Source: a virus
IMG/VR virus record: IMGVR_UViG_3300050343_000145
Location: 3,217 to 67,216 of that record
Length of the DNA stretch: 64,000 bases
Strand: one strand, 5' to 3'
The position numbers were made by a program, and so were the translations under genes. Of this stretch, positions 1-64,000 are shown piece by piece (the stretch's first letter is position 1; every line of letters begins with the position of its first letter). The notes below the pieces were generated by a model. That model worked only from the letters and a program-made list of their open reading frames with translations, had not been told where the DNA came from and ran no database searches.

Positions 1-1
1 C

Positions 2-253
2 TAAAGCTGTAGCTTCCAATTCCATACCTTTCTCATCTTGAATAACTGCTGTGCTTTCAAGTATAGGCATAGGATCACTTGAGATTAATCTTTCTTTAAT
101 CCTTACTGATACTCCTAGCTCTAATAGATAGGGTTTAATTGATTCGAGAATGTCTTCGGCTGATCTGAAGTTGTATTTGCCGAATGAGTTAAATCTACTT
201 TTCTTCGATTTAAATTTTGTCTGAATGGTTGACAGTTTTTGGTTTAGGGTCAT
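2..253 (-). CDS. ERF-family ssDNA-annealing protein (runs off the window edge)
   Basis: Not in ORF track; manual translation from ATG at 253: MTLNQKLSTIQTKFKSKKSRFNSFGKYNFRSAEDILESIKPLL, matching the ERF N-terminal pattern (K..xNxFxxYxY/FRSxEDI). Confidence 0.8.
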   Translation of the reverse strand, partial: MTLNQKLSTIQTKFKSKKSRFNSFGKYNFRSAEDILESIKPYLLELGVSVRIKERLISSDPMPILESTAVIQDEKGMELEATAL

Positions 254-305
254 AATATATTATTACATGTTTTTAATTAAACTTAAATTCGTTATTTACC
301 GTAAC

Positions 306-1070
306 CTACAGATAATCAAGCACTTGCGAGCTATCTACGTTGTCGATTAGGGTTTGTATAGCATCACGTTTTATTTGTGAAATTCTTACATGAGCAGTGC
401 TCACACTAATTCCAACTTGAGTGGCTATATCGTTTGCAGAATGCTTATCACAGTCTAAACCGTAACTTAGCCTCAATACATCATATTGTCTTTCGTCTAA
501 ATGCGTTCGCATTAAACCTAGCAAATAAGTATTTAATAAAGCTATGTTATATGGTTCGGATTTGTCTATTACTTGGTAAGCTAAATTTTCATCATCGTTA
601 GGGCTAGCATCGATTGAAGAGAATACTGAATTAAAGAACATCGCAACCATTTTTTCATCTTTAGGATTGCGTCTGATTTCATTTAACTTATGTTCTGGTA
701 TTCTTATGTCGCCTCTACAATTGTCTACGGCTCTTCGTATTGCGCCCTTAATTCTTTTTGATAAGAACGATTTAATTGTTTTTTCTTGATCCTCAGACTC
801 AGATAAAATAGCTCTGTCAATTTTAGACACTGCCGCTGTTAAGCCAATGTTTCCTTCTTGAAACAAATCCATTATACTTAAAACTCCCGACGCTTGATCT
901 GCTGTAGATTGTTTCATTGCAAGTGTAATTACCAGGGGTAAAAAATTAGTAATAATTTCTTGATCGGTTAAAAGTGTATAATCGCCATCAATTGGTTTTT
1001 TAACTTTTTCAATTGCTGCTTCAACTTCGTTTTTATATCTGACGTAATTTTGAATATTAAATTTTCTCAT
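306..1070 (-). CDS. Phage sigma-70-family RNA polymerase sigma factor
   Basis: Region 2 (NFLPLVITLA...DLFQEGNIGLTAAV...IKGAIRRAV), IRIP motif, region 4 HTH (LDERQYDVLRLSYGL...RISQIKRDAIQTL). Confidence 0.88.
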   Translation of the reverse strand: MRKFNIQNYVRYKNEVEAAIEKVKKPIDGDYTLLTDQEIITNFLPLVITLAMKQSTADQASGVLSIMDLFQEGNIGLTAAVSKIDRAILSESEDQEKTIKSFLSKRIKGAIRRAVDNCRGDIRIPEHKLNEIRRNPKDEKMVAMFFNSVFSSIDASPNDDENLAYQVIDKSEPYNIALLNTYLLGLMRTHLDERQYDVLRLSYGLDCDKHSANDIATQVGISVSTAHVRISQIKRDAIQTLIDNVDSSQVLDYL

Positions 1071-1705
1071 AATTCTTTGTTCAATAATTGTTTTTCAAGT
1101 TTTAGTTGATTGCCCATATTTCTGTGTATTGTTCTTGTGGTACAACTTAATAACTTGGCTAGTTTACTTATTGTTATCTTTTGTTTTTCGTGGTTGAGGT
1201 CAAGCATACATTGGTATATGTCGTCTTCTGAAACTTTTTTACCTTTACCAATTAGTTTACCTACTATGCTTAGCTTCTGTGATAATGTTAAACCCGTACC
1301 GTGTTTGAATATTACTTTACGTATTCGATTACGAGGAGGTGTATCACCGATGCCAAGCACTTCATTAATCATATTGTCAAGTATTTTTTGTTTCATAAAG
1401 AATGTAACAAAACCGTTTTCTTTGTCTGCAATAAAATTAAATATAGATCGCATATCGTCATCAAGTGAAACATCATCTCCTTCGATGCCATCTGCATTTA
1501 AATAGTATAAAACTAAAAAATGCCACTTTAATGATTTATATGTGGTTATCTTTGCTTTACTGCGAAATAGATTGTAGCATTGGAACGTACCTTCCGCGTA
1601 GTAATCATATAGATTAGTTGATTCGGTTGGTAGGTCTGAGATAGGGTTACGGTAATATATAACTTGCCTATCGTTCAGCCACTTTAAGTTTCTATCTTGT
1701 GACAT
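1067..1705 (-). CDS. DNA-binding protein with C-terminal HTH (regulator or Rep-like initiator)
   Basis: C-terminal KITISKLAKLLSCTTRTIHRNM is a classic HTH; 4-nt overlap with the sigma gene. Confidence 0.65.
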   Translation of the reverse strand: MSQDRNLKWLNDRQVIYYRNPISDLPTESTNLYDYYAEGTFQCYNLFRSKAKITTYKSLKWHFLVLYYLNADGIEGDDVSLDDDMRSIFNFIADKENGFVTFFMKQKILDNMINEVLGIGDTPPRNRIRKVIFKHGTGLTLSQKLSIVGKLIGKGKKVSEDDIYQCMLDLNHEKQKITISKLAKLLSCTTRTIHRNMGNQLKLEKQLLNKEL

Positions 1706-1744
1706 TAGCTTACTACTAATTATTATTTATTAGCTTTCGTCGCT
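1698..1744. promoter_or_regulatory. ~47-bp imperfect dyad, copy 1
   Basis: TGTGACATTAGCTTACTACTAATTATTATTTATTAGCTTTCGTCGCT; aligns with the reverse complements of 8429-8476 and 8972-9017; overlaps the ATG of the HTH gene. Confidence 0.7.
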
Positions 1745-1836
1745 CTTCTCGGCTTTTGAAATTTCTTTACTTTGTTTGCAATGTTAAAAACATTTGCATT
1801 TATTAAATGCTTTGCATTTTTTGTTGTTTTACTCAT
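1723..1836 (-). CDS. Small basic protein (37 aa)
   Basis: Manual translation MSKTTKNAKHLINANVFNIANKVKKFQKPRRATKANK; fills the gap between neighbouring genes. Confidence 0.5.
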   Translation of the reverse strand: MSKTTKNAKHLINANVFNIANKVKKFQKPRRATKANK

Positions 1837-2178
1837 TTAATTCAATTTTAATGTTATTCCATTTTCCCATAGTGCCAACGTTAACAAGAAAGTCAATACG
1901 TTTAGTAAAACGTTTATTCATTCTGTCTTGTACGGTCCAGTCACCATCAAATTCTTACTTATTCCTTCTATGCAGACACTCGCTCCAAACGTGTAACCCA
2001 ACTTTTCAAGGTCTCGAGAAACCGCAATCCATCTGTGCCCAGCAGGGTTATCAGGATTAATATGTTTCATTGAGGCAGTGACGAATGGAGTGCTGTCTGT
2101 CTGTTCAATTACCGCATGGTAAACCGTAGCGGTCACTAACTCCCCGAGGAATAGTGTTAAAATTATAAGCTGTTTCAT
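1829..2178 (-). CDS. 3D-domain (MltA-like/DPBB) exported protein, frameshifted near 1955
   Basis: Signal-like N-terminus, VTATVY...QTDSTPFVTAS...IAVSRDL; continues in another frame as WTVQDRMNKRFTKRIDFLV, supplying the remaining conserved aspartates. Confidence 0.75.
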
Positions 2179-2635
2179 TCTTATTTATTATTTTTGCTTT
2201 TTCGATTATATAATACGTCCAATACCCGTGTATAGCATTTGACCGTTTGAACTCGTCAGGCATACACTGTGGTGGTTGCTCAAACTTGTTGCCAAGTGGC
2301 ATACCTACAGGACAGTTTTTTAATACATCAAAACATTTCTCAATACTTAAATGTCGTTTGTTATATCGTTTAGTGTACTCATTACCGAGTGCTAGCATGT
2401 GTTCAAATAACCAATAGTACTGTGCACTTGTTTCACGGCACCATATACTTGAAGGGTGATTGTAATGTGCTTTTTTATATGGTATATAAGAAGCATCATA
2501 ATCTCGCTCTTCTGCATAATGATGATGGGCCGTACAGAGCATTTGGGCGCTCTCTAAGATCATTTTAACTTTGTGTTTGTCATAAACATAACTCGCTGCT
2601 AAATGAGGGTCGTCGTGTAAATAAAATATATTCAT
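2105..2635 (-). CDS. Pyrimidine-dimer DNA glycosylase/DenV-like protein
   Basis: MNIFYL...DKHKVKMILESAQMLCTAH...HYNHPSSIW...EYTKRYNKRH signature. Confidence 0.8.
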   Translation of the reverse strand: MNIFYLHDDPHLAASYVYDKHKVKMILESAQMLCTAHHHYAEERDYDASYIPYKKAHYNHPSSIWCRETSAQYYWLFEHMLALGNEYTKRYNKRHLSIEKCFDVLKNCPVGMPLGNKFEQPPQCMPDEFKRSNAIHGYWTYYIIEKAKIINKNETAYNFNTIPRGVSDRYGLPCGN

Positions 2636-2725
2636 GCTTTATTAACTCTATTATAGTGTGTGTCTAATAATATGTTAGCAACTTCTATGCTTATCATATT
2701 TTCGTTGTATAATTGCCATATAACT

Positions 2726-2839
2726 TTACTCATAATTGTATATTTCTTCAAGTTCACATAATAACATTTCATCTATTTCTTCTATAGAAAACCTATAAAA
2801 GTTTCGGTGTGTGTATGCTCTAGTCCAAGGATTATTCAT
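2726..2839 (-). CDS. Small hypothetical protein (37 aa)
   Basis: Internal ATG of track ORF 2726..2932 (MNNPWTRAY...), overlapping the ligase stop. Confidence 0.5.
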   Translation of the reverse strand: MNNPWTRAYTHRNFYRFSIEEIDEMLLCELEEIYNYE

Positions 2840-3680
2840 AATTTCTAATGGTTTTAAATAGTGGGTGTCTGTAACTACCGGCTTTAGTACGTTCGAAATA
2901 AGTGAATGTAGCTTTTTGGCCAATGTAGTCATGAATATTATTAAGCATATTAGCTAAATCTTTGTAAGTGTAGCCTTTACCGGGAGGGCAACCGAATCTG
3001 TTACCGTCGTCGTCCATCATTAAGAACTTACCGAGTGTGCCTTCACGTTTACCTTTACCGATTTCGTAACCAACAATAGTAGCTTCGGTGTCGCTGAAGT
3101 CTTTAAACTTTTGTAAGTTATAAGATCGTTTTTGTTCGTAAGGTTTATCAAGACGTAATATAGAACCTTCATAACCACTGTTTAGATTGTACTGGTGGAT
3201 TATGTTTGCAGCGTCTTTGGATAAAGCGTGCTTAGTTTCTACATACTTTACGCAGTAAGAATACATATCACTTGTAACAAGTTGATTCATTCTGTAACCG
3301 TATGGTTGATTCATCACAGTCTCTATATAGTCGTAGCAGTGAAACTGTATCATTTTACTTGCTTCAGCTCTATCAGATGCTGTTGGTTTTTGTTTTCTAA
3401 CTAATGATATAATCTTTTCGAAATCATCCCTTAGATCGTGGTTATATAATTCGCCATCAAGTACAACATCAGGTTGTTGCGTAAAGAAATAGTGCAACGA
3501 GTTTGTAATGTGGGCTATATTAAAAAATTGTTTACCTGTACGTGAGTGGGCTACAACTTCGTTGTTGTCATCGAGTTGTATAATGCAACGCACGCCGTCA
3601 AGCTTAGGTTGAATGTATACTTTCTCGGACCAGTCGACAGGTTTTTTGTCTACTTTGTATGCGAGCATTGGTTTTATCAT
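2832..3680 (-). CDS. ATP-dependent DNA ligase
   Basis: Motif I QPKLDGVR, LDGELY, FHCYD, GYEGSILR, YEQKRS..LQKFK, C-terminal OB fold (GTLG...YRHP). Confidence 0.95.
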   Translation of the reverse strand: MIKPMLAYKVDKKPVDWSEKVYIQPKLDGVRCIIQLDDNNEVVAHSRTGKQFFNIAHITNSLHYFFTQQPDVVLDGELYNHDLRDDFEKIISLVRKQKPTASDRAEASKMIQFHCYDYIETVMNQPYGYRMNQLVTSDMYSYCVKYVETKHALSKDAANIIHQYNLNSGYEGSILRLDKPYEQKRSYNLQKFKDFSDTEATIVGYEIGKGKREGTLGKFLMMDDDGNRFGCPPGKGYTYKDLANMLNNIHDYIGQKATFTYFERTKAGSYRHPLFKTIRNYE

Positions 3681-3934
3681 AATTCTTTTTTTATTTTTTC
3701 TATTCTTTTTTTAATTAGGGCAGCTTGTTCGTATTCTTCGTTGGCTTCGTACTCTTTCATTACACTTGTTAAACTTTGTATTTCTTCAAGCAATAAATCA
3801 TTTGTACTATAATATTTAGAGTCCTGTTGTCGCACGACATCAAGCCCGTAAGTTGCCGTTTCAGGATTTATAAACTCATTGTATAAATCGGTACGTATTC
3901 GGCGGTATAGCATTTTGTATTCGTCGTCTGTCAT
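3677..3934 (-). CDS. Small protein with C-terminal UVR (UvrB/UvrC) coiled-coil motif
   Basis: MKEYEANEEYEQAALIKKRIEKI fits the UVR pattern. Confidence 0.6.
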   Translation of the reverse strand: MTDDEYKMLYRRIRTDLYNEFINPETATYGLDVVRQQDSKYYSTNDLLLEEIQSLTSVMKEYEANEEYEQAALIKKRIEKIKKEL

Positions 3935-3941
3935 ATATTAT

Positions 3942-3973
3942 TATTATCCGTGTTTGATCGTGTTTAGTCTGTA
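3942..3973 (-). promoter_or_regulatory. Putative phage early promoter, copy A
   Basis: Minus strand TACAGACTAAACACGA-N8-GGATAATA, just upstream of ATG at 3934. Confidence 0.75.
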
Positions 3974-4350
3974 TTGTTTAATTCTTTTTCAGATTCAATT
4001 CTGTCTTGTACTATTATATATTGTTCATGAAGTAAATCGTCAATGTATAATTCGTCGTAAATTTCTTCATCAACGAATATATCAAGACCATCTTTAACAC
4101 AACTTATAATTTCATCAACTAATCCGGTAGCATAGTAATAAACATTTTCAGGGTTGAAACCATAATCGTCGTTTGCATGAGCCCAATATACTGTATAAGA
4201 GTCTGCAGTATATACAGATTCAAAAATATAGTCACAAGTATTAGTTCCCATATAATCGGTTGTTATTTTAGAGTTGTAATAATCTAATATCCAAGTCTTT
4301 GCTTCTTCGGGTGTGACATCGTGCATGTCTTCTTTATATATTTTTTCCAT
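3964..4350 (-). CDS. Hypothetical acidic protein
   Basis: 128-aa ORF packed in operon. Confidence 0.75.
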   Translation of the reverse strand: MEKIYKEDMHDVTPEEAKTWILDYYNSKITTDYMGTNTCDYIFESVYTADSYTVYWAHANDDYGFNPENVYYYATGLVDEIISCVKDGLDIFVDEEIYDELYIDDLLHEQYIIVQDRIESEKELNNTD

Positions 4351-4351
4351 A

Positions 4352-4600
4352 TTAATCTAGTAATACCATATAGGCTTTAGGGTTATTTTTTCTAAACCAT
4401 GACAAACCGTCTTGCCAGTTTTTTACTGTTATATCAGTTAAAGTGTCAGGGGTTATCATTGCACACCCCATAACAAAGTCGTACATACTTAATTCTAAGT
4501 TATTAAGTTCGTAGCTTTCGCCAGAGAATGGATTTGTTACACTATCGCCTTGATCGTATACGGTTCCATTAAACCATTTAGGTAATTTATTTTGTTTCAT
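4352..4600 (-). CDS. Hypothetical phage protein
   Basis: 82-aa ORF with 1-nt spacing to neighbours; ends WFRKNNPKAYMVLLD. Confidence 0.75.
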   Translation of the reverse strand: MKQNKLPKWFNGTVYDQGDSVTNPFSGESYELNNLELSMYDFVMGCAMITPDTLTDITVKNWQDGLSWFRKNNPKAYMVLLD

Positions 4601-4601
4601 A

Positions 4602-5075
4602 TTAACATTGTTTACATACTGTGAATTTCTCTTCTTTCCATTGCGTATAGCCCATTCCGGGTTCAGCGTATTTTTCTATTATTGTGTTAGGACTGCCAAC
4701 AAATATATTTTGATTAGAGTAGTTATCCCAACAACTTAACCATACATCAGGCTTGCCAACCCATATAATCCATGTATAATGGTGGTCAATTGATGTGACA
4801 CTAGGGTATAAGTACTGACTGTTGTAGTGGAAGTCGTGTACTAAGTGGCTTGCAATTCTTGATCCATCACCAAAGTTGTTAAAACCTTGGTCTTTTTGCA
4901 TGTAGTTTACCCAGTTAGCTAGCTCAACACCACGCCACGAAGGGTAACCATCATGGTGCATGTACATGTTTACATAGCTATCGTCTTTAACTTTTTCGGG
5001 ATTAACTGCGAAGCCTGCTTCAAATTGTTTTGCTTCTGATCGATTTACGACCATTGTTACGTTTCTAGTACTCAT
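4602..5075 (-). CDS. Conserved phage early protein (YxHxDGYP motif)
   Basis: MSTR N-terminus and YMHHDGYPSWRG motif, typical of a widespread phage family of unknown function. Confidence 0.75.
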   Translation of the reverse strand: MSTRNVTMVVNRSEAKQFEAGFAVNPEKVKDDSYVNMYMHHDGYPSWRGVELANWVNYMQKDQGFNNFGDGSRIASHLVHDFHYNSQYLYPSVTSIDHHYTWIIWVGKPDVWLSCWDNYSNQNIFVGSPNTIIEKYAEPGMGYTQWKEEKFTVCKQC

Positions 5076-5076
5076 A

Positions 5077-5295
5077 TTATTTAATTAGGGATGATAAGTA
5101 TAACCATACTTGTTTTTGTTTGTATAAACCGCTTAAAATACTTTCGTGCATTTCAACAGTGATACCAACTTTAGATAATGTTTTGTTATCTATGTTTTCC
5201 TGACAGTCTTTAATCTCATTTTCAAGGTGGCATAAGTTTGCAAAAACTTTACAGACTGCTCGCTCTTTCGTTTCTTTAAGGTGATCAACATTCAT
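5077..5295 (-). CDS. Hypothetical protein
   Basis: 72-aa ORF with overlapping stop/start. Confidence 0.7.
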   Translation of the reverse strand: MNVDHLKETKERAVCKVFANLCHLENEIKDCQENIDNKTLSKVGITVEMHESILSGLYKQKQVWLYLSSLIK

Positions 5296-5522
5296 TAGTC
5301 TTTAATTATTATATTGTCGCCGTATAGCACAGAATCAATTGATCTGTCGTAAAAGTCTGCCCACGTTTGTAGTTGTCTGACGTCGTCAACAGTTAATTGA
5401 TACCACGCCGTGTGACTCATTAGTCTGTATTTTAGTTGTTTAGCGGTGGCATATTCCCTCGCATTTGCATTTAGATTTTTCTTTAATTCAGGAAATAATC
5501 TTTGGTAAAGTGATTTGCTCAT
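5295..5522 (-). CDS. Hypothetical protein
   Basis: 75-aa ORF directly downstream of promoter copy B. Confidence 0.7.
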   Translation of the reverse strand: MSKSLYQRLFPELKKNLNANAREYATAKQLKYRLMSHTAWYQLTVDDVRQLQTWADFYDRSIDSVLYGDNIIIKD

Positions 5523-5549
5523 AATTTAATTTTATTTAGTTTACATTTA

Positions 5550-5581
5550 TATTATCCGTTTGTATTCGTATTTAGTTTGTA
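5550..5581 (-). promoter_or_regulatory. Putative phage early promoter, copy B
   Basis: TACAAACTAAATACGA-N8-GGATAATA. Confidence 0.8.
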
Positions 5582-5737
5582 TTAAACCATTTCTTCAATC
5601 ACACCGATTAACTCGCTGATTATCAATACTATAGTTGCCGCTATTATGTTGAAAGGTATTAGCGCATACCCGCCAATTCTTACTGTACTCTTCAGAATCG
5701 ACACATAAAAATGTTTCGTTGCATTTGGATATTTCAT
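5582..5737 (-). CDS. Small membrane protein (51 aa)
   Basis: Manual translation MKYPNATKHFYVSILKSTVRIGGYALIPFNIIAATIVLIISELIGVIEEMV; starts just after the tRNA. Confidence 0.65.
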   Translation of the reverse strand: MKYPNATKHFYVSILKSTVRIGGYALIPFNIIAATIVLIISELIGVIEEMV

Positions 5738-5740
5738 TAG

Positions 5741-5812
<72 letters not shown>

Positions 5813-5817
5813 TTTAG

Positions 5818-5899
5818 TGGAAGTGGGCGGAGTCGAACCGCCGTTTGAGATGTCGTGTACCGCAATCAAGCGAACAGTCTCACTTACCATATCACTCCC
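5818..5899 (-). ncRNA. 82-nt tmRNA-TLD-like / atypical alanyl tRNA-like RNA
   Basis: GGGAGTG/CACTTCC acceptor with G3:U70 and A73; perfect T arm GGCGG-TTCGACT-CCGCC; no D stem; TGAGA/TCTCA helix followed by AAC linker. Confidence 0.75.
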
Positions 5900-5904
5900 T
5901 AAAA

Positions 5905-6149
5905 AGGTGAGGCGGACAGCACTGGAAAGTTAATCTGTTTATACTGTCTTTCTGGCAATTCACTTATGTGTAAGTTAGTGTAGCGTCTGGAAATTCATCA
6001 AACAATTATTAAGTGTAATACACTCCCGTCTTCTTTTGGGTAATTACTCCCTAGAATTCACATACACTTATAATTGGCTTCAAATCCTTCTTAGCTTCCT
6101 ATTTCTTACCTAATTAAGCTACTCGTCCTTCCAACCTTAAACCTCACCT
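5905..6149 (-). ncRNA. Candidate ~245-nt structured RNA
   Basis: No plausible ORF; ends pair (AGGTGAGG/CCTCACCT); internal stems TAGCTT/AAGCTA, CAATTATAAGTGTA/TACACTTAATAATTG, GACAGTAT/GTGCTGTC. Confidence 0.6.
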
Positions 6150-6152
6150 ATA

Positions 6153-6341
6153 TTATTTTCTGCGCCAAGCTCGGTGAACGGAATCGCTCACCTCTTGACT
6201 CACTATCTGTATTGTGTTACCTGTTTTATGTGCTATTATAGGTACATAAGAATAGGTTTGGGTTGTTGAACAAGGCATACAAGTTCTATATCCTAATTTG
6301 ATTCGTACTTCGTGTACTTTGTCGCCGCATTTACAATACAT
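6153..6341 (-). CDS. Small C4 zinc-finger protein (DksA/TraR-finger-like)
   Basis: CKCG...RIKLGYRTCMPCS. Confidence 0.7.
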   Translation of the reverse strand: MYCKCGDKVHEVRIKLGYRTCMPCSTTQTYSYVPIIAHKTGNTIQIVSQEVSDSVHRAWRRK

Positions 6342-6368
6342 ATATTAATTTTTTATTTGTTACATTTA

Positions 6369-6400
6369 TATTATCCAATACTAGTCGTATTTAGTTTGTA
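6369..6400 (-). promoter_or_regulatory. Putative phage early promoter, copy C
   Basis: TACAAACTAAATACGA-N8-GGATAATA; would drive the zinc-finger gene and the RNA cluster. Confidence 0.8.
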
Positions 6401-6509
6401 TCCATTGTGGAATACCTGAGTTGTATCGTTCCCAATACTGTTGTTCCGCTGCAATTATTTGTGCTTGCAGTAATTTGTGGTGGCTAAACTTTCTCTTTCG
6501 TTTGTTCAT
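6381..6509 (-). CDS. Microprotein (42 aa)
   Basis: Manual translation MNKRKRKFSHHKLLQAQIIAAEQQYWERYNSGIPQWIQTKYD. Confidence 0.5.
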   Translation of the reverse strand: MNKRKRKFSHHKLLQAQIIAAEQQYWERYNSGIPQWIQTKYD

Positions 6510-6675
6510 ATAGTTTTCTTATTGCTAGGTTCATGACGTGCGAATGTATAGCGTTGTAGTTATCGCCTTCCGCTTCATACTCTGATAGTTGCCAATCAAT
6601 ACTATCATACATTAATTCTTTAGTGACGTCTGCAATACCCTGTGCAATATCGTCTAATTCTTTCATTTTACTCAT
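6484..6675 (-). CDS. Hypothetical protein
   Basis: 63-aa ORF. Confidence 0.7.
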   Translation of the reverse strand: MSKMKELDDIAQGIADVTKELMYDSIDWQLSEYEAEGDNYNAIHSHVMNLAIRKLYEQTKEKV

Positions 6676-6790
6676 TATTTTTATATTTTTTGTATTCTTC
6701 TTGTGTTACCCATTTATCAATTTCTGATATAAATACCATTTCATCTCTAAATATTAATCCATTAAAGTTACCTTGTTCTAAAAATCTCAT
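6668..6790 (-). CDS. Microprotein (40 aa)
   Basis: Manual translation MRFLEQGNFNGLIFRDEMVFISEIDKWVTQEEYKKYKNNE; tightly coupled to neighbours. Confidence 0.55.
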   Translation of the reverse strand: MRFLEQGNFNGLIFRDEMVFISEIDKWVTQEEYKKYKNNE

Positions 6791-6791
6791 A

Positions 6792-6905
6792 CTATATATT
6801 ATTTAGTAATTCATCTTTGTCGAAACCTTGCTCTATTGCAAACTCTAGTGATCCTTCACCGAACTTTTCTTCGAACAACCGTTCTAATTCTTCTGTATTA
6901 TTCAT
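6792..6905 (-). CDS. Acidic microprotein (37 aa)
   Basis: Manual translation MNNTEELERLFEEKFGEGSLEFAIEQGFDKDELLNNI. Confidence 0.55.
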   Translation of the reverse strand: MNNTEELERLFEEKFGEGSLEFAIEQGFDKDELLNNI

Positions 6906-7116
6906 TGTAATAAGGTTTTAAGTAGTTAGTGTTATAATTAATTGATTTTGCTACATTTTGTCTGAATTGCCACTCGTTTTTTCTGTATTCATAGCTTTGA
7001 CACCATTTTTTCGTTGCAGTTACTTGTGGTATTGTACCGTATTTGGCTTCATAGTCAAGACATTGCTGTAGTTTGGCTTGTATTAATTCAGGTTTGTAGT
7101 CTTTAAATTTATTCAT
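6898..7116 (-). CDS. Hypothetical protein
   Basis: Track ORF 6898..7122 with ATG at 7116, downstream of promoter copy D. Confidence 0.7.
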   Translation of the reverse strand: MNKFKDYKPELIQAKLQQCLDYEAKYGTIPQVTATKKWCQSYEYRKNEWQFRQNVAKSINYNTNYLKPYYNE

Positions 7117-7125
7117 ATTCAATTA

Positions 7126-7157
7126 TATTATCCGTTTTTGTTCGTGTCTAGTTTGTA
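7126..7157 (-). promoter_or_regulatory. Putative phage early promoter, copy D
   Basis: TACAAACTAGACACGA-N8-GGATAATA. Confidence 0.78.
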
Positions 7158-7385
7158 AGTCACACCTGAGTTGTTATAGTTCCATATTGTAGTATAACTA
7201 GGTTTCTTACGTTTACTGTAGTTGCTTTTTTGTTCAACTCGGTATCTTTTGTTACCCATACCACTGCAAGGTCCGTGTACTTTAGCCATCTCATAGTGAG
7301 AATGAGCTCGTTGTTTTCTTTTTGCTTTGGTAAATGCGAGGAGTTCTTTCATCGTCTTACATACATAGTAGGTTTTATTTGTCAT
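7128..7385 (-). CDS. Basic hypothetical protein
   Basis: Track ORF 7128..7433; likely start MTNKTYY at 7385. Confidence 0.6.
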   Translation of the reverse strand: MTNKTYYVCKTMKELLAFTKAKRKQRAHSHYEMAKVHGPCSGMGNKRYRVEQKSNYSKRKKPSYTTIWNYNNSGVTYKLDTNKNG

Positions 7386-7509
7386 AGTGTTCAAGTATTT
7401 CTTCGACTGCATTACTGAAGTCATGGTGATCAATTGTTTCTTCTCTTAACATTTTAGCATGGAAGTGCAGTTCGTTAAGTAGTTCGCGTAGTGTTTTATC
7501 TAGTATCAT
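7375..7509 (-). CDS. Microprotein (44 aa)
   Basis: Manual translation MILDKTLRELLNELHFHAKMLREETIDHHDFSNAVEEILEHYDK. Confidence 0.55.
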   Translation of the reverse strand: MILDKTLRELLNELHFHAKMLREETIDHHDFSNAVEEILEHYDK

Positions 7510-7616
7510 AATGTAAATCCGCCGTTGTTAAGTAAGTTAGTTAAGTAGATTACTGTTCCGATAAAGATTGCAAGGTTGTACTTTTGTACTGTAGTCATTT
7601 CGTTATTATTTTTCAT
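7506..7616 (-). CDS. Single-TM microprotein (36 aa)
   Basis: Manual translation MKNNNEMTTVQKYNLAIFIGTVIYLTNLLNNGGFTL; ATGA overlap with the next ORF. Confidence 0.55.
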   Translation of the reverse strand: MKNNNEMTTVQKYNLAIFIGTVIYLTNLLNNGGFTL

Positions 7617-7631
7617 ATTATTAATTTATTA

Positions 7632-7663
7632 TATTATCCGTTAGTTGTCGTATTTAGTTTGTG
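7632..7663 (-). promoter_or_regulatory. Putative phage early promoter, copy E
   Basis: CACAAACTAAATACGA-N8-GGATAATA. Confidence 0.78.
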
Positions 7664-8064
7664 AGTCTCGATTATACCTAGTACATCTTCTCTAGTTAGT
7701 TTATCTTCCATTTGCATACCTATTGCCCAAGTAAGATCATTTCCGTAATTATCTGTATATATCATTGTATTCGTTTTTTATCATTCCTTTTTCTCATCTA
7801 TTCATTTTAATTTTATTTAGTTTGTTTATTAATTCACTTAGTATATTCAGTGTTAGTGTACTTTAATCTTTCGTCAAACCAATCTTGATTTACTATTTCA
7901 TAAGTTAGAAAGTAGTTGAATATTTCATTTTCATTTTCTATGTTTTCAATAGTTCCACAGTAGTCTGGGTTTTCATTTAGGTTAGTAATTTCTTTTTGAA
8001 TTCATTTTTAATTAGTGGTAAAGTTCTTAACATATTTCATATTATTTATTATTTGTTACACTTA

Positions 8065-8096
8065 TATTATCCATTTAACTTCGTATTTAGTTTGTA
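8065..8096 (-). promoter_or_regulatory. Putative phage early promoter, copy F
   Basis: TACAAACTAAATACGA-N8-GGATAATA. Confidence 0.8.
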
Positions 8097-8110
8097 AGTT
8101 TGTATAGAAA

Positions 8111-8251
8111 TTATCTTACTCTATCGTATTTTGAAATTGGTATCATTTCAATTAACTTTCTCATTCTTTCACGAGATTTATCGGTAGGATTAAAGTTAGA
8201 GTGGAACTCATCTATTTGTTGTAATTCTAGGTATATTTCTTTTAAATTCAT
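8111..8251 (-). CDS. Microprotein (46 aa)
   Basis: Manual translation MNLKEIYLELQQIDEFHSNFNPTDKSRERMRKLIEMIPISKYDRVR with A-rich leader. Confidence 0.55.
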   Translation of the reverse strand: MNLKEIYLELQQIDEFHSNFNPTDKSRERMRKLIEMIPISKYDRVR

Positions 8252-8272
8252 TTTATATTATTTTAATTTTAG

Positions 8273-8313
8273 TTGACACGGTGAGAATCGAACTCACAAA
8301 AACCGTTGTGTCA
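8273..8313 (-). ncRNA. 41-nt tRNA minihelix-like element
   Basis: TGACAC/GTGTCA acceptor-like stem, short linker, perfect T arm GTGAG-TTCGATT-CTCAC, discriminator A then CTA. Confidence 0.6.
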
Positions 8314-8428
8314 TTTACTCATTCACATTTTTATACTTATAGAAACAAGTGGAACTTAAAGTAGGTAGTTTGTTTACTGTTGTAAATTTGTTTACAGATG
8401 TAACCCTTCACCTGTGTACCTGTAAAAG

Positions 8429-8476
8429 TGTGACATTAGGTACATAATGATTTAATAGTAGTTAGCTATTGTCACT
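8429..8476. promoter_or_regulatory. ~47-bp imperfect dyad, copy 2
   Basis: TGTGACATTAGG...TAGTAGTTAGCTATTGTCACT; arms GTGACATTAG/CTATTGTCAC. Confidence 0.7.
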
Positions 8477-8785
8477 GTTTTCAAGTAGTTTAATTCTTTC
8501 GATTACTACATTTCGAACATTACTTGGCATGTCAGTTGATTGAGACCAGTAACCTCTCTTTAACCAGCAAGGTAGAATGTTTAGTTTAGGTAACATTACT
8601 TTAAGAACCTCATCGTGATTGTAGGTTATTTGTTCATGTTTGTTATTGATGAAGGTAATGATTTGGTTTCTACCGTACCAAGACTTTCTTACAACAAAGT
8701 TATTGCGGTGAATCGGTGGGAAGATTTCAGTTAGTTCATCTTTACTTAGGTTAGTGATCGCATCGTTTAATTTTAATTTATTCAT
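8462..8785 (-). CDS. Hypothetical protein, first gene of the early block
   Basis: Track ORF 8462..8812; likely ATG at 8785 given promoter copy G. Confidence 0.75.
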   Translation of the reverse strand: MNKLKLNDAITNLSKDELTEIFPPIHRNNFVVRKSWYGRNQIITFINNKHEQITYNHDEVLKVMLPKLNILPCWLKRGYWSQSTDMPSNVRNVVIERIKLLENSDNS

Positions 8786-8815
8786 AATAGTTACATTTAA
8801 TTTGTTATACACTTA

Positions 8816-8847
8816 TATTATCCGAGATACTTCGTGTTTAGTCTGTA
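8816..8847 (-). promoter_or_regulatory. Putative phage early promoter, copy G
   Basis: TACAGACTAAACACGA-N8-GGATAATA. Confidence 0.8.
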
Positions 8848-8971
8848 TAATGCTATACAACTGTAAATCCATTTATAATATAAATAAACAATATGGGGGG
8901 TGGTGAAATATATTTGACTTTTATATAAGGTGTACGGGGTAAATACGGTAAAGTAACCCACAACCTCTATA

Positions 8972-9017
8972 TGCGACGTTAGCTAATAAAGTATACTAGT
9001 AGCTACCTAATGTCTCA
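8972..9017. promoter_or_regulatory. ~47-bp imperfect dyad, copy 3
   Basis: TGCGACGTTAGCTAATAAAGTATACTAGTAGCTACCTAATGTCTCA; its reverse complement aligns end to end with 1698-1744. Confidence 0.7.
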
Positions 9018-9054
9018 CTATTAACTTATTGGCATTCTAAGTGATAATATAGGT

Positions 9055-9285
9055 ATGGCACAAAAACTATCACCTACAGCACGCAGAGCGAAAGCAGCGA
9101 GAGATAAACGCTACGCAATGAGTGAGTGGGGCAAATATAAAAAAAGAACTGCACAAGCAAAGAAGTGTCCTAAGGGATACGACTACGACCACCGAACTAG
9201 TAAATGTATTAAATCTTCTCGAAATCGTGCTGGTGGGAAAAACGGAACTAAAAACGAAACAACCAGAAAACGATACGGTTACTAA
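9055..9285 (+). CDS. Small basic protein, first gene of the structural block
   Basis: 76 aa, K/R-rich; YDYDH...NRA suggests a degenerate HNH-like fold; preceded by GTGATAATAT. Confidence 0.75.
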   Translation: MAQKLSPTARRAKAARDKRYAMSEWGKYKKRTAQAKKCPKGYDYDHRTSKCIKSSRNRAGGKNGTKNETTRKRYGY

Positions 9286-9295
9286 AACATCACTA

Positions 9296-11266
9296 ATGAG
9301 TAAAATACAAAACTACACAAACGATTCGCTTATAAAAGGGTCAGATAAAGTCCTAGGGTCTTCGTTTGAAAACAACTTATGGGTAACTAGAAATTACTCA
9401 ATGAACAGTTTGGCATCATTCTTTGTCAACTATCTAAGCCAGAACGGTGTGAGTTACGATTTAGCATCAATGACAACAGACATTGACACTAATTCTACAA
9501 GCATCAGCACAATAACAACCCAGCAAAGCACAAACACTACAAGTATTGGCGCAAATAGCACTTACAGTACAAATTTAGCCGCTTCATTTGGAACAGCGGA
9601 CGCAAACGGTAACGTAACGAGCTTTTCACAGGCTTTCGCGGATCAAGTTTTCAGTGTTACGGCATCGAATAGATTCGCTACAAGCACATACGCTAACAAT
9701 TTAGCCTCATCTGTGGGTACATACGATGCAAACGGTAATTTACAGAGCATGTCACAGTCATTCGCAAACAGTGTAATGACAACAACAAACGACGCAACCT
9801 TTGCAACGAGCTCATTTGTCAATAATTTAGGCTCTAGCTTTGGTACAGTGGCATCTGACGGTACAGTAACCCTGTCTGTAAGCTTCGCGAATGAAGTTTT
9901 ATCAACAACAACCACTGCGGATTTTGCTTCTACTACATATGTAAACAATTTAGGTAGTAGTTTTGGTACAGTGGCAGCAGATGGAACAGTTACACCCAGT
10001 ATAGCGTTTGCAAATACTAGTCATGAGCCTTGAAACAGTCCACTGATTATGCAGAAGCTTCGGCAGTTACTAGTTTAGGGACTACAGTTGGAAACAATAC
10101 ATCAGCTATTTCAATAAATCAAATCTTCTATAAACGGTGTACGATCAAAATACGGTGTAACATTAGACACAAACGGCGCTTTAACTGGTTTTCAAATTAT
10201 AAGTGGAGCAAATGCACAAAGTGATTTTATTGTAAACGCAGATAATTTTAAAATATACAGCTCAAATGGCGAATTAAGCCCATTTAGTGTTATAACAGAC
10301 GGCAGCACGAGTAAAGTACAAATAAACGGTAACTTAAATGTGTCCGATACGGTCACAATTGAGGGTTCTGGAGATTTTTCTTCCGGTGATGGAAGTATTA
10401 ACGATTTAAACGGTAGACCAACTGCTTTACTTATGAGAGCAGGCGCGGTAGCTGGAGATATTGGTTCAGTTTGTTTAGAAATGCAATCGGATTCAAGATG
10501 GCACCATGTTATAAAAACTACAGGCGGTACAGATGAAGACGGTAACTTTGATTTAAATGCAGAATACAGGTTAGGTAAATCACTTGTGGTAGGTAACGAA
10601 GGGGATAACTTTTCAAGAATAATGATGAAATTGAATGGTGCTGGATTAATAATACCAAACCAAACAGCCAATAGTGTAACGCCTTCACCAGACTACGCAA
10701 GCGGTATGAATATTATATTTAATAATAATAACGGCGGTAGGGATGGAGATTCTGGTAGGTTACATGTTAGCGAATATTATAAAACATTCTTTTTGGATAT
10801 TCCATCAAATCCTTTAACTACAGGGACTTTTGCGGATATAACTTTTGCAATTAGAAAATATGTTCCCGCTGTGGTTGGCCCACCGGCTGTTGATGCTTAT
10901 GAAACTAAGGTGGCTTGGATAGATAATTCAGATGATAGCTGGAACGCAAAGGGAGATGTTAACGGAACAGCTTTTAATATAACATCTGATTACAGGTTAA
11001 AAGAAGACTTCCAATCATTCAATGGTTTAAACATACTTAATAATATAAATGTATACGATTTTAAATGGAAAGATGTAGATGGAATTGAAGGTAAAAGAGC
11101 TTACGGTGTAAAAGCACACGAATTACAAGAGCAAATGCCTTCAGCGGTAACCGGCGAACACGATGGAAATAAAATGCAAAAAGTAGATTATTCTAAATTA
11201 GTGCCTATATTGGTAAAATCTATACAAGAATTACAAGCACAAGTACAACAATTACAAAATCCATAA
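9296..11266 (+). CDS. Tail fibre/spike 1 with C-terminal peptidase S74 chaperone (split by frameshifts at ~10020-10140)
   Basis: Track ORFs 9122..10033, 10030..10224 and 10340..11266 are collinear with the intact paralogue at 11270; SDYRLKEDF...VDYSKLVPILVKSIQEL. Confidence 0.8.
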
Positions 11267-11269
11267 CAT

Positions 11270-14200
11270 ATGGCCAGAATAGAAAGTTACCAAAAAGATA
11301 ATTCTTTACACGAAAAGGATAAACTTTTTGGATCATCTTACATATCTACAAATAACAGCACAGATCAATTTACTACAGGTAATTTTACCCTACAAGATCT
11401 TGCAGAATTTTTTGCTAATTACCAAATATCAGATAATCAGTTATATAATTTTGCCACAATAAGTCAGCAAGTCACAACAAATGTTTCTGATATAGAAGCT
11501 AACGCAACATATTCGTTGAACCTAGGGGCTAGCTTTGGTGCTGTAGATGATGATGGAAACTTAACATCACTTTCCCAGGCTTTTGCAAACCAAGTAATGA
11601 CAGTTACAACTAATGCTCGATTTGCTGAATCAACTTATGCAGAAAACCTAGCTAGTACTTTTGGTACTTTTGACGCAGACGGTAACTTAACTTCACTTTC
11701 AGAAGCTTTTGCTAATAATGTAATGACTACCACAGCATCGGATAGATTTGCTACAACAACATCGGTAAATACATTAACAAGTACAGTTGAGGGCAAGCCG
11801 GATATATTTAGACAAGATGATGCTCCAGCTGTAACAAATGCCGTGGGATCAATATGGTACGATACGAATGATAATAATAAAGTCTACGTTTTATTAGCGG
11901 GAACACCAAATGTATGGACATTAACGTCAGATGACAGAATTATCACTAATTCTACATCTATTTCTAATGTTTCTCAGTCTGTTACAACATTATCTAACTC
12001 TTTAGGTGCGGAAGCTGAATTAATTGATGAATTACAGACGCAATTCACATTTGATACCGAGGGTGGTATAACAGGAACCGCAGATGCACTTGCAACAAGT
12101 ATCACAACAGCGTCGTCCTCAGCAGCGGGTGCCGTAGCTACTGATCTTAATAAATTGGAGGCTGTATTTTCACAAGATTCTAATGGAGACGTAACTGGAA
12201 TAACAGGCGTATTATCTACAGCTGTCACATCTAATGCTAACTCAGCGATAGCAAATGCAAGTTTAGCAACAGCCCAATCAGTTACAGATCTTACATCCAC
12301 AGTAAATGGTAATACTGCTAGTATAAGTACCAACCAAAGTACTATTGCCACAGTAGAGGGATATACAGAATCAAGGTATTCATTAAAACTAGACGCAAAT
12401 GGTTCTTTTGCTGGTATGTCTATACTTGCAAGTAATGGCACTACATCAGATCCTTTTTCAGAAATAAGATTTGTAGCAGATTCATTTAAGGTATACAATG
12501 GGGGTCAAGCTGATTTAACAGGAAGTTACGACGCGCCTTTCGAGGTTGTTGGGGGAGTTGTTAAAATAAAAAGTGCTAACATAGGAAATATTTCGTTTGG
12601 AGATTTAACTAATGTACCAGGAACATTCGTGAGCACAGTAATATATGCAGATGATGCCAGTGGTACAAATGCTTCTGTTTCAAAAGGCAATAATCAAAAC
12701 TTTTTTGCTATAAAACAAGCAAGTACAGCCTGGACAGATGGGGACAGTGTAGCCGGATTAACATTTACACAAATGACAGGAAACACGGGAGCCACAGGTT
12801 CTGCAGGTGCAGATGGCGCAGACGGTGCAAATGGAGCAGATGGAGCAGATGGAGCAGATGGTGCAGACGGAGGAACCGGAGCCACCGGGGCTAGATCTTT
12901 TAGTAGATATTTATTTTATTCAACACCAACAACATCAGCGCCAACGTTTAATTCAAGTGGTATAACTTTTAGTTTTAGTAGTAATTCTTTTAGCAACCTG
13001 CCTACAGGATGGAGTGAAACAGCGCCTGTAGCCACACCAGGATCTGGTAGTAATAATTATTGGCATTTATCAGTTAGTGTTATAGAAGGCTCTACAAATA
13101 CGATAACATTTGGTTCTGTAACTAGAATGTTTGGATTTAGTGGGCTAGTAACTTTTTCAGGAACAACAATAAACGGTGCTTTTGATTATACAGCAATTGA
13201 CGGTAGTGCAATAACAACAGGCTCAATAGAAAGTGGAAACTATGTAGCATTATCGAATAGTGATTTTTCAAGCGCAGGAACTAAAATAAAATTATCAGAT
13301 GGTGCTATTGAATCAAAAAACTTTTATGTAAAAGCAAATGGTGATGCTGGATTTTCCGGTATTATAACTTTAGGAAATACCAATTTAACAGAAAGCAATA
13401 CACTAAATTCGAATACAGCCGCAAGTGATGTTTCGGGATTAGGAGGATTAGCAACAAAAGACACAATAGATGCTACTTCTGCGGATATTACAAATTTAGC
13501 AGCAGTTGCTACAAGTGGTAGTAAAGATGATGTAGGTTTAAATAATGTAGACAACACGTCCGACGCAACAATACTAGCTGGAAATTTAACAGGTACTGTT
13601 GACGGAGCGACGGTTGCAACTGTTAAAAGTGGGGCTGCAGCGGGCGCAACGGCCAACCAAGATAGCACATCAACAATAAGATCTGTAGGAGCAGCAACAT
13701 CTGGTACAATAGCAGGTTGGAAATTAGATGCTAATAATATATATAGTGGCTCTACTCCAGATTCTTCTGGTTTTACCACAGGTGGTATGACTTTAAATAA
13801 AAATGGTTCAATACACGCTAAACAATTTTATATAGACACAAGCGGTAATGCGTTTTTTACAGGAGATATAACAGGGGCCAACGGTACATTTAATGGTGAT
13901 TTAGAAGTTACTGGAACAGCTTTAATAAAAGGATCTGTATCTTCTGGTAATTTTATTGCCGCTAAGTTTAAAAACACAGACACTACCAATAACACAGGCG
14001 CGGGAATATCTCTAAATTCATCTAGCGATTACCATCATAGAATATTAATGACAGGTGGCAATACAGCTTCTTTACCAGATCAAGGCACTGTTTTTGATTT
14101 AAATGCTAGTTATCAATTAGGACAAGACGGGCAATATACCAAACAAATACTCAAAATGAATGGGGCCGGTATAATAATACCTAACCAAACAGCTAACGGT

Positions 14201-15058
14201 ATAACAGCTTCTACTAATTATAGCGGGGGTATGAATATTATATTCAATGACAATAGCGGTGGCAGAACGGGTAGTTCGGGTAGATTACACGTAAATGAGT
14301 ATTACAAAACATTTTTCTTAGATGTCCCCGGTGTCCAGGGGTCTGCTGGCCAGTGGCAAGATAAAGTTTTTGCAATGAGAGCACACAATGGAACAGGTGA
14401 TCAAACTGTTTTTGATGTTGACACTAATAGAAAAATAACAACAGTGGGTGCTTTAGAAGTTGGGGGGAATTTCAACGGACAAAACGGATATTTTGCACAA
14501 GACTTAGGCGTCGGATTTAATTCTGGATCAATTGGGGGTAAAATACAATTAAGAAGGTCTAGTGCTGGTATTGGTATTAAAAACGATTACGGTACTGCAG
14601 GCAGCGGCACAATAGGTTTATTTGGTTATACAGCTTCTAATATGGATACAAGTAATGCGTATCATATGAACTTTCAAGCCGATGATGGTAATGGCGTGAC
14701 TAACATGTTGCTTTGCGACCTTAATGGTAATTTAAGAAATTATTTTAATTCTTACGGTGGCTTTTCTGATGAAAGATTAAAAGAAAACATTACAGACGCT
14801 AGTCCTAAATTGGAAGATATTAAACAGCTGAAGGTTAAAAACTTTAATTTTATAGGAAATGAACTTAAACAAATAGGATTAATAGCGCAAGAGGTCGAAC
14901 AAATATTTCCTGGTTTAGTTGAGGAAACAACAGACCCTGGCCCAAGTGGCGCCGAAGAAGAAGTCGCTTATAAATCTATTAAATACTCTGTATTAGTGCC
15001 AATGCTTATAAAAGCCATACAAGAATTAGAAGCTAGAGTCGCGACATTAGAAGGTTAA
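11270..15058 (+). CDS. Tail fibre/spike 2 with collagen-like segment and S74 chaperone
   Basis: 1262 aa; host-specificity-J-like segment (YSLKLDANGSFAGM...FVADSF), G-X-Y run, SDERLKENI...IKYSVLVPMLIKAIQEL. Confidence 0.88.
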   Translation: MARIESYQKDNSLHEKDKLFGSSYISTNNSTDQFTTGNFTLQDLAEFFANYQISDNQLYNFATISQQVTTNVSDIEANATYSLNLGASFGAVDDDGNLTSLSQAFANQVMTVTTNARFAESTYAENLASTFGTFDADGNLTSLSEAFANNVMTTTASDRFATTTSVNTLTSTVEGKPDIFRQDDAPAVTNAVGSIWYDTNDNNKVYVLLAGTPNVWTLTSDDRIITNSTSISNVSQSVTTLSNSLGAEAELIDELQTQFTFDTEGGITGTADALATSITTASSSAAGAVATDLNKLEAVFSQDSNGDVTGITGVLSTAVTSNANSAIANASLATAQSVTDLTSTVNGNTASISTNQSTIATVEGYTESRYSLKLDANGSFAGMSILASNGTTSDPFSEIRFVADSFKVYNGGQADLTGSYDAPFEVVGGVVKIKSANIGNISFGDLTNVPGTFVSTVIYADDASGTNASVSKGNNQNFFAIKQASTAWTDGDSVAGLTFTQMTGNTGATGSAGADGADGANGADGADGADGADGGTGATGARSFSRYLFYSTPTTSAPTFNSSGITFSFSSNSFSNLPTGWSETAPVATPGSGSNNYWHLSVSVIEGSTNTITFGSVTRMFGFSGLVTFSGTTINGAFDYTAIDGSAITTGSIESGNYVALSNSDFSSAGTKIKLSDGAIESKNFYVKANGDAGFSGIITLGNTNLTESNTLNSNTAASDVSGLGGLATKDTIDATSADITNLAAVATSGSKDDVGLNNVDNTSDATILAGNLTGTVDGATVATVKSGAAAGATANQDSTSTIRSVGAATSGTIAGWKLDANNIYSGSTPDSSGFTTGGMTLNKNGSIHAKQFYIDTSGNAFFTGDITGANGTFNGDLEVTGTALIKGSVSSGNFIAAKFKNTDTTNNTGAGISLNSSSDYHHRILMTGGNTASLPDQGTVFDLNASYQLGQDGQYTKQILKMNGAGIIIPNQTANGITASTNYSGGMNIIFNDNSGGRTGSSGRLHVNEYYKTFFLDVPGVQGSAGQWQDKVFAMRAHNGTGDQTVFDVDTNRKITTVGALEVGGNFNGQNGYFAQDLGVGFNSGSIGGKIQLRRSSAGIGIKNDYGTAGSGTIGLFGYTASNMDTSNAYHMNFQADDGNGVTNMLLCDLNGNLRNYFNSYGGFSDERLKENITDASPKLEDIKQLKVKNFNFIGNELKQIGLIAQEVEQIFPGLVEETTDPGPSGAEEEVAYKSIKYSVLVPMLIKAIQELEARVATLEG
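12779..12895 (+). repeat. Collagen-like G-X-Y repeat (~13 triplets)
   Basis: GNTGATGSAGADGADGANGADGADGADGADGGTGATGAR; 9-bp GGAGCAGAT-type units. Confidence 0.9.
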
Positions 15059-15103
15059 AATACCTAACAACCACGTGATTATAGTAACATAAGACCAAAA
15101 CCA

Positions 15104-15400
15104 ATGACTTATTTTTACAAAACCTATTCCTGGGGGAACAACAGTACTCAAGGAATATCCGAAGAAACCAGAACTCTTTGGGAGCACATCGCTAAAAAAG
15201 AAAACTGGCGAATTGTTCAACTACCTAATGGATTTTTTCAAGCCGAATACAAAGATCTAAGTGAAGAAGAAAAATGGATCGATGTCACAAGGCGTGAAAC
15301 TTTAGAAAGCTGTGAGGCAGCGATTGATGGAAGCATTAGTCATTACTCTAAAAAGCTTGAGTTTTTAAAAGGACCCAAGGTAGTTAAAACCTTTAAATAA
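15104..15400 (+). CDS. Hypothetical protein
   Basis: 98-aa ORF upstream of groEL. Confidence 0.8.
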   Translation: MTYFYKTYSWGNNSTQGISEETRTLWEHIAKKENWRIVQLPNGFFQAEYKDLSEEEKWIDVTRRETLESCEAAIDGSISHYSKKLEFLKGPKVVKTFK

Positions 15401-15426
15401 CCACTTATACTAAAAAATTTAATTAA

Positions 15427-16989
15427 ATGGAATATAATAACCCAAGTGAGATAGTAAAAGACCTTTCCTTTGGGAAGGATGCTAGAAATAAAATTATGCA
15501 CGGGGTAGATAAATTGACAAGTGCAGTTAAGTCTACCCTTGGTGCTTCTGGAAAATGCGTTATATATGAAGACGCACTAGGAAGGCCGGTGATCACAAAA
15601 GATGGTGTAACCGTAGCGGAAAGCGTAGTCTTAATCGACCCGGTCGAAAATATTGGCGCAACTTTAATAAAAGAAGCAGCAAGAAATACAGTAAGAGAAG
15701 CGGGTGATGGCACAACAACAGCCACAGTGCTTGCTCATTCATTGCTGCATTTAGCCAATGATCACAAAGACGATAATAACATAAGAGATATTAAAAAAGG
15801 TATTTTAAGTGGCTTAAATAAAGTCAACAAATATCTTGATAAAAAAGCTATTGAAGTAAAAGACAATATGCTCGAAAGTGTTGCAGCAATTAGCTGTAAT
15901 AATGATAAAGCTCTTGGTGGTGTTATATCGCAAGCTTACTCAAAAGTAGGTAAGGATGGTGTTGTCCTTATGGAGGAGTCTGAGACCCATGACACATACG
16001 TAAAATTCGTAGAGGGCACTAGGTTAGACTGCGGACTCAAGTCGCCACATTTTATAACAGATAAGGATAAAGGTAAAGCGGTACTAGAAAATCCGTACGT
16101 ACTGATAGTTTCATCGCCAGTACCTAATATCCGTAAAATACAAAACGTATTGGAGTTTGTTATCAAATCGAAAAGAAGCTTACTGATCGTAGCAGGCGTA
16201 GAACAACAACCTATGGCAGCGTTGCTAGCAAACAAAGTCAAAGGTAATATAAAAGTAAATGTTGTGGATCTGCCTGGATTCGGTCCGACTAAACAAGATA
16301 CAATTGAAGACCTTGCGATATTAACCGGAGCTAAAGTAATGAATGAAGAATTAGGAGATGATCTTGATTTAATTTCACCTGAAGTTTTAGGACAAGCTGT
16401 TTTATCAGTTACAGATGACAAGCATACTGTACTGCAAATAACTGACCAGGGTGTTGTGCTTGATGAACGAATAGAAACAGTTGAAAAGAAAGTTAGAGAA
16501 GAAAAAAATCCATTCTTTAAAAAGAAGTTGCAAGAAAGATTAGCAATGTTGAACGGCCAAGTGGCAATGATTAAAGTAGGTGCGGACTCTAAAGTTGAAA
16601 TGAAAGAAAAGAAAGATAGAGTTGAGGATGCAATATATGCTACTAAAGCAGCGTTGCAAGAAGGTATTGTTCCAGGTGGTGGAGTAGCACTATTAAATGC
16701 TTCTCAAAAAATTAAACCTAACGGTTTGGGTGAGCAAATACTGTTAGAAGCAATTAAATCACCATACAAAACAATAATTGCTAATGCAAATTTACCTTAT
16801 GCGGAATATCCTACGGCAGGAACTGGTATTGATGTTGCAAACGAAGCACCAGTTAGAATGGTTAATAAAGGAATTATTGATCCTGTGTTAGTGACTAAAA
16901 CAGCATTGAAAAATGCAGTTAGTGTGGCTAATACAATATTTTCAGCGGATTGTGTAATTAACAATGTAAGAAGTTATGAAAGCAATTAA
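15427..16989 (+). CDS. groEL: Phage-encoded chaperonin GroEL
   Basis: ITKDGVTVAE, AGDGTTTATVLA, PGFG, EKKDRVEDAIYATKAA, EGIVPGGG, GIIDP motifs; no GGM tail. Confidence 0.97.
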   Translation: MEYNNPSEIVKDLSFGKDARNKIMHGVDKLTSAVKSTLGASGKCVIYEDALGRPVITKDGVTVAESVVLIDPVENIGATLIKEAARNTVREAGDGTTTATVLAHSLLHLANDHKDDNNIRDIKKGILSGLNKVNKYLDKKAIEVKDNMLESVAAISCNNDKALGGVISQAYSKVGKDGVVLMEESETHDTYVKFVEGTRLDCGLKSPHFITDKDKGKAVLENPYVLIVSSPVPNIRKIQNVLEFVIKSKRSLLIVAGVEQQPMAALLANKVKGNIKVNVVDLPGFGPTKQDTIEDLAILTGAKVMNEELGDDLDLISPEVLGQAVLSVTDDKHTVLQITDQGVVLDERIETVEKKVREEKNPFFKKKLQERLAMLNGQVAMIKVGADSKVEMKEKKDRVEDAIYATKAALQEGIVPGGGVALLNASQKIKPNGLGEQILLEAIKSPYKTIIANANLPYAEYPTAGTGIDVANEAPVRMVNKGIIDPVLVTKTALKNAVSVANTIFSADCVINNVRSYESN

Positions 16990-17233
16990 TTACTACGTTG
17001 TAATAGAGAAAATTAAAGAAGCACCGAAGAAAGTAGGTGGCTTGGAACTCACTGAAGATCAAAATAAAGACGTTAGATATTTAAAAGGCAAAGTTATATC
17101 TGCTGGTAATCTAGTAGAAAATTTAAATAAAGATGATATAGTGCATTATGATAAGCATGCTGGCCACGGTATAGAATGGTCAGATAAATTGTACTATGTG
17201 TTGAAGTTGGGAGATATAGTATTAGTCGAATGA
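16976..17233 (+). CDS. groES: Co-chaperonin GroES
   Basis: 85 aa; MKAINYYVVIE...GGLEL...GKVISAG...DDIVHYDKHAG...DIV Cpn10 pattern; overlaps groEL. Confidence 0.88.
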   Translation: MKAINYYVVIEKIKEAPKKVGGLELTEDQNKDVRYLKGKVISAGNLVENLNKDDIVHYDKHAGHGIEWSDKLYYVLKLGDIVLVE

Positions 17234-17670
17234 GATTAAGTGCTAACGACATAAGAAATTTAAATTTACTAAAATATTATAGGCTCATTCGAAAATGGGC
17301 CTGTAAAACTTATGGGCTAAAAGATGCTGATCTTGAATTACTAATCTATTTAGATTGCAAAGAACGATTTACACGTAATGATTTTATTGATGGCACCTAC
17401 ACCTACAGTTGGGATAAAGATAGGTGGGAAAGACTCAGAAGAGATGGGTGGATAGATGTATGGAGAGAGCGCAATAGGACAACAATAAAATACAGCATAT
17501 ATAAAACTTCTTTTAAATGTAAACAATTAATTACGAGAATATATCGTATAATGCTTGCAGAAGAAGATTTGCCAACAAGCGAAAGAAGTAAGTTTTATAA
17601 TAATAAATCATATACAGATAAAGTTTACAATAAAGCAATTGATGATATGATTAAAGATAAAGATAGATAA
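17230..17670 (+). CDS. Hypothetical protein, possible winged-helix
   Basis: YGLKDADLELLIYLD...WERLRRDGWI resembles MarR-like wHTH. Confidence 0.6.
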   Translation: MRLSANDIRNLNLLKYYRLIRKWACKTYGLKDADLELLIYLDCKERFTRNDFIDGTYTYSWDKDRWERLRRDGWIDVWRERNRTTIKYSIYKTSFKCKQLITRIYRIMLAEEDLPTSERSKFYNNKSYTDKVYNKAIDDMIKDKDR

Positions 17671-18074
17671 TGGGTTATAAAATGAAAAACAATATACCCG
17701 GTTTATTAGGTATAAATGAAAAGCATTCAACGCCTGACACTCCAGTTTTTGAAAAAGATTTAGGTGAATCTTGGGGCCATGCTGAAATGGATAGGACCAT
17801 CACTATAAATAAAAATTTAAACGAGAAGCAAAAGGATCATGCAGTTGAGCATGAAAAACTACACATATTACAAATGCGAAGCGGTAGGTCCTGGTATGAT
17901 AATAACAATATATACCATAAGCCAAAAAAAGATGAGCCTATACAAGTTTATAAAAGAGTGGGCAATAAAATGATCGTAAAGGGTAATGCGATGGATGTTG
18001 GGGATCCAAAAAACCCCGTAGAGAAAGAAGTGTATAGCATAACTAAAAAGTTTGCAACTAAAATAAATAAATAA
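17670..18074 (+). CDS. HExxH metallopeptidase-like protein
   Basis: TITINKNL...AVEHEKLHILQ...E.EVY. Confidence 0.65.
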   Translation: MGYKMKNNIPGLLGINEKHSTPDTPVFEKDLGESWGHAEMDRTITINKNLNEKQKDHAVEHEKLHILQMRSGRSWYDNNNIYHKPKKDEPIQVYKRVGNKMIVKGNAMDVGDPKNPVEKEVYSITKKFATKINK

Positions 18075-18076
18075 TT

Positions 18077-18364
18077 ATGCCAAGTAAAAACGCTCCGTCA
18101 AGGAAAAAATCAAAAGGATATTACACTAAAGTAAATAAAAAAGGAGGCACTGGTTCAAAAGCCGGTGGTGGTATGTCTAAAAAAGGTGTGGCTAAATACA
18201 GAAGAGATAACCCAGGTAGTAAACTTAAAACAGCAGTCACAACACCTCCATCTAAATTAAAGAAAGGAAGTAAAGCTGCAAAAAGACGTAAATCATTTTG
18301 TGCAAGATCAAAAGGCTGGAAGTCTGAAAGAGGATTAGCAGCAAGAAGAAAATGGAATTGTTAA
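18077..18364 (+). CDS. Very basic small protein (RRKSFCAR family)
   Basis: GGMSKKGVAKYRRDNPGSKLK...KRRKSFCAR...ARRKWNC. Confidence 0.8.
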   Translation: MPSKNAPSRKKSKGYYTKVNKKGGTGSKAGGGMSKKGVAKYRRDNPGSKLKTAVTTPPSKLKKGSKAAKRRKSFCARSKGWKSERGLAARRKWNC

Positions 18365-18365
18365 T

Positions 18366-18527
18366 ATGAAAAGTAGAGGTTTAGGAGACGACATACATAA
18401 TTTTACAACAAAAACAGGAATCAAGGGATTCGTAGATAAAGTATCAAACGGGCTTAATATACCATGCGGCTGTGAAGGCAGACGTCAGGCTATGAACGCC
18501 CTATTTCCACATAAATATAAAAAATAA
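18366..18527 (+). CDS. Small protein with GLGD and CGC motifs (53 aa)
   Basis: Manual translation MKSRGLGDDIHNFTTKTGIKGFVDKVSNGLNIPCGCEGRRQAMNALFPHKYKK. Confidence 0.7.
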   Translation: MKSRGLGDDIHNFTTKTGIKGFVDKVSNGLNIPCGCEGRRQAMNALFPHKYKK

Positions 18528-18683
18528 AAATCATGCCAGGAAAATCAAAAAAAGGTGGTGGCTTAGAGTCAAAACCAGCATACAATTTTAATCCAGGCCT
18601 TAACAGATAAACAAAAGTCATTAGGTAAATTAGATAACTAAGGTAAGAAATCAAATGGCGTTAGAAAAAATAGAGGTTACCAA

Positions 18684-19565
18684 ATGAATTATAAAATGGT
18701 AAACAAGGAAGGTTTTAAAATGGCGGGTAATCCAGCTTATAAACTTGATCCAACTATTTCATTAACGGGGTTTGATCCTAAAAAAAAAATAAATTTTGAT
18801 CCATCAAAACTTTCTGCTTTAAATATACCCAGCATAAATGATATTGTAAATTATGATAATGAAAGTATGAGTGTTTCAGATGTTAATATTAATGAAACAT
18901 TTAGAACAAAAACATATGATGATATGAGAGCAGCGGGAGCTTCTGAAGAAGATATTATTAAAGCCAAAGCTTTTAATACAGAAAAATATGGCACAATTAA
19001 TCCTACAGCCGCAGGAAAAACTAATAATCAAACACTAGATAGTTTTAATGCTGTAGTTAATTTGGCAAGCATCCCACAACCTGGTGCACCAGAAGTTAAA
19101 GGAGATGCATTTACTAGTTATGATAAAAGGCAAAGAGCAAGGGGAATTAAATTTGAGGAAAATTTAATAAGTAGAAAAGATAAAAAAGGAAAAAGACTTG
19201 GTGAAGTTATTGGTAAGTTAGAAGGTAAAGAAAAATTAAATAAAAAACAAGAAAGAAGACTTGCTAATTTAAAATCTAGACAAACAAAAAATACTAGAAT
19301 AAAAGATAGGCTTGAGGATGTCAATAAGATTAGTAAAAAACAAGATTTACAAGGTATTAATCCTAGTGTTGGTAAAAAAGATAGAGTTATTTTAGAAGCG
19401 GGAAAACCTGGCTCCTCTACAACACCGTCAAAATTAGGTGGAATAAATGTTTCCGATAGTGAAAGAGTGGCATATGTAAAAAATAAATTAGGAAAACCGC
19501 AAATGAAGCCAATGCAACTTTCACCTAAGGCTATGAACTATTTTAGTAAAAAGAATAAAAAATAA
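18684..19565 (+). CDS. Lys-rich hypothetical protein
   Basis: 293-aa ORF; the upstream 18533-18683 segment looks garbled, so the true start may be earlier. Confidence 0.7.
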   Translation: MNYKMVNKEGFKMAGNPAYKLDPTISLTGFDPKKKINFDPSKLSALNIPSINDIVNYDNESMSVSDVNINETFRTKTYDDMRAAGASEEDIIKAKAFNTEKYGTINPTAAGKTNNQTLDSFNAVVNLASIPQPGAPEVKGDAFTSYDKRQRARGIKFEENLISRKDKKGKRLGEVIGKLEGKEKLNKKQERRLANLKSRQTKNTRIKDRLEDVNKISKKQDLQGINPSVGKKDRVILEAGKPGSSTTPSKLGGINVSDSERVAYVKNKLGKPQMKPMQLSPKAMNYFSKKNKK

Positions 19566-19972
19566 TGAAAAAATTATTTGCTAAATTATTTGGTGGCGCG
19601 GGATTAGATGTTGCAGATAAAATTGGTGGACTTGTAGATAAGTTTGTAAGAACTAAAGACGAAAAAGCTAACTTTGAAAAAGAAATGACTTTGATATTTA
19701 AAGAACACGAGTTATCATTAGAAAAAGAAATATCCGCAAGGCATAAAGCGGACATGTCTTCCGATTCATGGCTTTCTAAAAATATTCGGCCAATGATTAC
19801 TTTATTCAGCTTAGCAATATACACATTATTTGCAATAGCTGATGGCAACATAGGCGAATTCAATTTACAAAATCAATACGTAGATCTTATGGGACAAATT
19901 TTATCTTATGCTTTAGGTTTTTATTTCACATCTAGAGGGTTAGAAAAGATTTCAACTATAGTAAAAAAATAA
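19565..19972 (+). CDS. Putative holin (3TM, GTA-type)
   Basis: ARHKADMSSDSWLSKNIRPM followed by TM helices and FYFTSRGLEK. Confidence 0.7.
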   Translation: MKKLFAKLFGGAGLDVADKIGGLVDKFVRTKDEKANFEKEMTLIFKEHELSLEKEISARHKADMSSDSWLSKNIRPMITLFSLAIYTLFAIADGNIGEFNLQNQYVDLMGQILSYALGFYFTSRGLEKISTIVKK

Positions 19973-19977
19973 ATTAA

Positions 19978-20667
19978 ATGGCTAGAATAAGCACGTATAT
20001 AAAAGATCCTGTCGTTACTAAAGACGATAAGGTTATAGGCTCTGATATAAGCGGAGCAACAAGAAATTATTCAATGGAAGACATTGCTAATTTTTTAAAT
20101 ACATCTAGTCTTATAAATGTTAACGGTCAATTAATATATAAATTTCAAATAGGTTCAACACCGCAACAAGGTAGTTTTACTGTAAATGGTGGGCAGCCTA
20201 TTAATTTTTCAAATGTAACTTCAATTGATTTTTCACATATAAACACTAACGGGCAAAACATTCAACAGTATCTAGAATATTTTGATGGTTTGTTTGTAAT
20301 GTTAACACAGGTTGATAATCAAAATAATTTTGGACAATATGCAATATCATCCATTACAGATTCAGGAAATGATTACTCAACAGTTGTATTAGGCTTTAGA
20401 GAAGGGAATGGTGCTTTAACACAAGATAAATATTATGCAATGTCTTTTTCACCAAAAGGGCAAACAGATAAAAATTTCACATCAAACAATATAAATTTTG
20501 TTGCAAATACTCCAATAACTATAAATCATAATTTATCAAAATTCCCAGCGGTTACTACAGTAGATTCAGCAGGGTCACATATAATAGGTGATGTACAACA
20601 TATAACCAATAGCTCATTTATAATAACATTTAAAGCTTCTTTTCAAGGAAAAATTTACGCAAACTAA
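19978..20667 (+). CDS. Virion tail-associated protein
   Basis: N-terminus MARISTY..D...DKVIGS paralogous to fibres 1 and 2; C-terminal INHNLSKFPAVTTVD module. Confidence 0.7.
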   Translation: MARISTYIKDPVVTKDDKVIGSDISGATRNYSMEDIANFLNTSSLINVNGQLIYKFQIGSTPQQGSFTVNGGQPINFSNVTSIDFSHINTNGQNIQQYLEYFDGLFVMLTQVDNQNNFGQYAISSITDSGNDYSTVVLGFREGNGALTQDKYYAMSFSPKGQTDKNFTSNNINFVANTPITINHNLSKFPAVTTVDSAGSHIIGDVQHITNSSFIITFKASFQGKIYAN

Positions 20668-20673
20668 AAAACT

Positions 20674-21684
20674 ATGGCACTTTCATATTTAACAGACATT
20701 AATTTAAACAAAAACGAATTACAGAATGCAGTAATTCAGAAATTATCCACAGACCCTTCTGCTGGGTTAACGGCAGGGTGGATTATATACAACACAACAG
20801 ATAACCAGCTTAAGGTTTACGACGGATCTAATTGGACAAATGTAGGTGGTGATATAACCGGAATTGATATAACAGCTGGAACTGGGTTGTCAGGAACAGT
20901 AAGCACAAGTTCAGGTCAGCATACCCAAACAATAAATATTGCAGATACAGGGGTAACCGCAGCTTCATACGGTTCATCAACCGCAATACCAGTTATAACT
21001 GTAAACGCACAAGGACAAATTACAGCAGCAAGTACAGCCGCAATTAGCACAGATTTAACAATTGCAGCAGATTCTGGATCTAATGATATTGTATCAATTG
21101 GTACAGATACTTTAACATTTGCTGGTACTACAAATGAAATCGAAACAACCGTAAGTAATAATCAAATACAAATTGGTTTACCAGATGATGTAACTATTGG
21201 AAATGATTTAGTTGTATCTGGAAATTTAACAGTATCGGGTACGACTACAACGGTTAATACGGAAACAATAAATCTTGCTGATAACATTATTACTTTAAAT
21301 AGTAACTATGCTGGATCTTCTCCAACTGAAAATGGTGGTATTGAAATTGAAAGAGGAACCGCTGATGATAATGTAGCGTTAAGGTGGAATGAAACAAGTG
21401 ATACTTGGGAACTTACTAAAAATGGAACTGATTATTACGAAATACAAACAGTTGGTGAAAGTACATATTCAACATCAATTGGTAATGGTACAGACACTTC
21501 TTACACTGTAACGCACAATTTAGGTTCTCAGGATGTAATTGTGCAGCTTTATGATAATAGTTCATTAGACACAGTCTATGCAGACGTGGTGAGAACGTCT
21601 ACATCAGTTGTAACAATTGATTTCAGTAGTAATTCGATACCGTCTACAAACGACATTAGAGTACTTATTACAAAAATAGGTTAA
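20674..21684 (+). CDS. Tail fibre-related structural protein
   Basis: T/S/G-rich; VNAQGQITAA, GNLTVSGTTTTVN and THNLG modules. Confidence 0.75.
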   Translation: MALSYLTDINLNKNELQNAVIQKLSTDPSAGLTAGWIIYNTTDNQLKVYDGSNWTNVGGDITGIDITAGTGLSGTVSTSSGQHTQTINIADTGVTAASYGSSTAIPVITVNAQGQITAASTAAISTDLTIAADSGSNDIVSIGTDTLTFAGTTNEIETTVSNNQIQIGLPDDVTIGNDLVVSGNLTVSGTTTTVNTETINLADNIITLNSNYAGSSPTENGGIEIERGTADDNVALRWNETSDTWELTKNGTDYYEIQTVGESTYSTSIGNGTDTSYTVTHNLGSQDVIVQLYDNSSLDTVYADVVRTSTSVVTIDFSSNSIPSTNDIRVLITKIG

Positions 21685-21704
21685 TATAATTTTATAAATT
21701 CAAT

Positions 21705-24700
21705 ATGGCAAATCGTTTTCTTAGTGATATAAGAATCAACGACGCGTATACTTTTCCCGCGTCAGATGGTAGCAGTGGACAAGTTATCACGACTGATGGT
21801 TCTGGTAATTTATCTTTTGCAGAAGCGGGAACAAGCGATTCGGCTTCCGTAATTTACAGAGATAATTTTACTGGCGATGGGAGTACGGCGTCTTTTGATT
21901 TGCAAAATTCAATTACTGATGAAGATCAAACACAAATATACATAGATGGTGTTTATCAAGAAAAAGATTCGTATTCCGTATCGGGATCAACAATAACCTT
22001 TACAACTGCACCAATTAGTGGTCACAGTATAGAGGTTATTTCTATTTCGGCCATAAACACAGGACCTACGGTTATTTATCAAGATAACTTTACAGGCAAC
22101 GGCTCAGCAACAGATTTTACGTTAGCGAATACTATAGACAATGAAGTTAAAACTTTAATATTTTTAAATGGTGTTTATCAATTTAAAAATACTTACAGTG
22201 TTGACGGAACTACACTTAGTTTTGACACAGCTCCAGTAAATGGGGTGGACATAGAGGTTATTAGTATTGCATCTGCATTACAAACAGACAGTTTGCAAGC
22301 TGGTTCTGTAATTGTGCCTGTAAAAAATACACATACCGCAAGTATAGCCAAAGGAACTCCGGTATACATTAGCGGTAACGTTGGTAATTCAGCAAGATTA
22401 CAAATAGCGCCAGCAGATGCAAGCAATAGCGCTAAAATGCCAGCAGCAGGATTGTTATTAACTACACTTGCTGTAAATGCAGAAGGCTATGCAATTACAG
22501 GTGGCTATTTAAGAAACATTACAACAGACACAATTGATGGCACAAGCACAGCATCAAACGATACTGTATATGTAAAAGCTGGTGGTGGTTTAACAATGAC
22601 AAAACCAACTGGCAGCAATTTAATCCAAAATATTGCTAAAATTGCAAGATCTTCTGGTGGCAATTCAGGTTCGTTATTAGTGTCATCAATACTTAGAACA
22701 AACGATATTCCTAATATTGCTAACGATAATTTTTGGCTAGGTAACTCTTCTAGCGTAGCAACAGCTACATCATTTCCAACAGAAGTTGGTAATTATTTAA
22801 CAACAAACAGTTACGCAACAGAAAACTATGTAGATACAGAAGTTGCAGGGTTAGTTGCTTCGGCTCCTAGCAACGTTAGATACTTTAAACGAACTTGCGG
22901 CAGCATTAGGTGATGATCCTAATTTTGCTACAACTACGGCTACTAGCATTGGAACTAAATTGCCTTTGGCTGGTGGAACACTAACTGGAGCTTTATTAAT
23001 ACAACAATCAAGTACTAGTACTGGGTTTACAACTGAAAAAACAGGGGGTACAGGTTCATTTATTAATTTAAAAGACACTGCAGGTAGTGTTTTTATAGGA
23101 GGAGTTAATTCTGAATTTGTAATACAAACACCTAGTGGTAGTTATTCAAATAAATTAACAATCTCAAACTCAGGAAACGCAACTTTTGCAGGAGATATTA
23201 CAATAGGAAATAATGCCAGTATAAAAAGCGTTGGTAGTGTTAGAATTGATATTGATGAAGATAATAATTCAACTACAAGAGCATTTCTTGTAAGAAATAA
23301 CGGTGGTGCGAATACTTTGTTTAGAGTTCAAGAAGATGGTAGCGTAGGAATCGGAACTGATTCACCTGATTATCTGTTAGATATAGAAGGAGCTAGTCCT
23401 AGAATTAGAGTAAAAGAAACTAGTAGCAATACTTCTACTACTATGGTAGAAGTTGAAAATAGTGATGGTAGAGGCGCTATGCTTGGAGTTGGTGGTAGTG
23501 GTAGAAGTGATATTTTAACTAATAGGGGATATATTAATGCACAAACAGCATTAGATGGTTTGGCTATTGGAACAGAAGGAACAGACCCTGTTATTTTTTA
23601 TACTCAAGGTTTATCTGCATCAAATGAAAGAATGCGTATTACAAGTGGAGGTAACATAGGTATAGGAACAGGTGCCGATGTTTATGGGGATTTACATTTA
23701 GAGGGTGGTCAGCAAGATATAGTATTAACAAACACTTCTGCTGATGGAGTCGCGGGTTTAACAATATCAAGAATTATAGGTCAAGCAAGGGGTTATAGTA
23801 ATACCTCATCAGTCATGCAGTCGATTGATTTTGTAACTAATTCCTCTACTTGGTATAAAGGAGATATTGTATTTAAAACAAATAATACTGACGGTACAGA
23901 TAGTACAGTAGCCGCTTCAGAAAGGATGCGTATAAAAGCTGATGGTAGTATTAATATAGGAGCTAGAAGAGCCGCTTTACCAAGCAATTTTGGTTACAGT
24001 GGATCTTATAAAGTATTAATACTAGGAAGTTCAGGAACAAATTACCAAACAGACGCAGTAACATTATCACTTGGTGTGGATGTAACAGGTAATCCGAGTG
24101 GTGCTTATAATGGAAACGGTAGGGAAATAATTATTAGAAACGAAGGAGCTTTTATATCTCCTAATACTGCTAATAATGGTTACAATACTATTTTGAGCTG
24201 GAATAGTTCTGGGCAACCATATTTTTCTCAAAACGTTGGGATAGGAACAACTGGCCCTAATGCTGATTTAGAAGTTAAGACACTTAGTGGGGGTGTTGGT
24301 GTAAACACATTAAGATTAAATACAAATTTTGCAAATGGAAATACTGTAGATATAAATCCTTTTATAAGTGGACTTAACAACGGGGGAATGGAAATTAAAT
24401 TAGCGGGTTCTCAAAAACTTGTTATGCTTCCATCCGGAGACGTGGGGATCGGAACGGCTTCGCCTGAAAGTAAATTACACGTCTACAAAAATGCAGCAGC
24501 TAGTACAGTTGTAGAATTATTAAGATTAGATTGTGGAGAAAACAGCCATGCAGCAAGTAAGGGAGGAAGTATAGTTTGGAGAGATATAAACGTATATTCA
24601 AATACAGCAAGTATTACTGCTCAAAGAACTGGACTTGGTAGTAGTTCTTCATTACAATTTGGTTTAAGGGGTGGCGAAAAAATGCGTATAACATCTGCGG

Positions 24701-25374
24701 GGGATGTTTTAATAAATGCAACAGGAAGATACAACGGTTATCCAGCAAGTTTCATAACACAAACTTTAGCAAGTGGTTCTGGTGATTTTTGCCCTATTTT
24801 AGAATTAGTAGGGAATAGAAGTGCAGCTCAAGGCAATCAAAATGCAATGATACAATTCTTTAATAAAACATCAACAGCAGTTGAGGTTGGGAGAATTTCG
24901 TCTACACAAGGCTCAGCTACTAATAGTGGTGGTTTAACATTTCACGTTGCTAACGCAGGGTCACTTTCAACGGGGTTATCTATTGGGCAAACAGGTAGAA
25001 TTATACTGCCAGGATTAGATGGAAAAACTCAAGTTCATCCGGATGTAAGTTACCGTACTACAGATGGTGAATTATTTTATCAAACATCTTCAGAAAGATA
25101 TAAAACTGATATAGTAAATCTTGAAAATTCTTTAAATAAGGTTAACTCATTAAGACCTGTTAGATTTACAGATACAAATACTAACGAGCCTGGTTTTGGT
25201 TTGATAGCTGAAGAAACAAATGAAATAATTCCAGAGGTAGTATTTACTAAAGATGAACAAATTGAAGGAATAAGTTATTCTAATTTAGTTCCTTTCCTAA
25301 TTAAATCAATACAAGAACTAAAAGCAGATAACGATAGCTTAAAAGCTAGGATAGAAACGTTAGAAAATAATTAA
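21705..25374 (+). CDS. Tail fibre 3 with S74-type chaperone (single frameshift near 22867)
   Basis: Track ORFs 21705..22913 and 22855..25374 join to give ...LVASAPATLDTLNELAAALGDDPNF; FTGDG repeats, VGIGT repeats, SSERYKTDI. Confidence 0.85.
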
Positions 25375-25375
25375 T

Positions 25376-27647
25376 ATGGCACAAACTAAAGTAAAACTTA
25401 TATCAGACGGCGTAATAGTCCAGAGTAATTTACATGCTAGCCACGGTATAACTACCGCACATATTGGTGAGGGTAGCAATTTGTATTACACAGATGCTAG
25501 AGTAGGTTCTTACTTGTCTACAAATAGTTTTGCTACAGAAAGCTATGTAAGTACACAGATAACTAATTTAGTTGATTCGTCACCTGCAACTCTTAATACA
25601 CTTAATGAATTAGCCGCTGCTCTTGGAGACGATCCAAACTTTGCAACAACTACAGCAACAAGTATCGGGTTAAAAGCTCCATTAGCATCACCTAGTTTTA
25701 CAGGAAACTCAACTTTTGCAGGTCCTATATATTTACTAAACACAAGTGCAAGAATTAGTGCGGGTGGTAGCGGGGAGGTTGGGTTCAGATAATTATAACA
25801 CCGGCGCAACTGGTAGTTTAGTCTGGTATGGAGGTGGAACTGCCTCTAAATTTAATGTGACAAGTGCTGGAAATGCAACTTTTGCAGGGCTTGTAAACAT
25901 ACCCGCTGCAGCAGATGGAACTAAATTTACAATAACATCTTCAGCAGGTTCAAATCATAACATTATAGAAATGGGTCAATTAGGCTCAGATGGATTTTTA
26001 GATGTATCAGCAGCAGGCGGTGGAGTAGTAAGTCATTTGTCAGGTTACACAGGATATGCAAGTTATTTTTTATCACAAGTAGGAATCGGAACGGCTTCGC
26101 CTACTAATGCAAAATTAGTAATTTCTGATACTGGCTCAAATAAAATATCTATTGATGGAGGAACTTCTCAAAACGGTATGAGATGGGAGGCGGTTGGGGG
26201 CGCTAATGGTTTTTATTTATTCAATGGTACTTTTGGTACCGCTGGATTTGGATTATACAATATAAACACAGCACAAGCATTACTTTGGATTCAAAACGGA
26301 GGAAACGTCGGGATTGGAACGACTTCGCCTTCATCAAAGCTGCAAATACAAGCAAATCAACACGCAACTAACCCTGGTGGTAAAAATTACACTGGATCTG
26401 CAATAAATGCTGATGGAGGAGATATAGCAACTGGAAAATTATTTTTGCAAGGTTATCAAAATACAGCAAATGACTTGTGTGGGTTTAACAATGAAGCAAA
26501 CAGAGTTGTATTATATAATTACACAGATGGTAGGCATTTGCAGCTTTGGAATCATACTGGTGATACTTCTATACCTAATGGCAGCGTCGGGATCGGAACG
26601 ACTTCGCCTAGCACTAAATTAGTAGTAGCACAAAGTAATGTAACGGAGCCAAGTGGTGTAGATGCTAATACAAGTATATTAATTAAGAACAATACTTGGT
26701 CAGGAATGACTTTACTTGCAACCTCAAGTACAGGAAGTTTTCTAACATTTGGAGATGAAAATGCAGGATTTGCAGGTAGAATACAATATATTCACTCTAA
26801 TGATAATATGATTTTTGAAACTGCAGCAACAGAAAGAATGCGTATTCTTGGTGATGGAAGCCAAACACAAATAAAAGGTAAACACGGCGGTGGTGCAGAT
26901 TTATTATTATATAATACAGATGTAACCCTTGCTACTGACCAAATGATAGGTAGGTTAGGTTTTTATAAAACTGATGGTAGTGGTTCTAATGTAGGGGTTT
27001 CAAGTTCAATACAAGCACGAGCTACTAATAGTGGGTCTGGTTCTTATATGAGTTTTCATACAGATGGTGAAACTCCTGCAACACAAGAAGCAGAAAGAAT
27101 GCGTATTACAAGTAGCGGCAAAACTTTAATGGGTATTACAAGTGAGCAAAATGCTGGTAAATTACAAATGCAATCGGGTGGGTTTGAAAATGGTGGTACT
27201 TTAGATATTGTAACAGGTGGTTGGTATAGATATTATACCAGGGTATGCCATAATGCAACATCAGCCAGTACTGCGGGATATTGGCATATAAAAACAAACA
27301 TAATAGTAAACACAAACGTGATGTTTATGGCTAAATTTTACGGCTATATATATGGATCAGCTCAAGTTTTAGACCTTACACACGCAGGATATGCTTATAG
27401 CGGCAGTAATAGTATTATAAATCAAGGTACAACAAATAACGGAAGTGACCCTAATGCTAGCAGCGCAATATACTCGTCTGCAACTGGCAATAAAGTAACT
27501 TTTAGAATTGCTTTTGGGACTGGTAGTACTTTTTCAACTTACTTTTGTGGGGTGATGATGGATATGGCATTTCCAGCTCCAGCTGGACAAGGTCATGATT
27601 TTGAAATTGAAGCACAAACGTTTAGCCAAAATACAACGGTATATTAA
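25376..27647 (+). CDS. Tail fibre 4 (single frameshift near 25790)
   Basis: Track ORFs 25376..25792 and 25746..27647; NLYYTDAR and TLNELAAALGDDPNF anchor, VGIGTTSP repeats. Confidence 0.85.
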
Positions 27648-27664
27648 AATAAACAAATAAATAA

Positions 27665-30190
27665 ATGGCAAATACTAAAGTAACAGGTGATTTAATAGCG
27701 AGCTCAACGATAGCTACAGGTAACATAGCGGATAACGCAGTTACTAGCGATAAAATAAGCGGGATTACAACAGCTCATATTACTGAAGGTGCTAACTTGT
27801 ATTATACTGATGCTAGAGCAGATGCTAGAGCTGCTTTATTAGTTGATTCAGCGCCTAGTACTTTAAATACATTGAACAAATTAGCTGCGGCGTTGGGTGA
27901 TGACCCTAATTTTGCTACAACAGTCACTAATTCAATAGCAACTAAATTGCCTCTTGCTGGGGGTACGTTAACTGGAGCACTGCAGGCTCAACCTTGGTTA
28001 TTTAGACAAATGTCTAATCAAGTTGAATATCACGTGTTGGACAACGGAAACCTAAACGGGCCTAGCTGGAAATTTAGGTACGATGGCACTACGTCCAATA
28101 GATATGTTGATTTTGGATTTAAAGATGGCGCGGGTAATTATGTTTCCGGTTTAAAACTACATAATAACTCAACTGTATCTTGGAGAGGGGCTGATATAAT
28201 AAATGGCAATGCTCAATGGGTAGGGGACATAAACACCTCAGCCTCTATACAAACTGGAGCAATTGAGGCTTCAGGAAATGTAACCGTAGGTAATAGTGGT
28301 AATATTAATATTCCAACTGCCTCTTCAGGAAATGCAAATTTACATTTTGATGGCACTGATTTTAAAATAACATCAAATTCATCTTCGGCTAATTTAAAGC
28401 TAGAAACAAATTCAACTACAAGATTAACTATAAATAACGCCGGAAATGTGACTTTAAATAGTGCAACTGATTTAGATTTTCAAGTAGCTGATTTTGCACA
28501 AATTAAATTTAGAGAATCTGGCGCTATAATGATTGATTCAGACAATAACCAATCAAGTAGAAACTTTTCTATAAAAGATGGTGATGGAACAAATTTATTA
28601 CTAATTACAGATACTGGAAATGCAACTTTTGCAGGTGAAGTATCTTTAAAATCAAGATTGAATTTACAGAGGTCAAGTGGTGGTGCAACAACTTTAATAC
28701 AATTTAAAAATGAAAATGGTGTAGATAGGGCACATATTGATTTTGGGGGGACAAATGAAGAATTAAGTTTTTTTTCAGGTTCAGGTGGCTCAGAACATAT
28801 GCGTATAGACGGTTCTGGAAACGTAGGAATTAATAATACAAACCCTTCAGCTTTTAATTCACTTGGGGGATTACAAACAGTTATAGGAAATGGAAGTGCA
28901 AATGCTAATTTAACTTTATATGGTGCATCTACAGATTATTCTCACGTTGCTTTTGCTGATTCAAGTACTTCAAGTTCAAGTGCTCAATACGCAGGATTAT
29001 TACAATATTATCACGTTGACAATAGTTTAAGAATTTATACTAATTCAATAGAAAGAATGCGCATTACAAGCGGTGGAGATATTCAAGTTCAAGGGGGAGA
29101 TATATTTTTAAACAGTGGAACAAATTATAATGACAAAGGTGTTGTTTATTTATCTAATGAAAGAACAGCAATAATTTCTGATATTGTAAATGCAACTGCT
29201 AATGGGGACACAAGTTTAGATTTTCAAACAAGAAAAGGTGGAACGAGAGCTTCGGCTATGTATATTGATGAATTTAGAAACGTAGGAATCGGGACGACAT
29301 CACCTAATTTTAAATTAAATGTTCATCGTTCTGATTCTACAAATACTACTATTGGAATAACTAATTCATCAACTGGGGATGCAAGATTGTATTTTGACGC
29401 CTCAAATGGCGATGGGGCTGGTAGTGATTATATGCAAATGGGGCAACAGAATGATCTATCAGGATTTATACAAATGGAACAAAGTGCAGGTTCGTTTAAT
29501 ATTAAAACTGGTCCAGGTGGCTCTGATAGATTAACTGTTTTGCAAGGCGGCAACGTAGGAATTGGAACGACTTCGCCTAATAATGGTAAACTAGAAGTTC
29601 AGCAAACCGCAATAACTCCTGCTCTATGGGTACAAACAGGAGGAACAACTGATACTTATTATATAGCAGATTTTAGAACAGGAACTAATGCTTCTGCTCT
29701 TGCTATAAAAGGTAATGGAAGAGTAGGCGTGGGAGAATCATCCCCAGCGGAAAAATTAGAAGTAAACGGTAATATAAAAGCTGGTGATACAACCGGTAAA
29801 TTTTTTACCAATGTATATACAGCTACCACAGCCTCTACTGCTGATACGTTTTCTAGTAGTGGCCCTGGTGTATGGGAATATATAATAAAAATGAATCCAA
29901 ACCCAGCCGGCTCGGGGTCATATACAGATTTTTATTATGGCAAATTAGGTATAGGTACAGGGTGGAATGGTAACGTAACAGATTACATTTGGTATCAAGA
30001 AGATCAAACAGCACCTAGAACTCTTTATCCTTCTGGTGGAGGTAATAAAACAATATCTTTTGTTATGGTTAGTGGAGGATCGGAAGTTACAAGTGTATCT
30101 CATGGAACAACTGTTACTATTAGAGTAAAAGGTTTTGGTGGTAATTCATATAATCAAAATATATCTATATTTTTCAGAAGGCTAGCATAA
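27665..30190 (+). CDS. Tail fibre 5
   Basis: 841 aa; same anchor and GNVGIGTTSP/ERMRI repeats; distinct C-terminal head. Confidence 0.88.
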   Translation: MANTKVTGDLIASSTIATGNIADNAVTSDKISGITTAHITEGANLYYTDARADARAALLVDSAPSTLNTLNKLAAALGDDPNFATTVTNSIATKLPLAGGTLTGALQAQPWLFRQMSNQVEYHVLDNGNLNGPSWKFRYDGTTSNRYVDFGFKDGAGNYVSGLKLHNNSTVSWRGADIINGNAQWVGDINTSASIQTGAIEASGNVTVGNSGNINIPTASSGNANLHFDGTDFKITSNSSSANLKLETNSTTRLTINNAGNVTLNSATDLDFQVADFAQIKFRESGAIMIDSDNNQSSRNFSIKDGDGTNLLLITDTGNATFAGEVSLKSRLNLQRSSGGATTLIQFKNENGVDRAHIDFGGTNEELSFFSGSGGSEHMRIDGSGNVGINNTNPSAFNSLGGLQTVIGNGSANANLTLYGASTDYSHVAFADSSTSSSSAQYAGLLQYYHVDNSLRIYTNSIERMRITSGGDIQVQGGDIFLNSGTNYNDKGVVYLSNERTAIISDIVNATANGDTSLDFQTRKGGTRASAMYIDEFRNVGIGTTSPNFKLNVHRSDSTNTTIGITNSSTGDARLYFDASNGDGAGSDYMQMGQQNDLSGFIQMEQSAGSFNIKTGPGGSDRLTVLQGGNVGIGTTSPNNGKLEVQQTAITPALWVQTGGTTDTYYIADFRTGTNASALAIKGNGRVGVGESSPAEKLEVNGNIKAGDTTGKFFTNVYTATTASTADTFSSSGPGVWEYIIKMNPNPAGSGSYTDFYYGKLGIGTGWNGNVTDYIWYQEDQTAPRTLYPSGGGNKTISFVMVSGGSEVTSVSHGTTVTIRVKGFGGNSYNQNISIFFRRLA

Positions 30191-30214
30191 ATAAATAAAT
30201 AAATAAATAAATAA
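30187..30214. repeat. (ATAA)7 microsatellite
   Basis: Seven perfect ATAA units between the fibre 5 stop and the next ATG. Confidence 0.9.
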
Positions 30215-30216
30215 AA

Positions 30217-30558
30217 ATGGCAATAACTTACAAATGGACAATTAATGCGTTAGACGCAAAAATTTCCCACGATAGCAAAGATAATGTTATCAACACAATT
30301 CACTGGGGATATTCAGCCTCAGAAGAACATGAAGCTGGTATGTATACGGCTTCATCTATAGGAACTCATCCCGTAGAATACGATGCAGACAACTTCACGG
30401 AATACGACAGTATACAAGAGGCTGATGTGATTGGTTGGTTAGAAAACGGGTTAGATGTAGACAGTATGAAAGCTAGTTTAGATTCACAAATTGAATTATT
30501 AAAGGCTCCAGTAAACATAACATTCCAAGTGCCTTTTGCTCCGTCTGCTGAAGAATAA
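30217..30558 (+). CDS. Small acidic tail-fibre-associated protein
   Basis: MAITYKWTI...VIGWLE...LDSQIE, a type commonly found after such fibres. Confidence 0.7.
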   Translation: MAITYKWTINALDAKISHDSKDNVINTIHWGYSASEEHEAGMYTASSIGTHPVEYDADNFTEYDSIQEADVIGWLENGLDVDSMKASLDSQIELLKAPVNITFQVPFAPSAEE

Positions 30559-30633
30559 TTAGAAATCAAGTAAAACAAGTGATAATAAATTATAACCCAA
30601 ACAATTAAATTAAATTTAAAAAAAATTAAAATT

Positions 30634-30891
30634 ATGGAAAACCAAAAACAAAAAATTACACCAGAACAATTAGAAGAATTACAAGGATTTGTAGGTAAGC
30701 TTAATAACGCTGCCTCGCAAATAGGTAACTTAGAATTAAAGAAACATCAGCTTAACCACGCTGCAGCAGAAGTTCAACAAGATTTGAATAAGTTGCAAGC
30801 TAAGCTAGAAGAGAAGTACGGCAAAATACAAATTAACATTGAAGACGGATCGTACGAGCCAATCAAAGAAGAAGATGAGTCTAGTTCGTAA
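30634..30891 (+). CDS. Coiled-coil hypothetical protein
   Basis: Heptad pattern ending LEEKYGKIQINIEDGSY. Confidence 0.8.
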   Translation: MENQKQKITPEQLEELQGFVGKLNNAASQIGNLELKKHQLNHAAAEVQQDLNKLQAKLEEKYGKIQINIEDGSYEPIKEEDESSS

Positions 30892-31093
30892 AATAAGTAT
30901 AGGTAGAGACTATAAGAACGACGCTATGCATTATGCGGTAGGCCAAGAAGTATATGGTGGCCATACAATATGCGACATAGTAGAAGGTGACGATAAGTTT
31001 TCTATTTATATTAAAAAAAAGAACGAAGTATTACCGTGGAAAGATTTTAATAAAAACATGGCCATAGCCGTGGAATACAACCTAGAATATTAA
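30875..31093 (+). CDS. Hypothetical protein
   Basis: Likely ATG at 30875 (MSLVRKISIGRDYKNDAMHYAVGQ). Confidence 0.8.
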   Translation: MSLVRKISIGRDYKNDAMHYAVGQEVYGGHTICDIVEGDDKFSIYIKKKNEVLPWKDFNKNMAIAVEYNLEY

Positions 31094-31677
31094 TGCAAAG
31101 TTTATTTAACTTTATAGTTAAACCTAAAAACGAAAGATACGATAATAAAAAATATATTGATGGTCAGGAACTACTGTTAAACACAGAAATTTCTGATCAC
31201 CGATATGTTAGTCGTAACGGTATAGTGACAGCAATACCTAAGTCACAGGAAACTGAAATACAAATTGATGATGAAGTTATTGTGCACCATAATGTTTTTA
31301 GAAGATGGTATGATGTAAGAGGTGTTGAAAAAAACAGCAGAAGCTACTATAAAGAAGATAAATACTTTATAACATCAGACCAAATATTTTTATACAAACG
31401 AAACAAAAATTGGCAAGCGCCTAAAGGATTTTGTTTTGTTAAACCAATTGAATCAAATAATATTATAGAAAAAGAAATGCCACTACGTGGTATTATAAAG
31501 TATGTTGATAAAGAACTTAAAGATATACAAAAAGAAGATTTAGTTGGTTTTACACCAAGCAGTGAATACGAATTTATTGTTGATGGTGAAAGATTGTATA
31601 GAGTACCAACTAATTCAATATCTATTAAGTATGAACGTAAAGGAACAGAAAGAGAATATAATCCAAGCTGGCTATGA
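31093..31677 (+). CDS. Tandem GroES-like protein
   Basis: Two Cpn10-like halves: FIVKP...GIVTAIP...IQIDDEVIVH and FVKP...GIIKYV...IQKEDLVGF...IVDGERLYRV. Confidence 0.6.
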   Translation: MQSLFNFIVKPKNERYDNKKYIDGQELLLNTEISDHRYVSRNGIVTAIPKSQETEIQIDDEVIVHHNVFRRWYDVRGVEKNSRSYYKEDKYFITSDQIFLYKRNKNWQAPKGFCFVKPIESNNIIEKEMPLRGIIKYVDKELKDIQKEDLVGFTPSSEYEFIVDGERLYRVPTNSISIKYERKGTEREYNPSWL

Positions 31678-31903
31678 TGCAGTTAAAGAACTTGTTAAAG
31701 TTGCAAAAGAACCGATTGTTGAAACTGATGATGATGTTTCAGCCGATCGACTCAAGAACGCTGCAGCCACTAAAAAGCTCGCAATATTCGATGCATTTGA
31801 GATTCTAAATAGAATTGAAATTGAAAAAGCATTGCTTGAAGGAAGAAATATAGAAGAGAAACCAGAGTCATTCAAAGGCTTTGCTGAAAGAAGGTCTAAG
31901 TAA
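31631..31903 (+). CDS. Probable terminase small subunit
   Basis: ATG at 31631; helical protein immediately upstream of the large subunit. Confidence 0.55.
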   Translation: MNVKEQKENIIQAGYDAVKELVKVAKEPIVETDDDVSADRLKNAAATKKLAIFDAFEILNRIEIEKALLEGRNIEEKPESFKGFAERRSK

Positions 31904-34113
31904 TGTACGAGCAGTCATTATATCGCGTTATAGAGCCTATAAAAATCAATACGATTAAAAGGCTTAATAAAACAAAAAAGTGGAAATACGGTTATAATAA
32001 AGAGCATGATGTAGTTGTTATAAGTAAAACCGGGCAGATAGGAGATGTGTATAGCATACAGAATTTAAAAATAGCATTACCTAAACAACCAAAAGAAATT
32101 TTTAATAGTAATAATAAATGGGAAGCACAAGAGTATCCCAAAGAGTTACAAAAATTAAAAACAATATTTGATTGGAAGGATTTACCAAGTAATTTTAAAG
32201 ACAAGTGGAATGTTTACATTGATAGAGAATTTACCAAACGCGAAGAAGGTTATTGGTTTTATAACAAAGGCAACCCTACTTATATCACTGGGTCTCATTA
32301 TATGTACTTGCAATGGACCAAGATTGATGTTGGGAAACCAGATTTTAGGGAAGCAAACAGATTATTCTTTTTATTCTGGGAAGCTTGCAAAGCAGACACA
32401 AGATGTTATGGAATGTGCTACCTTAAAAACAGACGGTCTGGTTTTTCATTCATGGCATCATCAGAAACTGTTAACCAAGCTACCATCTCTTCCGACTCTA
32501 GGTTTGGTATCTTGTCAAAATCAGGGGGTGATGCAAAAAAAATGTTCACAGATAAAGTTGTACCAATATCCGTTAACTACCCATTCTTTTTTAAACCAAT
32601 ACAAGACGGAATGGATAGACCAAAAACGGAATTGGCATATCGTGTTCCCGCAAGTAAGTTCACAAAGAAAAGTATTATTACAAACCAAAGAAACGAAGAG
32701 CTTGCTGGATTAGATACAACTATTGATTGGAAAAATACAGGTGATAACAGTTATGACGGGGAGAAGTTAGCATTACTAGTGCATGACGAAGCGGGAAAAT
32801 GGGAAAGACCTGAAAACATATTAAACAACTGGCGTGTAACTAAAACTACATTAAGGTTAGGTTCAAGAGTAATTGGTAAGTGTATGATGGGTTCAACAAG
32901 CAACTCATTAGACAAAGGTGGTGAAAACTTTAAAAAATTATACAATGACTCAAATGTTACAAAACGAAACCGTAATGGGCAGACTCGCTCAGGATTATAT
33001 AGTTTGTTCATACCTATGGAATGGAACTTCGAAGGATTCATTGATTCTTATGGAATACCTGTATTCGACACTCCCGAAGAGCCAGTTAAAGACAACTATG
33101 AGGAATACATTGACGTCGGGGTTATTGACCACTGGGAAAATGAAGTTGAAGGTTTAAAAGGAGATCAAGACGGTTTAAATGAATTTTATCGTCAATTTCC
33201 AAGAACTGAGGAGCACGCTTTCAGAGATGAAACTAAAAATAGTATATTTAATCTTGCTAAGATCTACGAGCAAATTGATTTTAACGACGACGCTACTGCG
33301 GCAGTTAATGTCACCACTGGATCTTTTTCTTGGCAAAATGGAGTTAAAGACACAAAAGTGCAATTTACACCAAATCCCAATGGAAGATTTAAAGTGAGTT
33401 GGGTGCCAAGTTTAAATTTACAAAATAGCATTATAAATAAAAATGGGTTTAAATATCCTGGAAACGAACATATGGGTGCGTTTGGATGTGATAGCTACGA
33501 CATATCGGGTACAACCGATGGCAAAGGTTCTAAAGGATCTTTACATGGCCTTACTAAGTTTAGTATGGAAGATGCGCCACCAAACCGATTTTTTTTAGAA
33601 TACATAGCTAGGCCACAAACCGCAGAAATGTTTTTTGAAGATGTTTTAATGGCATTAGTATTTTATGGCATGCCGTTATTATGTGAAAATAATAAACCTC
33701 GATTGTTATATTATTTAAAAAGAAGAGGATATAGAGGCTATTCAATGAATAGACCAGATAGAGCTTGGAATAAATTATCAACTACAGAAAAAGAAATAGG
33801 TGGTATACCAAACTCAAGTGAAGATATAAGGCAAGCGCACGCTGCCGCAATAGAAACGTATATAAATTCCCACGTTGGGATTAAATCCGACGGAACTTAT
33901 GGTGATGTATATTTTAATACTACATTAAACGATTGGGCTAAGTTTGACATAAACAAAAGAACAAAGTTTGATGCAGCAATAAGTTCAGGATTAGCAATTA
34001 TGGCATGCAACAGGCATTTATACCGCCCTCATGCCGAAAAACAAAAATCAAAAGTTAATATTAACTTTTCTCGATACGAAAATAAAGGAACTTTATCAAA
34101 AATAATAAAATAA
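31903..34113 (+). CDS. terL: Terminase large subunit
   Basis: Walker A-like KNRRSGFS, Walker B LLVHDEAGK, nuclease FGCDSY and C-terminal FDAAISSGLA. Confidence 0.92.
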   Translation: MYEQSLYRVIEPIKINTIKRLNKTKKWKYGYNKEHDVVVISKTGQIGDVYSIQNLKIALPKQPKEIFNSNNKWEAQEYPKELQKLKTIFDWKDLPSNFKDKWNVYIDREFTKREEGYWFYNKGNPTYITGSHYMYLQWTKIDVGKPDFREANRLFFLFWEACKADTRCYGMCYLKNRRSGFSFMASSETVNQATISSDSRFGILSKSGGDAKKMFTDKVVPISVNYPFFFKPIQDGMDRPKTELAYRVPASKFTKKSIITNQRNEELAGLDTTIDWKNTGDNSYDGEKLALLVHDEAGKWERPENILNNWRVTKTTLRLGSRVIGKCMMGSTSNSLDKGGENFKKLYNDSNVTKRNRNGQTRSGLYSLFIPMEWNFEGFIDSYGIPVFDTPEEPVKDNYEEYIDVGVIDHWENEVEGLKGDQDGLNEFYRQFPRTEEHAFRDETKNSIFNLAKIYEQIDFNDDATAAVNVTTGSFSWQNGVKDTKVQFTPNPNGRFKVSWVPSLNLQNSIINKNGFKYPGNEHMGAFGCDSYDISGTTDGKGSKGSLHGLTKFSMEDAPPNRFFLEYIARPQTAEMFFEDVLMALVFYGMPLLCENNKPRLLYYLKRRGYRGYSMNRPDRAWNKLSTTEKEIGGIPNSSEDIRQAHAAAIETYINSHVGIKSDGTYGDVYFNTTLNDWAKFDINKRTKFDAAISSGLAIMACNRHLYRPHAEKQKSKVNINFSRYENKGTLSKIIK

Positions 34114-34117
34114 AACT

Positions 34118-36490
34118 ATGGCTGAGTCCGTTTTAAAAAGTTACTTCCCAAGCCAAACAGCTAGCGACGACGAAAAACTATCACAAGATTATGGTCTGAA
34201 GGTAGCTAGAGCTATAGAAAATGAGTGGTTTAAAAAAGACAGAGGAGTCAACAGATTCTTTGTAAATCAAAACCAATATCATAAATTAAGATTGTATGCA
34301 AGGGGAGAACAAAGCATACAGAAATATAAAGATGAATTATCGATTAATGGTGATTTATCGTATTTAAATTTAGATTGGAAGCCAGTTCCTATTATACCTA
34401 AGTTTGTAGACATAGTTGTAAATGGCATTGCAGAAAGAACATACGATATAAAAGCATTCTCACAAGACCCTAACGGAGTTAATAAAAGAACGCAATATAT
34501 GGAGAGTATACTGGCTGACATGCGTACTAGAGAATTTAGTGATTACGTACAAGAAGAATTTGGGGTGAATATATACAATAACGCTCCCGAAATTTTACCT
34601 GAAAATGAGGAGGAGTTACAATTACACATGCAGCTTGATTACAAACAAGCTATAGAAATAGCAGAAGAGCAAGCGATACAAACTGTATTTAATCAAAATA
34701 GTTATGAAAATACAAAGAAAAGATTATTTTATGATTTAACAGTACTGGGTATTGGATGTGTTAAAAATAATTTTACACAATCTGAAGGCATTAAAATTGA
34801 GTATGTTGATCCTGCTAATATAGTACATTCGTATTCTGAATCACCGTATTTTGATGACATATATTATGTTGGTGAAATAAAAAATATAAATATTAACGAT
34901 CTTAAAATGCAATTTCCGAATCTTACAGATGAAGATTTGAAAAAAATCACAGATCAAGGCAGCCAAGATTACAATACTTATAATAAATATAATACACAAA
35001 TAAATAATAAAGACAATAACTCAGTTCAGATTATGTACTTTAATTACAAAACGTACATGAATGAAGTTTATAAAGTAAAACAGACGTCTACTGGTGCTGA
35101 AAAAATTATTAAAAAGTCGGATGCATTTATGGCCACACCTATTGAAGGTGAATTAAGGTTTGAACGCATTGCTAAAAACATAGAAGTATTATATGAGGGC
35201 GTATTTATTCCAGGATCAAATATATTATTAGAGTGGAAGCTTGCAGATAATATGCTCAGAGAAAAGAGTGATGTTAATAAAGTTAAATTAAATTACTCAT
35301 TAGTAGCGCCAAGAATGTACAATGGTAGAATTGAATCTTTAGTTAGTAGAGTTACAGGTTTTGCTGACATGATACAATTAACGCATTTAAAAATACAACA
35401 AGTACTTTCAAGAATGGTACCAGACGGTGTGTATTTAGACGCTGATGGGCTAGCCGAAATTGATTTAGGTAACGGTACAAATTATAATCCGCAAGAAGCA
35501 TTAAATATGTTTTTTCAAACAGGTTCTGTTATTGGAAGATCATTCACAGCTGAAGGGGATATGAACCCAGGCAAAGTACCTATTCAAGAAATAAGTAATA
35601 ATGCAGGGGCAAATAAATTAGCACAGTTAATCAGTACATATAATTATTATATGCAAATGATTAGAGATGCTACTGGATTGAATGAAGCAAGGGACGGAAG
35701 CACACCTGATAAAAACGCTTTAGTTGGAGTTCAAAAGCTTGCTGCTGCGAATAGTAACACAGCTACAAGACATATATTACAATCTGGGTTATTTTTAACA
35801 GCAGAAACTGCAGAAAAAATATCATTAAGAATATCCGATGTGCTAGAATATTCTCCAACAAGAAACGCATTTATACAAAGCATTGGTGCACACAACGTTG
35901 CGACATTGCAAGAATTAACCGAGTTACATCTTTACGATTTTGGTATATTTTTAGAATTATCTCCGGATGAAGAAGAAAAACAGATGCTTGAAAATAACAT
36001 TCAAGTTGCTATTGGCCAGCAAAATATTAATTTAGATGATGCTATTGATATTAGGCAAATTAAAAATATTAAATTAGCTAATCAACTTTTAAAGCTAAAA
36101 AGAAAAAAGAAATTAGAAAAAGATCAGCAAATGCAGCAGCAGAACATACAAGCCCAGGCGCAAGCTAACGCCCAGGCCCAACAAGTTGCAGCACAGGCTG
36201 AAGTTCAAAAACAACAAGCATTAACCCAAAGCAAAATTCAACTGGAGTCAGCGAAAAGTCAAATGGAATTGTCCAAATTAAAAGCTGAAAAAGAAATGAA
36301 AAAAGAGTTAATGCAGTTAGAATTCCAAATGAATATGCAATTGCAAGGTATGGCGCAACAAGCAACAAGCCAGCAATTACAAATAAAAGAAGACGCGAAA
36401 GCGCAAAAACAAACCGCTAAACCCTTTGAATCATCGGGTAATGATATATTAAGTGGCGGATTTGGCTTAGGTGCATTTGAACCTAAGTAA
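34118..36490 (+). CDS. Portal protein
   Basis: 790 aa after terL; VPIIPKFVDIVVNG, IRDATGLNEARDG, long Q-rich C-terminal coiled coil. Confidence 0.88.
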   Translation: MAESVLKSYFPSQTASDDEKLSQDYGLKVARAIENEWFKKDRGVNRFFVNQNQYHKLRLYARGEQSIQKYKDELSINGDLSYLNLDWKPVPIIPKFVDIVVNGIAERTYDIKAFSQDPNGVNKRTQYMESILADMRTREFSDYVQEEFGVNIYNNAPEILPENEEELQLHMQLDYKQAIEIAEEQAIQTVFNQNSYENTKKRLFYDLTVLGIGCVKNNFTQSEGIKIEYVDPANIVHSYSESPYFDDIYYVGEIKNININDLKMQFPNLTDEDLKKITDQGSQDYNTYNKYNTQINNKDNNSVQIMYFNYKTYMNEVYKVKQTSTGAEKIIKKSDAFMATPIEGELRFERIAKNIEVLYEGVFIPGSNILLEWKLADNMLREKSDVNKVKLNYSLVAPRMYNGRIESLVSRVTGFADMIQLTHLKIQQVLSRMVPDGVYLDADGLAEIDLGNGTNYNPQEALNMFFQTGSVIGRSFTAEGDMNPGKVPIQEISNNAGANKLAQLISTYNYYMQMIRDATGLNEARDGSTPDKNALVGVQKLAAANSNTATRHILQSGLFLTAETAEKISLRISDVLEYSPTRNAFIQSIGAHNVATLQELTELHLYDFGIFLELSPDEEEKQMLENNIQVAIGQQNINLDDAIDIRQIKNIKLANQLLKLKRKKKLEKDQQMQQQNIQAQAQANAQAQQVAAQAEVQKQQALTQSKIQLESAKSQMELSKLKAEKEMKKELMQLEFQMNMQLQGMAQQATSQQLQIKEDAKAQKQTAKPFESSGNDILSGGFGLGAFEPK

Positions 36491-36521
36491 TATATAATGT
36501 ATAATCATATAATATTTTATC

Positions 36522-37766
36522 ATGTCAGAAACAGTAAAAGTAAAAGTTTTAGATGCTGAAGAGCCATCTATACAAGAAAAAGAAGAAATTGTACAAAAGA
36601 ACGCTGGGTTCGATGAAGAATCAGGCGTGTACAAGGTGGATCTTTCAAAACCACCAGTAACTGAAGAGCAACCTAAAGAAGAAACAGATGCCGTTCAAGA
36701 GCAAAGCGCAGATGAGGTTCCTGTACAAGACGAACCCGAAACTAGCGAAAAAGTGGTCGAAGAAATACAAGACAAAGAACCTGCCGGAGAAAGTGATGCA
36801 GATGTGCGGGATACACAAGAAGAAGAGGTAGTATTAGAAGAGTTAACAGACGAACAACCTAACGAATCAACTAGTGTTGAAGAAGAACCGGTTGAAAAAG
36901 TTGTTGAGGTTGAAAAAGCTGAAGTTAAAGAAGAAATAGAGTATCCTGAAAATATTCAAGACTTGGTTAAGTTTATGAATGAAACAGGAGGAACTTTGGA
37001 AGATTATGTAGCGTTAAATAAAGATTATGAGAAATTTGAAGACATGTCTTTGCTACATGAGTATTACACTAAATCTAAACCTCATTTATCCGCAGATGAA
37101 ATTAACTTCTTGATAGAAGATAAATTTTCATTTGATGAAGAAATAGATGAGCCTAAAGATATTAAAAGAAAAAAATTAGCTTTTAAAGAGGAAGTTGCGC
37201 AAGCAAAAAACCATCTTGAATCACAAAAGTCTAGTTACTATAAAGAAATTAAAGCTGGATCAAGGTTAACACCTGAACAGCAAAAAGCAATGGACTTTTT
37301 CAATAGATACAATGAAGAAAGTGCAGAGCAAGAAAAAACAACACAATCTCAAAGAGAAGTGTTCGACAATAAAACTAAATCTTTTTTCAATAACCAATTC
37401 AAAGGTTTTGAATACAGTGTTGGCGACAAAAGATATAGATTTAACGTCAAAAATGTGAACGAGGTTAAAAATACTCAAAGCGACATCAATAATTTTGTCA
37501 AGAGGTTCTTGAATGAAAAAAATGAAATGAACGACGCTGCCGGTTATCATAAGTCTTTGTTTACTGCGATGAATGCCGACGCAATTGCAAATCACTTTTA
37601 TGAGCAAGGTAAATCAGACGCTATTAAAGAGTCTGTTAAATCTGCAAAAAACATCAAAATGGATCCTAGATCCAGCCATCAAGAAATTGAGGTAGGTGGT
37701 ATGAAAGCGAAAGTAATTAGTGGAGACAGTGCATCGGGTTTAAAATTAAAACTTAAAAATTATTAA
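36522..37766 (+). CDS. Capsid scaffolding protein
   Basis: Very acidic disordered N-half, helical C-half; lies between portal and capsid. Confidence 0.75.
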   Translation: MSETVKVKVLDAEEPSIQEKEEIVQKNAGFDEESGVYKVDLSKPPVTEEQPKEETDAVQEQSADEVPVQDEPETSEKVVEEIQDKEPAGESDADVRDTQEEEVVLEELTDEQPNESTSVEEEPVEKVVEVEKAEVKEEIEYPENIQDLVKFMNETGGTLEDYVALNKDYEKFEDMSLLHEYYTKSKPHLSADEINFLIEDKFSFDEEIDEPKDIKRKKLAFKEEVAQAKNHLESQKSSYYKEIKAGSRLTPEQQKAMDFFNRYNEESAEQEKTTQSQREVFDNKTKSFFNNQFKGFEYSVGDKRYRFNVKNVNEVKNTQSDINNFVKRFLNEKNEMNDAAGYHKSLFTAMNADAIANHFYEQGKSDAIKESVKSAKNIKMDPRSSHQEIEVGGMKAKVISGDSASGLKLKLKNY

Positions 37767-37778
37767 AAATTATTAAAA

Positions 37779-39091
37779 ATGGCAAACAACAATGTAGCGT
37801 TTAGCGGCCCAGCGGCTGCTAGTATAATTAGCCCAAGTGCAGTAAAATCAGCACTCGCGTCTAATTACTTAAATTTTCATGGTGCAGGTGGATCTAACTG
37901 GTCTCAGCAATATTTACCTGAACTATATGAACAAGAAGTAGAAAGATATGGAAATAGAACTGTATCTTCTTTCTTAAGAATGGTAGGTGCAGAAATGCCT
38001 ATGGCTTCTGATCAAGTTATTTGGTCTGAGCAAGGTAGATTACACCTAGCATACAACGCGGTTGTAGACTGTACAGATGGTTCTGTAGGTACAATCACGG
38101 GTATTGATTCAGGTGCAGCTGAGGCTCACGCTGTAAGAAAAGGAGCAACTATCGTAGCTTCTATTACAGGTAACTCAAGTGCAGCAACTGAAGTAGTAAA
38201 ATGTTATGTAACAGCTGGTATTGAAGCTTCAACTTCTGCGTTAACTATCAAGCCTTACGGCGGAGCTAACTTAGAGGATATTGGATCTTTAATGTAAACG
38301 GTTCTGACACTGCTCAGATCGGTTGGGTAGAAGTTGCTACTGAAGATGGAACTGGTGGATACTTATGGTATTTAAAAGCTGAGTCTGAAACAAGACTTAG
38401 ATTTGAAGATTACTTAGAAATGGCAATGGTTGAAGGTGAACTTAATTCAGCTGGTGTTGTGCCTGCTGCTCAAGGTGGTACTCAAGGTTTATTTGCTGCT
38501 ATCCAAGATAGAGGTAACGTAGAAGTAGGATTTACTGCTGCTGCTGGGTTAGACGCTTTTGATGCAATTCTTAAAAACTTAGATACTCAAGGAGCTATTG
38601 AAGAAAACATGTTATTCTTGAACAGATCTACTCTCTTGATTTTGACGATATGTTAGCTTCTATTTCTGGTGGATTCGCTGGAGGTACTGCTTTTGGATTA
38701 TTTGAAAACTCTGAAGAAATGGCTTTAAACTTAGGTTTCTCTGGTTTCAGAAGAGGTTCTTATGACTTCTACAAAACTGACTGGAAATACTTAAACGATG
38801 CTTCTACTCGTGGAGGATTAGTTGGACCTGCAATCTATTGAAGGTGTATTAGTACCAGCTGGAACTTCTACAGTATACGATCAAATCTTAGGAACAAACA
38901 TTAGAAGACCATTCTTACACGTACGTTATAGAGCTTCACAAGCTGATGACAGAAGAATGAAGTCTTGGTTAACTGGTTCTGTAGGTGGTGCTTTCACTTC
39001 ATCTTTAGATGCAATGGAAGTAAACTTCTTATCAGAAAGATGTTTAGTAACTCAAGCTGCTAATAACTTTGTATTATTCAAAGGAATCTAA
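37779..39091 (+). CDS. Major capsid protein (broken in this assembly)
   Basis: 37779..38297 (QQYLPELYEQEVERYGNR...WSEQGRLH), then VNGSDTAQIGWVEV...FEDYLEMAMVEGE and track fragments 38420, 38650, 38822; Ala/Gly-rich; followed by a terminator. Confidence 0.85.
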
Positions 39092-39105
39092 TTGATTCAA
39101 CAAAT

Positions 39106-39146
39106 GTAATTCTTACCCTCGTTGTAACTACGGGGGTAATTATTAC
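39106..39146 (+). terminator. Hairpin after capsid gene
   Basis: TTACCCTCGT-loop-ACGGGGGTAA, extended by GTAAT/ATTAC; weak U-tract. Confidence 0.7.
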
Positions 39147-39175
39147 TCTTATAAATTATTTAATTATATTATATC

Positions 39176-39897
39176 ATGGCAAAACAAAAAAGATAGGGTT
39201 TATGAATTAAAACTAAATAAAACACCTATTGTATACATATTAAAAAGCAGAGGATTAATGTGGTTTGACGAAGAAATGGGGTATGAAAGAGAAATTAAAT
39301 ATTGTGAAAATCAAAAAACAGTATTTCAAGACGCAATGAAAGGTCCAGAAAGACTGAGTCATATTATTTTTAGAGATGGGCAATTGTATGTCCCAAAAGA
39401 AAAACAAATATTACAAAAATTTCTTTCATTATATCACCCTTGGAATGGTTCTAAATTTATAGAATACAATCCAGTACAAATAGCTGAAAATGATATTGAT
39501 TATCTTGAATCTGAAATTGAAGCATTAAATGCAGCTCAAGCTATTGAAATTGATCATGCAGAAGCAATAATGAGAACAGAATTGGGATCTAAAGTATCTA
39601 AGATGACTTCTAAGGAGCTTAAAAGAGATTTATTACTATTTGCTCGAAGTAACCCAAAATTATTCTTAGAATTGGCAAATGACGATAATATTAATATTAG
39701 AAATATTGGTATTAAAGCTGTTGAAATGAAGATTATTAAAATTATCAAATGATCAAAGAACATTTACTTGGGGATCAACCGGTAGAAAATTAATTACAGT
39801 TCCATTTGATGAAAATCCATATTCAGCTTTAGCAGCATACTTTAAAACTGATGAAGGTATTGAAGTATATCAAACTATTGAAAAGAAATTAAAGTAA
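39176..39897 (+). CDS. Conserved virion-module protein (frameshifted)
   Basis: ATG at 39176; track ORF 39258..39752 continues in another frame as DQRTFTWGSTGRKLITVPFDENPYSALAAYFKTDEGIEVYQTIEKKLK. Confidence 0.7.
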
Positions 39898-39905
39898 GCA
39901 ATTGT

Positions 39906-39938
39906 AGGTAAGGGCCTACTATTGTGGGCCTTTAACCT
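39906..39938 (+). terminator. Intergenic hairpin
   Basis: AAGGGCCTAC-TATT-GTGGGCCTTT, flanked by AGGT/ACCT. Confidence 0.65.
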
Positions 39939-39952
39939 ATAATAAACATATA

Positions 39953-40645
39953 ATGAGCGTAAACGTAAACACAGTATACCAAAGAGTATTAGCTATAACA
40001 AACAAAGAGCAACGAGGTTATATTACGCCTCAGGAATTTAATTATCTTGCAAATCAAGCTCAGATGGATATATTTGAGCAGTATTTTTATGACATTAATC
40101 AGTTTAGTAGAATACCCGGTAATGATACTGAGTATTCTGATATGCTGGATATGTTAGAAAAAAAATTAAGTTTATTTGAAAAAACAAATCAAACTGTAAC
40201 AAGCGGAACAACTCTACCAAGCGATCTATATAGGTTAGGTAGTGTTATCTTCAACAATGCTGTAGCTGAACTTGTTAGCCAAAAAGACTGGCTGTACATA
40301 AAATCTTCTCCTTTAGCTCAGCCCACAAATGATTTTCCAGTATATACTAAAGACGTAGAAGGTATAGAGGTATATGGTAAAAACAATAGTGGAAGCATTG
40401 AACAAAAAACATCAAACGTTACTTGTAATTATACAAAGATACCTAATGAAGTTTCATGGGGTTATAATTCCGTAACTGGTACCTACGATGCAAGCAACTC
40501 TGTTGATTTTGAATTGCATAATTCTGAAGAAACAGATTTAGTTATAAAAATATTAGCATTAGCGGGAGTAATACTTAAAGATAATTCTTTATACGGTATT
40601 GCAAGCGGTGAAGATGTTAAAAGTATTCAACAAGAAAAATCATAA
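39953..40645 (+). CDS. Tail ring / head-tail adaptor protein
   Basis: NKEQRGYITPQEFNYLANQAQ motif; position after capsid. Confidence 0.65.
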   Translation: MSVNVNTVYQRVLAITNKEQRGYITPQEFNYLANQAQMDIFEQYFYDINQFSRIPGNDTEYSDMLDMLEKKLSLFEKTNQTVTSGTTLPSDLYRLGSVIFNNAVAELVSQKDWLYIKSSPLAQPTNDFPVYTKDVEGIEVYGKNNSGSIEQKTSNVTCNYTKIPNEVSWGYNSVTGTYDASNSVDFELHNSEETDLVIKILALAGVILKDNSLYGIASGEDVKSIQQEKS

Positions 40646-40648
40646 TAA

Positions 40649-41532
40649 ATGGGATTAATTAATCAAACACAACAAGCATATTACGAAGGCAACGATTTTG
40701 GAGGCTATCAGTTTATATCACTAAAAGATATTGTAAATAATTTTATGCTATCTTATGTTGGTGAGGAAAAAATAATTCCTAAAATTAAAAGAAATAATAT
40801 TAGTTTTTATGCTCAAAGAGCATTACAAGAATTAAGTTACGACACTTTTAGAATTGAGAAGTCTCAAGAAAATTGAAATTCCACCCACTTTGGCAATGGT
40901 TTTACCACAAGATTACGTAAATTATGTTAAAGTAAGCTGGACAGATACAAGTGGCGTTGAGCACCCCTGTATATCCTACAACAAGTACTAGTAATCCAGA
41001 AGCAATATTACAAGACGACCAATATAATTATACGTTTGATGCAGATGGCAACTTATTAAAAGCTAATGAGTCTGAAACGTGGTCCAAATACAAACAACAA
41101 AATACTGATACTGACGTTGTAAATGATTTTTATTTAGAAGATAATAGAAGCTTTCAAACATTAAATGGACAAAGATACGGTTCGGACCCTCAGCATATGA
41201 ATTCAAATGGTTCTTTTTATATAGATCCATTAAAATCTAGAATACATTTTTCTGGTAATTTAACAGATAAAATTGTAACATTAAAATACATAAGCGATGG
41301 CTTAGGAACAGACGCTGAAATGAAAGTGCATAAGTTAGCGGAAGAAGCAATGTACAAGTGTATAGCATATTATGTATTAGAATCAAGAGCAAATACTCCC
41401 GAGTATTTAGTTATGAGATATAGAAAAGATAAGTTTGCTTCAGTTAGAAAAGCAAAACTTAGGTTATCAAACATAAAACTTTCCGAGCTTACACAAACAT
41501 TAAGAGGTAAATCAAAACATCTAAAACACTAG
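40649..41532 (+). CDS. Tail tubular/ring protein (frameshifted at ~40870-40975)
   Basis: RALQELSYD then, in another frame, EIPPTLAMVLPQDYVNYVKVSW, then track ORF 40951..41532 (LKYISDG...AEEAMY). Confidence 0.7.
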
Positions 41533-41535
41533 AAT

Positions 41536-44500
41536 ATGCCTGAAATCAAAAACGCTTTCATAAAAGGTAAAATGAATAAAGACCTTGATGAGAGATTAGT
41601 TCCTAATGGTGAATATAGAGATGCATTAAACATTGACGTTGATTATTCAGAGGGCAGTGATGCTGGTGCATTAAAAAATGTTTTAGGCAATATCGCAGTA
41701 GGCTCAATTCCAGGAAGCGGGGAAGATATTATTTCTACGGGGTATTGCATTGGAAACGTTAAGGATACTAAAGAAAATAAAATATATTGGTTAATACAAG
41801 ATAATTTATTCACACACCCTATAAACGGAACATATGAAAATAGAGATATAATAGCCGAATATGATATTGAAACAAACACTTTATCACCTGTATTAATAGA
41901 TTTCGAGGCTAATGCATTAAACTTTAATAGATCATTTTTAGTTACCGGCATAAATATATTAGACGGTGTATTGTACTTTACAGATGGTTTAAATGAGCCT
42001 AAACAAATCGATGTTGAATACTGGAAGACTCAAACTTCAAATTTTTATACCGACACAACAGGACTAACGGAAGAAAGAATTACTGTTATTAAAAAATCAC
42101 CACTACAAGCGCCAACTTTAGATATGGACAGCTCTACAAGGGGTGGGAATGGAACACAAGGAAATACAAATGTTTATGTTAATTTAAATTTATCTGACGG
42201 CGGCGGCCAAGCTACTGCTCTTGATAATTCTTTAGATTCTGGTGATGATATAGTAGGCACATTTTCTTTATCGCCAAACTATAAGCCAGGAGATATAATT
42301 ATATTAACGCACTCGTTTACAGATCCTGCTAGCAACGAAGAAACCAAACTTGAGGCTAGAATATTATTAAAATCTACTTATACAGTACAAGCTACATTTT
42401 TTCAATCAGAACTTTTAACAATAAGTGAAACTGTGCCAGGCGGTATTGTTCAATGGCAAGCAATATTAGAAGAAGATGAGCCTTTATTTGAGTTAAAATT
42501 TCCACTATTTTCATACCGATATAAATATAACAATGGCCAATATAGCTGTTTTGCTCCTTTTTCTAAAGCTGCATTTTTACCAGATTCAAATAAAATAGGT
42601 GAAAATTTTGAATACGATTCAAAGAATGGTTATAATGTAGGAATGACAAACACATTAAGACAATTAGAATTACAAGGATTAAACCATAATATCAGTGTCG
42701 ATGTTGATGAGGTGGATGTGTTATATAAGGAGTCTAATAGTAATAATATATACATTGTAGATACAATCAAAAAAGTAAACGGCACATTAGCTAGCATATT
42801 TAAAATAAAAGACGAACAAATATTTAAAACAGTTGAAGCTAATCAATTGTTGAGGTTATTTGATAGTGTGCCTAAAAAAGCGCAAACACAAGAAATATCT
42901 GCAAACAGAATTATATATGGTAATTACACACATCAATTTGATTTACCAAATGAAAACCCGTTATTTGATGTAAAGCTTAAAAATAGATATAACCCTAGTG
43001 ACGCTACATATGCCGAAGACAAAAAACAAATGTTGTCTATTAAATCTAATAGAACATATCAGTTAGGTGTTGTATATATAGATAAATATGGCAGACAAAC
43101 ACCAATATTAACGGACAAGTCTGGGATCATTAAAGTTCCATTTAATCAAGCAAAAAACAAAACACAATTCAAAGTTAGTGTTACTAACGGTGGGGCAAGT
43201 GGTTTTGAAAATTATAAATACTTTGTAAAAGAAATATCTTCAACGACATACAATTTATGTGCCGACAGTTTTTATCAAGATGATGAAGGCGCAATATATA
43301 TATCTTTCCCTTCTTCTGAAATTAATAAAGTCAAAGAAGAGGATATATTATTATTAAAGAAAAAGGCTGGTAATAATTTAAGTGAAGATGGAACTAAATT
43401 TAAAGTTTTAGATAAACTTAACGCGGTGCCTGATTTTCTTGCTAAACCGCTCAGCGCAGACTATGTACCCGAGTATTTCAATTTTGGCAGACAATTTAAT
43501 AGAGACAGTGGATATGCCGAACAACCAACTGCAGCAGAAAGAGATGGTGGTTATATGGGTACAAATGCATCACAATCTGGCGGTAAAGCTTGGTTTTTAG
43601 AGCCAGGATCAACGCCGGTTCCAAATCACAACTCTATTATAATAAGAGATATGTTTAATGTTGGCGATGTGCAAATTGCTGACGCAAGTTCTCAATATAC
43701 CTCAGAATTCAATGGTATTTCTGCTGAAGCTAGAAGCGCAATGAAACCGGGGTCGAAAATAAGATGGAATGTTGGTGGTGCACAAACAAAAGTTTATACT
43801 GTAAAATCATTTCAAATTGGTACTGGACCCTCAAGCACGTCTCATGACGACGCAGAAGTAACCTTCGAAGAAGAATTTGGTGAAGATGTATTAGTGTTAT
43901 ATGATGAACAAGATTACGAAGACAATCCAAGAATAGCTGTTTTAGCGCAAGGTATAACTATAGAAACATTAAAGACTAAAGACGAGAGCGGCAAAGCTGA
44001 ATTTGCAGGTAAGTTTTTCTTAAAATTACAAGCTTCTTCAAATTTATTAAACGAATTAGTTGACACAACAAACACAGATCAATTAGTAGCAAGATCATCA
44101 ATTAGATTTGATGGTTATGATGATGGTAATTTTAGAAATGATGAAAGTAACAGTTATAGACAGTTCTTTATTGCGTATGGAGGTAAAGCGGGAACAGATT
44201 CCTCACAATTGTCCTCTTTGTCAAGACCGCTTAATCAAGGTGGATGGGCCCACTCAACTGCTGGTTTAAATTTACCTGCAAACTGGGAAGATGATGGTTA
44301 TCATTTTGTTTTACAAACCGAAAGAAAATTAAATGACGCTGACAGTAATTATGGCAGTCACCCTTTTATAAAAAATTTAAAAGAAGGTAACTACATACGA
44401 TTTAGTGGTTTTAAATACAGCGGCACCACTAGATGGTTTGATGAAAAATATTACAAAATAAAAAAGATATTAAAAAGAAATTACACCGGGAGTGGAGATG

Positions 44501-46170
44501 ATAATAATAATAGATTGTTCTTTATAAAGTTAGATCAAGCTTTAGATTATGATTTAACATTCCGCGATCAATCAAGTCAACAAAGCACCATTGGTAGAGG
44601 GTATTCGTATGCAACTGTTTTTGATTTTGATACGAATAAATCAATAAATATAATTAATCCACCTATATTTGAAGTGGAACCTCAGGATGATGTAGACATC
44701 GATATATATTATGAAACTCAAGAAGTATTTCCCATGAGTGGATTGTCTACTGCAAAAAATTTAGAATACCATAACTGTTATAGTTTTGGCAATGGTGTTG
44801 AATCTTTTGTTATAAGAGATGACTACAATGCTCCTGTATTAGGAAAAGGTGTTCGTGTTTCGACTGTATTTGAAGATAACTACCAAGAAGAAAATTTAAA
44901 ATCTGGGTTAATATACTCACAAGTATATAATGGTAAAACAGGTATTAATAGATTAAACCAATTTATTATAGCTGATAAAATTACAAAAGATTTAAATCCC
45001 GAATACGGAAGTATACAGAAGTTACACGGCAGAAATACTGACTTGTTGGCATTATGTGAAGATAAAATTGTAAAAATATTAGCAAATAAAGACGCTGTAT
45101 TTAATGCAGATGGTAATCCTCAATTAATTGCAAGCAATAGAGTGCTTGGGCAAGCTATTATACCCGCAACATTTGGATCATACGGTTGCCAAAACCCCGA
45201 AAGTTTTGTGGAGTTTACATATAGATCCTACTTTGTAGATAAAGTAAGGGGATGTGTATTAAGGTTGTCAGCAGATGGAATTACTGAAGTTTCAAACTAC
45301 GGAATGAAAGATTATTTTAAAGATAATTTAAGAGCACAGGTTTCAAACTCTAATTATGGTAGAATATTTGGAACATACGACGAAGTCAAAAATCAATATA
45401 ATGTTTCGTTACCTACAGGTGTTACAACTACAGTTTCTTATTCTGAGTCAATAAACGGTTGGGTTAGTAGAAAAAGTTTTATACCAGAAGGCGGATTAAG
45501 CATAAACAATAAATATTACACATTTAAAAACGGTAGTTTATATGAGCACCATAGTGAGTCAGGAGTAAGGAATACTTTTTATGGGATAAAAACAAACCCA
45601 GAGGTTACGTTTTTATTTAATGAGGTGCCCGCGAATGTTAAAAATTTTAGAACATTAAATTACGAGGGAGATGAAGGTTGGACATGCACAAGTATAATTA
45701 CCGAAAAGCAAGACGGGTCTGTTCCTTCGTTTGTTGAAAAAGAAGGTAAATATTATAACTATATATCCGGTGTTACCGAAAATGAAAATACTATAGATAC
45801 AAAAGCTTTGAATGTACAGGGGCTAGGTAGCTTAGCTTCACAAACAACAAATAGCGGAAATAGAATATTCACATTCAATTTTAATTTAAATAGTGATTTA
45901 CAAATTGGTGATAATTTATATTATGTAGATTCATCAAGTAATAAACAAGATTTAGGTAAAATAACAGCAATAAATAAAGTTAACAAAACAATCACTATTG
46001 CAGATGGCTCAGAAGTCCCTCAAGCATCCGCTTACATGTTTTACAGCAAGGACGCTAAGTTTAACACATCTGGTATTTTAGGATACTATGCAGAAACAAA
46101 AATGACAAACACATCTACAGATTTTAAAGAGCTTTACTCAGTTGGTTCTGAAATTAGTATAAGTAGTTAA
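41536..46170 (+). CDS. Tail stabilisation/nozzle protein (P22 gp10 / crAss muzzle-like)
   Basis: N-terminal GKMNKDLDERLVPNGEYRDALNI, LYFTDGLNEPK, YGCQNPESF; beta-propeller-like C-half. Confidence 0.8.
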   Translation: MPEIKNAFIKGKMNKDLDERLVPNGEYRDALNIDVDYSEGSDAGALKNVLGNIAVGSIPGSGEDIISTGYCIGNVKDTKENKIYWLIQDNLFTHPINGTYENRDIIAEYDIETNTLSPVLIDFEANALNFNRSFLVTGINILDGVLYFTDGLNEPKQIDVEYWKTQTSNFYTDTTGLTEERITVIKKSPLQAPTLDMDSSTRGGNGTQGNTNVYVNLNLSDGGGQATALDNSLDSGDDIVGTFSLSPNYKPGDIIILTHSFTDPASNEETKLEARILLKSTYTVQATFFQSELLTISETVPGGIVQWQAILEEDEPLFELKFPLFSYRYKYNNGQYSCFAPFSKAAFLPDSNKIGENFEYDSKNGYNVGMTNTLRQLELQGLNHNISVDVDEVDVLYKESNSNNIYIVDTIKKVNGTLASIFKIKDEQIFKTVEANQLLRLFDSVPKKAQTQEISANRIIYGNYTHQFDLPNENPLFDVKLKNRYNPSDATYAEDKKQMLSIKSNRTYQLGVVYIDKYGRQTPILTDKSGIIKVPFNQAKNKTQFKVSVTNGGASGFENYKYFVKEISSTTYNLCADSFYQDDEGAIYISFPSSEINKVKEEDILLLKKKAGNNLSEDGTKFKVLDKLNAVPDFLAKPLSADYVPEYFNFGRQFNRDSGYAEQPTAAERDGGYMGTNASQSGGKAWFLEPGSTPVPNHNSIIIRDMFNVGDVQIADASSQYTSEFNGISAEARSAMKPGSKIRWNVGGAQTKVYTVKSFQIGTGPSSTSHDDAEVTFEEEFGEDVLVLYDEQDYEDNPRIAVLAQGITIETLKTKDESGKAEFAGKFFLKLQASSNLLNELVDTTNTDQLVARSSIRFDGYDDGNFRNDESNSYRQFFIAYGGKAGTDSSQLSSLSRPLNQGGWAHSTAGLNLPANWEDDGYHFVLQTERKLNDADSNYGSHPFIKNLKEGNYIRFSGFKYSGTTRWFDEKYYKIKKILKRNYTGSGDDNNNRLFFIKLDQALDYDLTFRDQSSQQSTIGRGYSYATVFDFDTNKSINIINPPIFEVEPQDDVDIDIYYETQEVFPMSGLSTAKNLEYHNCYSFGNGVESFVIRDDYNAPVLGKGVRVSTVFEDNYQEENLKSGLIYSQVYNGKTGINRLNQFIIADKITKDLNPEYGSIQKLHGRNTDLLALCEDKIVKILANKDAVFNADGNPQLIASNRVLGQAIIPATFGSYGCQNPESFVEFTYRSYFVDKVRGCVLRLSADGITEVSNYGMKDYFKDNLRAQVSNSNYGRIFGTYDEVKNQYNVSLPTGVTTTVSYSESINGWVSRKSFIPEGGLSINNKYYTFKNGSLYEHHSESGVRNTFYGIKTNPEVTFLFNEVPANVKNFRTLNYEGDEGWTCTSIITEKQDGSVPSFVEKEGKYYNYISGVTENENTIDTKALNVQGLGSLASQTTNSGNRIFTFNFNLNSDLQIGDNLYYVDSSSNKQDLGKITAINKVNKTITIADGSEVPQASAYMFYSKDAKFNTSGILGYYAETKMTNTSTDFKELYSVGSEISISS

Positions 46171-46201
46171 TGTGTAATTATAATATATAAATAAAGAAAT
46201 T

Positions 46202-46855
46202 ATGGCAGTACCAGTAATGGCAGCAGCAGCGGCAGCGCAAGCAGTCGGTGGTGTAATAAAAACAGTGGGTTCCCTTTTTGGAGGAGGCAAAAGAAGAAGA
46301 GAGCAAAGAAGAGCGGCAGAGGAATTAGCTCAAAGAAAAGAAAAATATGAACAATTAGATACGTCTAATCCGTATGCTAATATAAGTAACCCATATGATA
46401 ATTTAACTGTTAATACACAAGCGGCAAATTTTGCAGCACAGCAAACCTCCCAAAATTCTGCAAATATTATGAGTGGTTTGGCAGCGGCGGCTGGCGGAAG
46501 TGGAATTGCGGCATTAGCTCAATCGATGGCTAATTCTCAAGCTCAAGCAACCCAACAAGCGGCTGCAGGCATCGCACAACAAGAATCACAAAATCAACAA
46601 TTAGCCGCAAGTGGCGAAATGAAAAGACAATCAATGATTGCTGCGGGCGAGTCCGTTTCTCAACAAAGAGAAGCCGATAAACAAGGCACATTGCTTGGAA
46701 TGGCGCAGCAAAGAAAATCAGCAGCAGATCAAGCAAGAGCAGAGGCAAAAGGACAGTTACTTGGTGGTATTGGTGATATAGCAGGGGCTGGTATAGCAGC
46801 CGGAGCAGCAGGGAAAGGGCCTTTAGCTGAATCAATGAAAACTTTTTTAGGATAA
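46202..46855 (+). CDS. Putative ejected internal virion protein (pilot-like)
   Basis: A/G/Q-rich with glycine-zipper-like ends. Confidence 0.7.
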   Translation: MAVPVMAAAAAAQAVGGVIKTVGSLFGGGKRRREQRRAAEELAQRKEKYEQLDTSNPYANISNPYDNLTVNTQAANFAAQQTSQNSANIMSGLAAAAGGSGIAALAQSMANSQAQATQQAAAGIAQQESQNQQLAASGEMKRQSMIAAGESVSQQREADKQGTLLGMAQQRKSAADQARAEAKGQLLGGIGDIAGAGIAAGAAGKGPLAESMKTFLG

Positions 46856-46856
46856 T

Positions 46857-48008
46857 ATGGCAACAAAGAAAACAAATCAAAGCGCGTCTATTAGAAACAG
46901 TTTAATAGCAGGAGCTGGAATGGCTGCAGATAAATTTACAGGTCTTAAAGATTTTAAAGTCAATGTAGGCGGTCTATTAGGTATGATGCAAAAAGAAGCC
47001 GCCAAAACAGAAAAGCTAAAGCAACAATCAGATTCTAAATTAGGATATATGCCAGATGTTACTAAAGTATCTGAAGGTGAAGCTCCTATAATGCAGCAAT
47101 ATTTTCAGCAGGGTAAAAATGAAATATTTGATCTTGATCAAGAATTAAAAATGACAGAGGATCCTGTTGCAAGACAGGAATTGTTAATGAAAAAAAGTCA
47201 AATAGAAAACAGTGCGAAAGCGGCTAATGGTTATTTAACAAACAAGGCTGAGTTAGCTAATGAATGGAGAGAAAATATAAAAAACGTTTCTTCCTCTATG
47301 GATCATACTACATATACAAATATTGATCTTGTATTAAATGGCCAAGCGGGTATTGATTACAACATTGAATTTAATGACTATTCGGGTAAGCCTACCTATG
47401 TGCTGTCTAACGGCACCAAATTAGCTCATGAGCAGTTAGATGATTTTTATTATAAAGATAGTAAAACTGCTTTAGCAGTTAATGATTATGCTGACACTTA
47501 TCTTAATAAGGGAAGGCAGAATGAGCCTTTAACTGATGCTGACGTAAATATATTAAAAACAAAACTAGGACAATCTGTAAATGACGAAGGAAGTCTTAAT
47601 TCTTTAATATCTGACAAATTAATTGAAGGTATGGATTTTGGACAAGCTGTTAAAGGATTAGGGCCTAATGCAACTTTTGAAGAAAAAAAAGAAAAAGTTG
47701 TAGATTATATTACAGAGCATTTGCGAAATGTGCACCAGAAAGGAAAAGAGGAATATGATAAAAAACAAAATTTAAATAATACCGGAATTACAAAATCAGT
47801 AGATGGTTCAATACCTTTTATTAGTACAAGAAATCAAGGGGATTTTGTTTGGTATGAAGAGCACAAAGGCTACGGTCCAGGCTTACCAGGCCCTACTGGC
47901 AAAGGCGTTATAAAAGACCCTGAGTTAACAAAAGACAAAACAATATCAGACCCTGATGCGTTAAATACAATGGCTGTTGGCCTTGGGGATATTAAATTTG
48001 GAAAATAA
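46857..48008 (+). CDS. Putative internal virion protein
   Basis: 383-aa helical ORF in the ejection-protein position. Confidence 0.65.
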   Translation: MATKKTNQSASIRNSLIAGAGMAADKFTGLKDFKVNVGGLLGMMQKEAAKTEKLKQQSDSKLGYMPDVTKVSEGEAPIMQQYFQQGKNEIFDLDQELKMTEDPVARQELLMKKSQIENSAKAANGYLTNKAELANEWRENIKNVSSSMDHTTYTNIDLVLNGQAGIDYNIEFNDYSGKPTYVLSNGTKLAHEQLDDFYYKDSKTALAVNDYADTYLNKGRQNEPLTDADVNILKTKLGQSVNDEGSLNSLISDKLIEGMDFGQAVKGLGPNATFEEKKEKVVDYITEHLRNVHQKGKEEYDKKQNLNNTGITKSVDGSIPFISTRNQGDFVWYEEHKGYGPGLPGPTGKGVIKDPELTKDKTISDPDALNTMAVGLGDIKFGK

Positions 48009-48013
48009 ATTTT

Positions 48014-51000
48014 ATGGCAGATCCAAAATTAAATGAGCAATTACTGGAGCTGCAGGAACAAGTAAATCAACTTAAACCTACAGATAACTCTCAAGAAGCT
48101 ATATTACTCAGAAGGCAATTAAAGAAAGTTGAAGCGCAAATTGTAGCATCGGAAACAACTGAAACTCAAGAATTAGAAGAGGTTGAGGTAACTGTAGACG
48201 CTAAAGGTGATGTTAAAACCGCTTTAGACGGTGCAAAGCAATACAAGGAAGACATAAAAAAAATAACACCCGAAACTGAAAAAACAAAAATAGGGTATGA
48301 ATATTTTGGTCTTAAAATGTATGATACTTTAAAGCCACAAATAGAAAGAGATACTTATTATCCTGATTTACCAGGCGGTAGAAAATCTGGTTTTATTAAA
48401 TATAGAAACACATACGATGAAGATTTAAAAAAATCATTGGGTGATAAAAAATATGAAGAGTGGAAAAAAATTGAAGCAGGCGCAAAAGCAGACGGTGTTA
48501 GACTTAATGAAACAAATATAAATAAATATTTAAATTTAAGTGATTTTGATAACAAAACAAAAAATGAAATTGTTCAGCAATCTAAAAGTAAAAAATCTGA
48601 TTTAATATTAAGAGATTATAGTAACAAAGAAAGAAATATTATTAAAAAAGAAATATTTGAAGGTGAGGCTAAAGAAAAAGCTTATGAAGAATACTCAAAT
48701 ACTTTTAATAAAAATTTAGAAGAATATAAAAAAACAGGTGTTCCACAATTTGAACAACCTGATTATACCCCTATTGTAAAAGAATTAAATGAAGAAGTTA
48801 AACAATCATCTAAAAATCTTGATACAAAATTTGATAATTTTAAAATAAAGCAAGAGGAGTACAATAATACATATAAAAACTACGAAAAAAGAATAGCAGA
48901 GGCAGAAGAAAAAATTAAAAATTTTAGTATGCCTGAAAACCCCACTGTAGCCCAAATACAAGAACGTAACGCATTAGCAGAAGAATACAATAATATATTC
49001 AAAGAAGATTTATTTACTGGTTTAGATAATCAATGGCAAGACTTAAAAGCTTTTGGCACTGAAATAACTAATGAATCAGAAAAATTAAATAAAGCTTCTT
49101 TAGAAGTTGGTGATATTAATTTAATGAGTAATTCATTAAGCAAGAATTACAATAGAATGGACAGACTTTTGCACACCATGGAAGAATCTTTTTTGGGTAG
49201 TGCTGCTATGCTTGGGTCGTCTATAATGAAGGGAGGAGGGGATGTTGCTGCATTTTTTGCTAGCAGTAATAATTATGATGCAAAAACAGCTGATTGGTAT
49301 CAGGATTTAGTAGATTTAAAAGGCCATGCGATTGATTATAACGATCGTTTGCAGAAGTATAGACAAAATGTATTGCCTGAAAAATTAGAGTACGGCGATG
49401 GAGGTGGTTTTGATTATTTTGCAGAAATGATGATTGATAATAGCCCTTCAATATTAACTGCTTTTGGAACAATGGGTTATACGGGTTTAGCAACAGCTGG
49501 GGCTTCTGGAATAGCAAGAGCCACTGCCATACGGCAAGCAACAAACGCTGCAACAGGCGTATTCTTTACTATGGAAGCTGGTGGTCAAATGTCTAATCTT
49601 GAAATAGCACAAAGAGAAGCTCCTGAAATGATAGCGTCTTTAAAAAATAAATTAAAGAACGAAACTAATTTATCAAAAAGAAAACAATTAGAAGAGCAAA
49701 TATCAGATCAAGAGAATTTGCAGAAAATGTCCCAGTTTAAAAAGAGCTTTAACAGTATAGCTTACGGAGGTATTGCTTCGCTTGCAGAAAGATTTGGTTC
49801 ATTAAGATTCATAAATGATTTTCAAAAATATTCAAAACCTTTAGGATTAACCAAGTTAGAACAATTAGGAATTCCTAAATCAGTAGCTAGAGTTACAGGT
49901 AAAGCTTTTGGTACCACGTCTGGTGTTGGTATTGGTATGGGGGTAGAATTAATAGAGGAAGGTGGCACATTGTTAGGACAAAATTTCATGGATATTGTTG
50001 TTTTAGATCAAAATAAAAGTTTGATTGAAGGATTAGATGGCGAATTTGTAAGAAATACTTTAGCAACATCTTTAGGTATATCAGGGCCTTCTGCGAGCAT
50101 GAATTTAATGTCAGCATTTAATAATGAAATAAAATTAAGAAGTGAAGCTAATCAAGAAGGAAAAATCAGAGATGAGGTGCTTGCTATACAAAATGAATTA
50201 AATGTTTTAGATGGAAGAACAAAGAAAGCTAGAGATTTAAAGAAAAAACAAAATTTATTATTAACTGAAGCAGCGGAAGTAAATAGCTTTATACCTTTAA
50301 AGCTTGGTAATATGACAGATGCAGAAGTTCAAAGCGTTTTTGAAAATGGTAAAAGAATGCGTGAATTGATAGCTGAAGGAAAAGAATTAGGCCAGCAGCT
50401 GGAGATCACATCGTACGAAAAGCAACGAGTTGAGGATATAAAAAACCAAATTCAAACGTTATTTGATGTTAATCAAAAAACATTAGGTAAATCACAGGAA
50501 CAATATTTAAAAGAAATAGGAAAAGACGCACCAAATGCTTTTGAATATGTTGTTAATAAGGGGAGATATGATGGCTATAAGCACTTGATTAAAAACATGA
50601 AAGGTATAACTCTTTTTGCAACTGATGGCAAAAATATTGATCAATTTCTTGAACAATCAAATTATACAGATCAACAAAAAGAAGATATAAAAAATGCTTA
50701 TAATGATAGATCTAATGCTGTAAATATAAATGATGATGTTATAACTTTTGATGATAATGTTACAGCTTCTTTAAGTATATTAAGCGGAACAAAAGCCGCT
50801 ATAACAGCTGTTTCACCATTGCATGAAGTTGGGCATATACAAACTAGAAAAGCGGGTATAATAAAAGATGGCAAATTAGCCGCTCACGCAGAGGGAATGG
50901 TTGAAGACATAATTGCTGATGTAAAAAGACGAAACGAAAATGATAAATTATCTGATTCTGATTTTCAAATATTTAATGATAGAATAAATGATTATAAAAG

Positions 51001-54000
51001 TAAAAATGGCGAAGTTAATGCTGATGAGCTTATACAATTAGTATCTGATTTTACAGCAGCTGGTATTTTACCTAAAAGTTCATTTGAACAATTATACAGT
51101 GCTAAAACTTTTATTAATTCTTTATTAACTAAATTTAATGGAGAGGCATCGCCTTTCTTTAAAATAAATACAGCTAATGATGCGTTTGATTTTATTACTA
51201 GCTGGCAGCAAAAAGCATTAACTTCACAAACGGAAGGTGCAGGAGAGGAAACAGATGTTGTAGAAAGTAAAGACTTACAAAGTGAAATAAATAGTCTTGT
51301 AGCAGGCGTAACAACGCAGGCAGAATATTATGGTAAATTAAATAATGTAATAAACGAAAAATATGGTTATGATATTACAGAAGATCAAAGCAGAAGTGCT
51401 AAATTACATCCTGCAATAAATAATTATATTATATCAAAATCTGCTAATCCTGCTCAAGCACAAAAAAATATATCTATATTAAAAGATAGATTAATAAATT
51501 TTAATCCTGCTGCAAAAAGAAATGATGGATCTATAGTTGGAGCTGAAGGTTTTGTTGAATTTATAAATTCAAATGTTAATTTTGTAAAAAGAGAAGCTAA
51601 TAAAGCTTTAGCTATAGAAGCAGAACAAAGAAAAAGAACTGAAAAAATAGATGACACAACTAAACAAATAGCAGCACCAATAGAAACTAAAAAAGCTAAA
51701 GAAAAACCAAAATATAAATCTATTTCAAAAAGCAACATATTTTCAACATCAGCAATTGATCAAATTAAAAATAGAATAATATCTATAGTCAGAGTATTAA
51801 AAACAAAAATAAACGCACCAACTACAATAAATCAAACTGTTAAACCTATTATATCAGAAATAAAAACCGAAATGGGTAAGCAAGCTGATATTATAATTAA
51901 AAAAGATGCTGGCGGATTACAAAATAATAGATTAGAAAAAGTATTTTTAAAATCAAAAAAAGCTACACTAGAAAATGCGCCTACCACTTGGCTTGCTAAA
52001 GCAATGCCTTTTGCTGTTCAGAAATCTGTTGGCGGTAAATTTACAGACATACCTATTTTAAACGAATCAGGTAAAATAATTGGCTATGAATTTCAACCAA
52101 ATTGGACTAGCGATTGGCAAGGAAAGAAAATAGATAGAGTAAAAACAGCTGTTGGCGGACAAACATCAGGTAATCAATATATAAGAAGAAAGCCAAATGT
52201 AAGTGAGGCTGTTTCGGATAAGCAGTATATGGGGTACATGTTCAAATTTGACAATGGAGGCAATGCTACAGAAATTATAAGGGGTAGAAAAGAATCATGG
52301 TCAAAAATGATGGCCGAGGAGGTATCATTTGAATTAATAGATGACGCATTAGATGATTTAAATAGCCCTATTTCAAAAGAGCTTATAAAAAATCAAACAA
52401 GATTAGGTGTTGAAATTGTAGAAAATTTTGCTCAACAAGTAAGAAAAGACATTGATAGAGGTACGGTAAAAGAAAGCAAAGGCTTAGCTAGCTTTTCACA
52501 AGAGCAAATGGATCAGTATATAAATGCTGAAGCATGGGGCAACTTTAAAAATAAAATACAAGGCATACAGGGAAGATTTAAAGAAAATGTTATATATAGA
52601 TTACATAAGGACTCTTATGGCGAAATATATTCAGATAAATTGCAAAAAGAAATTGCTAAGCAATTTTATGTGAAGCTAAAACCTTTTGCTACGGTTGAAT
52701 CTATTGAAACTCAATTAAAAGAAGACAATAAATCATTGCCAGAATTTTTAGAAGATATTAGGGGCCAAATAGATTTTAATGAAACAATTAGACAATTTAC
52801 AGGGGCAGAGGCGTCTATTGCAGAATTAAATGATAATAAAGTATATGTAGCTGAAACACAACAATATTTGATAGATCAATTAAAGGGTGTTGATATACAA
52901 ACTGCCGTAGCATTTTTTGCTAGCACATTTGCTAACTCTGGTAAAATTGGTAGAGATAGAAAAGGTGTAATGACTGGAGTTAGTAGGGCTGATTTATTTT
53001 ATAATCAAGCTCATGCTATAACCGCACTTAATGAAGCTGGTTTTAATATTGACAAAATAACTAAAAAAGATATAGTATTAAAAGATGGTACCGTTATACC
53101 TAGAAAATTTACAGCTAATGCTAAAGTAGAACAAAAACATTTAGACGGAACATTAGATGTAGATAAAGAAATTAAAATAGCAGGCAAGGCTTGGGATTTT
53201 ACGATGAAATTACTTGAAGGACTAAAAGGACAACCCTCTTATGTGCAAGCATTAACACTAGCCGCGTTAAATTCGGGTACCAATACCATGCTACGAGTTG
53301 GCGCTCCAGCTATTAATGTTAGTACTACAATAACTTCTAGAAAACCATCTGACTATAGATATGAGCATAGACCACCCGCAAGAGTTGTTTTAGCATTATC
53401 CTATAAAAATAAAGTACTAGGTGACAAAACAATAGATATTGAAGCTTTAAAAAATGATTATCAAGTTTCTATTATACCTGTAGAAATGGATAAAGTAATA
53501 GGTAAAATTGCATTGGGGCAAAGCACAATGCCAGACTATAAACCTGGAATCACCCGTGCAACTAATGATTATTATAATGCTTTTACAAAAAATAAACCTG
53601 GTATAGTTTCTATAAAAAATCTTAAAACAGGTGAAATAATTGGTAAAGATTATGAGGCTTCGTCCAAACTAAAAAATCAACCTACAATAAAAGAGGCTGT
53701 TGCACAACCTAAACAACTCAAGGAAGCAGTTGCAAAAGAAAGTAAAGGATTTTTAAGTGAAGAAATTAATAATATAATTGCTAGGCAAAAAGGTGTTAGA
53801 CCTGAGGCTGTGTATTCTAAAGTTGTGGCAAGAAAAAAAGGCGCTAACATAGGTAAATACAAATTCTTTTTACCATCTACAGCTGAAGATTTTAGAGGAT
53901 TAACGCAATACACTTTTGCTGGTAAAGGAAAACAAGGGGAGGCAGATCAAAAGTTTTTTGAAGATAATTTAGTTAAACCTTATTTGAAAGGTATATCAGC

Positions 54001-55936
54001 TATGGAGTCTCAAAGACAAGCTTTAAAGAATGATTACAGAGGCTTATTAAAAATGTTTCCTAAAGTTAAGAAAAATCTTAATAAAGAAATTGCAGGAACT
54101 GGATTTACAAACGATCAAGCTATAAGAGTTTATTTATATAATAACTCTGGTTTTGATGTTCCTGGTATTTCTAAAAGAGACCAAAAGAAATTAATAGATA
54201 TTTTAAATAAAAATGAAAATTTAAAAGGATTTGCAGACGGGTTACAAAATATATCTAAAAAAGAATCTTGGGCTGAGCCATCTGAATATTGGGACGTGGG
54301 AAGTGTTTTAAAAGATCTTAATGACCTTTCAGAAAACGTTAGTAGAAAAGACTATCTTAAAGAATTTATAACCAATGCGGACCAAATTTTCAATGAAGAC
54401 AATTTAAATAAAGTTGAAGCGTTGTATGGTTCAAGGCACAGAGAAGCTCTTGAAGATATTATAAGAAGAATGAAAAGTGGAAGCAATAGACCCGGTAATC
54501 CCGATAGATTAACTGGTGCTTGGCTTGACTGGGTTAATAATTCTGTTGGTACTATAATGTTCTTTAACAGAAGGTCAGCTTTATTACAGATGTTATCGTT
54601 TACTAACTTTGTTAACTGGTCAGATAATAACCCACTGATGGCCGCAAAAGCATTTGCAAATCAACCGGCTTATTGGAAAGCTTGGGCAAAAATATTTAAT
54701 TCTGATAAATTAAAACAAAGAAGGGGTGGTTTAAAATCCGATGTACAAGAGCAGGAGATAGCTAATCAAGCTAAGAATGCTAAAGATAAATACAGCGCAG
54801 CCGTTTCTTATTTATTAAAAATTGGTTTTACACCAACACAAATAGCGGATAGTATGGCTATTGCAACAGGAGGTGCTACATTCTTAATAAATAGAACTAA
54901 CACTTATGTTAAACAAGGCATGTCAAAAGCGGATGCTGAAGCAAAAGCGTTTGAAGACTTTAGTGCAATATCAGATGAGACACAACAGTCCGGGGATCCT
55001 ATGTTAATATCTAAACAACAATCAAGTCATCTTGGTAGATTAATATTAGCATTCCAAAATACACCAATGCAGTACACTAGATTAATGAAGAAGGCTGGAC
55101 AGGATTTAATCAACGGAAGAGGCGACGCTAAAACAAATATTAGTAAAATAATTTATTATGGATTTGTGCAGAATTTAATATTCTCAACATTACAAAATGC
55201 GTTGTTTGCTTTACTTCCAGAGTTTGATCCAGATGATGAAGACGAAGAAAAATTCCAAAAAGTTATTAATACAAAACAAGAAAGAATTATGAATAGTATG
55301 GTTGATACTATATTAAGAGGTAGCGGATTGGCTGGTGCCGTAGTGTCGACATTAAAAAATACTATTAACGAATACTATAGACAAGAAGAAAAAGGATCGT
55401 TTATGGCGGATCACACTTATACCTTATTGCAATTAGCGAATGTATCGCCCCCTATTGGATCAAAGCTTAGAAAAGTTTATGGATCAATTCAAACTAGAAA
55501 CTTTGATAAAGATGTTATAGAAGCTAGGGGAGCAGCACCGGATAGCCCTGCTTATGAAATTGTTGGTAATTTATTATCAGCTGGTTTAAATATACCTCTT
55601 GATAGAGCTGTCTCGGAAGTTAGAGGCATTACAGAGGCTTTAGACAATAGGAACACGTCTTATCAAAGAATAGCTTTAGCATTGGGGTGGAGAACATGGG
55701 ATGTCAATGCAAAAAATGAAGAGCATGAATTAATTAAAACAGCTGCTAAAGCTAAAAGAAAAGAAGAAGGGAAATTAAAAGCTAAAGAAACTAGAAAAAG
55801 AAATGCAGCGCTTAAAAAACAAATATTAATAAATTTGTCTAAAGAAAACATAAAAGAATACAAAAAGTATTTAACAATGTCTACTAAAGACAAAAACGAG
55901 TATATTAAAAAAGAAATAAAAAAACTAAATAAATAA
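48014..55936 (+). CDS. Giant (2640 aa) polyvalent internal virion protein
   Basis: Coiled coils, G/A-rich membrane-like region, zincin HEVGH, C-terminal domain with ETQQS...LAFQNTPMQY. Confidence 0.8.
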   Translation: MADPKLNEQLLELQEQVNQLKPTDNSQEAILLRRQLKKVEAQIVASETTETQELEEVEVTVDAKGDVKTALDGAKQYKEDIKKITPETEKTKIGYEYFGLKMYDTLKPQIERDTYYPDLPGGRKSGFIKYRNTYDEDLKKSLGDKKYEEWKKIEAGAKADGVRLNETNINKYLNLSDFDNKTKNEIVQQSKSKKSDLILRDYSNKERNIIKKEIFEGEAKEKAYEEYSNTFNKNLEEYKKTGVPQFEQPDYTPIVKELNEEVKQSSKNLDTKFDNFKIKQEEYNNTYKNYEKRIAEAEEKIKNFSMPENPTVAQIQERNALAEEYNNIFKEDLFTGLDNQWQDLKAFGTEITNESEKLNKASLEVGDINLMSNSLSKNYNRMDRLLHTMEESFLGSAAMLGSSIMKGGGDVAAFFASSNNYDAKTADWYQDLVDLKGHAIDYNDRLQKYRQNVLPEKLEYGDGGGFDYFAEMMIDNSPSILTAFGTMGYTGLATAGASGIARATAIRQATNAATGVFFTMEAGGQMSNLEIAQREAPEMIASLKNKLKNETNLSKRKQLEEQISDQENLQKMSQFKKSFNSIAYGGIASLAERFGSLRFINDFQKYSKPLGLTKLEQLGIPKSVARVTGKAFGTTSGVGIGMGVELIEEGGTLLGQNFMDIVVLDQNKSLIEGLDGEFVRNTLATSLGISGPSASMNLMSAFNNEIKLRSEANQEGKIRDEVLAIQNELNVLDGRTKKARDLKKKQNLLLTEAAEVNSFIPLKLGNMTDAEVQSVFENGKRMRELIAEGKELGQQLEITSYEKQRVEDIKNQIQTLFDVNQKTLGKSQEQYLKEIGKDAPNAFEYVVNKGRYDGYKHLIKNMKGITLFATDGKNIDQFLEQSNYTDQQKEDIKNAYNDRSNAVNINDDVITFDDNVTASLSILSGTKAAITAVSPLHEVGHIQTRKAGIIKDGKLAAHAEGMVEDIIADVKRRNENDKLSDSDFQIFNDRINDYKSKNGEVNADELIQLVSDFTAAGILPKSSFEQLYSAKTFINSLLTKFNGEASPFFKINTANDAFDFITSWQQKALTSQTEGAGEETDVVESKDLQSEINSLVAGVTTQAEYYGKLNNVINEKYGYDITEDQSRSAKLHPAINNYIISKSANPAQAQKNISILKDRLINFNPAAKRNDGSIVGAEGFVEFINSNVNFVKREANKALAIEAEQRKRTEKIDDTTKQIAAPIETKKAKEKPKYKSISKSNIFSTSAIDQIKNRIISIVRVLKTKINAPTTINQTVKPIISEIKTEMGKQADIIIKKDAGGLQNNRLEKVFLKSKKATLENAPTTWLAKAMPFAVQKSVGGKFTDIPILNESGKIIGYEFQPNWTSDWQGKKIDRVKTAVGGQTSGNQYIRRKPNVSEAVSDKQYMGYMFKFDNGGNATEIIRGRKESWSKMMAEEVSFELIDDALDDLNSPISKELIKNQTRLGVEIVENFAQQVRKDIDRGTVKESKGLASFSQEQMDQYINAEAWGNFKNKIQGIQGRFKENVIYRLHKDSYGEIYSDKLQKEIAKQFYVKLKPFATVESIETQLKEDNKSLPEFLEDIRGQIDFNETIRQFTGAEASIAELNDNKVYVAETQQYLIDQLKGVDIQTAVAFFASTFANSGKIGRDRKGVMTGVSRADLFYNQAHAITALNEAGFNIDKITKKDIVLKDGTVIPRKFTANAKVEQKHLDGTLDVDKEIKIAGKAWDFTMKLLEGLKGQPSYVQALTLAALNSGTNTMLRVGAPAINVSTTITSRKPSDYRYEHRPPARVVLALSYKNKVLGDKTIDIEALKNDYQVSIIPVEMDKVIGKIALGQSTMPDYKPGITRATNDYYNAFTKNKPGIVSIKNLKTGEIIGKDYEASSKLKNQPTIKEAVAQPKQLKEAVAKESKGFLSEEINNIIARQKGVRPEAVYSKVVARKKGANIGKYKFFLPSTAEDFRGLTQYTFAGKGKQGEADQKFFEDNLVKPYLKGISAMESQRQALKNDYRGLLKMFPKVKKNLNKEIAGTGFTNDQAIRVYLYNNSGFDVPGISKRDQKKLIDILNKNENLKGFADGLQNISKKESWAEPSEYWDVGSVLKDLNDLSENVSRKDYLKEFITNADQIFNEDNLNKVEALYGSRHREALEDIIRRMKSGSNRPGNPDRLTGAWLDWVNNSVGTIMFFNRRSALLQMLSFTNFVNWSDNNPLMAAKAFANQPAYWKAWAKIFNSDKLKQRRGGLKSDVQEQEIANQAKNAKDKYSAAVSYLLKIGFTPTQIADSMAIATGGATFLINRTNTYVKQGMSKADAEAKAFEDFSAISDETQQSGDPMLISKQQSSHLGRLILAFQNTPMQYTRLMKKAGQDLINGRGDAKTNISKIIYYGFVQNLIFSTLQNALFALLPEFDPDDEDEEKFQKVINTKQERIMNSMVDTILRGSGLAGAVVSTLKNTINEYYRQEEKGSFMADHTYTLLQLANVSPPIGSKLRKVYGSIQTRNFDKDVIEARGAAPDSPAYEIVGNLLSAGLNIPLDRAVSEVRGITEALDNRNTSYQRIALALGWRTWDVNAKNEEHELIKTAAKAKRKEEGKLKAKETRKRNAALKKQILINLSKENIKEYKKYLTMSTKDKNEYIKKEIKKLNK

Positions 55937-55938
55937 TT

Positions 55939-56070
55939 ATGCCAAAAGATGCGTGTTACAAAAAAGTTAAAGCAAGATACAAAGTATTTCCATCCGCTTA
56001 CGCAAGTGGAGCTATTGCAAAGTGCAGAAAGAAGGGCGCTAGCAATTGGGGCAACAAAAGTAAAAAGTAA
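55939..56070 (+). CDS. Small basic protein (43 aa)
   Basis: Manual translation MPKDACYKKVKARYKVFPSAYASGAIAKCRKKGASNWGNKSKK. Confidence 0.75.
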   Translation: MPKDACYKKVKARYKVFPSAYASGAIAKCRKKGASNWGNKSKK

Positions 56071-56348
56071 TGGCTGTTAGAAAAACAAAGAAAGGTGCTT
56101 CGTTAAAGCGCTGGTTTAAAGAGAAGTGGGTAGATGTTAGAACAGGTAAACCTTGCGGTAGAACAAAGGGTGATGGAAGAGGTGTGCCTTATTGTAGGCC
56201 CAGCAAAAGAGTGTCAAGTAAAACACCAAAAACATCTGGTGAAATGTCTTCATCTGAAAAAGCAAAAAAGATTAGAGAAAAGAAAAGCTTGGGCCAACCA
56301 AAAGGTAAGCCACGAAGAGTAAAAAATGTTAAAAGAAACAAAAAATAG
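56070..56348 (+). CDS. Small basic protein (LKRWFKEKWVD family)
   Basis: LKRWFKEKWVDV..GKPCGR...PYCRPSKRVSSKTPKT. Confidence 0.8.
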   Translation: MAVRKTKKGASLKRWFKEKWVDVRTGKPCGRTKGDGRGVPYCRPSKRVSSKTPKTSGEMSSSEKAKKIREKKSLGQPKGKPRRVKNVKRNKK

Positions 56349-56382
56349 GTGATTACATATATTATAGAAACTTAAAAAAATT

Positions 56383-56667
56383 ATGGCTCAAAAAATTTCA
56401 GAAAACACAGAAGTACAATTAGATTTAAAAACGATTGGAATGTTGGTCGCAGGCGCAGTGAGTTTAGCAGCCATGTATTTTACTTTGCAAAAAGATATAG
56501 ATCTTGCAAAAGAATTACCTAAACCAGAGGTAAGCAGAACAGAATATGATTTAAAAGACGAGCTGGTTAGAACTACTATTATGGACATTGATGAAAAGGT
56601 TCAAGACAATAGTAATAAACTAGATAAAATCGACGACAAACTGTTCAAGATAATAAACAAAGACTAA
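56383..56667 (+). CDS. Single-TM coiled-coil protein (holin- or spanin-like)
   Basis: TM TIGMLVAGAVSLAAMYFTL plus coiled coil; first gene of the lysis cluster. Confidence 0.6.
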   Translation: MAQKISENTEVQLDLKTIGMLVAGAVSLAAMYFTLQKDIDLAKELPKPEVSRTEYDLKDELVRTTIMDIDEKVQDNSNKLDKIDDKLFKIINKD

Positions 56668-56668
56668 A

Positions 56669-56983
56669 ATGAAAAAAATTTTAATAATATTAAGTTTACT
56701 TTTTACAATCGCAGGATATTCACAATACGAAGTACTGCACATTAATTCTTCTTGGAATTCAAGACATAACCTCGACCTTGACGGCCTTAAGTATGCTAAG
56801 GTAAAATATTTAATACTAGAAGAACAAACACCTTCATTTAGGCAACAAATAAAATCTGTTCCAACTATTTTAGTTTTACACAACGGTAAACCTAAAGGAC
56901 AATGGAGTGGTGGTATAGCATTGAAATTAAAGATAACAAAAGAAGATATAGAAAATCATATTGAAAGATTAAAAGCTCAATAG
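56669..56983 (+). CDS. Exported thioredoxin-fold protein lacking CxxC
   Basis: Signal peptide, HINSSWN in place of F.A.WC, cis-Pro motif IKSVPTILV..NGK. Confidence 0.65.
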   Translation: MKKILIILSLLFTIAGYSQYEVLHINSSWNSRHNLDLDGLKYAKVKYLILEEQTPSFRQQIKSVPTILVLHNGKPKGQWSGGIALKLKITKEDIENHIERLKAQ

Positions 56984-57448
56984 ATGAGTAAGATAAGCGA
57001 GCACATAACAAAGAAAGAAGCCACATTTAGTGCGACTGCATTGAGGAAAGGTATAGAGAATGAGCCTGGAGAATACGAATTACAGAATATGGAACTTATT
57101 GCTGAAAAAGTATTTGAACCATTAAGAAAAGCTGTGAATGGCCCAATAAAAATTAATTCATTCTTTCGTTCGGAAGAATTGAATAAAGCAATCGGCGGGA
57201 GCAGTAAGTCACAACATTGCCAAGGAAGAGCAATGGATTTAGACGATACTTACGGTTACATGTCCAACAAAGATATGTACCATTACATAAAAGAAAATTT
57301 AGATTTCGATCAGATGATCTGGGAATTTGGAACCAAAGACAACCCTTCTTGGGTTCATGTAAGTTATGTAGACGCTGACTCTAATAGAAAGCGTTGTTTA
57401 GAAGCTTACAAAGACGAGAATAATAAAACAAAATATAAAATAATATAA
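56984..57448 (+). CDS. Endolysin, peptidase M15A family
   Basis: INSFFRSEELNKAIGGSSKSQHCQGRAMD...WVHVSY. Confidence 0.9.
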   Translation: MSKISEHITKKEATFSATALRKGIENEPGEYELQNMELIAEKVFEPLRKAVNGPIKINSFFRSEELNKAIGGSSKSQHCQGRAMDLDDTYGYMSNKDMYHYIKENLDFDQMIWEFGTKDNPSWVHVSYVDADSNRKRCLEAYKDENNKTKYKII

Positions 57449-57810
57449 TGAAATTATGGAAAACTGCAATTGTCCTTTTTGTATTTGTGAGTAGTTGCTC
57501 AATACAACCAAAACCTAAACTACAAATAACGCACGTCTTAGCTGTAACACAACAAGGTGATACATTAACAATACCTATTGATGTTATAAGACCTATTAAT
57601 TATAGAATAATAAATTATAGTGGTGGTTATAATTACAACTGGGCACGACCTTATTATCATTATCAATATGATAATTATAGCCGAGGCTCATCTTATAGGT
57701 CAAATAATAACAACAGTAATAACAATTCAAACGTCGGTAAGATTGTACCAAGGGAAGATCCTGGAGATGGAAAGCCATCTGCTGATGTTTTGATGAAAGG
57801 AAAGAAATAA
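57448..57810 (+). CDS. Lipoprotein (possible spanin component)
   Basis: MKLWKTAIVLFVFVSS-C lipobox; Y/N-rich tail. Confidence 0.65.
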   Translation: MKLWKTAIVLFVFVSSCSIQPKPKLQITHVLAVTQQGDTLTIPIDVIRPINYRIINYSGGYNYNWARPYYHYQYDNYSRGSSYRSNNNNSNNNSNVGKIVPREDPGDGKPSADVLMKGKK

Positions 57811-57840
57811 AAAAAGGGGCCTTAAAAAAGCCCCTTAAAT
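57809..57840. terminator. Terminator at the convergence of the two strands
   Basis: AAGGGGC-loop-GCCCCTT, with an A-run giving a U-tract on the minus strand after nrdA. Confidence 0.8.
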
Positions 57841-57841
57841 T

Positions 57842-59563
57842 TTATCCATCACACGCTAAGCAATTTTCATCCATTGCATTCTGTGCAATATCACCTCTAA
57901 GAACTGATTCAGTTCGCATATAATATAAGGTTTTAATACCTTTCTTCCACGCTTCATAATGAACCTTATTAATCCACTTAGGTTCTGCAACACTCGGGAA
58001 TGCTAAATTTAAACTAACAGATTGATCTATATACTGTTGTCTTATTCCCGCTTGATTAACTAATTCTAGTTGATTAATTTCCTTAAACGTTTTAAATACT
58101 TCTTTCGCTGGTGTTTCCCACTTGCCAAGCTTAATATCATCAAGCTCTTTAACGCCTTGTACGGAGCCAGCATCTTTCATTATTTTGTTCCATACTTTAT
58201 CAATATTAATTTTATATTTTTTTAATACCTTTAATAACGCAGGGTTCTTGCGAATGAAAGTACCCTTTGCACTTTGTTCCGTAAATACGTTTGCAGCCCA
58301 AGGTTCGATTCCAGGACTAACGTTGCCACTAAGCTTGCTGTTAGATACAGTAGGAGCAATAGCCCGCAAATGAGTATTCCTAAAACCTGAACCACGGCAC
58401 CAAAGAGGCTCGCCAAATTCTTCTGCAAGAGCCATTGAAGCTCTCTCGCTTTCAATTTTAATTTGTGAAAATATTTTTCTTGTTTCATATTGTGATAGTA
58501 ATCCTTCAAACGGTAAACCTTGATCTTGCAAATAAGTATGCCAACCAAGTACGCCCAATCCTAAAGCTCTACCTTTTTCAGCAGATCTTACAGAATTATG
58601 AAAGCCAACTTTACCTTTGGATTTTTGTATAAATTCTTCTAATACACCATCTAAAAACCAGATGCTGTCATAAATAAGATTAGTGTTTTTCCACTCCTCA
58701 TATTTAGCTAAATTCAAACTAGACAAGCAACAAACAAATGAATGTGATTCATCTGTATGTAATGTAATTTCACTACATATATTTGTCATGTGAACTTTTA
58801 AACCATGCTTTCTGTATTGCTCTGGATTATTTTTGTTTGTATTTCCCTTAAATAATATATAAGGTTCTCCAGTTGCTTTACGCTTTTGTAAAAGCTTTCC
58901 CCATTTTTTTCTTGCTTCAACATCTCCGCTTTCAACTCTTCGCATGAACTTGTCGCCGACCACAGCGCACTGGTGGAGGTTGAGCGACTGACGATTAACG
59001 TCTCCTTTAGGTTCTCTAATTTCAAGCCATTCCTCAAAGTCGGGATGCTCAATATTGATATTAACTGATGCTGCTCCTCTTCGGACAGATCCTTGATTAG
59101 TGGCAAGTATTGTTGAATCGTATATCTTGCAAAAAGGCACCACGCCGTCACTTGTTCCATTTCCATTAATTGTATCGCCAGCGGGTCTGATTTGATTTAT
59201 ACCAATGCCAACTCCACCGCCGTGCTTAGCGAGTAACATCATCTCTAAATTCTTGCTTCCAATATCATATATTGAATCAGCAACATCTATACCAAAGCAT
59301 GATATAGGCAACCCTCGATCTGAACCAGTATTTGATAACACAGGAGAGGCTAAACACAGCCAACCATTCCATATGTATTCAAAAAATGTTGGAGCAAGTT
59401 CTGGGCGTCCTAAACGCTTCGCTACAGTTTCGCATACACGATTATATGCGTCTCGTGGGGTTTCTTCTTTAATTAAATATCCTCCACCAATTGTTTTCTT
59501 ATAAACATCGGTTTCACCCCAAGCAGGATAATCAATTCCTTTTTTCCAATTATTGTTCCACAT
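57842..59563 (-). CDS. nrdA: Ribonucleotide reductase class I alpha subunit (no ATP cone)
   Basis: SPVLSN, PISCF, QGSVRRGA, TNICSEI, IAPT, IDQSVSLN, KTLYY, C-terminal CLAC. Confidence 0.96.
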   Translation of the reverse strand: MWNNNWKKGIDYPAWGETDVYKKTIGGGYLIKEETPRDAYNRVCETVAKRLGRPELAPTFFEYIWNGWLCLASPVLSNTGSDRGLPISCFGIDVADSIYDIGSKNLEMMLLAKHGGGVGIGINQIRPAGDTINGNGTSDGVVPFCKIYDSTILATNQGSVRRGAASVNINIEHPDFEEWLEIREPKGDVNRQSLNLHQCAVVGDKFMRRVESGDVEARKKWGKLLQKRKATGEPYILFKGNTNKNNPEQYRKHGLKVHMTNICSEITLHTDESHSFVCCLSSLNLAKYEEWKNTNLIYDSIWFLDGVLEEFIQKSKGKVGFHNSVRSAEKGRALGLGVLGWHTYLQDQGLPFEGLLSQYETRKIFSQIKIESERASMALAEEFGEPLWCRGSGFRNTHLRAIAPTVSNSKLSGNVSPGIEPWAANVFTEQSAKGTFIRKNPALLKVLKKYKINIDKVWNKIMKDAGSVQGVKELDDIKLGKWETPAKEVFKTFKEINQLELVNQAGIRQQYIDQSVSLNLAFPSVAEPKWINKVHYEAWKKGIKTLYYMRTESVLRGDIAQNAMDENCLACDG

Positions 59564-59756
59564 CTTTTTTCTCTAAATCTTTAAGTTCTTCAACAAGTTT
59601 ATCCCACCTCTCTTGTCCAATATGTAATTGAAAAGCAGTAAGCGTGCCTTGAGCTAATGTTCTTATAACATTTAAATCTTTTAACGCTCTTGTTAAAGCC
59701 CCGCCTAAAATGTTAACTTGTTCTTGTAATTGTTTAATATTCTTTTGTACTCCCAT
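59550..59756 (-). CDS. Hypothetical coiled-coil protein
   Basis: 68-aa ORF overlapping the nrdA start. Confidence 0.7.
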   Translation of the reverse strand: MGVQKNIKQLQEQVNILGGALTRALKDLNVIRTLAQGTLTAFQLHIGQERWDKLVEELKDLEKKDVEQ

Positions 59757-59757
59757 A

Positions 59758-60009
59758 TTATGTTATTAAATGTTTAACCCAAGCTATAAGCCCGTTTATA
59801 TTTAAAGCAACTAAGTTCCATTGCTTACGATATGCTGTTTGTACACAGACACAAATAAAACCAGCTATATATAAAGCCGGTTCTATTGTCCATTGTGCTG
59901 CTACTAGAAAACCAGCTCCCATATATCCAATACGGGTAGCCATTCTTTCACTAGGTTTTAGTTTTCTTTTTCTTTCTATTAAAAACCTTAGCAGTCTGTA
60001 TTTTACCAT
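59758..60009 (-). CDS. Small membrane protein
   Basis: Hydrophobic helices; QWNLVALNI. Confidence 0.7.
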   Translation of the reverse strand: MVKYRLLRFLIERKRKLKPSERMATRIGYMGAGFLVAAQWTIEPALYIAGFICVCVQTAYRKQWNLVALNINGLIAWVKHLIT

Positions 60010-60980
60010 ACGTCTTCAAAATCTTCGCCTTCATTTGCTTTACTATAGTCAGTCGGCCTAATAGCGAAAAAATCAGTGTGAGTGTGACCCCCAGTAAGAT
60101 GGTCGAACCAAGCCATTTTATCAATTGACTTTTGGTCATATTCGAATTTAAACTTGCCTTCTTGTTTATAACCCAATTCTTGAAGTTTATCACCTGTTCG
60201 TTTTTTAATAAAGTGTTTAAGATCATATTCTGTTATTCCTTCAATATCACCCATTTCAAATAACTTACTTATGTAAGTCATTTCAGCATTATGCATTGTT
60301 AAAGCTGCATCGTATATATGCTCCTTGCATTCTTCTTTTAATCCTGGTATTTGAGAACACATGTGTCTAAATAATTGACAACCCATTTTAGAATGTAATG
60401 ACTCATCTCTTACAGACCATTTCATTTGTTGCCCAATACCTTTAAGTAAGTTACGCATTTGAAAACTGTATAGCACAGCAAACGCAGAATACAAACTAAC
60501 ACCTTCTGCAAAGGCTGAGAACGTAGCTAACGATTTACCTATGCCCACAGGATCATTACCTTCATAAGCAACTAAGTTATCGAACCTAGCAGCTGTTGCG
60601 GGCTCATGTAAGAACGCTTCGTAATCTTCTAAGCCTAATGTTTCATTCAAGTAACTATAAGCTACTGCGTGAATTGTTTCTTGGCTTCCGAACATCATAG
60701 ACATTTGTTGTATTTCGTGTTTAGGAAACCAACCAACGACTTTTTGTGTCCAGTAATCTGACACAGCGCATTCAGTTTGAGCAAAGCCTAGCAAGATATT
60801 TCCTACTAGGTTTTTTTCTTTATCATTTAACTTTTCGTTCCAGTCTTTTAAATCACCTGACATAGGAATTTCCGTATGCAACCAAAATGCTTGAGCCTGT
60901 TTAAGCCAGCCTTCTGTATAATATTCCGGGTATTCAAATGGTTTGTACGGGATTCTTTCTGTAAATAAAGGTGCTTTCAT
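60003..60980 (-). CDS. nrdB: Ribonucleotide reductase class I beta subunit
   Basis: QAFWLHTEI, ETIHAVAY (radical Tyr), EGVSLYSAF, RDESLH, DFFA.RPTDY. Confidence 0.96.
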   Translation of the reverse strand: MKAPLFTERIPYKPFEYPEYYTEGWLKQAQAFWLHTEIPMSGDLKDWNEKLNDKEKNLVGNILLGFAQTECAVSDYWTQKVVGWFPKHEIQQMSMMFGSQETIHAVAYSYLNETLGLEDYEAFLHEPATAARFDNLVAYEGNDPVGIGKSLATFSAFAEGVSLYSAFAVLYSFQMRNLLKGIGQQMKWSVRDESLHSKMGCQLFRHMCSQIPGLKEECKEHIYDAALTMHNAEMTYISKLFEMGDIEGITEYDLKHFIKKRTGDKLQELGYKQEGKFKFEYDQKSIDKMAWFDHLTGGHTHTDFFAIRPTDYSKANEGEDFEDVW

Positions 60981-60981
60981 A

Positions 60982-61137
60982 TTAATTTTTTATTTCTATT
61001 GCTATATCTACAAACGGCAGATAAAATACGTGTTGTGTGTGTGTTGGGCCTTCATAAGTTCTAGCCCCAAATAATACTCCTGGATATGTGCCTAAAGCCA
61101 TGCTCCAAGTTCCAGATGGTTCTTCATTTTCATCCAT
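60982..61137 (-). CDS. Small hypothetical protein (51 aa)
   Basis: Manual translation MDENEEPSGTWSMALGTYPGVLFGARTYEGPTHTQHVFYLPFVDIAIEIKN. Confidence 0.65.
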   Translation of the reverse strand: MDENEEPSGTWSMALGTYPGVLFGARTYEGPTHTQHVFYLPFVDIAIEIKN

Positions 61138-61157
61138 AACATTTTATATTATATTGT

Positions 61158-61304
61158 TCATTGTATCATTATAAGATCTTTCCATTTTAAATAGCCTCTC
61201 TTGTTTACTGACCATTTAATATACGTGTCTATTTTACGTTCTTTATATTTCCTTCGAGCTAAATGCTTTCCGGCGTTTTTATTAATTGTATTACCTGATC
61301 GCAT
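61158..61304 (-). CDS. Small basic protein (48 aa)
   Basis: Manual translation MRSGNTINKNAGKHLARRKYKERKIDTYIKWSVNKRGYLKWKDLIMIQ. Confidence 0.45.
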   Translation of the reverse strand: MRSGNTINKNAGKHLARRKYKERKIDTYIKWSVNKRGYLKWKDLIMIQ

Positions 61305-61714
61305 TCTTTTTGATTTTGTGGTTTATATAAAGTATAACCTGGAAATTGTTTTGTCATTAAGTGTTTAAACAACTTCCAACGTATTGGAAATGATTCATTA
61401 GGTCTACCTTTAGTTTCTATTATAAAATCTTCGCCAATAAAGTCTGGTGTATATTTAATCGGCAGTATTCTTTTACAACCTCTATTCTTAAATATACCTT
61501 TACTATTAGCTTGCCTTTCATATACTTTGTTTTCAAAATGAAAACCATTTATTAATACAAAAGTTTCGCCCTCGTATTTAGCTTTTATATTAGCTTGCTT
61601 TAAAGCTTTATACATATATTTTTCTAAACCAGAAGCGAATTGGATCCCGTCATAAATAACTTTCTTAGCTACAACGGGACCTCTTTTTCTTTTATATACT
61701 CTTTTCTTTCTCAT
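61259..61714 (-). CDS. T7 endonuclease I-like resolvase (PD-(D/E)xK)
   Basis: FASGLE...YE...YTPDF...IIETKG; likely start at 61714. Confidence 0.85.
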   Translation of the reverse strand: MRKKRVYKRKRGPVVAKKVIYDGIQFASGLEKYMYKALKQANIKAKYEGETFVLINGFHFENKVYERQANSKGIFKNRGCKRILPIKYTPDFIGEDFIIETKGRPNESFPIRWKLFKHLMTKQFPGYTLYKPQNQKECDQVIQLIKTPESI

Positions 61715-61919
61715 ATGTTTCTTTAGCTTTTTGTAAATACAAAACAGCATCCATAAGTTCTTCTTGTAAATGATTAAGCCAATCAGCTACTTTAGAAGGA
61801 TCGTCGTCAAGTGTAATGCCATATTTTTTATAGCCTACATCTGATCGTTGTTTGAATTTGTCTACGACTCTTTCAACAACAGGATCTCTGAATTTACACT
61901 TACAGCTCATCTTTGACAA
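61692..61919 (-). CDS. Small all-alpha NTP pyrophosphatase-like protein
   Basis: RSDVGYKKYG...WLNHLQEELMDAVLY. Confidence 0.65.
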   Translation of the reverse strand: MSKMSCKCKFRDPVVERVVDKFKQRSDVGYKKYGITLDDDPSKVADWLNHLQEELMDAVLYLQKAKETYEKEKSI

Positions 61920-62211
61920 ATGTTCCGTTAATCATTTTACCAGTTCTAGCATTGATAACTTTGTAAGCATCAGCGATACATTCTTCAATGGTAACACCTT
62001 TTAAATGTGCAAGGTTGGTTAACACTACAACTATATCACCAATAGCATCAATAATCTCTGGTTGATCATCTTTAAGCAATGCTTTAGCCAACTCACCAGC
62101 TTCTTCTTGAAGCTTAACATATTGAGTCATAGGATTACCCTTTTCATATAAGCCTCTGTCTTCAGCCCACTTTCTAATTTTCTTAAACATCATTAATTCT
62201 TTCTTTGGCAT
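61900..62211 (-). CDS. MazG-like nucleotide pyrophosphohydrolase
   Basis: KLQEEAGELA...IIDAIGDIVVVL...R.GKMINGTFVK. Confidence 0.88.
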   Translation of the reverse strand: MPKKELMMFKKIRKWAEDRGLYEKGNPMTQYVKLQEEAGELAKALLKDDQPEIIDAIGDIVVVLTNLAHLKGVTIEECIADAYKVINARTGKMINGTFVKDEL

Positions 62212-62213
62212 TG

Positions 62214-62696
62214 TTAAACCGCCAATTGTATTTTAATGGTGCAAAGTGTTTTTTTAACTGCTTCAAAATAGTTTGATAAGGATTTGTTGTACACATAGCT
62301 TCTTTCGCTATTAAACATAGATGTTTGTACATTTTTCATGATCCATGCAATAGAGTCTGCATTTATATTAAACTCGCCATGGTCTGTTTTCCAGCGCATT
62401 CCTAAACTATCGTTTAGTCTTCCCTTAAGTTTATTCACTGGACAAGGGAATGTTGTTGTTTGTTCGGTTACGTTTACTTTCATTTTAAATAAATTTTTAT
62501 AAGGTTTAATATCTACTTTATAGCCATAAGACGTTTGAAGTTCTAGTTCTTTCTTTGATATATAATTTATATCGTCAGACTGATCTAAAACTTCGTATTC
62601 AGTAGGCTTATAACCCTGCGTTTGCGTAACCCTTTTATTAAGATTACGTGTAACGCCGATTTTTTTACCCGGAATATGATATAAATAATACATCAT
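62214..62696 (-). CDS. Protein with GIY-YIG-like N-terminus
   Basis: YYLYHI..KKIGVTRNLNKRV...KELELQ. Confidence 0.55.
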   Translation of the reverse strand: MMYYLYHIPGKKIGVTRNLNKRVTQTQGYKPTEYEVLDQSDDINYISKKELELQTSYGYKVDIKPYKNLFKMKVNVTEQTTTFPCPVNKLKGRLNDSLGMRWKTDHGEFNINADSIAWIMKNVQTSMFNSERSYVYNKSLSNYFEAVKKTLCTIKIQLAV

Positions 62697-63541
62697 TTGC
62701 CAACATTTAATTTTGCTGGTATTGCAGGCAGCGGGTTATAATTAGATATTGTTATTAATTCTTTACTCGGTATATACAATTCGCCATCAACAATATCAAT
62801 ACCCTTTTGTAAATTCAATTCAGGTAAATCATTTGTTTCTCTTCTGTATGCATAACAATTCGCTGCATCAATATGGTTTTTATATATATGACAATCACCC
62901 AACTGAGCTATTAATTTACCAGGAGTATATTCTGTTTCTTTACATAACAACTCTAATAATAAACCGTACATAGCTATATCGTAAGGTAAGCCTAAGAATA
63001 CATCAGCAGATCTTTGTATCCACATTAAATCCATTTTACCATCGTTGATATAAACTTGAAAAGCGTAATGACAAGGAGGCAAGGCCATATGTTTTAATTG
63101 GCCAACATTCCAAGCATTAACCATTAATCTTCTCGAGCTAGGATTCTCTTTTATATTCTTAACTAAATTCAATAACTGATCTTCATACCTTGTGTAGTAG
63201 CCATCAGTTATTTTCCAGTTACGCCATTGTGCGCCATAAACAGGGCCTAATGTTCCGTCTGTTCTGCCTGATCTTTTATAATCAGCATCCCAATAAGTTA
63301 CATTATTATCCTGTAAGTATTTCATATCTGTTTTGCCATGTAATATCCACAGTAATTCTGTTCTTGCAGAATTGAAATACATCTTCTTGTTTGTTAATAG
63401 AGGAAAGCCTAAGGCCATATCGTGAGTAAGTTGTCTACCAAATACAGATTTAGTTCCTACTCCTGTTCTATCATCTTTATCAACACCTGATCCTAATATG
63501 CCAGACACTAATCCCCTATATTCATTTTCTATATTTATCAT
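62693..63541 (-). CDS. thyA: Thymidylate synthase
   Basis: DRTGVGT, LGPVYGAQWR, SRR, MALPPCH, QRSADVFLGLPY, GDCHIY. Confidence 0.95.
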   Translation of the reverse strand: MINIENEYRGLVSGILGSGVDKDDRTGVGTKSVFGRQLTHDMALGFPLLTNKKMYFNSARTELLWILHGKTDMKYLQDNNVTYWDADYKRSGRTDGTLGPVYGAQWRNWKITDGYYTRYEDQLLNLVKNIKENPSSRRLMVNAWNVGQLKHMALPPCHYAFQVYINDGKMDLMWIQRSADVFLGLPYDIAMYGLLLELLCKETEYTPGKLIAQLGDCHIYKNHIDAANCYAYRRETNDLPELNLQKGIDIVDGELYIPSKELITISNYNPLPAIPAKLNVGK

Positions 63542-63797
63542 AATAATATTTACACATTTTATAGTATTCTACCCAAAGGGTTTCTTTATCGTATACAAAT
63601 GGAGCAAAGTTACATTTCTCTCCTTTAACATATGAACCTAAGTTTATACATATCTTCCATTGACCATCTTGCGGTGTAGCCCAAGGTGATATTCTTATGT
63701 TGTTTCGTGTACAATATAATTTCCACTCTTGTTCTTCCGGGCTTGGTAAGTATGGCGGAAGGTTATTTGGTTTTCTTCTTTTGTATAAGCTTTTCAT
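63522..63797 (-). CDS. Hypothetical protein
   Basis: 91-aa ORF with overlaps on both sides. Confidence 0.7.
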   Translation of the reverse strand: MKSLYKRRKPNNLPPYLPSPEEQEWKLYCTRNNIRISPWATPQDGQWKICINLGSYVKGEKCNFAPFVYDKETLWVEYYKMCKYYYDKYRK

Positions 63798-64000
63798 AAA
63801 TCCCAGGGCATAGGTTCATTTTCGTGTATAGCAAGTTGATGTGGTATAAAACAACCAGATCTAGGCTCCCAAGTAAAATGTGCTTCAGCACCATTCTCTC
63901 CAAGGTTTTGGAATTTTACTTTAAGAACTTTTGCTTTAACAGTTTTATTTTCATAATCCCTGTGAACTAATATACCGTGATAAGATGCATCATACCATTC
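63794..64000 (-). CDS. C-terminus of SF4 (T7 gp4/Twinkle-like) primase-helicase, partial
   Basis: Manual translation EWYDASYHGILVHRDYENKTVKAKVLKVKFQNLGENG matches the motif H4/arginine-finger region. Confidence 0.75.
   Translation of the reverse strand, partial: EWYDASYHGILVHRDYENKTVKAKVLKVKFQNLGENGAEAHFTWEPRSGCFIPHQLAIHENEPMPWDL

What the first reader, a model, noticed from the sequence alone, without database searches (positions are those of the whole stretch)
5905..6149. Unrecognised ~245-nt structured RNA upstream of the mini-tmRNA
Seen: an ORF-free stretch in a gene-dense region whose ends form an 8-bp helix (AGGTGAGG at 6149-6142 with CCTCACCT at 5912-5905, then TTTT). Internal stems on the minus strand are TAGCTT/AAGCTA; CAATTATAAGTGTA/TACACTTAATAATTG enclosing TTCT/AGAA and GGG/CCC; and GACAGTAT/GTGCTGTC, whose loop CTTTCCA can pair with TGGAAGG near the 5' end (possible long-range pseudoknot). 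A motif recurs: TGAATTCTAG, TGAATTTCCAGA, TGAATTGCCAGA. It also contains GGGAGTG (6027-6021), identical to the 5' acceptor strand of the downstream element. Known: large phage ncRNAs such as GOLLD and ROOL often lie in tRNA clusters. I do not recognise this one. Inference: a new ncRNA class, possibly a partner of the TLD element or a protein sponge.
Basis: partly seen in the sequence, partly recalled or inferred. Interest (0 to 1): 0.8.

Follow-up and report, generated by a model that had tools for sequence, protein, structure and literature searches.

The report
Modular structured RNA of marine phage
This stretch encodes a real structured RNA that matches no family in the RNA catalogue searched here, built from nested, interchangeable modules and sitting next to a tmRNA-like gene in an uncultured marine phage; its function is still unknown.

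Summary
The feature is real and lies at the stated coordinates, on the minus strand at 6149-5905. It is not one RNA class but a nest of recurrent RNA modules.

- **Outer scaffold ("O").** It has 11 distinct homologues with compensatory changes.
- **Core hairpin.** It sits inside O and has the order P1, ACGAGUA/GAAUWG loop, P2, AUUAG/ACA loop, P3.
  - There are 180 distinct copies in IMG/VR and marine metagenome contigs, and 0 hits in 185,579 species genomes.
  - Covariation is strong: one P2 pair is C-G in 144 copies, G-C in 35 and mismatched in 1.
- **P3 cargo.** In the window P3 carries three nested modules (a > c > b). Across the family the P3 segments fall into 42 sequence clusters. The same modules also occur inside tmRNA-like TLD genes.

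No Rfam 15 family matches.

The RNA lies in one promoter-to-promoter unit with a 62-aa ORF, a TLD-only tmRNA-like gene and tRNA-Met. RNA-library contigs from three studies hold it exactly.

The function is inferred, not shown. My best guess is a stable scaffold that displays protein-binding decoy modules, in a hypervariable RNA island.

The parts
6366..6392 (-). Promoter-like repeat AAATACGA-N8-GGATAATATAA upstream of the 62-aa ORF. The next copy is at 5573-5547.
   Evidence: 7 copies, all on the minus strand between 3939 and 8839, against 0.04 expected by chance. Its function as a promoter is inferred.
6153..6341 (-). 62-aa Cys-rich ORF (CxC...CxxC, ending AWRRK). Its stop codon lies 3 nt before the RNA.
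   Evidence: No Pfam or PHROG match. The end of this ORF precedes the RNA island in many related loci.
5905..6149 (-). The whole composite ncRNA: outer element O enclosing the core hairpin and its nested cargo.
   Evidence: No Rfam match.
6142..6149 (-). O1 5' strand (AGGTGAGG). It pairs with 5912-5905.
   Evidence: 6 bp are paired in 11 of 11 O homologues, with U-A in 7 and A-U in 4 at pair 5.
6129..6134 (-). S2 5' strand (TTGGAA), one side of the pseudoknot. It pairs with 5927-5922.
   Evidence: complementary in 11 of 11. The only change is one-sided (U.G in 8, C-G in 3).
5951..6131 (-). Core hairpin as matched by model R1. P1 is G6128-G6127 with C5955-C5954. The first loop is ACGAGTA (6126-6120) opposite GAATTG (5961-5956). 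P2 is 6119-6115 with 5966-5962. The second loop is ATTAG (6114-6110) opposite ACA (5969-5967). P3 is 6109-5970.
   Evidence: 39.5 bits, E 3.7e-7. Covariation. In the window P1 is only 2 bp, because the O scaffold replaces it.
5975..6104 (-). Module a: internal loop AAATAGGA (6104-6097) opposite ACACTAA (5981-5975), between outer stem GTAAG/CTTAC and inner stem AGC (6096-6094) / GCT (5984-5982).
   Evidence: recurrent with covarying flanking stems; 34 distinct copies, of which 15 are in TLDs, 10 in core P3 and 9 elsewhere.
5990..6086 (-). Module c: GATTTGAAGC (6086-6077) opposite TTTGATGAATTTC (6002-5990). It encloses the helix 6076-6066 / 6014-6003.
   Evidence: 9 distinct copies, 7 in core P3 and 2 in TLDs.
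6015..6065 (-). Module b: GTATGTG (6065-6059) opposite ACGGGAGTGTATTAC (6029-6015), with a variable tip hairpin at 6058-6030.
   Evidence: 25 distinct copies. The two bases flanking the module covary (GT/AC, AT/AT, TT/AA, GC/GC).
5915..5948 (-). S3 hairpin, GACAG (5948-5944) with CTGTC (5919-5915). Its loop holds the conserved ATAAACAGA and the S2 3' strand TTCCAG (5927-5922). The inner hairpin S4 seen in homologues is missing here.
   Evidence: S3 is paired in 11 of 11, with two compensatory positions.
5905..5912 (-). O1 3' strand (CCTCACCT), followed by the T run.
   Evidence: A T run of 4 or more follows O1 in 6 of 11 homologues. No terminator-like site was found.
5815..5899 (-). Neighbouring tmRNA-like tRNA-like domain (TLD only): acceptor stem with G3.U70, a T arm, and only 38 nt where the model's 326-nt central region (which includes the tag frame) would be.
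   Evidence: Rfam tmRNA 36.1 bits, below the gathering score of 47, E 1.1e-12. ARAGORN does not call it.
5741..5812 (-). tRNA-Met (CAU).
   Evidence: 70.1 bits.

Best explanation
**What it is (shown).** The stretch 6149-5905 on the minus strand encodes a composite structured RNA of an uncultured marine phage. The phage record is 67 kb and complete by CheckV. The RNA has three layers:
- A pseudoknotted outer element, O, made of O1, S2 and S3.
- A conserved core hairpin inserted into O. Its two internal loops are almost invariant in sequence (ACGAGUA opposite GAAUWG, and AUUAG opposite ACA). Its stems P1 and P2 covary.
- A tip, P3, that acts as a slot for interchangeable cargo hairpins. In the window the cargo is modules a, c and b, nested one inside the other.

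**Where it sits (shown).** It lies between two copies of a promoter-like repeat, in this order: 62-aa ORF, this RNA, a TLD-only tmRNA-like gene, tRNA-Met, 51-aa ORF.

**How it works (inferred).**
- It is made as part of one early transcript.
- RNase P cutting at the 5' end of the TLD, near 5899/5900, frees its 3' end.
- It then persists as a stable RNA whose invariant internal loops and cargo modules are docking sites for host or phage RNA-binding proteins.
- In short, it would be a scaffold that displays decoy or sponge modules, working beside the TLD decoys.
- The island is reshuffled by recombination under diversifying pressure.

**My odds.** About 0.85 that it is a genuine functional structured RNA family. 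About 0.3-0.35 for the display/decoy mechanism.
For: **Structure**
- Core model R1 hits the window at 39.5 bits, E 3.7e-7.
- I found 180 distinct core copies. Two have odd 5' motifs and may be false.
- P2 pair 2 is C-G in 144, G-C in 35 and mismatched in 1, although the search pattern allowed all four combinations. Fisher p = 1.5e-36, ignoring relatedness.
- P1 pairs 1 to 5 are paired in 178, 180, 170, 166 and 162 of 180 copies, with several pair types.
- In 96 distinct metagenome copies that were not used to build R1, 98.8% of cells are paired, 5 of 10 pairs change on both sides, and 0 of 500 shuffles reach the covariation score. Slid registers give 16-45% paired.
- P3 folds as one enclosing hairpin in 118 of 132 distinct versions, against 27 of 132 when shuffled.
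- O1 and S3 show compensatory changes and are paired in 11 of 11 homologues.

**Strand**
- P2 pair 1 is G.U in 169 of 180 copies, which would be a C.A mismatch on the other strand.

**Scaffold plus cargo**
- 134 distinct P3 segments fall into 42 clusters.
- Modules a, b and c occur in core P3 (10, 16, 7 copies), inside TLDs (15, 3, 2) and elsewhere (9, 6, 0).
- One P3 cluster of 5 holds a closed acceptor-stem plus T-arm minihelix. It has no free 3' end, so it cannot be charged; binding is what remains open to it.

**Hypervariability**
- L006 is 96.8% identical upstream, 100% over the TLD and tRNA, and 98.3% downstream, yet it has no BLAST match to the ncRNA at E<1e-5. L011 and L025 carry other combinations.

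**Distribution**
- 0 hits in 185,579 species genomes.
- 38 and 41 stretches in IMG/VR.

**Presence in RNA libraries**
- Contigs with 0 differences cover 5870-6019 in X15 and X18.
- One covers 5815-5899 in X16, and that contig is exactly the 85-nt TLD.
- Near-exact short contigs (0-1 differences) cover 6012-6086 and 6057-6108 in X15 and 5990-6041 in X16 and X18.
- X15, X16 and X18 come from three studies.

**Context**
- A promoter-like repeat flanks the unit and there is no terminator-like site.
- A TLD-only tmRNA is known from mycobacteriophage DS6A, and SmpB titration was proposed for it (PMC4131195, passages read).
Against: - No experiment or tool result shows any protein binding, the ends of the RNA, or its stability.
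- The RNA-library contigs cannot prove transcription or give strand or ends. The tool itself warns that DNA can be present in such libraries.
- The folding energy of the window copy is not exceptional: z = -1.64.
- The pseudoknot S2 has no double compensatory change.
- P1 is reduced to 2 bp in the window, so the core may behave differently here.
- The sequences are related, so the counts of covarying cells overstate the number of independent events.
- 13 of 41 related loci lack the core, so it is dispensable.
- The host is unknown, so no target protein can be named.
- The reading of AGUA opposite GAA as a sarcin-ricin (loop E) type motif rests on my recall of that consensus, not on a tool.
Confidence: 0.5

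Rival explanations
1. It is a cis-acting 3'-UTR or processing element. The folded RNA protects the upstream 62-aa ORF message from 3' exonucleases after RNase P cuts at the TLD, or it simply spaces and orders processing of the polycistronic RNA. It has no function in trans.
For: - The RNA starts 3 nt after the ORF stop codon.
- There is no promoter-like repeat between the ORF and the RNA.
- Module a alone sits between a stop codon and a terminator-like hairpin in an unrelated contig, L239.
Against: - Simple stabilisers do not need two near-invariant internal loops kept across phages whose ligases are only 52-96% identical.
- They would not need 42 kinds of cargo either.
- In some loci (L026, L030) the core follows other RNA-like sequence, not the ORF.
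Confidence: 0.15
2. It is a working partner of the neighbouring TLD. It either supplies in trans what the TLD-only molecule lacks (a split tmRNA-like system with a message part) or docks on the TLD.
For: - It lies directly upstream of the TLD.
- 114 of 167 core copies have an acceptor-stem plus T-arm element within 1.5 kb downstream.
- The core and the TLDs share cargo modules.
- The 5' strand of the core reads like the 5' side of a tRNA: L020 3626-3782 scored 37.5 bits on the tRNA model.
Against: - There is no conserved reading frame. The invariant block is kept at the nucleotide level, and its one common change (C to G) is matched by the partner base, which is a structural pattern and not a coding one. 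Two of the three frames hit stop codons inside it (my reading of the sequence).
- TLDs occur without the core (L038; 13 loci).
- Rfam's permuted-tmRNA model gives only 14.4 bits, and that match lies on the TLD and tRNA, not on the candidate.
Confidence: 0.12
3. It is an RNA-only assembly. The modules are tertiary-contact motifs that let the RNA form multimers or cages, as shown for ROOL and GOLLD.
For: - It is a phage RNA beside tRNA genes, like ROOL and GOLLD (bioRxiv 10.1101/2024.12.08.627333, passages read).
- Module a is usually capped by a GAAA loop and has a conserved internal loop.
Against: - Members can be as short as 46 nt.
- The cargo is not conserved.
- There is no match to the ROOL or GOLLD models.
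- No structural test was run.
Confidence: 0.08
4. It is a self-cleaving ribozyme that cuts the polycistronic RNA into pieces.
For: It is a small hairpin with two strongly conserved internal loops, placed between RNA genes.
Against: - No Rfam ribozyme family matches at E<=10.
- The two loops sit 5 bp apart in a single stack of helices, so they cannot easily dock on each other (my reasoning).
- RNase P sites already explain the processing.
Confidence: 0.04
5. It is not a functional RNA. It is decayed tRNA or TLD remnants, or a DNA-level recombination hotspot.
For: - The 5' strand of the core resembles the acceptor and D-arm side of a tRNA.
- The region is a recombination mosaic.
Against: - The stems show compensatory changes while the loops stay invariant.
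- G.U pairs are specific to the coding strand.
- The RNA is present in RNA libraries.
Confidence: 0.03

Closest known systems
GOLLD and ROOL (large ornate phage and prophage RNAs near tRNA islands)
   Same: They are phage-encoded structured RNAs of unknown function placed beside tRNA genes, and they were found by covariation. One GOLLD example lies downstream of a Met-tRNA in a marine sample (bioRxiv 10.1101/2024.12.08.627333, passages).
   Different: - There is no match to either Rfam model.
- This RNA is much smaller (46-303 nt for the core, 245 nt for the window composite).
- Its architecture is a conserved handle with swappable cargo, not one large conserved fold.
T4 RNAC and RNAD (species 1 and 2 RNAs)
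   Same: They are small stable phage RNAs whose function is still unknown (PMC9697503, passages). From recall only: they are encoded by the T4 tRNA gene cluster and processed with the tRNAs.
   Different: I tested no sequence or structure relation here. The T4 RNAs are not known to be modular or hypervariable (recall).
TLD-only tmRNA of mycobacteriophage DS6A, and tmRNA in general
   Same: The window's neighbour at 5899-5815 is of this kind. The same cargo modules are found in such TLDs in related loci. A decoy role (SmpB titration) was proposed for DS6A (PMC4131195, passages).
   Different: The candidate itself has no acceptor stem, T arm or tag frame, and the tmRNA models do not match it.
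Bacterial Y RNA-like RNAs (YrlA)
   Same: They are modular non-coding RNAs that combine a protein-binding stem with a tRNA-like module (PMC4201824; I saw only the start of its abstract in the search listing).
   Different: The YrlA model does not match the candidate. The only hit is 18.6 bits, below threshold, over TLDs in L020.
Sarcin-ricin / loop E (bulged-G) internal loop motif
   Same: The core's first loop has AGUA next to P2 on the 5' strand and GAA next to P2 on the 3' strand. This fits that motif's consensus as I recall it.
   Different: This is a motif-level likeness only. It rests on recall and on inspecting the sequence, with no 3D test. The rest of the loop (ACG opposite UWG) is specific to this family.

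Membership tests
Core hairpin family (defined here, model R1) | The invariant loops ACGAGUA / GAAUWG and AUUAG / ACA flanking a 5-bp P2 | tested here: met
   Window 5951-6131(-), 39.5 bits, E 3.7e-7. Coordinates.
Core hairpin family (defined here, model R1) | A 5-bp P1 helix closing the element | tested here: not met
   Only G6128-G6127 with C5955-C5954 can pair. The same GG...CC form recurs in O-embedded copies in L091, L099, L108, L143, L157 and L165.
Core hairpin family (defined here, model R1) | P3 is a single enclosing hairpin | tested here: met
   The MFE fold of 6110-5970 is one enclosing hairpin. Family-wide it holds for 118 of 132 versions.
Outer pseudoknotted element O (defined here) | O1 end helix, S3 hairpin, S2 long-range pairing, and the conserved ATAAACAGA | tested here: met
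   parses the window as one of 11 members. The inner hairpin S4 of the other members is absent: the window has 4 nt there, the others 12-80 nt.
tmRNA (RF00023) / permuted tmRNA (RF04321) | Acceptor stem with G3.U70, a T arm, and a tag reading frame | tested here: not met
   There is no match over 5905-6149. The matches lie on 5815-5899 (36.1 bits, below the gathering score of 47) and on 5802-5842 (14.4 bits).
tRNA (RF00005) | A cloverleaf with anticodon and T arms | tested here: not met
   ARAGORN and Rfam find only tRNA-Met at 5741-5812.
GOLLD, ROOL, YrlA, ribozyme and other Rfam 15 families | A score at or near the family's gathering threshold | tested here: not met
   Nothing at the gathering threshold in the window. 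At E<=10, the only match over the candidate is a 19-bit GAIT hit (gathering score 37). Short family members in 11 loci also gave none.
Intrinsic terminator | A GC-rich hairpin directly followed by a conserved U run | tested here: not met
   0 terminator-like sites in 5200-7200. A T run of 4 or more follows O1 in 6 of 11 homologues. The TLD and tRNA downstream have no promoter-like repeat of their own.
Sarcin-ricin / loop E motif | The non-canonical pairs and bulged G seen in 3D structures | not testable with these tools
   Only the sequence pattern AGUA opposite GAA beside P2 can be seen. The consensus itself is recalled.

The most novel reading that the evidence does not exclude
These marine phages may run a combinatorial RNA display system. 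A few conserved scaffolds carry a pool of dozens of interchangeable structured cargo modules. The scaffolds are the core hairpin, the pseudoknotted O element and alanine-type TLDs. Recombination reshuffles the cargo even between near-identical genomes. This would produce a changing repertoire of RNA decoys or aptamers against host RNA-binding or defence proteins. It would be an RNA counterpart of protein anti-defence islands, and a natural version of the tRNA-scaffold trick used to express aptamers.
Probability: 0.3. Interest if true: 0.9.

Novelty: new variant of a known kind. Interest (0 to 1): 0.72.

Why it matters
Phage genomes often carry structured RNAs beside their tRNA genes, and the function of most is still unknown (T4 RNAC/RNAD, GOLLD, ROOL).

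This locus adds at least two RNA families that match nothing in Rfam 15 or in the papers I could search. Their covariation is clear, they are widespread in the ocean, and they are present in RNA libraries.

It also shows something unusual: conserved handles that carry swappable, nested modules, which they share with tmRNA-like genes. These handles sit in a spot that differs between genomes that are otherwise 97-100% identical around it.

If the modules are decoys, this would be a new way for phages to manipulate hosts with RNA. It would also be a natural source of compact protein-binding RNA motifs and stable display scaffolds.

The minimal forms (46-61 nt) are small enough for direct biochemical and structural tests.

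Tried and rejected
**Searches and tests that gave nothing**
- Rfam: nothing for the candidate or for module a.
- GenBank phages (INPHARED): only tRNA-Met matches with the 701-nt query, and chance-level matches with an 82-nt family member at E<=10. No cultured relative was found. The ligase and GroEL are under 41% identical to those of known phages.
- Folding energy alone is not significant.
- Pfam and PHROGs on the neighbouring small ORFs gave no informative hits.
- Complement of the conserved ATAAACAGA elsewhere in the window: 13 matches against 18.8 expected, so no target.
- Literature:
  - Phage tmRNA lacking a message domain.
  - New phage RNA motifs (1 irrelevant paper).
  - Phage tRNA-like decoys (nothing relevant in the 15 of 117 papers listed).
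  - The motif strings themselves (0 papers).
  - Subscription journals and supplementary files were not searchable, so prior description cannot be excluded.
- Split-tmRNA or tag reading of the invariant block: rejected because the conservation is structural, not coding.
- K-turn and hammerhead readings of the loops: considered by eye and dropped, because the required GA or CUGA...GAAA arrangements are not there.

**Cover in RNA-library contigs**
- Some bins of the ORF part have no cover in X16 and X18.
- The depth figures cannot rank the RNA against the ORFs.
- Contig ends at module borders (for example at 6127) reflect branching between related phages, not RNA ends.

**Other limits**
- I did not run structure prediction, complex prediction, the protein homology searches or the atlas. 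None of them bears on an RNA.
Full report
**Setting.** The window is bases 3217-67216 of a 67,216-nt IMG/VR virus record that CheckV rates complete. GC content is about 34%.
- It encodes tail-fibre-like proteins, a GroEL, a P22-like portal, a protein with a crAss muzzle C-terminal domain, ribonucleotide reductase, thymidylate synthase, a ligase and a sigma-70-like protein.
- Its proteins are under 41% identical to those of cultured phages, and the GroEL is nearest to those of Flavobacterium and Cellulophaga phages. The host is unknown, possibly marine Bacteroidota.
- The finding lies in a block of small minus-strand genes.
- Seven copies of the repeat AAAYACGA-N8-GGATAATATAA punctuate that block, against 0.04 expected by chance.
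- Between the copies at 6392-6366 and 5573-5547 the order is:
  - a 62-aa Cys-rich ORF (6341-6153);
  - the candidate (6149-5905);
  - a tmRNA-like tRNA-like domain with a G3.U70 acceptor stem and only 38 nt where the model's 326-nt central region, which includes the tag frame, would be (5899-5815; 36.1 bits against a gathering score of 47);
  - tRNA-Met (5812-5741);
  - a 51-aa ORF.
- No terminator-like site was found.

**The observation.**
- The minimum-energy fold is not by itself remarkable: z = -1.64, with 13 of 200 shuffles as good.
- No Rfam 15 family matches the candidate at gathering thresholds or meaningfully at E<=10.

**Relatives.**
- Using the nearby ligase as an anchor I fetched 41 related IMG/VR loci.
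- BLAST of the candidate gave a patchy pattern: two short blocks were kept in most loci, with unrelated sequence between them.
- Reading the loci showed a two-part motif in 28 of the 41 loci plus the window. It is ACGAGTAG[C/G]TTAA...TAA[G/C]TGAAT[A/T]GC, flanked by complementary bases.
- Pattern scans then found:
  - 38 and 41 stretches in IMG/VR;
  - none in one genome for each of 185,579 prokaryote species.
- In all I collected 180 distinct copies, 46-303 nt long with a median of 76. Two have odd 5' motifs and may be false.

**The core hairpin.** Its architecture is:
- P1, about 5 bp;
- an internal loop, ACGAGUA opposite GAAUWG;
- P2, GSUUA with UAASY;
- an internal loop, AUUAG (or AYAG) opposite ACA;
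- P3, which is variable.

Evidence for the helices:
- In 22 short members, 0 of 500 shuffles reach the covariation score.
- I built model R1 from these 22 members.
  - It aligned 100 metagenome copies that were not used to build it, 96 of them distinct.
  - 98.8% of cells pair and 5 of 10 pairs change on both sides.
  - 71 cells show double changes, against 12.8 in shuffles.
  - Slid registers pair only 16-45%.
- The search pattern left both bases of P2 pair 2 free (S...S). The result was C-G in 144, G-C in 35, C-C in 1 and G-G in 0 (Fisher p = 1.5e-36, ignoring relatedness).
- P2 pair 1 is G.U in 169 of 180 copies, which fixes the RNA strand as the gene strand.
- P3 has unrelated sequences: 134 distinct segments in 42 clusters. 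It still folds as one enclosing hairpin in 118 of 132 cases, against 27 of 132 when shuffled.
- R1 finds the window copy at 5951-6131 (39.5 bits, E 3.7e-7). It finds no copy in the 13 loci that lack the motif and only one in the whole phage record.
- The first loop puts AGUA and GAA on either side of P2. As I recall the consensus, this fits the bulged-G (sarcin-ricin or loop E) motif. That is a likeness, not a test.

**The outer element.**
- In the window P1 is only 2 bp, because the core sits inside another recurrent RNA, which I call O. Eleven distinct members could be parsed.
- O has four parts:
  - the hairpin S3 (GACAG/CUGUC), paired in 11 of 11, with GAUAG/CUAUC in 2 and GACGG/CCGUC in 1;
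  - a conserved single strand, ATAAACAGA;
- An inner hairpin S4, which covaries in the others (AGAG/CUCU, AGGG/CCCU, AGGA/UCCU), is deleted in the window.
- The slot in O holds the core in 6 of the 11 parsed members (the window, L091, L108, L143, L157, L165) and other hairpins in 5 (L039, L065, L138, L176, L212). L099 repeats L091's element exactly.

**Nested cargo.** The window's P3 holds three modules, one inside the other.
- Module a is the loop AAAUAGGA opposite ACACUAA between two covarying stems.
- Module c lies inside a: GAUUUGAAGC opposite UUUGAUGAAUUUC.
- Module b lies inside c: GUAUGUG opposite ACGGRAGUGUAUUAC, with covarying flanking pairs.
- By a simple context rule, the modules are distributed as follows:

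| Module | In core P3 | Inside TLDs | Elsewhere |
|---|---|---|---|
| a | 10 | 15 | 9 |
| b | 16 | 3 | 6 |
| c | 7 | 2 | 0 |

- Module a also stands alone between a stop codon and a terminator-like hairpin in a contig binned as an Arcobacteraceae MAG.
- One P3 cluster of 5 is a closed acceptor-stem plus T-arm minihelix.
- The unconstrained MFE fold of the window RNA already contains P2, P3 and the inner stem of module a.

**Hypervariability.**
- L006, L011 and L025 are 94-97% identical to the window over 540 nt upstream, 100% over the TLD and tRNA-Met, and 94-98% downstream.
- Their ncRNAs differ by whole modules:
  - L006 has the core with another form of module b and a full P1;
  - L011 has the same cargo as the window but no O;
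  - L025 has c > b without a.

**Expression.**
- Six metatranscriptome runs hold part of the stretch.
- Four were laid. Three of them (X15, X16, X18), from three studies, hold contigs identical to the window:
  - 5870-6019 in X15 and X18;
  - 5815-5899 in X16, which is exactly the 85-nt TLD.
- Near-exact short contigs (0-1 differences) cover 5990-6041 (X16, X18), and 6012-6086 and 6057-6108 (X15).
- This shows presence in RNA libraries. It does not show the strand, the ends or the level.

**Mechanism.**
- Shown: a conserved, covarying, strand-specific RNA structure; a handle-plus-cargo organisation; linkage to TLD and tRNA genes (114 of 167 copies); restriction to phage contigs; local hypervariability.
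- Inferred:
  - co-transcription from the upstream repeat;
  - release by RNase P at the 5' end of the TLD;
  - a trans-acting role in which the invariant loops and modules bind proteins.
- Arguments for a decoy role:
  - The closed TLD cargo has no free 3' end, so it cannot be charged; binding is what remains open to it.
  - SmpB titration has been proposed for a TLD-only phage tmRNA (PMC4131195, passages).
- I put this at about 0.3-0.35.
- The rivals are a cis stabiliser or processing element, a TLD partner, an RNA-only assembly like ROOL and GOLLD, a ribozyme, or no function.

**Novelty.**
- No Rfam family matches, and no paper in the searchable library holds the motif strings or describes such an island. 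Subscription journals and supplements were not searchable.
- In kind it resembles other phage RNAs of unknown function in tRNA islands: GOLLD, ROOL, and T4 RNAC/RNAD.
- The handle-plus-swappable-cargo design, shared with tmRNA-like genes, is the new element.

Noticed in passing
window 5815-5899 (-): A TLD-only tmRNA-like gene. It has a G3.U70 acceptor stem and a T arm, with only 38 nt where the Rfam model's 326-nt central region (which includes the tag frame) would be. It scores 36.1 bits on Rfam tmRNA (gathering score 47), and ARAGORN does not call it. One RNA-library contig (run X16) is exactly these 85 nt.
   Followed up: partly
window 3939-8839 (-), e.g. 6366-6392 and 5547-5573: Seven copies of AAAYACGA-N8-GGATAATATAA sit upstream of small minus-strand ORFs, against 0.04 expected by chance. 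They are probably phage early or middle promoters. The phage also encodes a sigma-70-like protein (306-1070, minus strand).
   Followed up: partly
L001 about 485-640; also L007, L013, L017, L018, L021, L029, L031, L041: Another recurrent RNA-like element of about 100-190 nt lies between the core hairpin and the TLD. It starts GAGAGGCGGCGGCATAC and ends CTGGTGCCTCTC. I did not analyse it.
   Followed up: no
L016 about 4095-4200; also L002, L008, L010, L015, L023, L024, L026, L028, L030: A tRNA-like element with the acceptor-like stem AACTAG/CTAGTT and a T arm, preceded by CTGACGAGTA. It has large variable inserts and ends in ACAA or ACTA rather than CCA. In several of these loci (for example L008, L015, L023, L024, L028) a further TLD starting GGGGGTGAC follows; two of those (L023, L024) pass Rfam's tmRNA threshold at 63.9-64.9 bits.
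   Followed up: no
L020 3703-3785 and 3786-3884: Two TLD-only tmRNA-like genes lie in tandem directly after the core hairpin. L020 3626-3782 also scored 37.5 bits on the tRNA model, by joining the 5' strand of the core to the T arm of the first TLD.
   Followed up: partly
L109, L111, L112 (core P3): The cargo slot of the core hairpin holds a closed acceptor-stem plus T-arm minihelix. It is a TLD without free ends, so it could not be aminoacylated.
   Followed up: partly
L239 5208-5234 (-): Module a stands alone between the stop codon of an ORF and a terminator-like hairpin. The contig is 36 kb and labelled as an uncultured Arcobacteraceae MAG. It may be a mis-binned phage contig.
   Followed up: partly
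window 41536-46170 (+), 15427-16989 (+), 48014-55936 (+): There is a 1544-aa protein with a crAss muzzle C-terminal domain, a phage GroEL, and a 2640-aa ORF that I did not analyse. They hint at a distant crAss-like or marine Bacteroidota phage lineage.
   Followed up: no

Follow-up and report, generated by a model that had tools for sequence, protein, structure and literature searches.

Tail fibres of an uncultured marine phage probably vary by module exchange at short shared boxes

Tail fibres determine which bacteria a phage can infect. Here we report that three adjacent tail-fibre genes (fibres 3, 4 and 5) of an uncultured marine phage probably vary by the replacement, insertion and deletion of whole modules through recombination at short shared boxes. 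The terminase of this phage has its nearest relatives among Flavobacteriia podophages. Genome comparison shows that related phages have exchanged, gained or lost modules at these boxes. The window referred to below is the whole stretch of 64,000 nucleotides that was analysed.

Fibre genes and their predicted fold

Frameshifts split two of the three fibre genes in this record, so that fibre 3 appears as ORFs 21705-22913 and 22855-25374, and fibre 4 as ORFs 25376-25792 and 25746-27647. Relatives that lack the extra letter near 22868-22870 carry fibre 3 in frame, the four letters at 25786 in fibre 4 are absent from contigs of three runs, and a frame test likewise backs the single-frame reading of each. 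The genes were read as follows:

Fibre 3: 21705-25374, + strand, 1222 aa as a single frame, disregarding one extra letter near 22868-22870
Fibre 4: 25376-27647, + strand, 755 aa as a single frame, disregarding four extra letters at 25786
Fibre 5: 27665-30190, + strand, 841 aa, without S74 domain

One of the two frameshifts sits at the meeting point of two variant spellings of the same codons.

Fibre 3 runs from an N-terminal anchor through a shaft of box-delimited modules to a C-terminal Peptidase_S74 chaperone (PF13884, score 38.2 bits, cut-off 22, E = 1.8e-9); the same profile search found no S74 domain in fibres 4 and 5. Fibre 3 also aligns with Bd2133 (8OND chain A, E = 2.2e-6) in three stretches, spanning SERMRIDTSGNLGLGTAAPTSALHV, and the aligned stretches include the unit ERMRI...GN(L/V)G(L/I)GT..P...LHV. 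Fibres 3, 4 and 5 are predicted to be paralogous, trimeric beta-helix tail fibres, each a chain of 55-105 aa units.

Three box families recur in the fibres

The boxes encode GNATFAG, E(R/K/H)MRI and VGIGT..SP. These motifs form the conserved cores of a fibre repeat that is degenerate and 55-105 aa long. All three families occur where the original prediction had placed them, and shuffled sequences gave no reason to expect any by chance: box (a), GGAAAYKCAACTTTTGCAGG, has four matches (0.00 expected), box (b), GAAMRNATGCGYAT, seven (0.04 expected) and box (c), GTNGGRATYGGRAC..TCRCCT, also seven (0.00 expected), five of which share the ending ACGRCTTCGCCT, as had been claimed. Further border boxes lie at and behind the N-terminal part:

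Box (a), GNATFAG: 23173-23193, + strand; also 25703-25723 (GNSTFAG), 25869-25889 and 28616-28636, all + strand
Box (b), E(R/K/H)MRI: 23626-23640, + strand; other starts 23920, 24676, 26832, 27093, 28793, 29051
Box (c), VGIGTxSP: 23344-23367, + strand; other conserved-DNA starts 24442, 26079, 26307, 26586, 29282, 29555
Box (c), protein-level copies with ordinary codons: starts 23656, 24235, 29723, 29945
N-terminal box TLNELAAALGDDPNFATT: 22882-22935, + strand; also 25598-25651 and 27869-27922; a further border box not in the original prediction
LPLAGGTLTGAL after the N-terminal box: 22960-22995 and 27947-27982; a further border box not in the original prediction
KAPLASPSFTG after the N-terminal box: 25673-25705; a further border box not in the original prediction
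Degenerate box-(c)-like SIGQTG: 24979-24996, + strand; the likeness to box (c) is our reading of the peptide

At the protein level the window holds 11 instances of box (c), four of them in ordinary codons, and the three fibres together hold 22 box copies.

Repeated short sites within tail-fibre genes are a hallmark of inversion systems; the Gin, Cin, Min and Rci inversion systems and shufflons, like diversity-generating retroelements (DGRs), vary the receptor-binding fibre end and use short repeated sites in coding sequence. A dedicated generator acting on the boxes, either site-specific inversion of the shufflon or Gin/Cin/Min type or a DGR, is nevertheless extremely improbable here. All box copies are direct repeats on the + strand, and the variation lies between genomes, with modules that differ from phage to phage, and not in rearranged copies or switching inside one genome. 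Moreover, searches of the complete 67,216-base record gave no match to the reverse transcriptase profile RVT_1, which did match control genomes, and none to the Resolvase profile for serine invertases, in line with the expectation of diversification without a DGR or an invertase.

The structural identity of the motifs is clearest for box (c). Excerpts of Caulton et al. (2024, PMC10769870) give a beta-helix capping-loop consensus, V-G-G/N-pi-x-x-P-x-x-x-L, with which the VGIGT..P...L of box (c) agrees and which fits most box (c) copies by eye (for example VGIGTASPESKLHV and VGIGTTSPSSKLQI). Judged by the motifs they encode, the boxes are primarily structural motifs. With its similarity to Bd2133, box (c) as the capping-loop consensus and the S74 domain of fibre 3, the system resembles the Bdellovibrio MAT fibres as described in those excerpts, according to which the MAT family includes some members without S74. 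The S74-type phage fibres, such as the T5 L-shaped fibre and the K1F endosialidase, appear from the excerpted accounts to be a kin class, although fibres 4 and 5 lack that domain.

The segments between boxes had been called unrelated. This holds for DNA, as the inter-box segments of the window have no DNA similarity to one another, but it does not hold for protein, since several pairs are remote paralogues with 24-38% identity over 65-105 aa. Because the flanks lack DNA similarity, recent duplication does not account for the synonymous conservation in the boxes.

Module borders in relatives cluster at the boxes

All comparison sequences were metagenome assemblies. A blastn search of 22995-30190 against the 58 non-redundant related loci yielded 100 HSPs with a length of 100 nt or more. 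Over the whole region, 14 of 47 clusters of HSP ends were no further than 5 nt from a box, where 9.4% was expected (P = 7e-5), and the end clusters away from boxes fell in the conserved N-terminal parts. The N-terminal box, which has 71-78% DNA matches to named phages, lies in a region with many HSP ends and also with borders between near-identical genome pairs.

Clustering was sharper in the shaft, where 14 of 25 border clusters lay within 5 nt of a box (10.9% expected, P = 5e-8) and 17 of 25 within 12 nt (P = 6e-9); mosaic breakpoints thus concentrate in the boxes, as had been proposed. The remaining shaft clusters lay off the strict boxes (11 of 25 more than 5 nt away, 8 of 25 more than 12 nt away). 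Some of these we read as degenerate boxes, and those at 26891, 28188 and 28921 have no box; a block of 92% identity common to the window and relative L014 begins at 24981, in the SIGQTG stretch. In each of six inspected cases (L014, L032, L013, L027, L085, L009), identity falls inside the box from about 100% to 20-40%.

The same modules occur in different fibres of different phages, which supports the proposed swapping between fibres and between phages. In L007 and L032, modules of fibres 3 and 4 of the window follow an N-terminus of the fibre-5 type, and in L029 a fibre-4 module belongs to the preceding fibre. Identity between shared modules is 94-97%, against just 70-86% for the backbone. 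The module pool is very large: clustering the 166 inter-box segments of 59 genomes at 70% identity gave 158 clusters, of which only 7 contain at least two members. Observed sharing is therefore rare, and the case rests on about a dozen events. With three fibres per genome and joints readable to a few bases, the record and its relatives form an unusually clean natural example of fibre rebuilding from interchangeable parts.

The clearest joint came from relatives L007 and L009, which are 98.7% identical over 10.9 kb and have fibres that differ by modules. L009 carries one additional 73-aa unit, flanked at each end by a copy of ERMRIDS(S/L)GNVGIG. L007 has a single box, which follows one of these copies at its 5' side and the other at its 3' side, and the switch is confined to 18 shared bases. 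Together with the border clustering, this joint supports the boxes as crossover points for in-frame module exchange.

Every relative being an assembled contig, and the window record having two frameshifts that are missing from contigs of other runs, the mosaic might be an artefact in which metagenome assemblers switch between co-occurring strains at the repeated boxes and create chimeric joints. We consider this very unlikely. The same arrangements recur in different metagenomes (L007/L008, 99.8% over 13.4 kb; L016/L017, 99.9% over 7.0 kb; L010/L039, 100% over 3.3 kb), and the module order and boxes of the window recur, with 0-1 differences, in bridging contigs from run X4, which belongs to another study. 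In addition, the box homology of about 15-40 bases is shorter than the final-stage words of most assemblers.

A weightier alternative is that the boxes are structural and nothing more: recombination, illegitimate or ordinary homologous, would occur anywhere, and only joints at the borders of folding units would yield a working trimeric fibre, so that the clustering of borders would reflect survivorship. The boxes do coincide with structural elements of the solved relative Bd2133, and the inter-box units are remote paralogues of one repeat. If only functional fibres are kept by selection, the joints that survive will lie at structural borders under any mechanism, and border clustering by itself cannot tell mechanism from selection. 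This alternative, however, leaves the position-specific synonymous conservation described below unexplained, and the L007/L009 joint, lying in 18 identical bases with the flanking variants retained on each side, has the pattern of homology-guided exchange. We regard it as unlikely.

Proposed mechanism and known systems

In the proposed mechanism, each unit keeps just a few core motifs (GNATFAG, ERMRI and the capping loop (N)VGIGT(T/A)SPxxKL), and the DNA that separates them is no longer recognisably similar. The boxes would therefore be the sole stretches of 15-40 bases shared by units, fibres and phages, and short-homology recombination there would link units in frame and in structural register. 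The exchange partners would be paralogous fibres within a phage as well as co-infecting phages. Receptor-binding fibres could thereby be varied without a reverse transcriptase or an invertase, and an effect on host range would be expected.

The phage's own ERF, which the original prediction had suggested, is a candidate enzyme for box exchange:

Gene for an ERF-family single-strand annealing protein: 1-253, - strand; first 84 codons, with the remainder upstream in the same record

The match to PF04404 scores 104.9 bits (cut-off 25) and lies within an open frame of 191 aa (G000:C1:3023-3457(-)). De Paepe and colleagues are said to have reported in 2014 that relaxed homologous recombination by Rad52-like, ERF and Red-beta annealing proteins drives phage mosaicism. 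Like such phages, this one has an annealing gene of its own, and its exchange would join diverged genomes on short or imperfect homology; the likeness on the enzyme side consists in the presence of the gene.

The principle is already known from the His-box and glycine-rich motif (GRM) model of T-even phages. In the long-tail-fibre locus of these phages, as presented in excerpts of Trojet et al. (2011, PMC3157838, citing Tetart et al. 1998), gp37 carries His boxes and the gp38 adhesin carries GRMs, and crossovers obtained in crosses resulted in chimeric adhesins. Both systems, as far as the excerpts describe the T-even locus, place short conserved motifs between hypervariable segments. They differ in that the motifs here are GNATFAG, ERMRI and VGIGT..SP in an S74/MAT-type beta-helix shaft instead of a gp38 core, in that three paralogous fibres here use one box set, and in that crossovers there come from crosses, whereas here they are inferred by genome comparison alone.

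Box codons are conserved beyond codon bias

The boxes are also conserved at synonymous positions. The arginine of MRI is CGY in all seven box (b) copies of the window, against 11% in the codon background, taken from the non-fibre genes of the window (P = 2e-7); CGT accounts for six, as originally noted, and CGC for the seventh. Three further codons are over-represented in the boxes of the window: ATC (5 of 10 against 8%, P = 6e-4), ACG (6 of 10 against 8%, P = 4e-5) and TCG (5 of 8 against 6%, P = 4e-5). The low background frequencies of the last two confirm the impression that such CG-containing codons are rare in this DNA.

The pattern held in 58 relatives (the non-redundant loci out of 81), in which the MRI arginine is CGT in 46 of 64 cases (12% background), the box isoleucine ATC in 64 of 137 (6%), the box threonine ACG in 60 of 137 (6%) and the box (a) threonine ACT in 21 of 21 (33%). 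GC3 alternates from codon to codon within the boxes, with no uniform rise, and is 0.06-0.08 at two box-(c) codons. Control columns of backbone genes with at least 95% conservation gave CGT 16%, ATC 6% and ACG 7%, and the same codon neighbours outside boxes gave CGT 13% after Met and ATC 7% before Gly; neither conserved-site nor codon-neighbour controls account for the box codon pattern. The original prediction thus withstood both of its refuting conditions, namely synonymous conservation due to codon bias or recent duplication, and breakpoints placed at random with respect to the boxes. In the excerpts of PMC10769870 the capping-loop motif of the Bdellovibrio MAT fibres is treated as structural, with no mention there of crossover points or of conservation in the DNA; here there is DNA-level conservation as well. 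The literature searched yielded no description of a synonymous-codon signature at motifs of this kind.

An unbiased IMG/VR sample, comprising 34 boxes in 29 loci for which no link to this phage was detected, again showed synonymous conservation above codon bias, the MRI arginine being CGN in 26 boxes. All 34 box 45-mers are mutually different, yet the codon is mostly kept, which suggests selection on the codon itself more than shared DNA identity. The unusual codons might accordingly be kept for translation, for example for accuracy or a pause at beta-helix folding residues, unconnected with recombination; CGT, ATC and AAC are often favoured in highly expressed bacterial genes. Such a cause seems rather unlikely to us, because residues of GroEL and other backbone genes that are just as conserved show scarcely any such shift, and because AT-ending codons are held equally strictly nearby, as the ACT and low-GC3 positions above illustrate. 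The other enriched codons (ACG, TCG, GGA and GTC) are, to our knowledge, not among the usual favoured ones, and we count this too against it.

Recombination at the boxes could itself shape the box codons. Repeated exchange would homogenise box DNA, and modules with a common word would spread better, the latter being the least secure step. We hold it as a tentative possibility that the box words form a self-maintaining recombination interface, common to a broad network of AT-rich phages from aquatic habitats and selected for module mobility. A module flanked by common words would be picked up more often by short-homology recombination, and the synonymous sites of the boxes would be held by this selection, neither by the protein nor by translation. 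If true, this would explain why CGY, ACG, ATC and GGA stand at the same positions in phages whose backbones show no detectable relationship, and the boxes would amount to a sequence-level standard for the exchange of parts among phage fibres. If box words guide exchange, they would also predict joining sites for chimeric fibres of this widespread beta-helix type, whether natural or engineered, and the synonymous signature would serve as a sequence-only finder of recombination interfaces in metagenomes.

The first arginine of ERMRI also speaks against a translational cause of the box codons. Within this phage group it is almost always AGA (40 of 41 cases), but it is CGN in 21 of 34 boxes from the loci with no detected link, a difference that looks like the mark of lineage-specific DNA words.

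Setting of the fibre genes

The window comes from a 67,216-base IMG/VR virus record that is rated complete (bases 3217-67216 of it), and its GC content is approximately 33-36%. Among the late genes, which lie on the + strand, are those for a GroEL-like chaperonin, the large terminase subunit and the portal; those for a sigma factor, DNA ligase, ribonucleotide reductase and thymidylate synthase are among the early genes on the - strand. The terminase was 45% identical to Flavobacterium podophage terminases and all other named matches were to phages of Cellulophaga, Tenacibaculum and Maribacter, suggesting marine Flavobacteriia as the likely host. The features that the analysis refers to are as follows.

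10340-15058: two further fibre genes (308 and 1262 aa) with S74-type C-termini; none of the three boxes present
15427-16989, + strand: GroEL-like chaperonin gene (phrog_5725, E = 1.4e-136), between two tail-fibre gene sets
21705-25374, 25376-27647 and 27665-30190, + strand: fibres 3, 4 and 5, adjacent paralogous tail-fibre genes
48014-55936: 2640-aa open reading frame, no PHROG match at E <= 1e-5
61259-61750, - strand: small protein, weak Holliday-junction resolvase/endonuclease match (phrog_190, E = 1.1e-10)

Boxes are conserved cores of a fibre repeat

Pattern matching of the short conserved DNA words, or boxes, revealed four copies of box (a), seven of box (b) and seven of box (c), all on the + strand and where the original prediction had placed them, against 0.00-0.04 expected from shuffles. 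Translated in frame, box (a) reads GN(A/S)TFAG, box (b) E(R/K/H)MRI and box (c) VGIGT(x)SP, and a six-frame scan of the whole window placed every occurrence of these peptides within 22855-30190, in the three fibre genes. Because the S74-type fibres at 10340-15058 carry no boxes, the box system is confined to fibres 3-5. Counted as peptides, copies of box (c) number 11, and the 4 absent from the earlier DNA pattern have ordinary codons.

Fibre 3, which ends in a Peptidase_S74 chaperone, matched the solved Bdellovibrio fibre Bd2133 (8OND; E = 2.2e-6) in an alignment that spans the unit SERMRIDTSGNLGLGTAAPTSALHV, that is, box (b) followed by box (c). The paper on this fibre family (PMC10769870) describes capping loops at the edges of trimeric beta-helices, with the consensus V-G-G/N-pi-x-x-P-x-x-x-L, in a fold that it relates to those of the K1F endosialidase and the L-shaped fibre of T5; box (c) fits this consensus. 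The repeat itself matched no Pfam family, as Pfam gave only Peptidase_S74, a weak N-terminal DUF4183/T7-tail match and one sub-threshold hit. The diverse segments between boxes (modules) had been described as unrelated, which did not hold, since several pairs are 24-38% identical across 65-105 residues. Given this remote likeness and the match of the boxes to a solved fold, the fibres are chains of a degenerate repeat, with the boxes as its conserved cores.

A further, N-terminal box, TLNELAAALGDDPNFATT, occurs once in each fibre and is the main border between the conserved anchor and the variable shaft.

22882-22935, 25598-25651 and 27869-27922: N-terminal box

Its DNA matched named phages of quite different hosts at 71-78% (Escherichia phage Av-05, Pelagibacter phage Kolga and Roseobacter phages CRP-1, -2, -3 and -9), and nothing beyond it matched when the fibres were compared with named phages by blastn. 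The peptide is also found in a solved tail collar fibre, gp4 of 9d93.

Box codons depart from the background in related and unlinked phages

In the non-fibre genes of the window, CGT and CGC make up 8% and 3% of Arg codons, ATC 8% of Ile, ACG 8% of Thr and TCG 6% of Ser. Within the boxes, the Arg of MRI was CGY in 7/7 copies of box (b) (P = 2e-7), and in box (c) the Ile of VGIGT was ATC in 5/10, the Thr ACG in 6/10 and the Ser of SP TCG in 5/8. These tests were chosen post hoc, after the data had been seen, and replication was therefore sought in related and unlinked loci.

Fibre 5 as a query yielded a single related locus, hence a conserved gene upstream of the fibres was used instead, which gave 81 loci, or 58 after removal of near-duplicates. 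Among these 58 relatives the Arg of MRI was CGT in 46/64 (background 12%); the Ile of box (c) was ATC in 64/137 and its Thr ACG in 60/137 (background 6% for each); the second Gly of box (c) was GGA or GGG in 128/137 (background 44%); and the Thr of box (a) was ACT in 21/21 (background 33%). A fully degenerate pattern for ERMRITSGGN(V/I)GIGT, which is unable to favour any codon, was next run against IMG/VR; at least 120 stretches matched, and 80 loci were kept, with 84 true instances among the matches listed. In contigs below 38% GC, Arg was CGN in 36/42 among the matches listed, and the same reading frames use AGR for 81% of Arg. Once all loci that blastn or tblastn linked in any way to the window backbone had been dropped, 34 instances remained in 29 loci below 40% GC, again among the matches listed; of these, 26/34 had CGN against a background of 21% (P = 7e-12), and all 34 box 45-mers differed from one another. 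The claim that the boxes carry unusual codons thus stands, both over the non-fibre background of the window and in the two replications. In the SGG part of the same motif (loci L086-L165 of the scan), GGA was scarce among the matches listed, at 3/34 and 1/34 for the two Gly codons against a background of 35%, and avoidance of the Shine-Dalgarno-like word GGAGG is one possible reason. The window's own copy of the motif at 23626 does read GGAGGT.

Protein conservation as such had little effect on codon choice elsewhere: in ten backbone genes (GroEL and others) of the same genomes, columns at least 95% conserved showed only a small shift, with CGT at 16% against 8% in variable columns, ATC at 6% against 6% and ACG at 7% against 7%. 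Codon-neighbour effects were likewise absent outside the boxes, where CGT made up 13% of Arg after Met, ATC 7% of Ile before Gly and AAC 23% of Asn before Val. Along box (c), GC3 by codon was 0.56, 0.28, 0.22, 0.47, 0.32, 0.46, 0.08, 0.64 and 0.06 (background 0.19); an alternation of 0.64 and 0.06 at adjacent codons rules out uniform GC enrichment, whether by biased gene conversion or from a GC-richer donor, as the whole story. The conserved feature is therefore a particular DNA word, AT-ending codons included, and not composition, and its conservation exceeds what the protein requires. Two other explanations were rejected: creation of CpG suits many of the enriched codons but not all, as it does not account for ATC before ACN or for GGC before AAY, and avoidance of off-frame stops or antisense coding (ATG-CGT against ATG-AGA, judged by eye) finds no overlapping long frame.

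Mosaic borders cluster in the boxes

A blastn comparison of 22995-30190 with the 58 loci returned 254 HSPs, and 100 of these spanned 100 nt or more. The shared modules were short and far closer than the backbone, whose conserved upstream genes are only 70-86% identical.

23343-23651: shared module, 97% identical with relative L014
26079-26332: shared module, 95% with L009
26305-26600: shared module, 95% with L032
26556-26846: shared module, 96% with L013
28621-28841: shared module, 95% with L027

HSP ends lying within 12 nt of each other were merged into 47 clusters, of which 14 had a box within 5 nt, against 9.4% of positions (P = 7e-5); the remainder fell mostly in the conserved N-terminal parts. 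For the shafts alone, a restriction set after the data had been seen, 14/25 clusters lay within 5 nt of a box and 17/25 within 12 nt (P = 5e-8 and 6e-9). The predicted clustering of breakpoints in the boxes was thus borne out, and in ungapped views identity dropped from approximately 100% to 20-40% inside the box in all six cases. The ends at 26891, 28188 and 28921 are exceptions that have no box, and those at 24981 and 28442 fall on SIGQTG and GNVTLN, taken by eye as degenerate boxes.

Pairs of near-identical phages localize the joints further. The backbones of L007 and L009 show 98.7% identity across 10.9 kb, with fibres alike in patches only. L009 (region 11581-12120) has one 73-aa unit that L007 (region 12031-12075) lacks, flanked by two copies of ERMRIDS(S/L)GNVGIG. 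In its DNA, the only box that L007 has here agrees with the first of these copies on the 5′ side and with the second on the 3′ side, and the switch point lies inside an 18-base stretch that the two copies share. Such a trace would be expected from unequal exchange between two box copies in direct orientation. In other near-identical pairs, fibre discontinuities fell at VGIGT, ERMRI, VGIGE, VGINNPN, GATFAG or the N-terminal boxes TLNELAAALGDDPNFA and KLPLAGGTLTG, the degenerate forms being assigned to box families by eye. Since the strict box pattern misses VGIGE, VGINNPN, GATFAG and SIGQTG, the counts of segments and near-identical pairs are conservative.

Modules also occur in different fibres in different phages: L007 has one module of fibre 3 and one of fibre 4 of the window, both behind a fibre-5-type N-terminus, L032 has a fibre-4 module behind such an N-terminus, and in L029 a fibre-4 module is located in the preceding fibre. 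The pool is very large, as 166 inter-box segments from 59 genomes formed 158 clusters at 70% identity. Only 7 of the 158 had two or more members, which also means that few exchange events have been observed; in all three clusters with at least two observed right-hand neighbours, these neighbours differ.

Module order recurs in independent metagenomes

Runs belonging to 20 studies (seawater, estuary and viral metagenomes) contained parts of the 7.6-kb fibre stretch, and four of the runs were compared with it. Contigs of run X4, from a study other than that of the best-matching run, bridge the boxes of the window with 0-1 differences (22944-23629, 23618-24339, 26459-27694 and 29050-29714), so that the module order of the window does not hinge on one assembly. 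Mosaic relatives could in turn be assembly chimeras, which is argued against by the finding of the same arrangements in different metagenomes (L007/L008, 99.8% over 13.4 kb; L016/L017, 99.9% over 7.0 kb). Loose contig ends lay within 10 nt of a box in 10/24 among the matches listed, with 429 further loose ends; the ten are at 23175 (two rows), 23179, 23193, 23625, 23640, 26324, 26580, 27091 and 29545. Read joints between boxes all had a short side of 20-34 letters, so that they show the box word beside other sequences and not deletion variants of this phage, and they were given no weight. Bins that some runs cover thinly or not at all, such as 24732-24985 in X12, are uninformative.

Two frameshifts interrupt the fibre genes in this record, one near 22868-22870 in fibre 3 and one at 25786 in fibre 4 (extra letters 25786-25789); we take them to be errors or rare variants of this record. 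Of the 14 printed alignments of relatives, 12 cross the first site, all with one letter fewer and reading through, and the other two start just beyond; each of the four runs included contigs that are one letter shorter there. At 25786, the four letters were missing from every contig that covers the site in three runs. Removal of the extra letters gives single frames of 1222 aa (fibre 3) and 755 aa (fibre 4). The site at 22868-22870 immediately precedes the TLNELAAALG box, at what looks like the meeting point of two alternative spellings of one set of codons.

Short-homology recombination as the candidate mechanism

The boxes are all direct repeats, and neither RVT_1 nor Resolvase had a match in the record, as the original prediction of diversification without a DGR or invertase would have it; to the extent tested, this excludes systems dedicated to inversion and retroelements. 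The simplest mechanism would then be short-homology recombination at the boxes, and we consider it likely that the boxes are microhomology points at which fibre modules are swapped in frame. The record encodes an ERF-family single-strand annealing protein (104.9 bits), which is a plausible candidate, and only that, for the enzyme of the exchange; the Holliday-junction-resolvase-like protein at 61259-61750 is a possible second recombination function beside it.

That the spelling of the boxes is itself maintained by or for recombination we hold with much lower confidence than their role as crossover points. The CGY preference at one Arg recurs, among the matches listed, in phages without a detected link and with otherwise different box DNA, which simple sharing of identical DNA does not predict, and this leaves room for selection on the codon itself or for a very wide exchange network.

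Module exchange at conserved motifs is the same principle as that described for the T-even fibre locus in passages of Trojet et al. 2011 (PMC3157838). Literature searches with the motif strings VGIGT, GNVGIGT and NVGIGTT gave unrelated papers, without the strings themselves, and searches for a synonymous-codon signature at fibre motifs found no published report. Compared with the T-even case, what is new here is the motif family, the sharing of a single box set by three paralogous fibres, joints in natural genomes that are located at base level, and the synonymous-codon signature.
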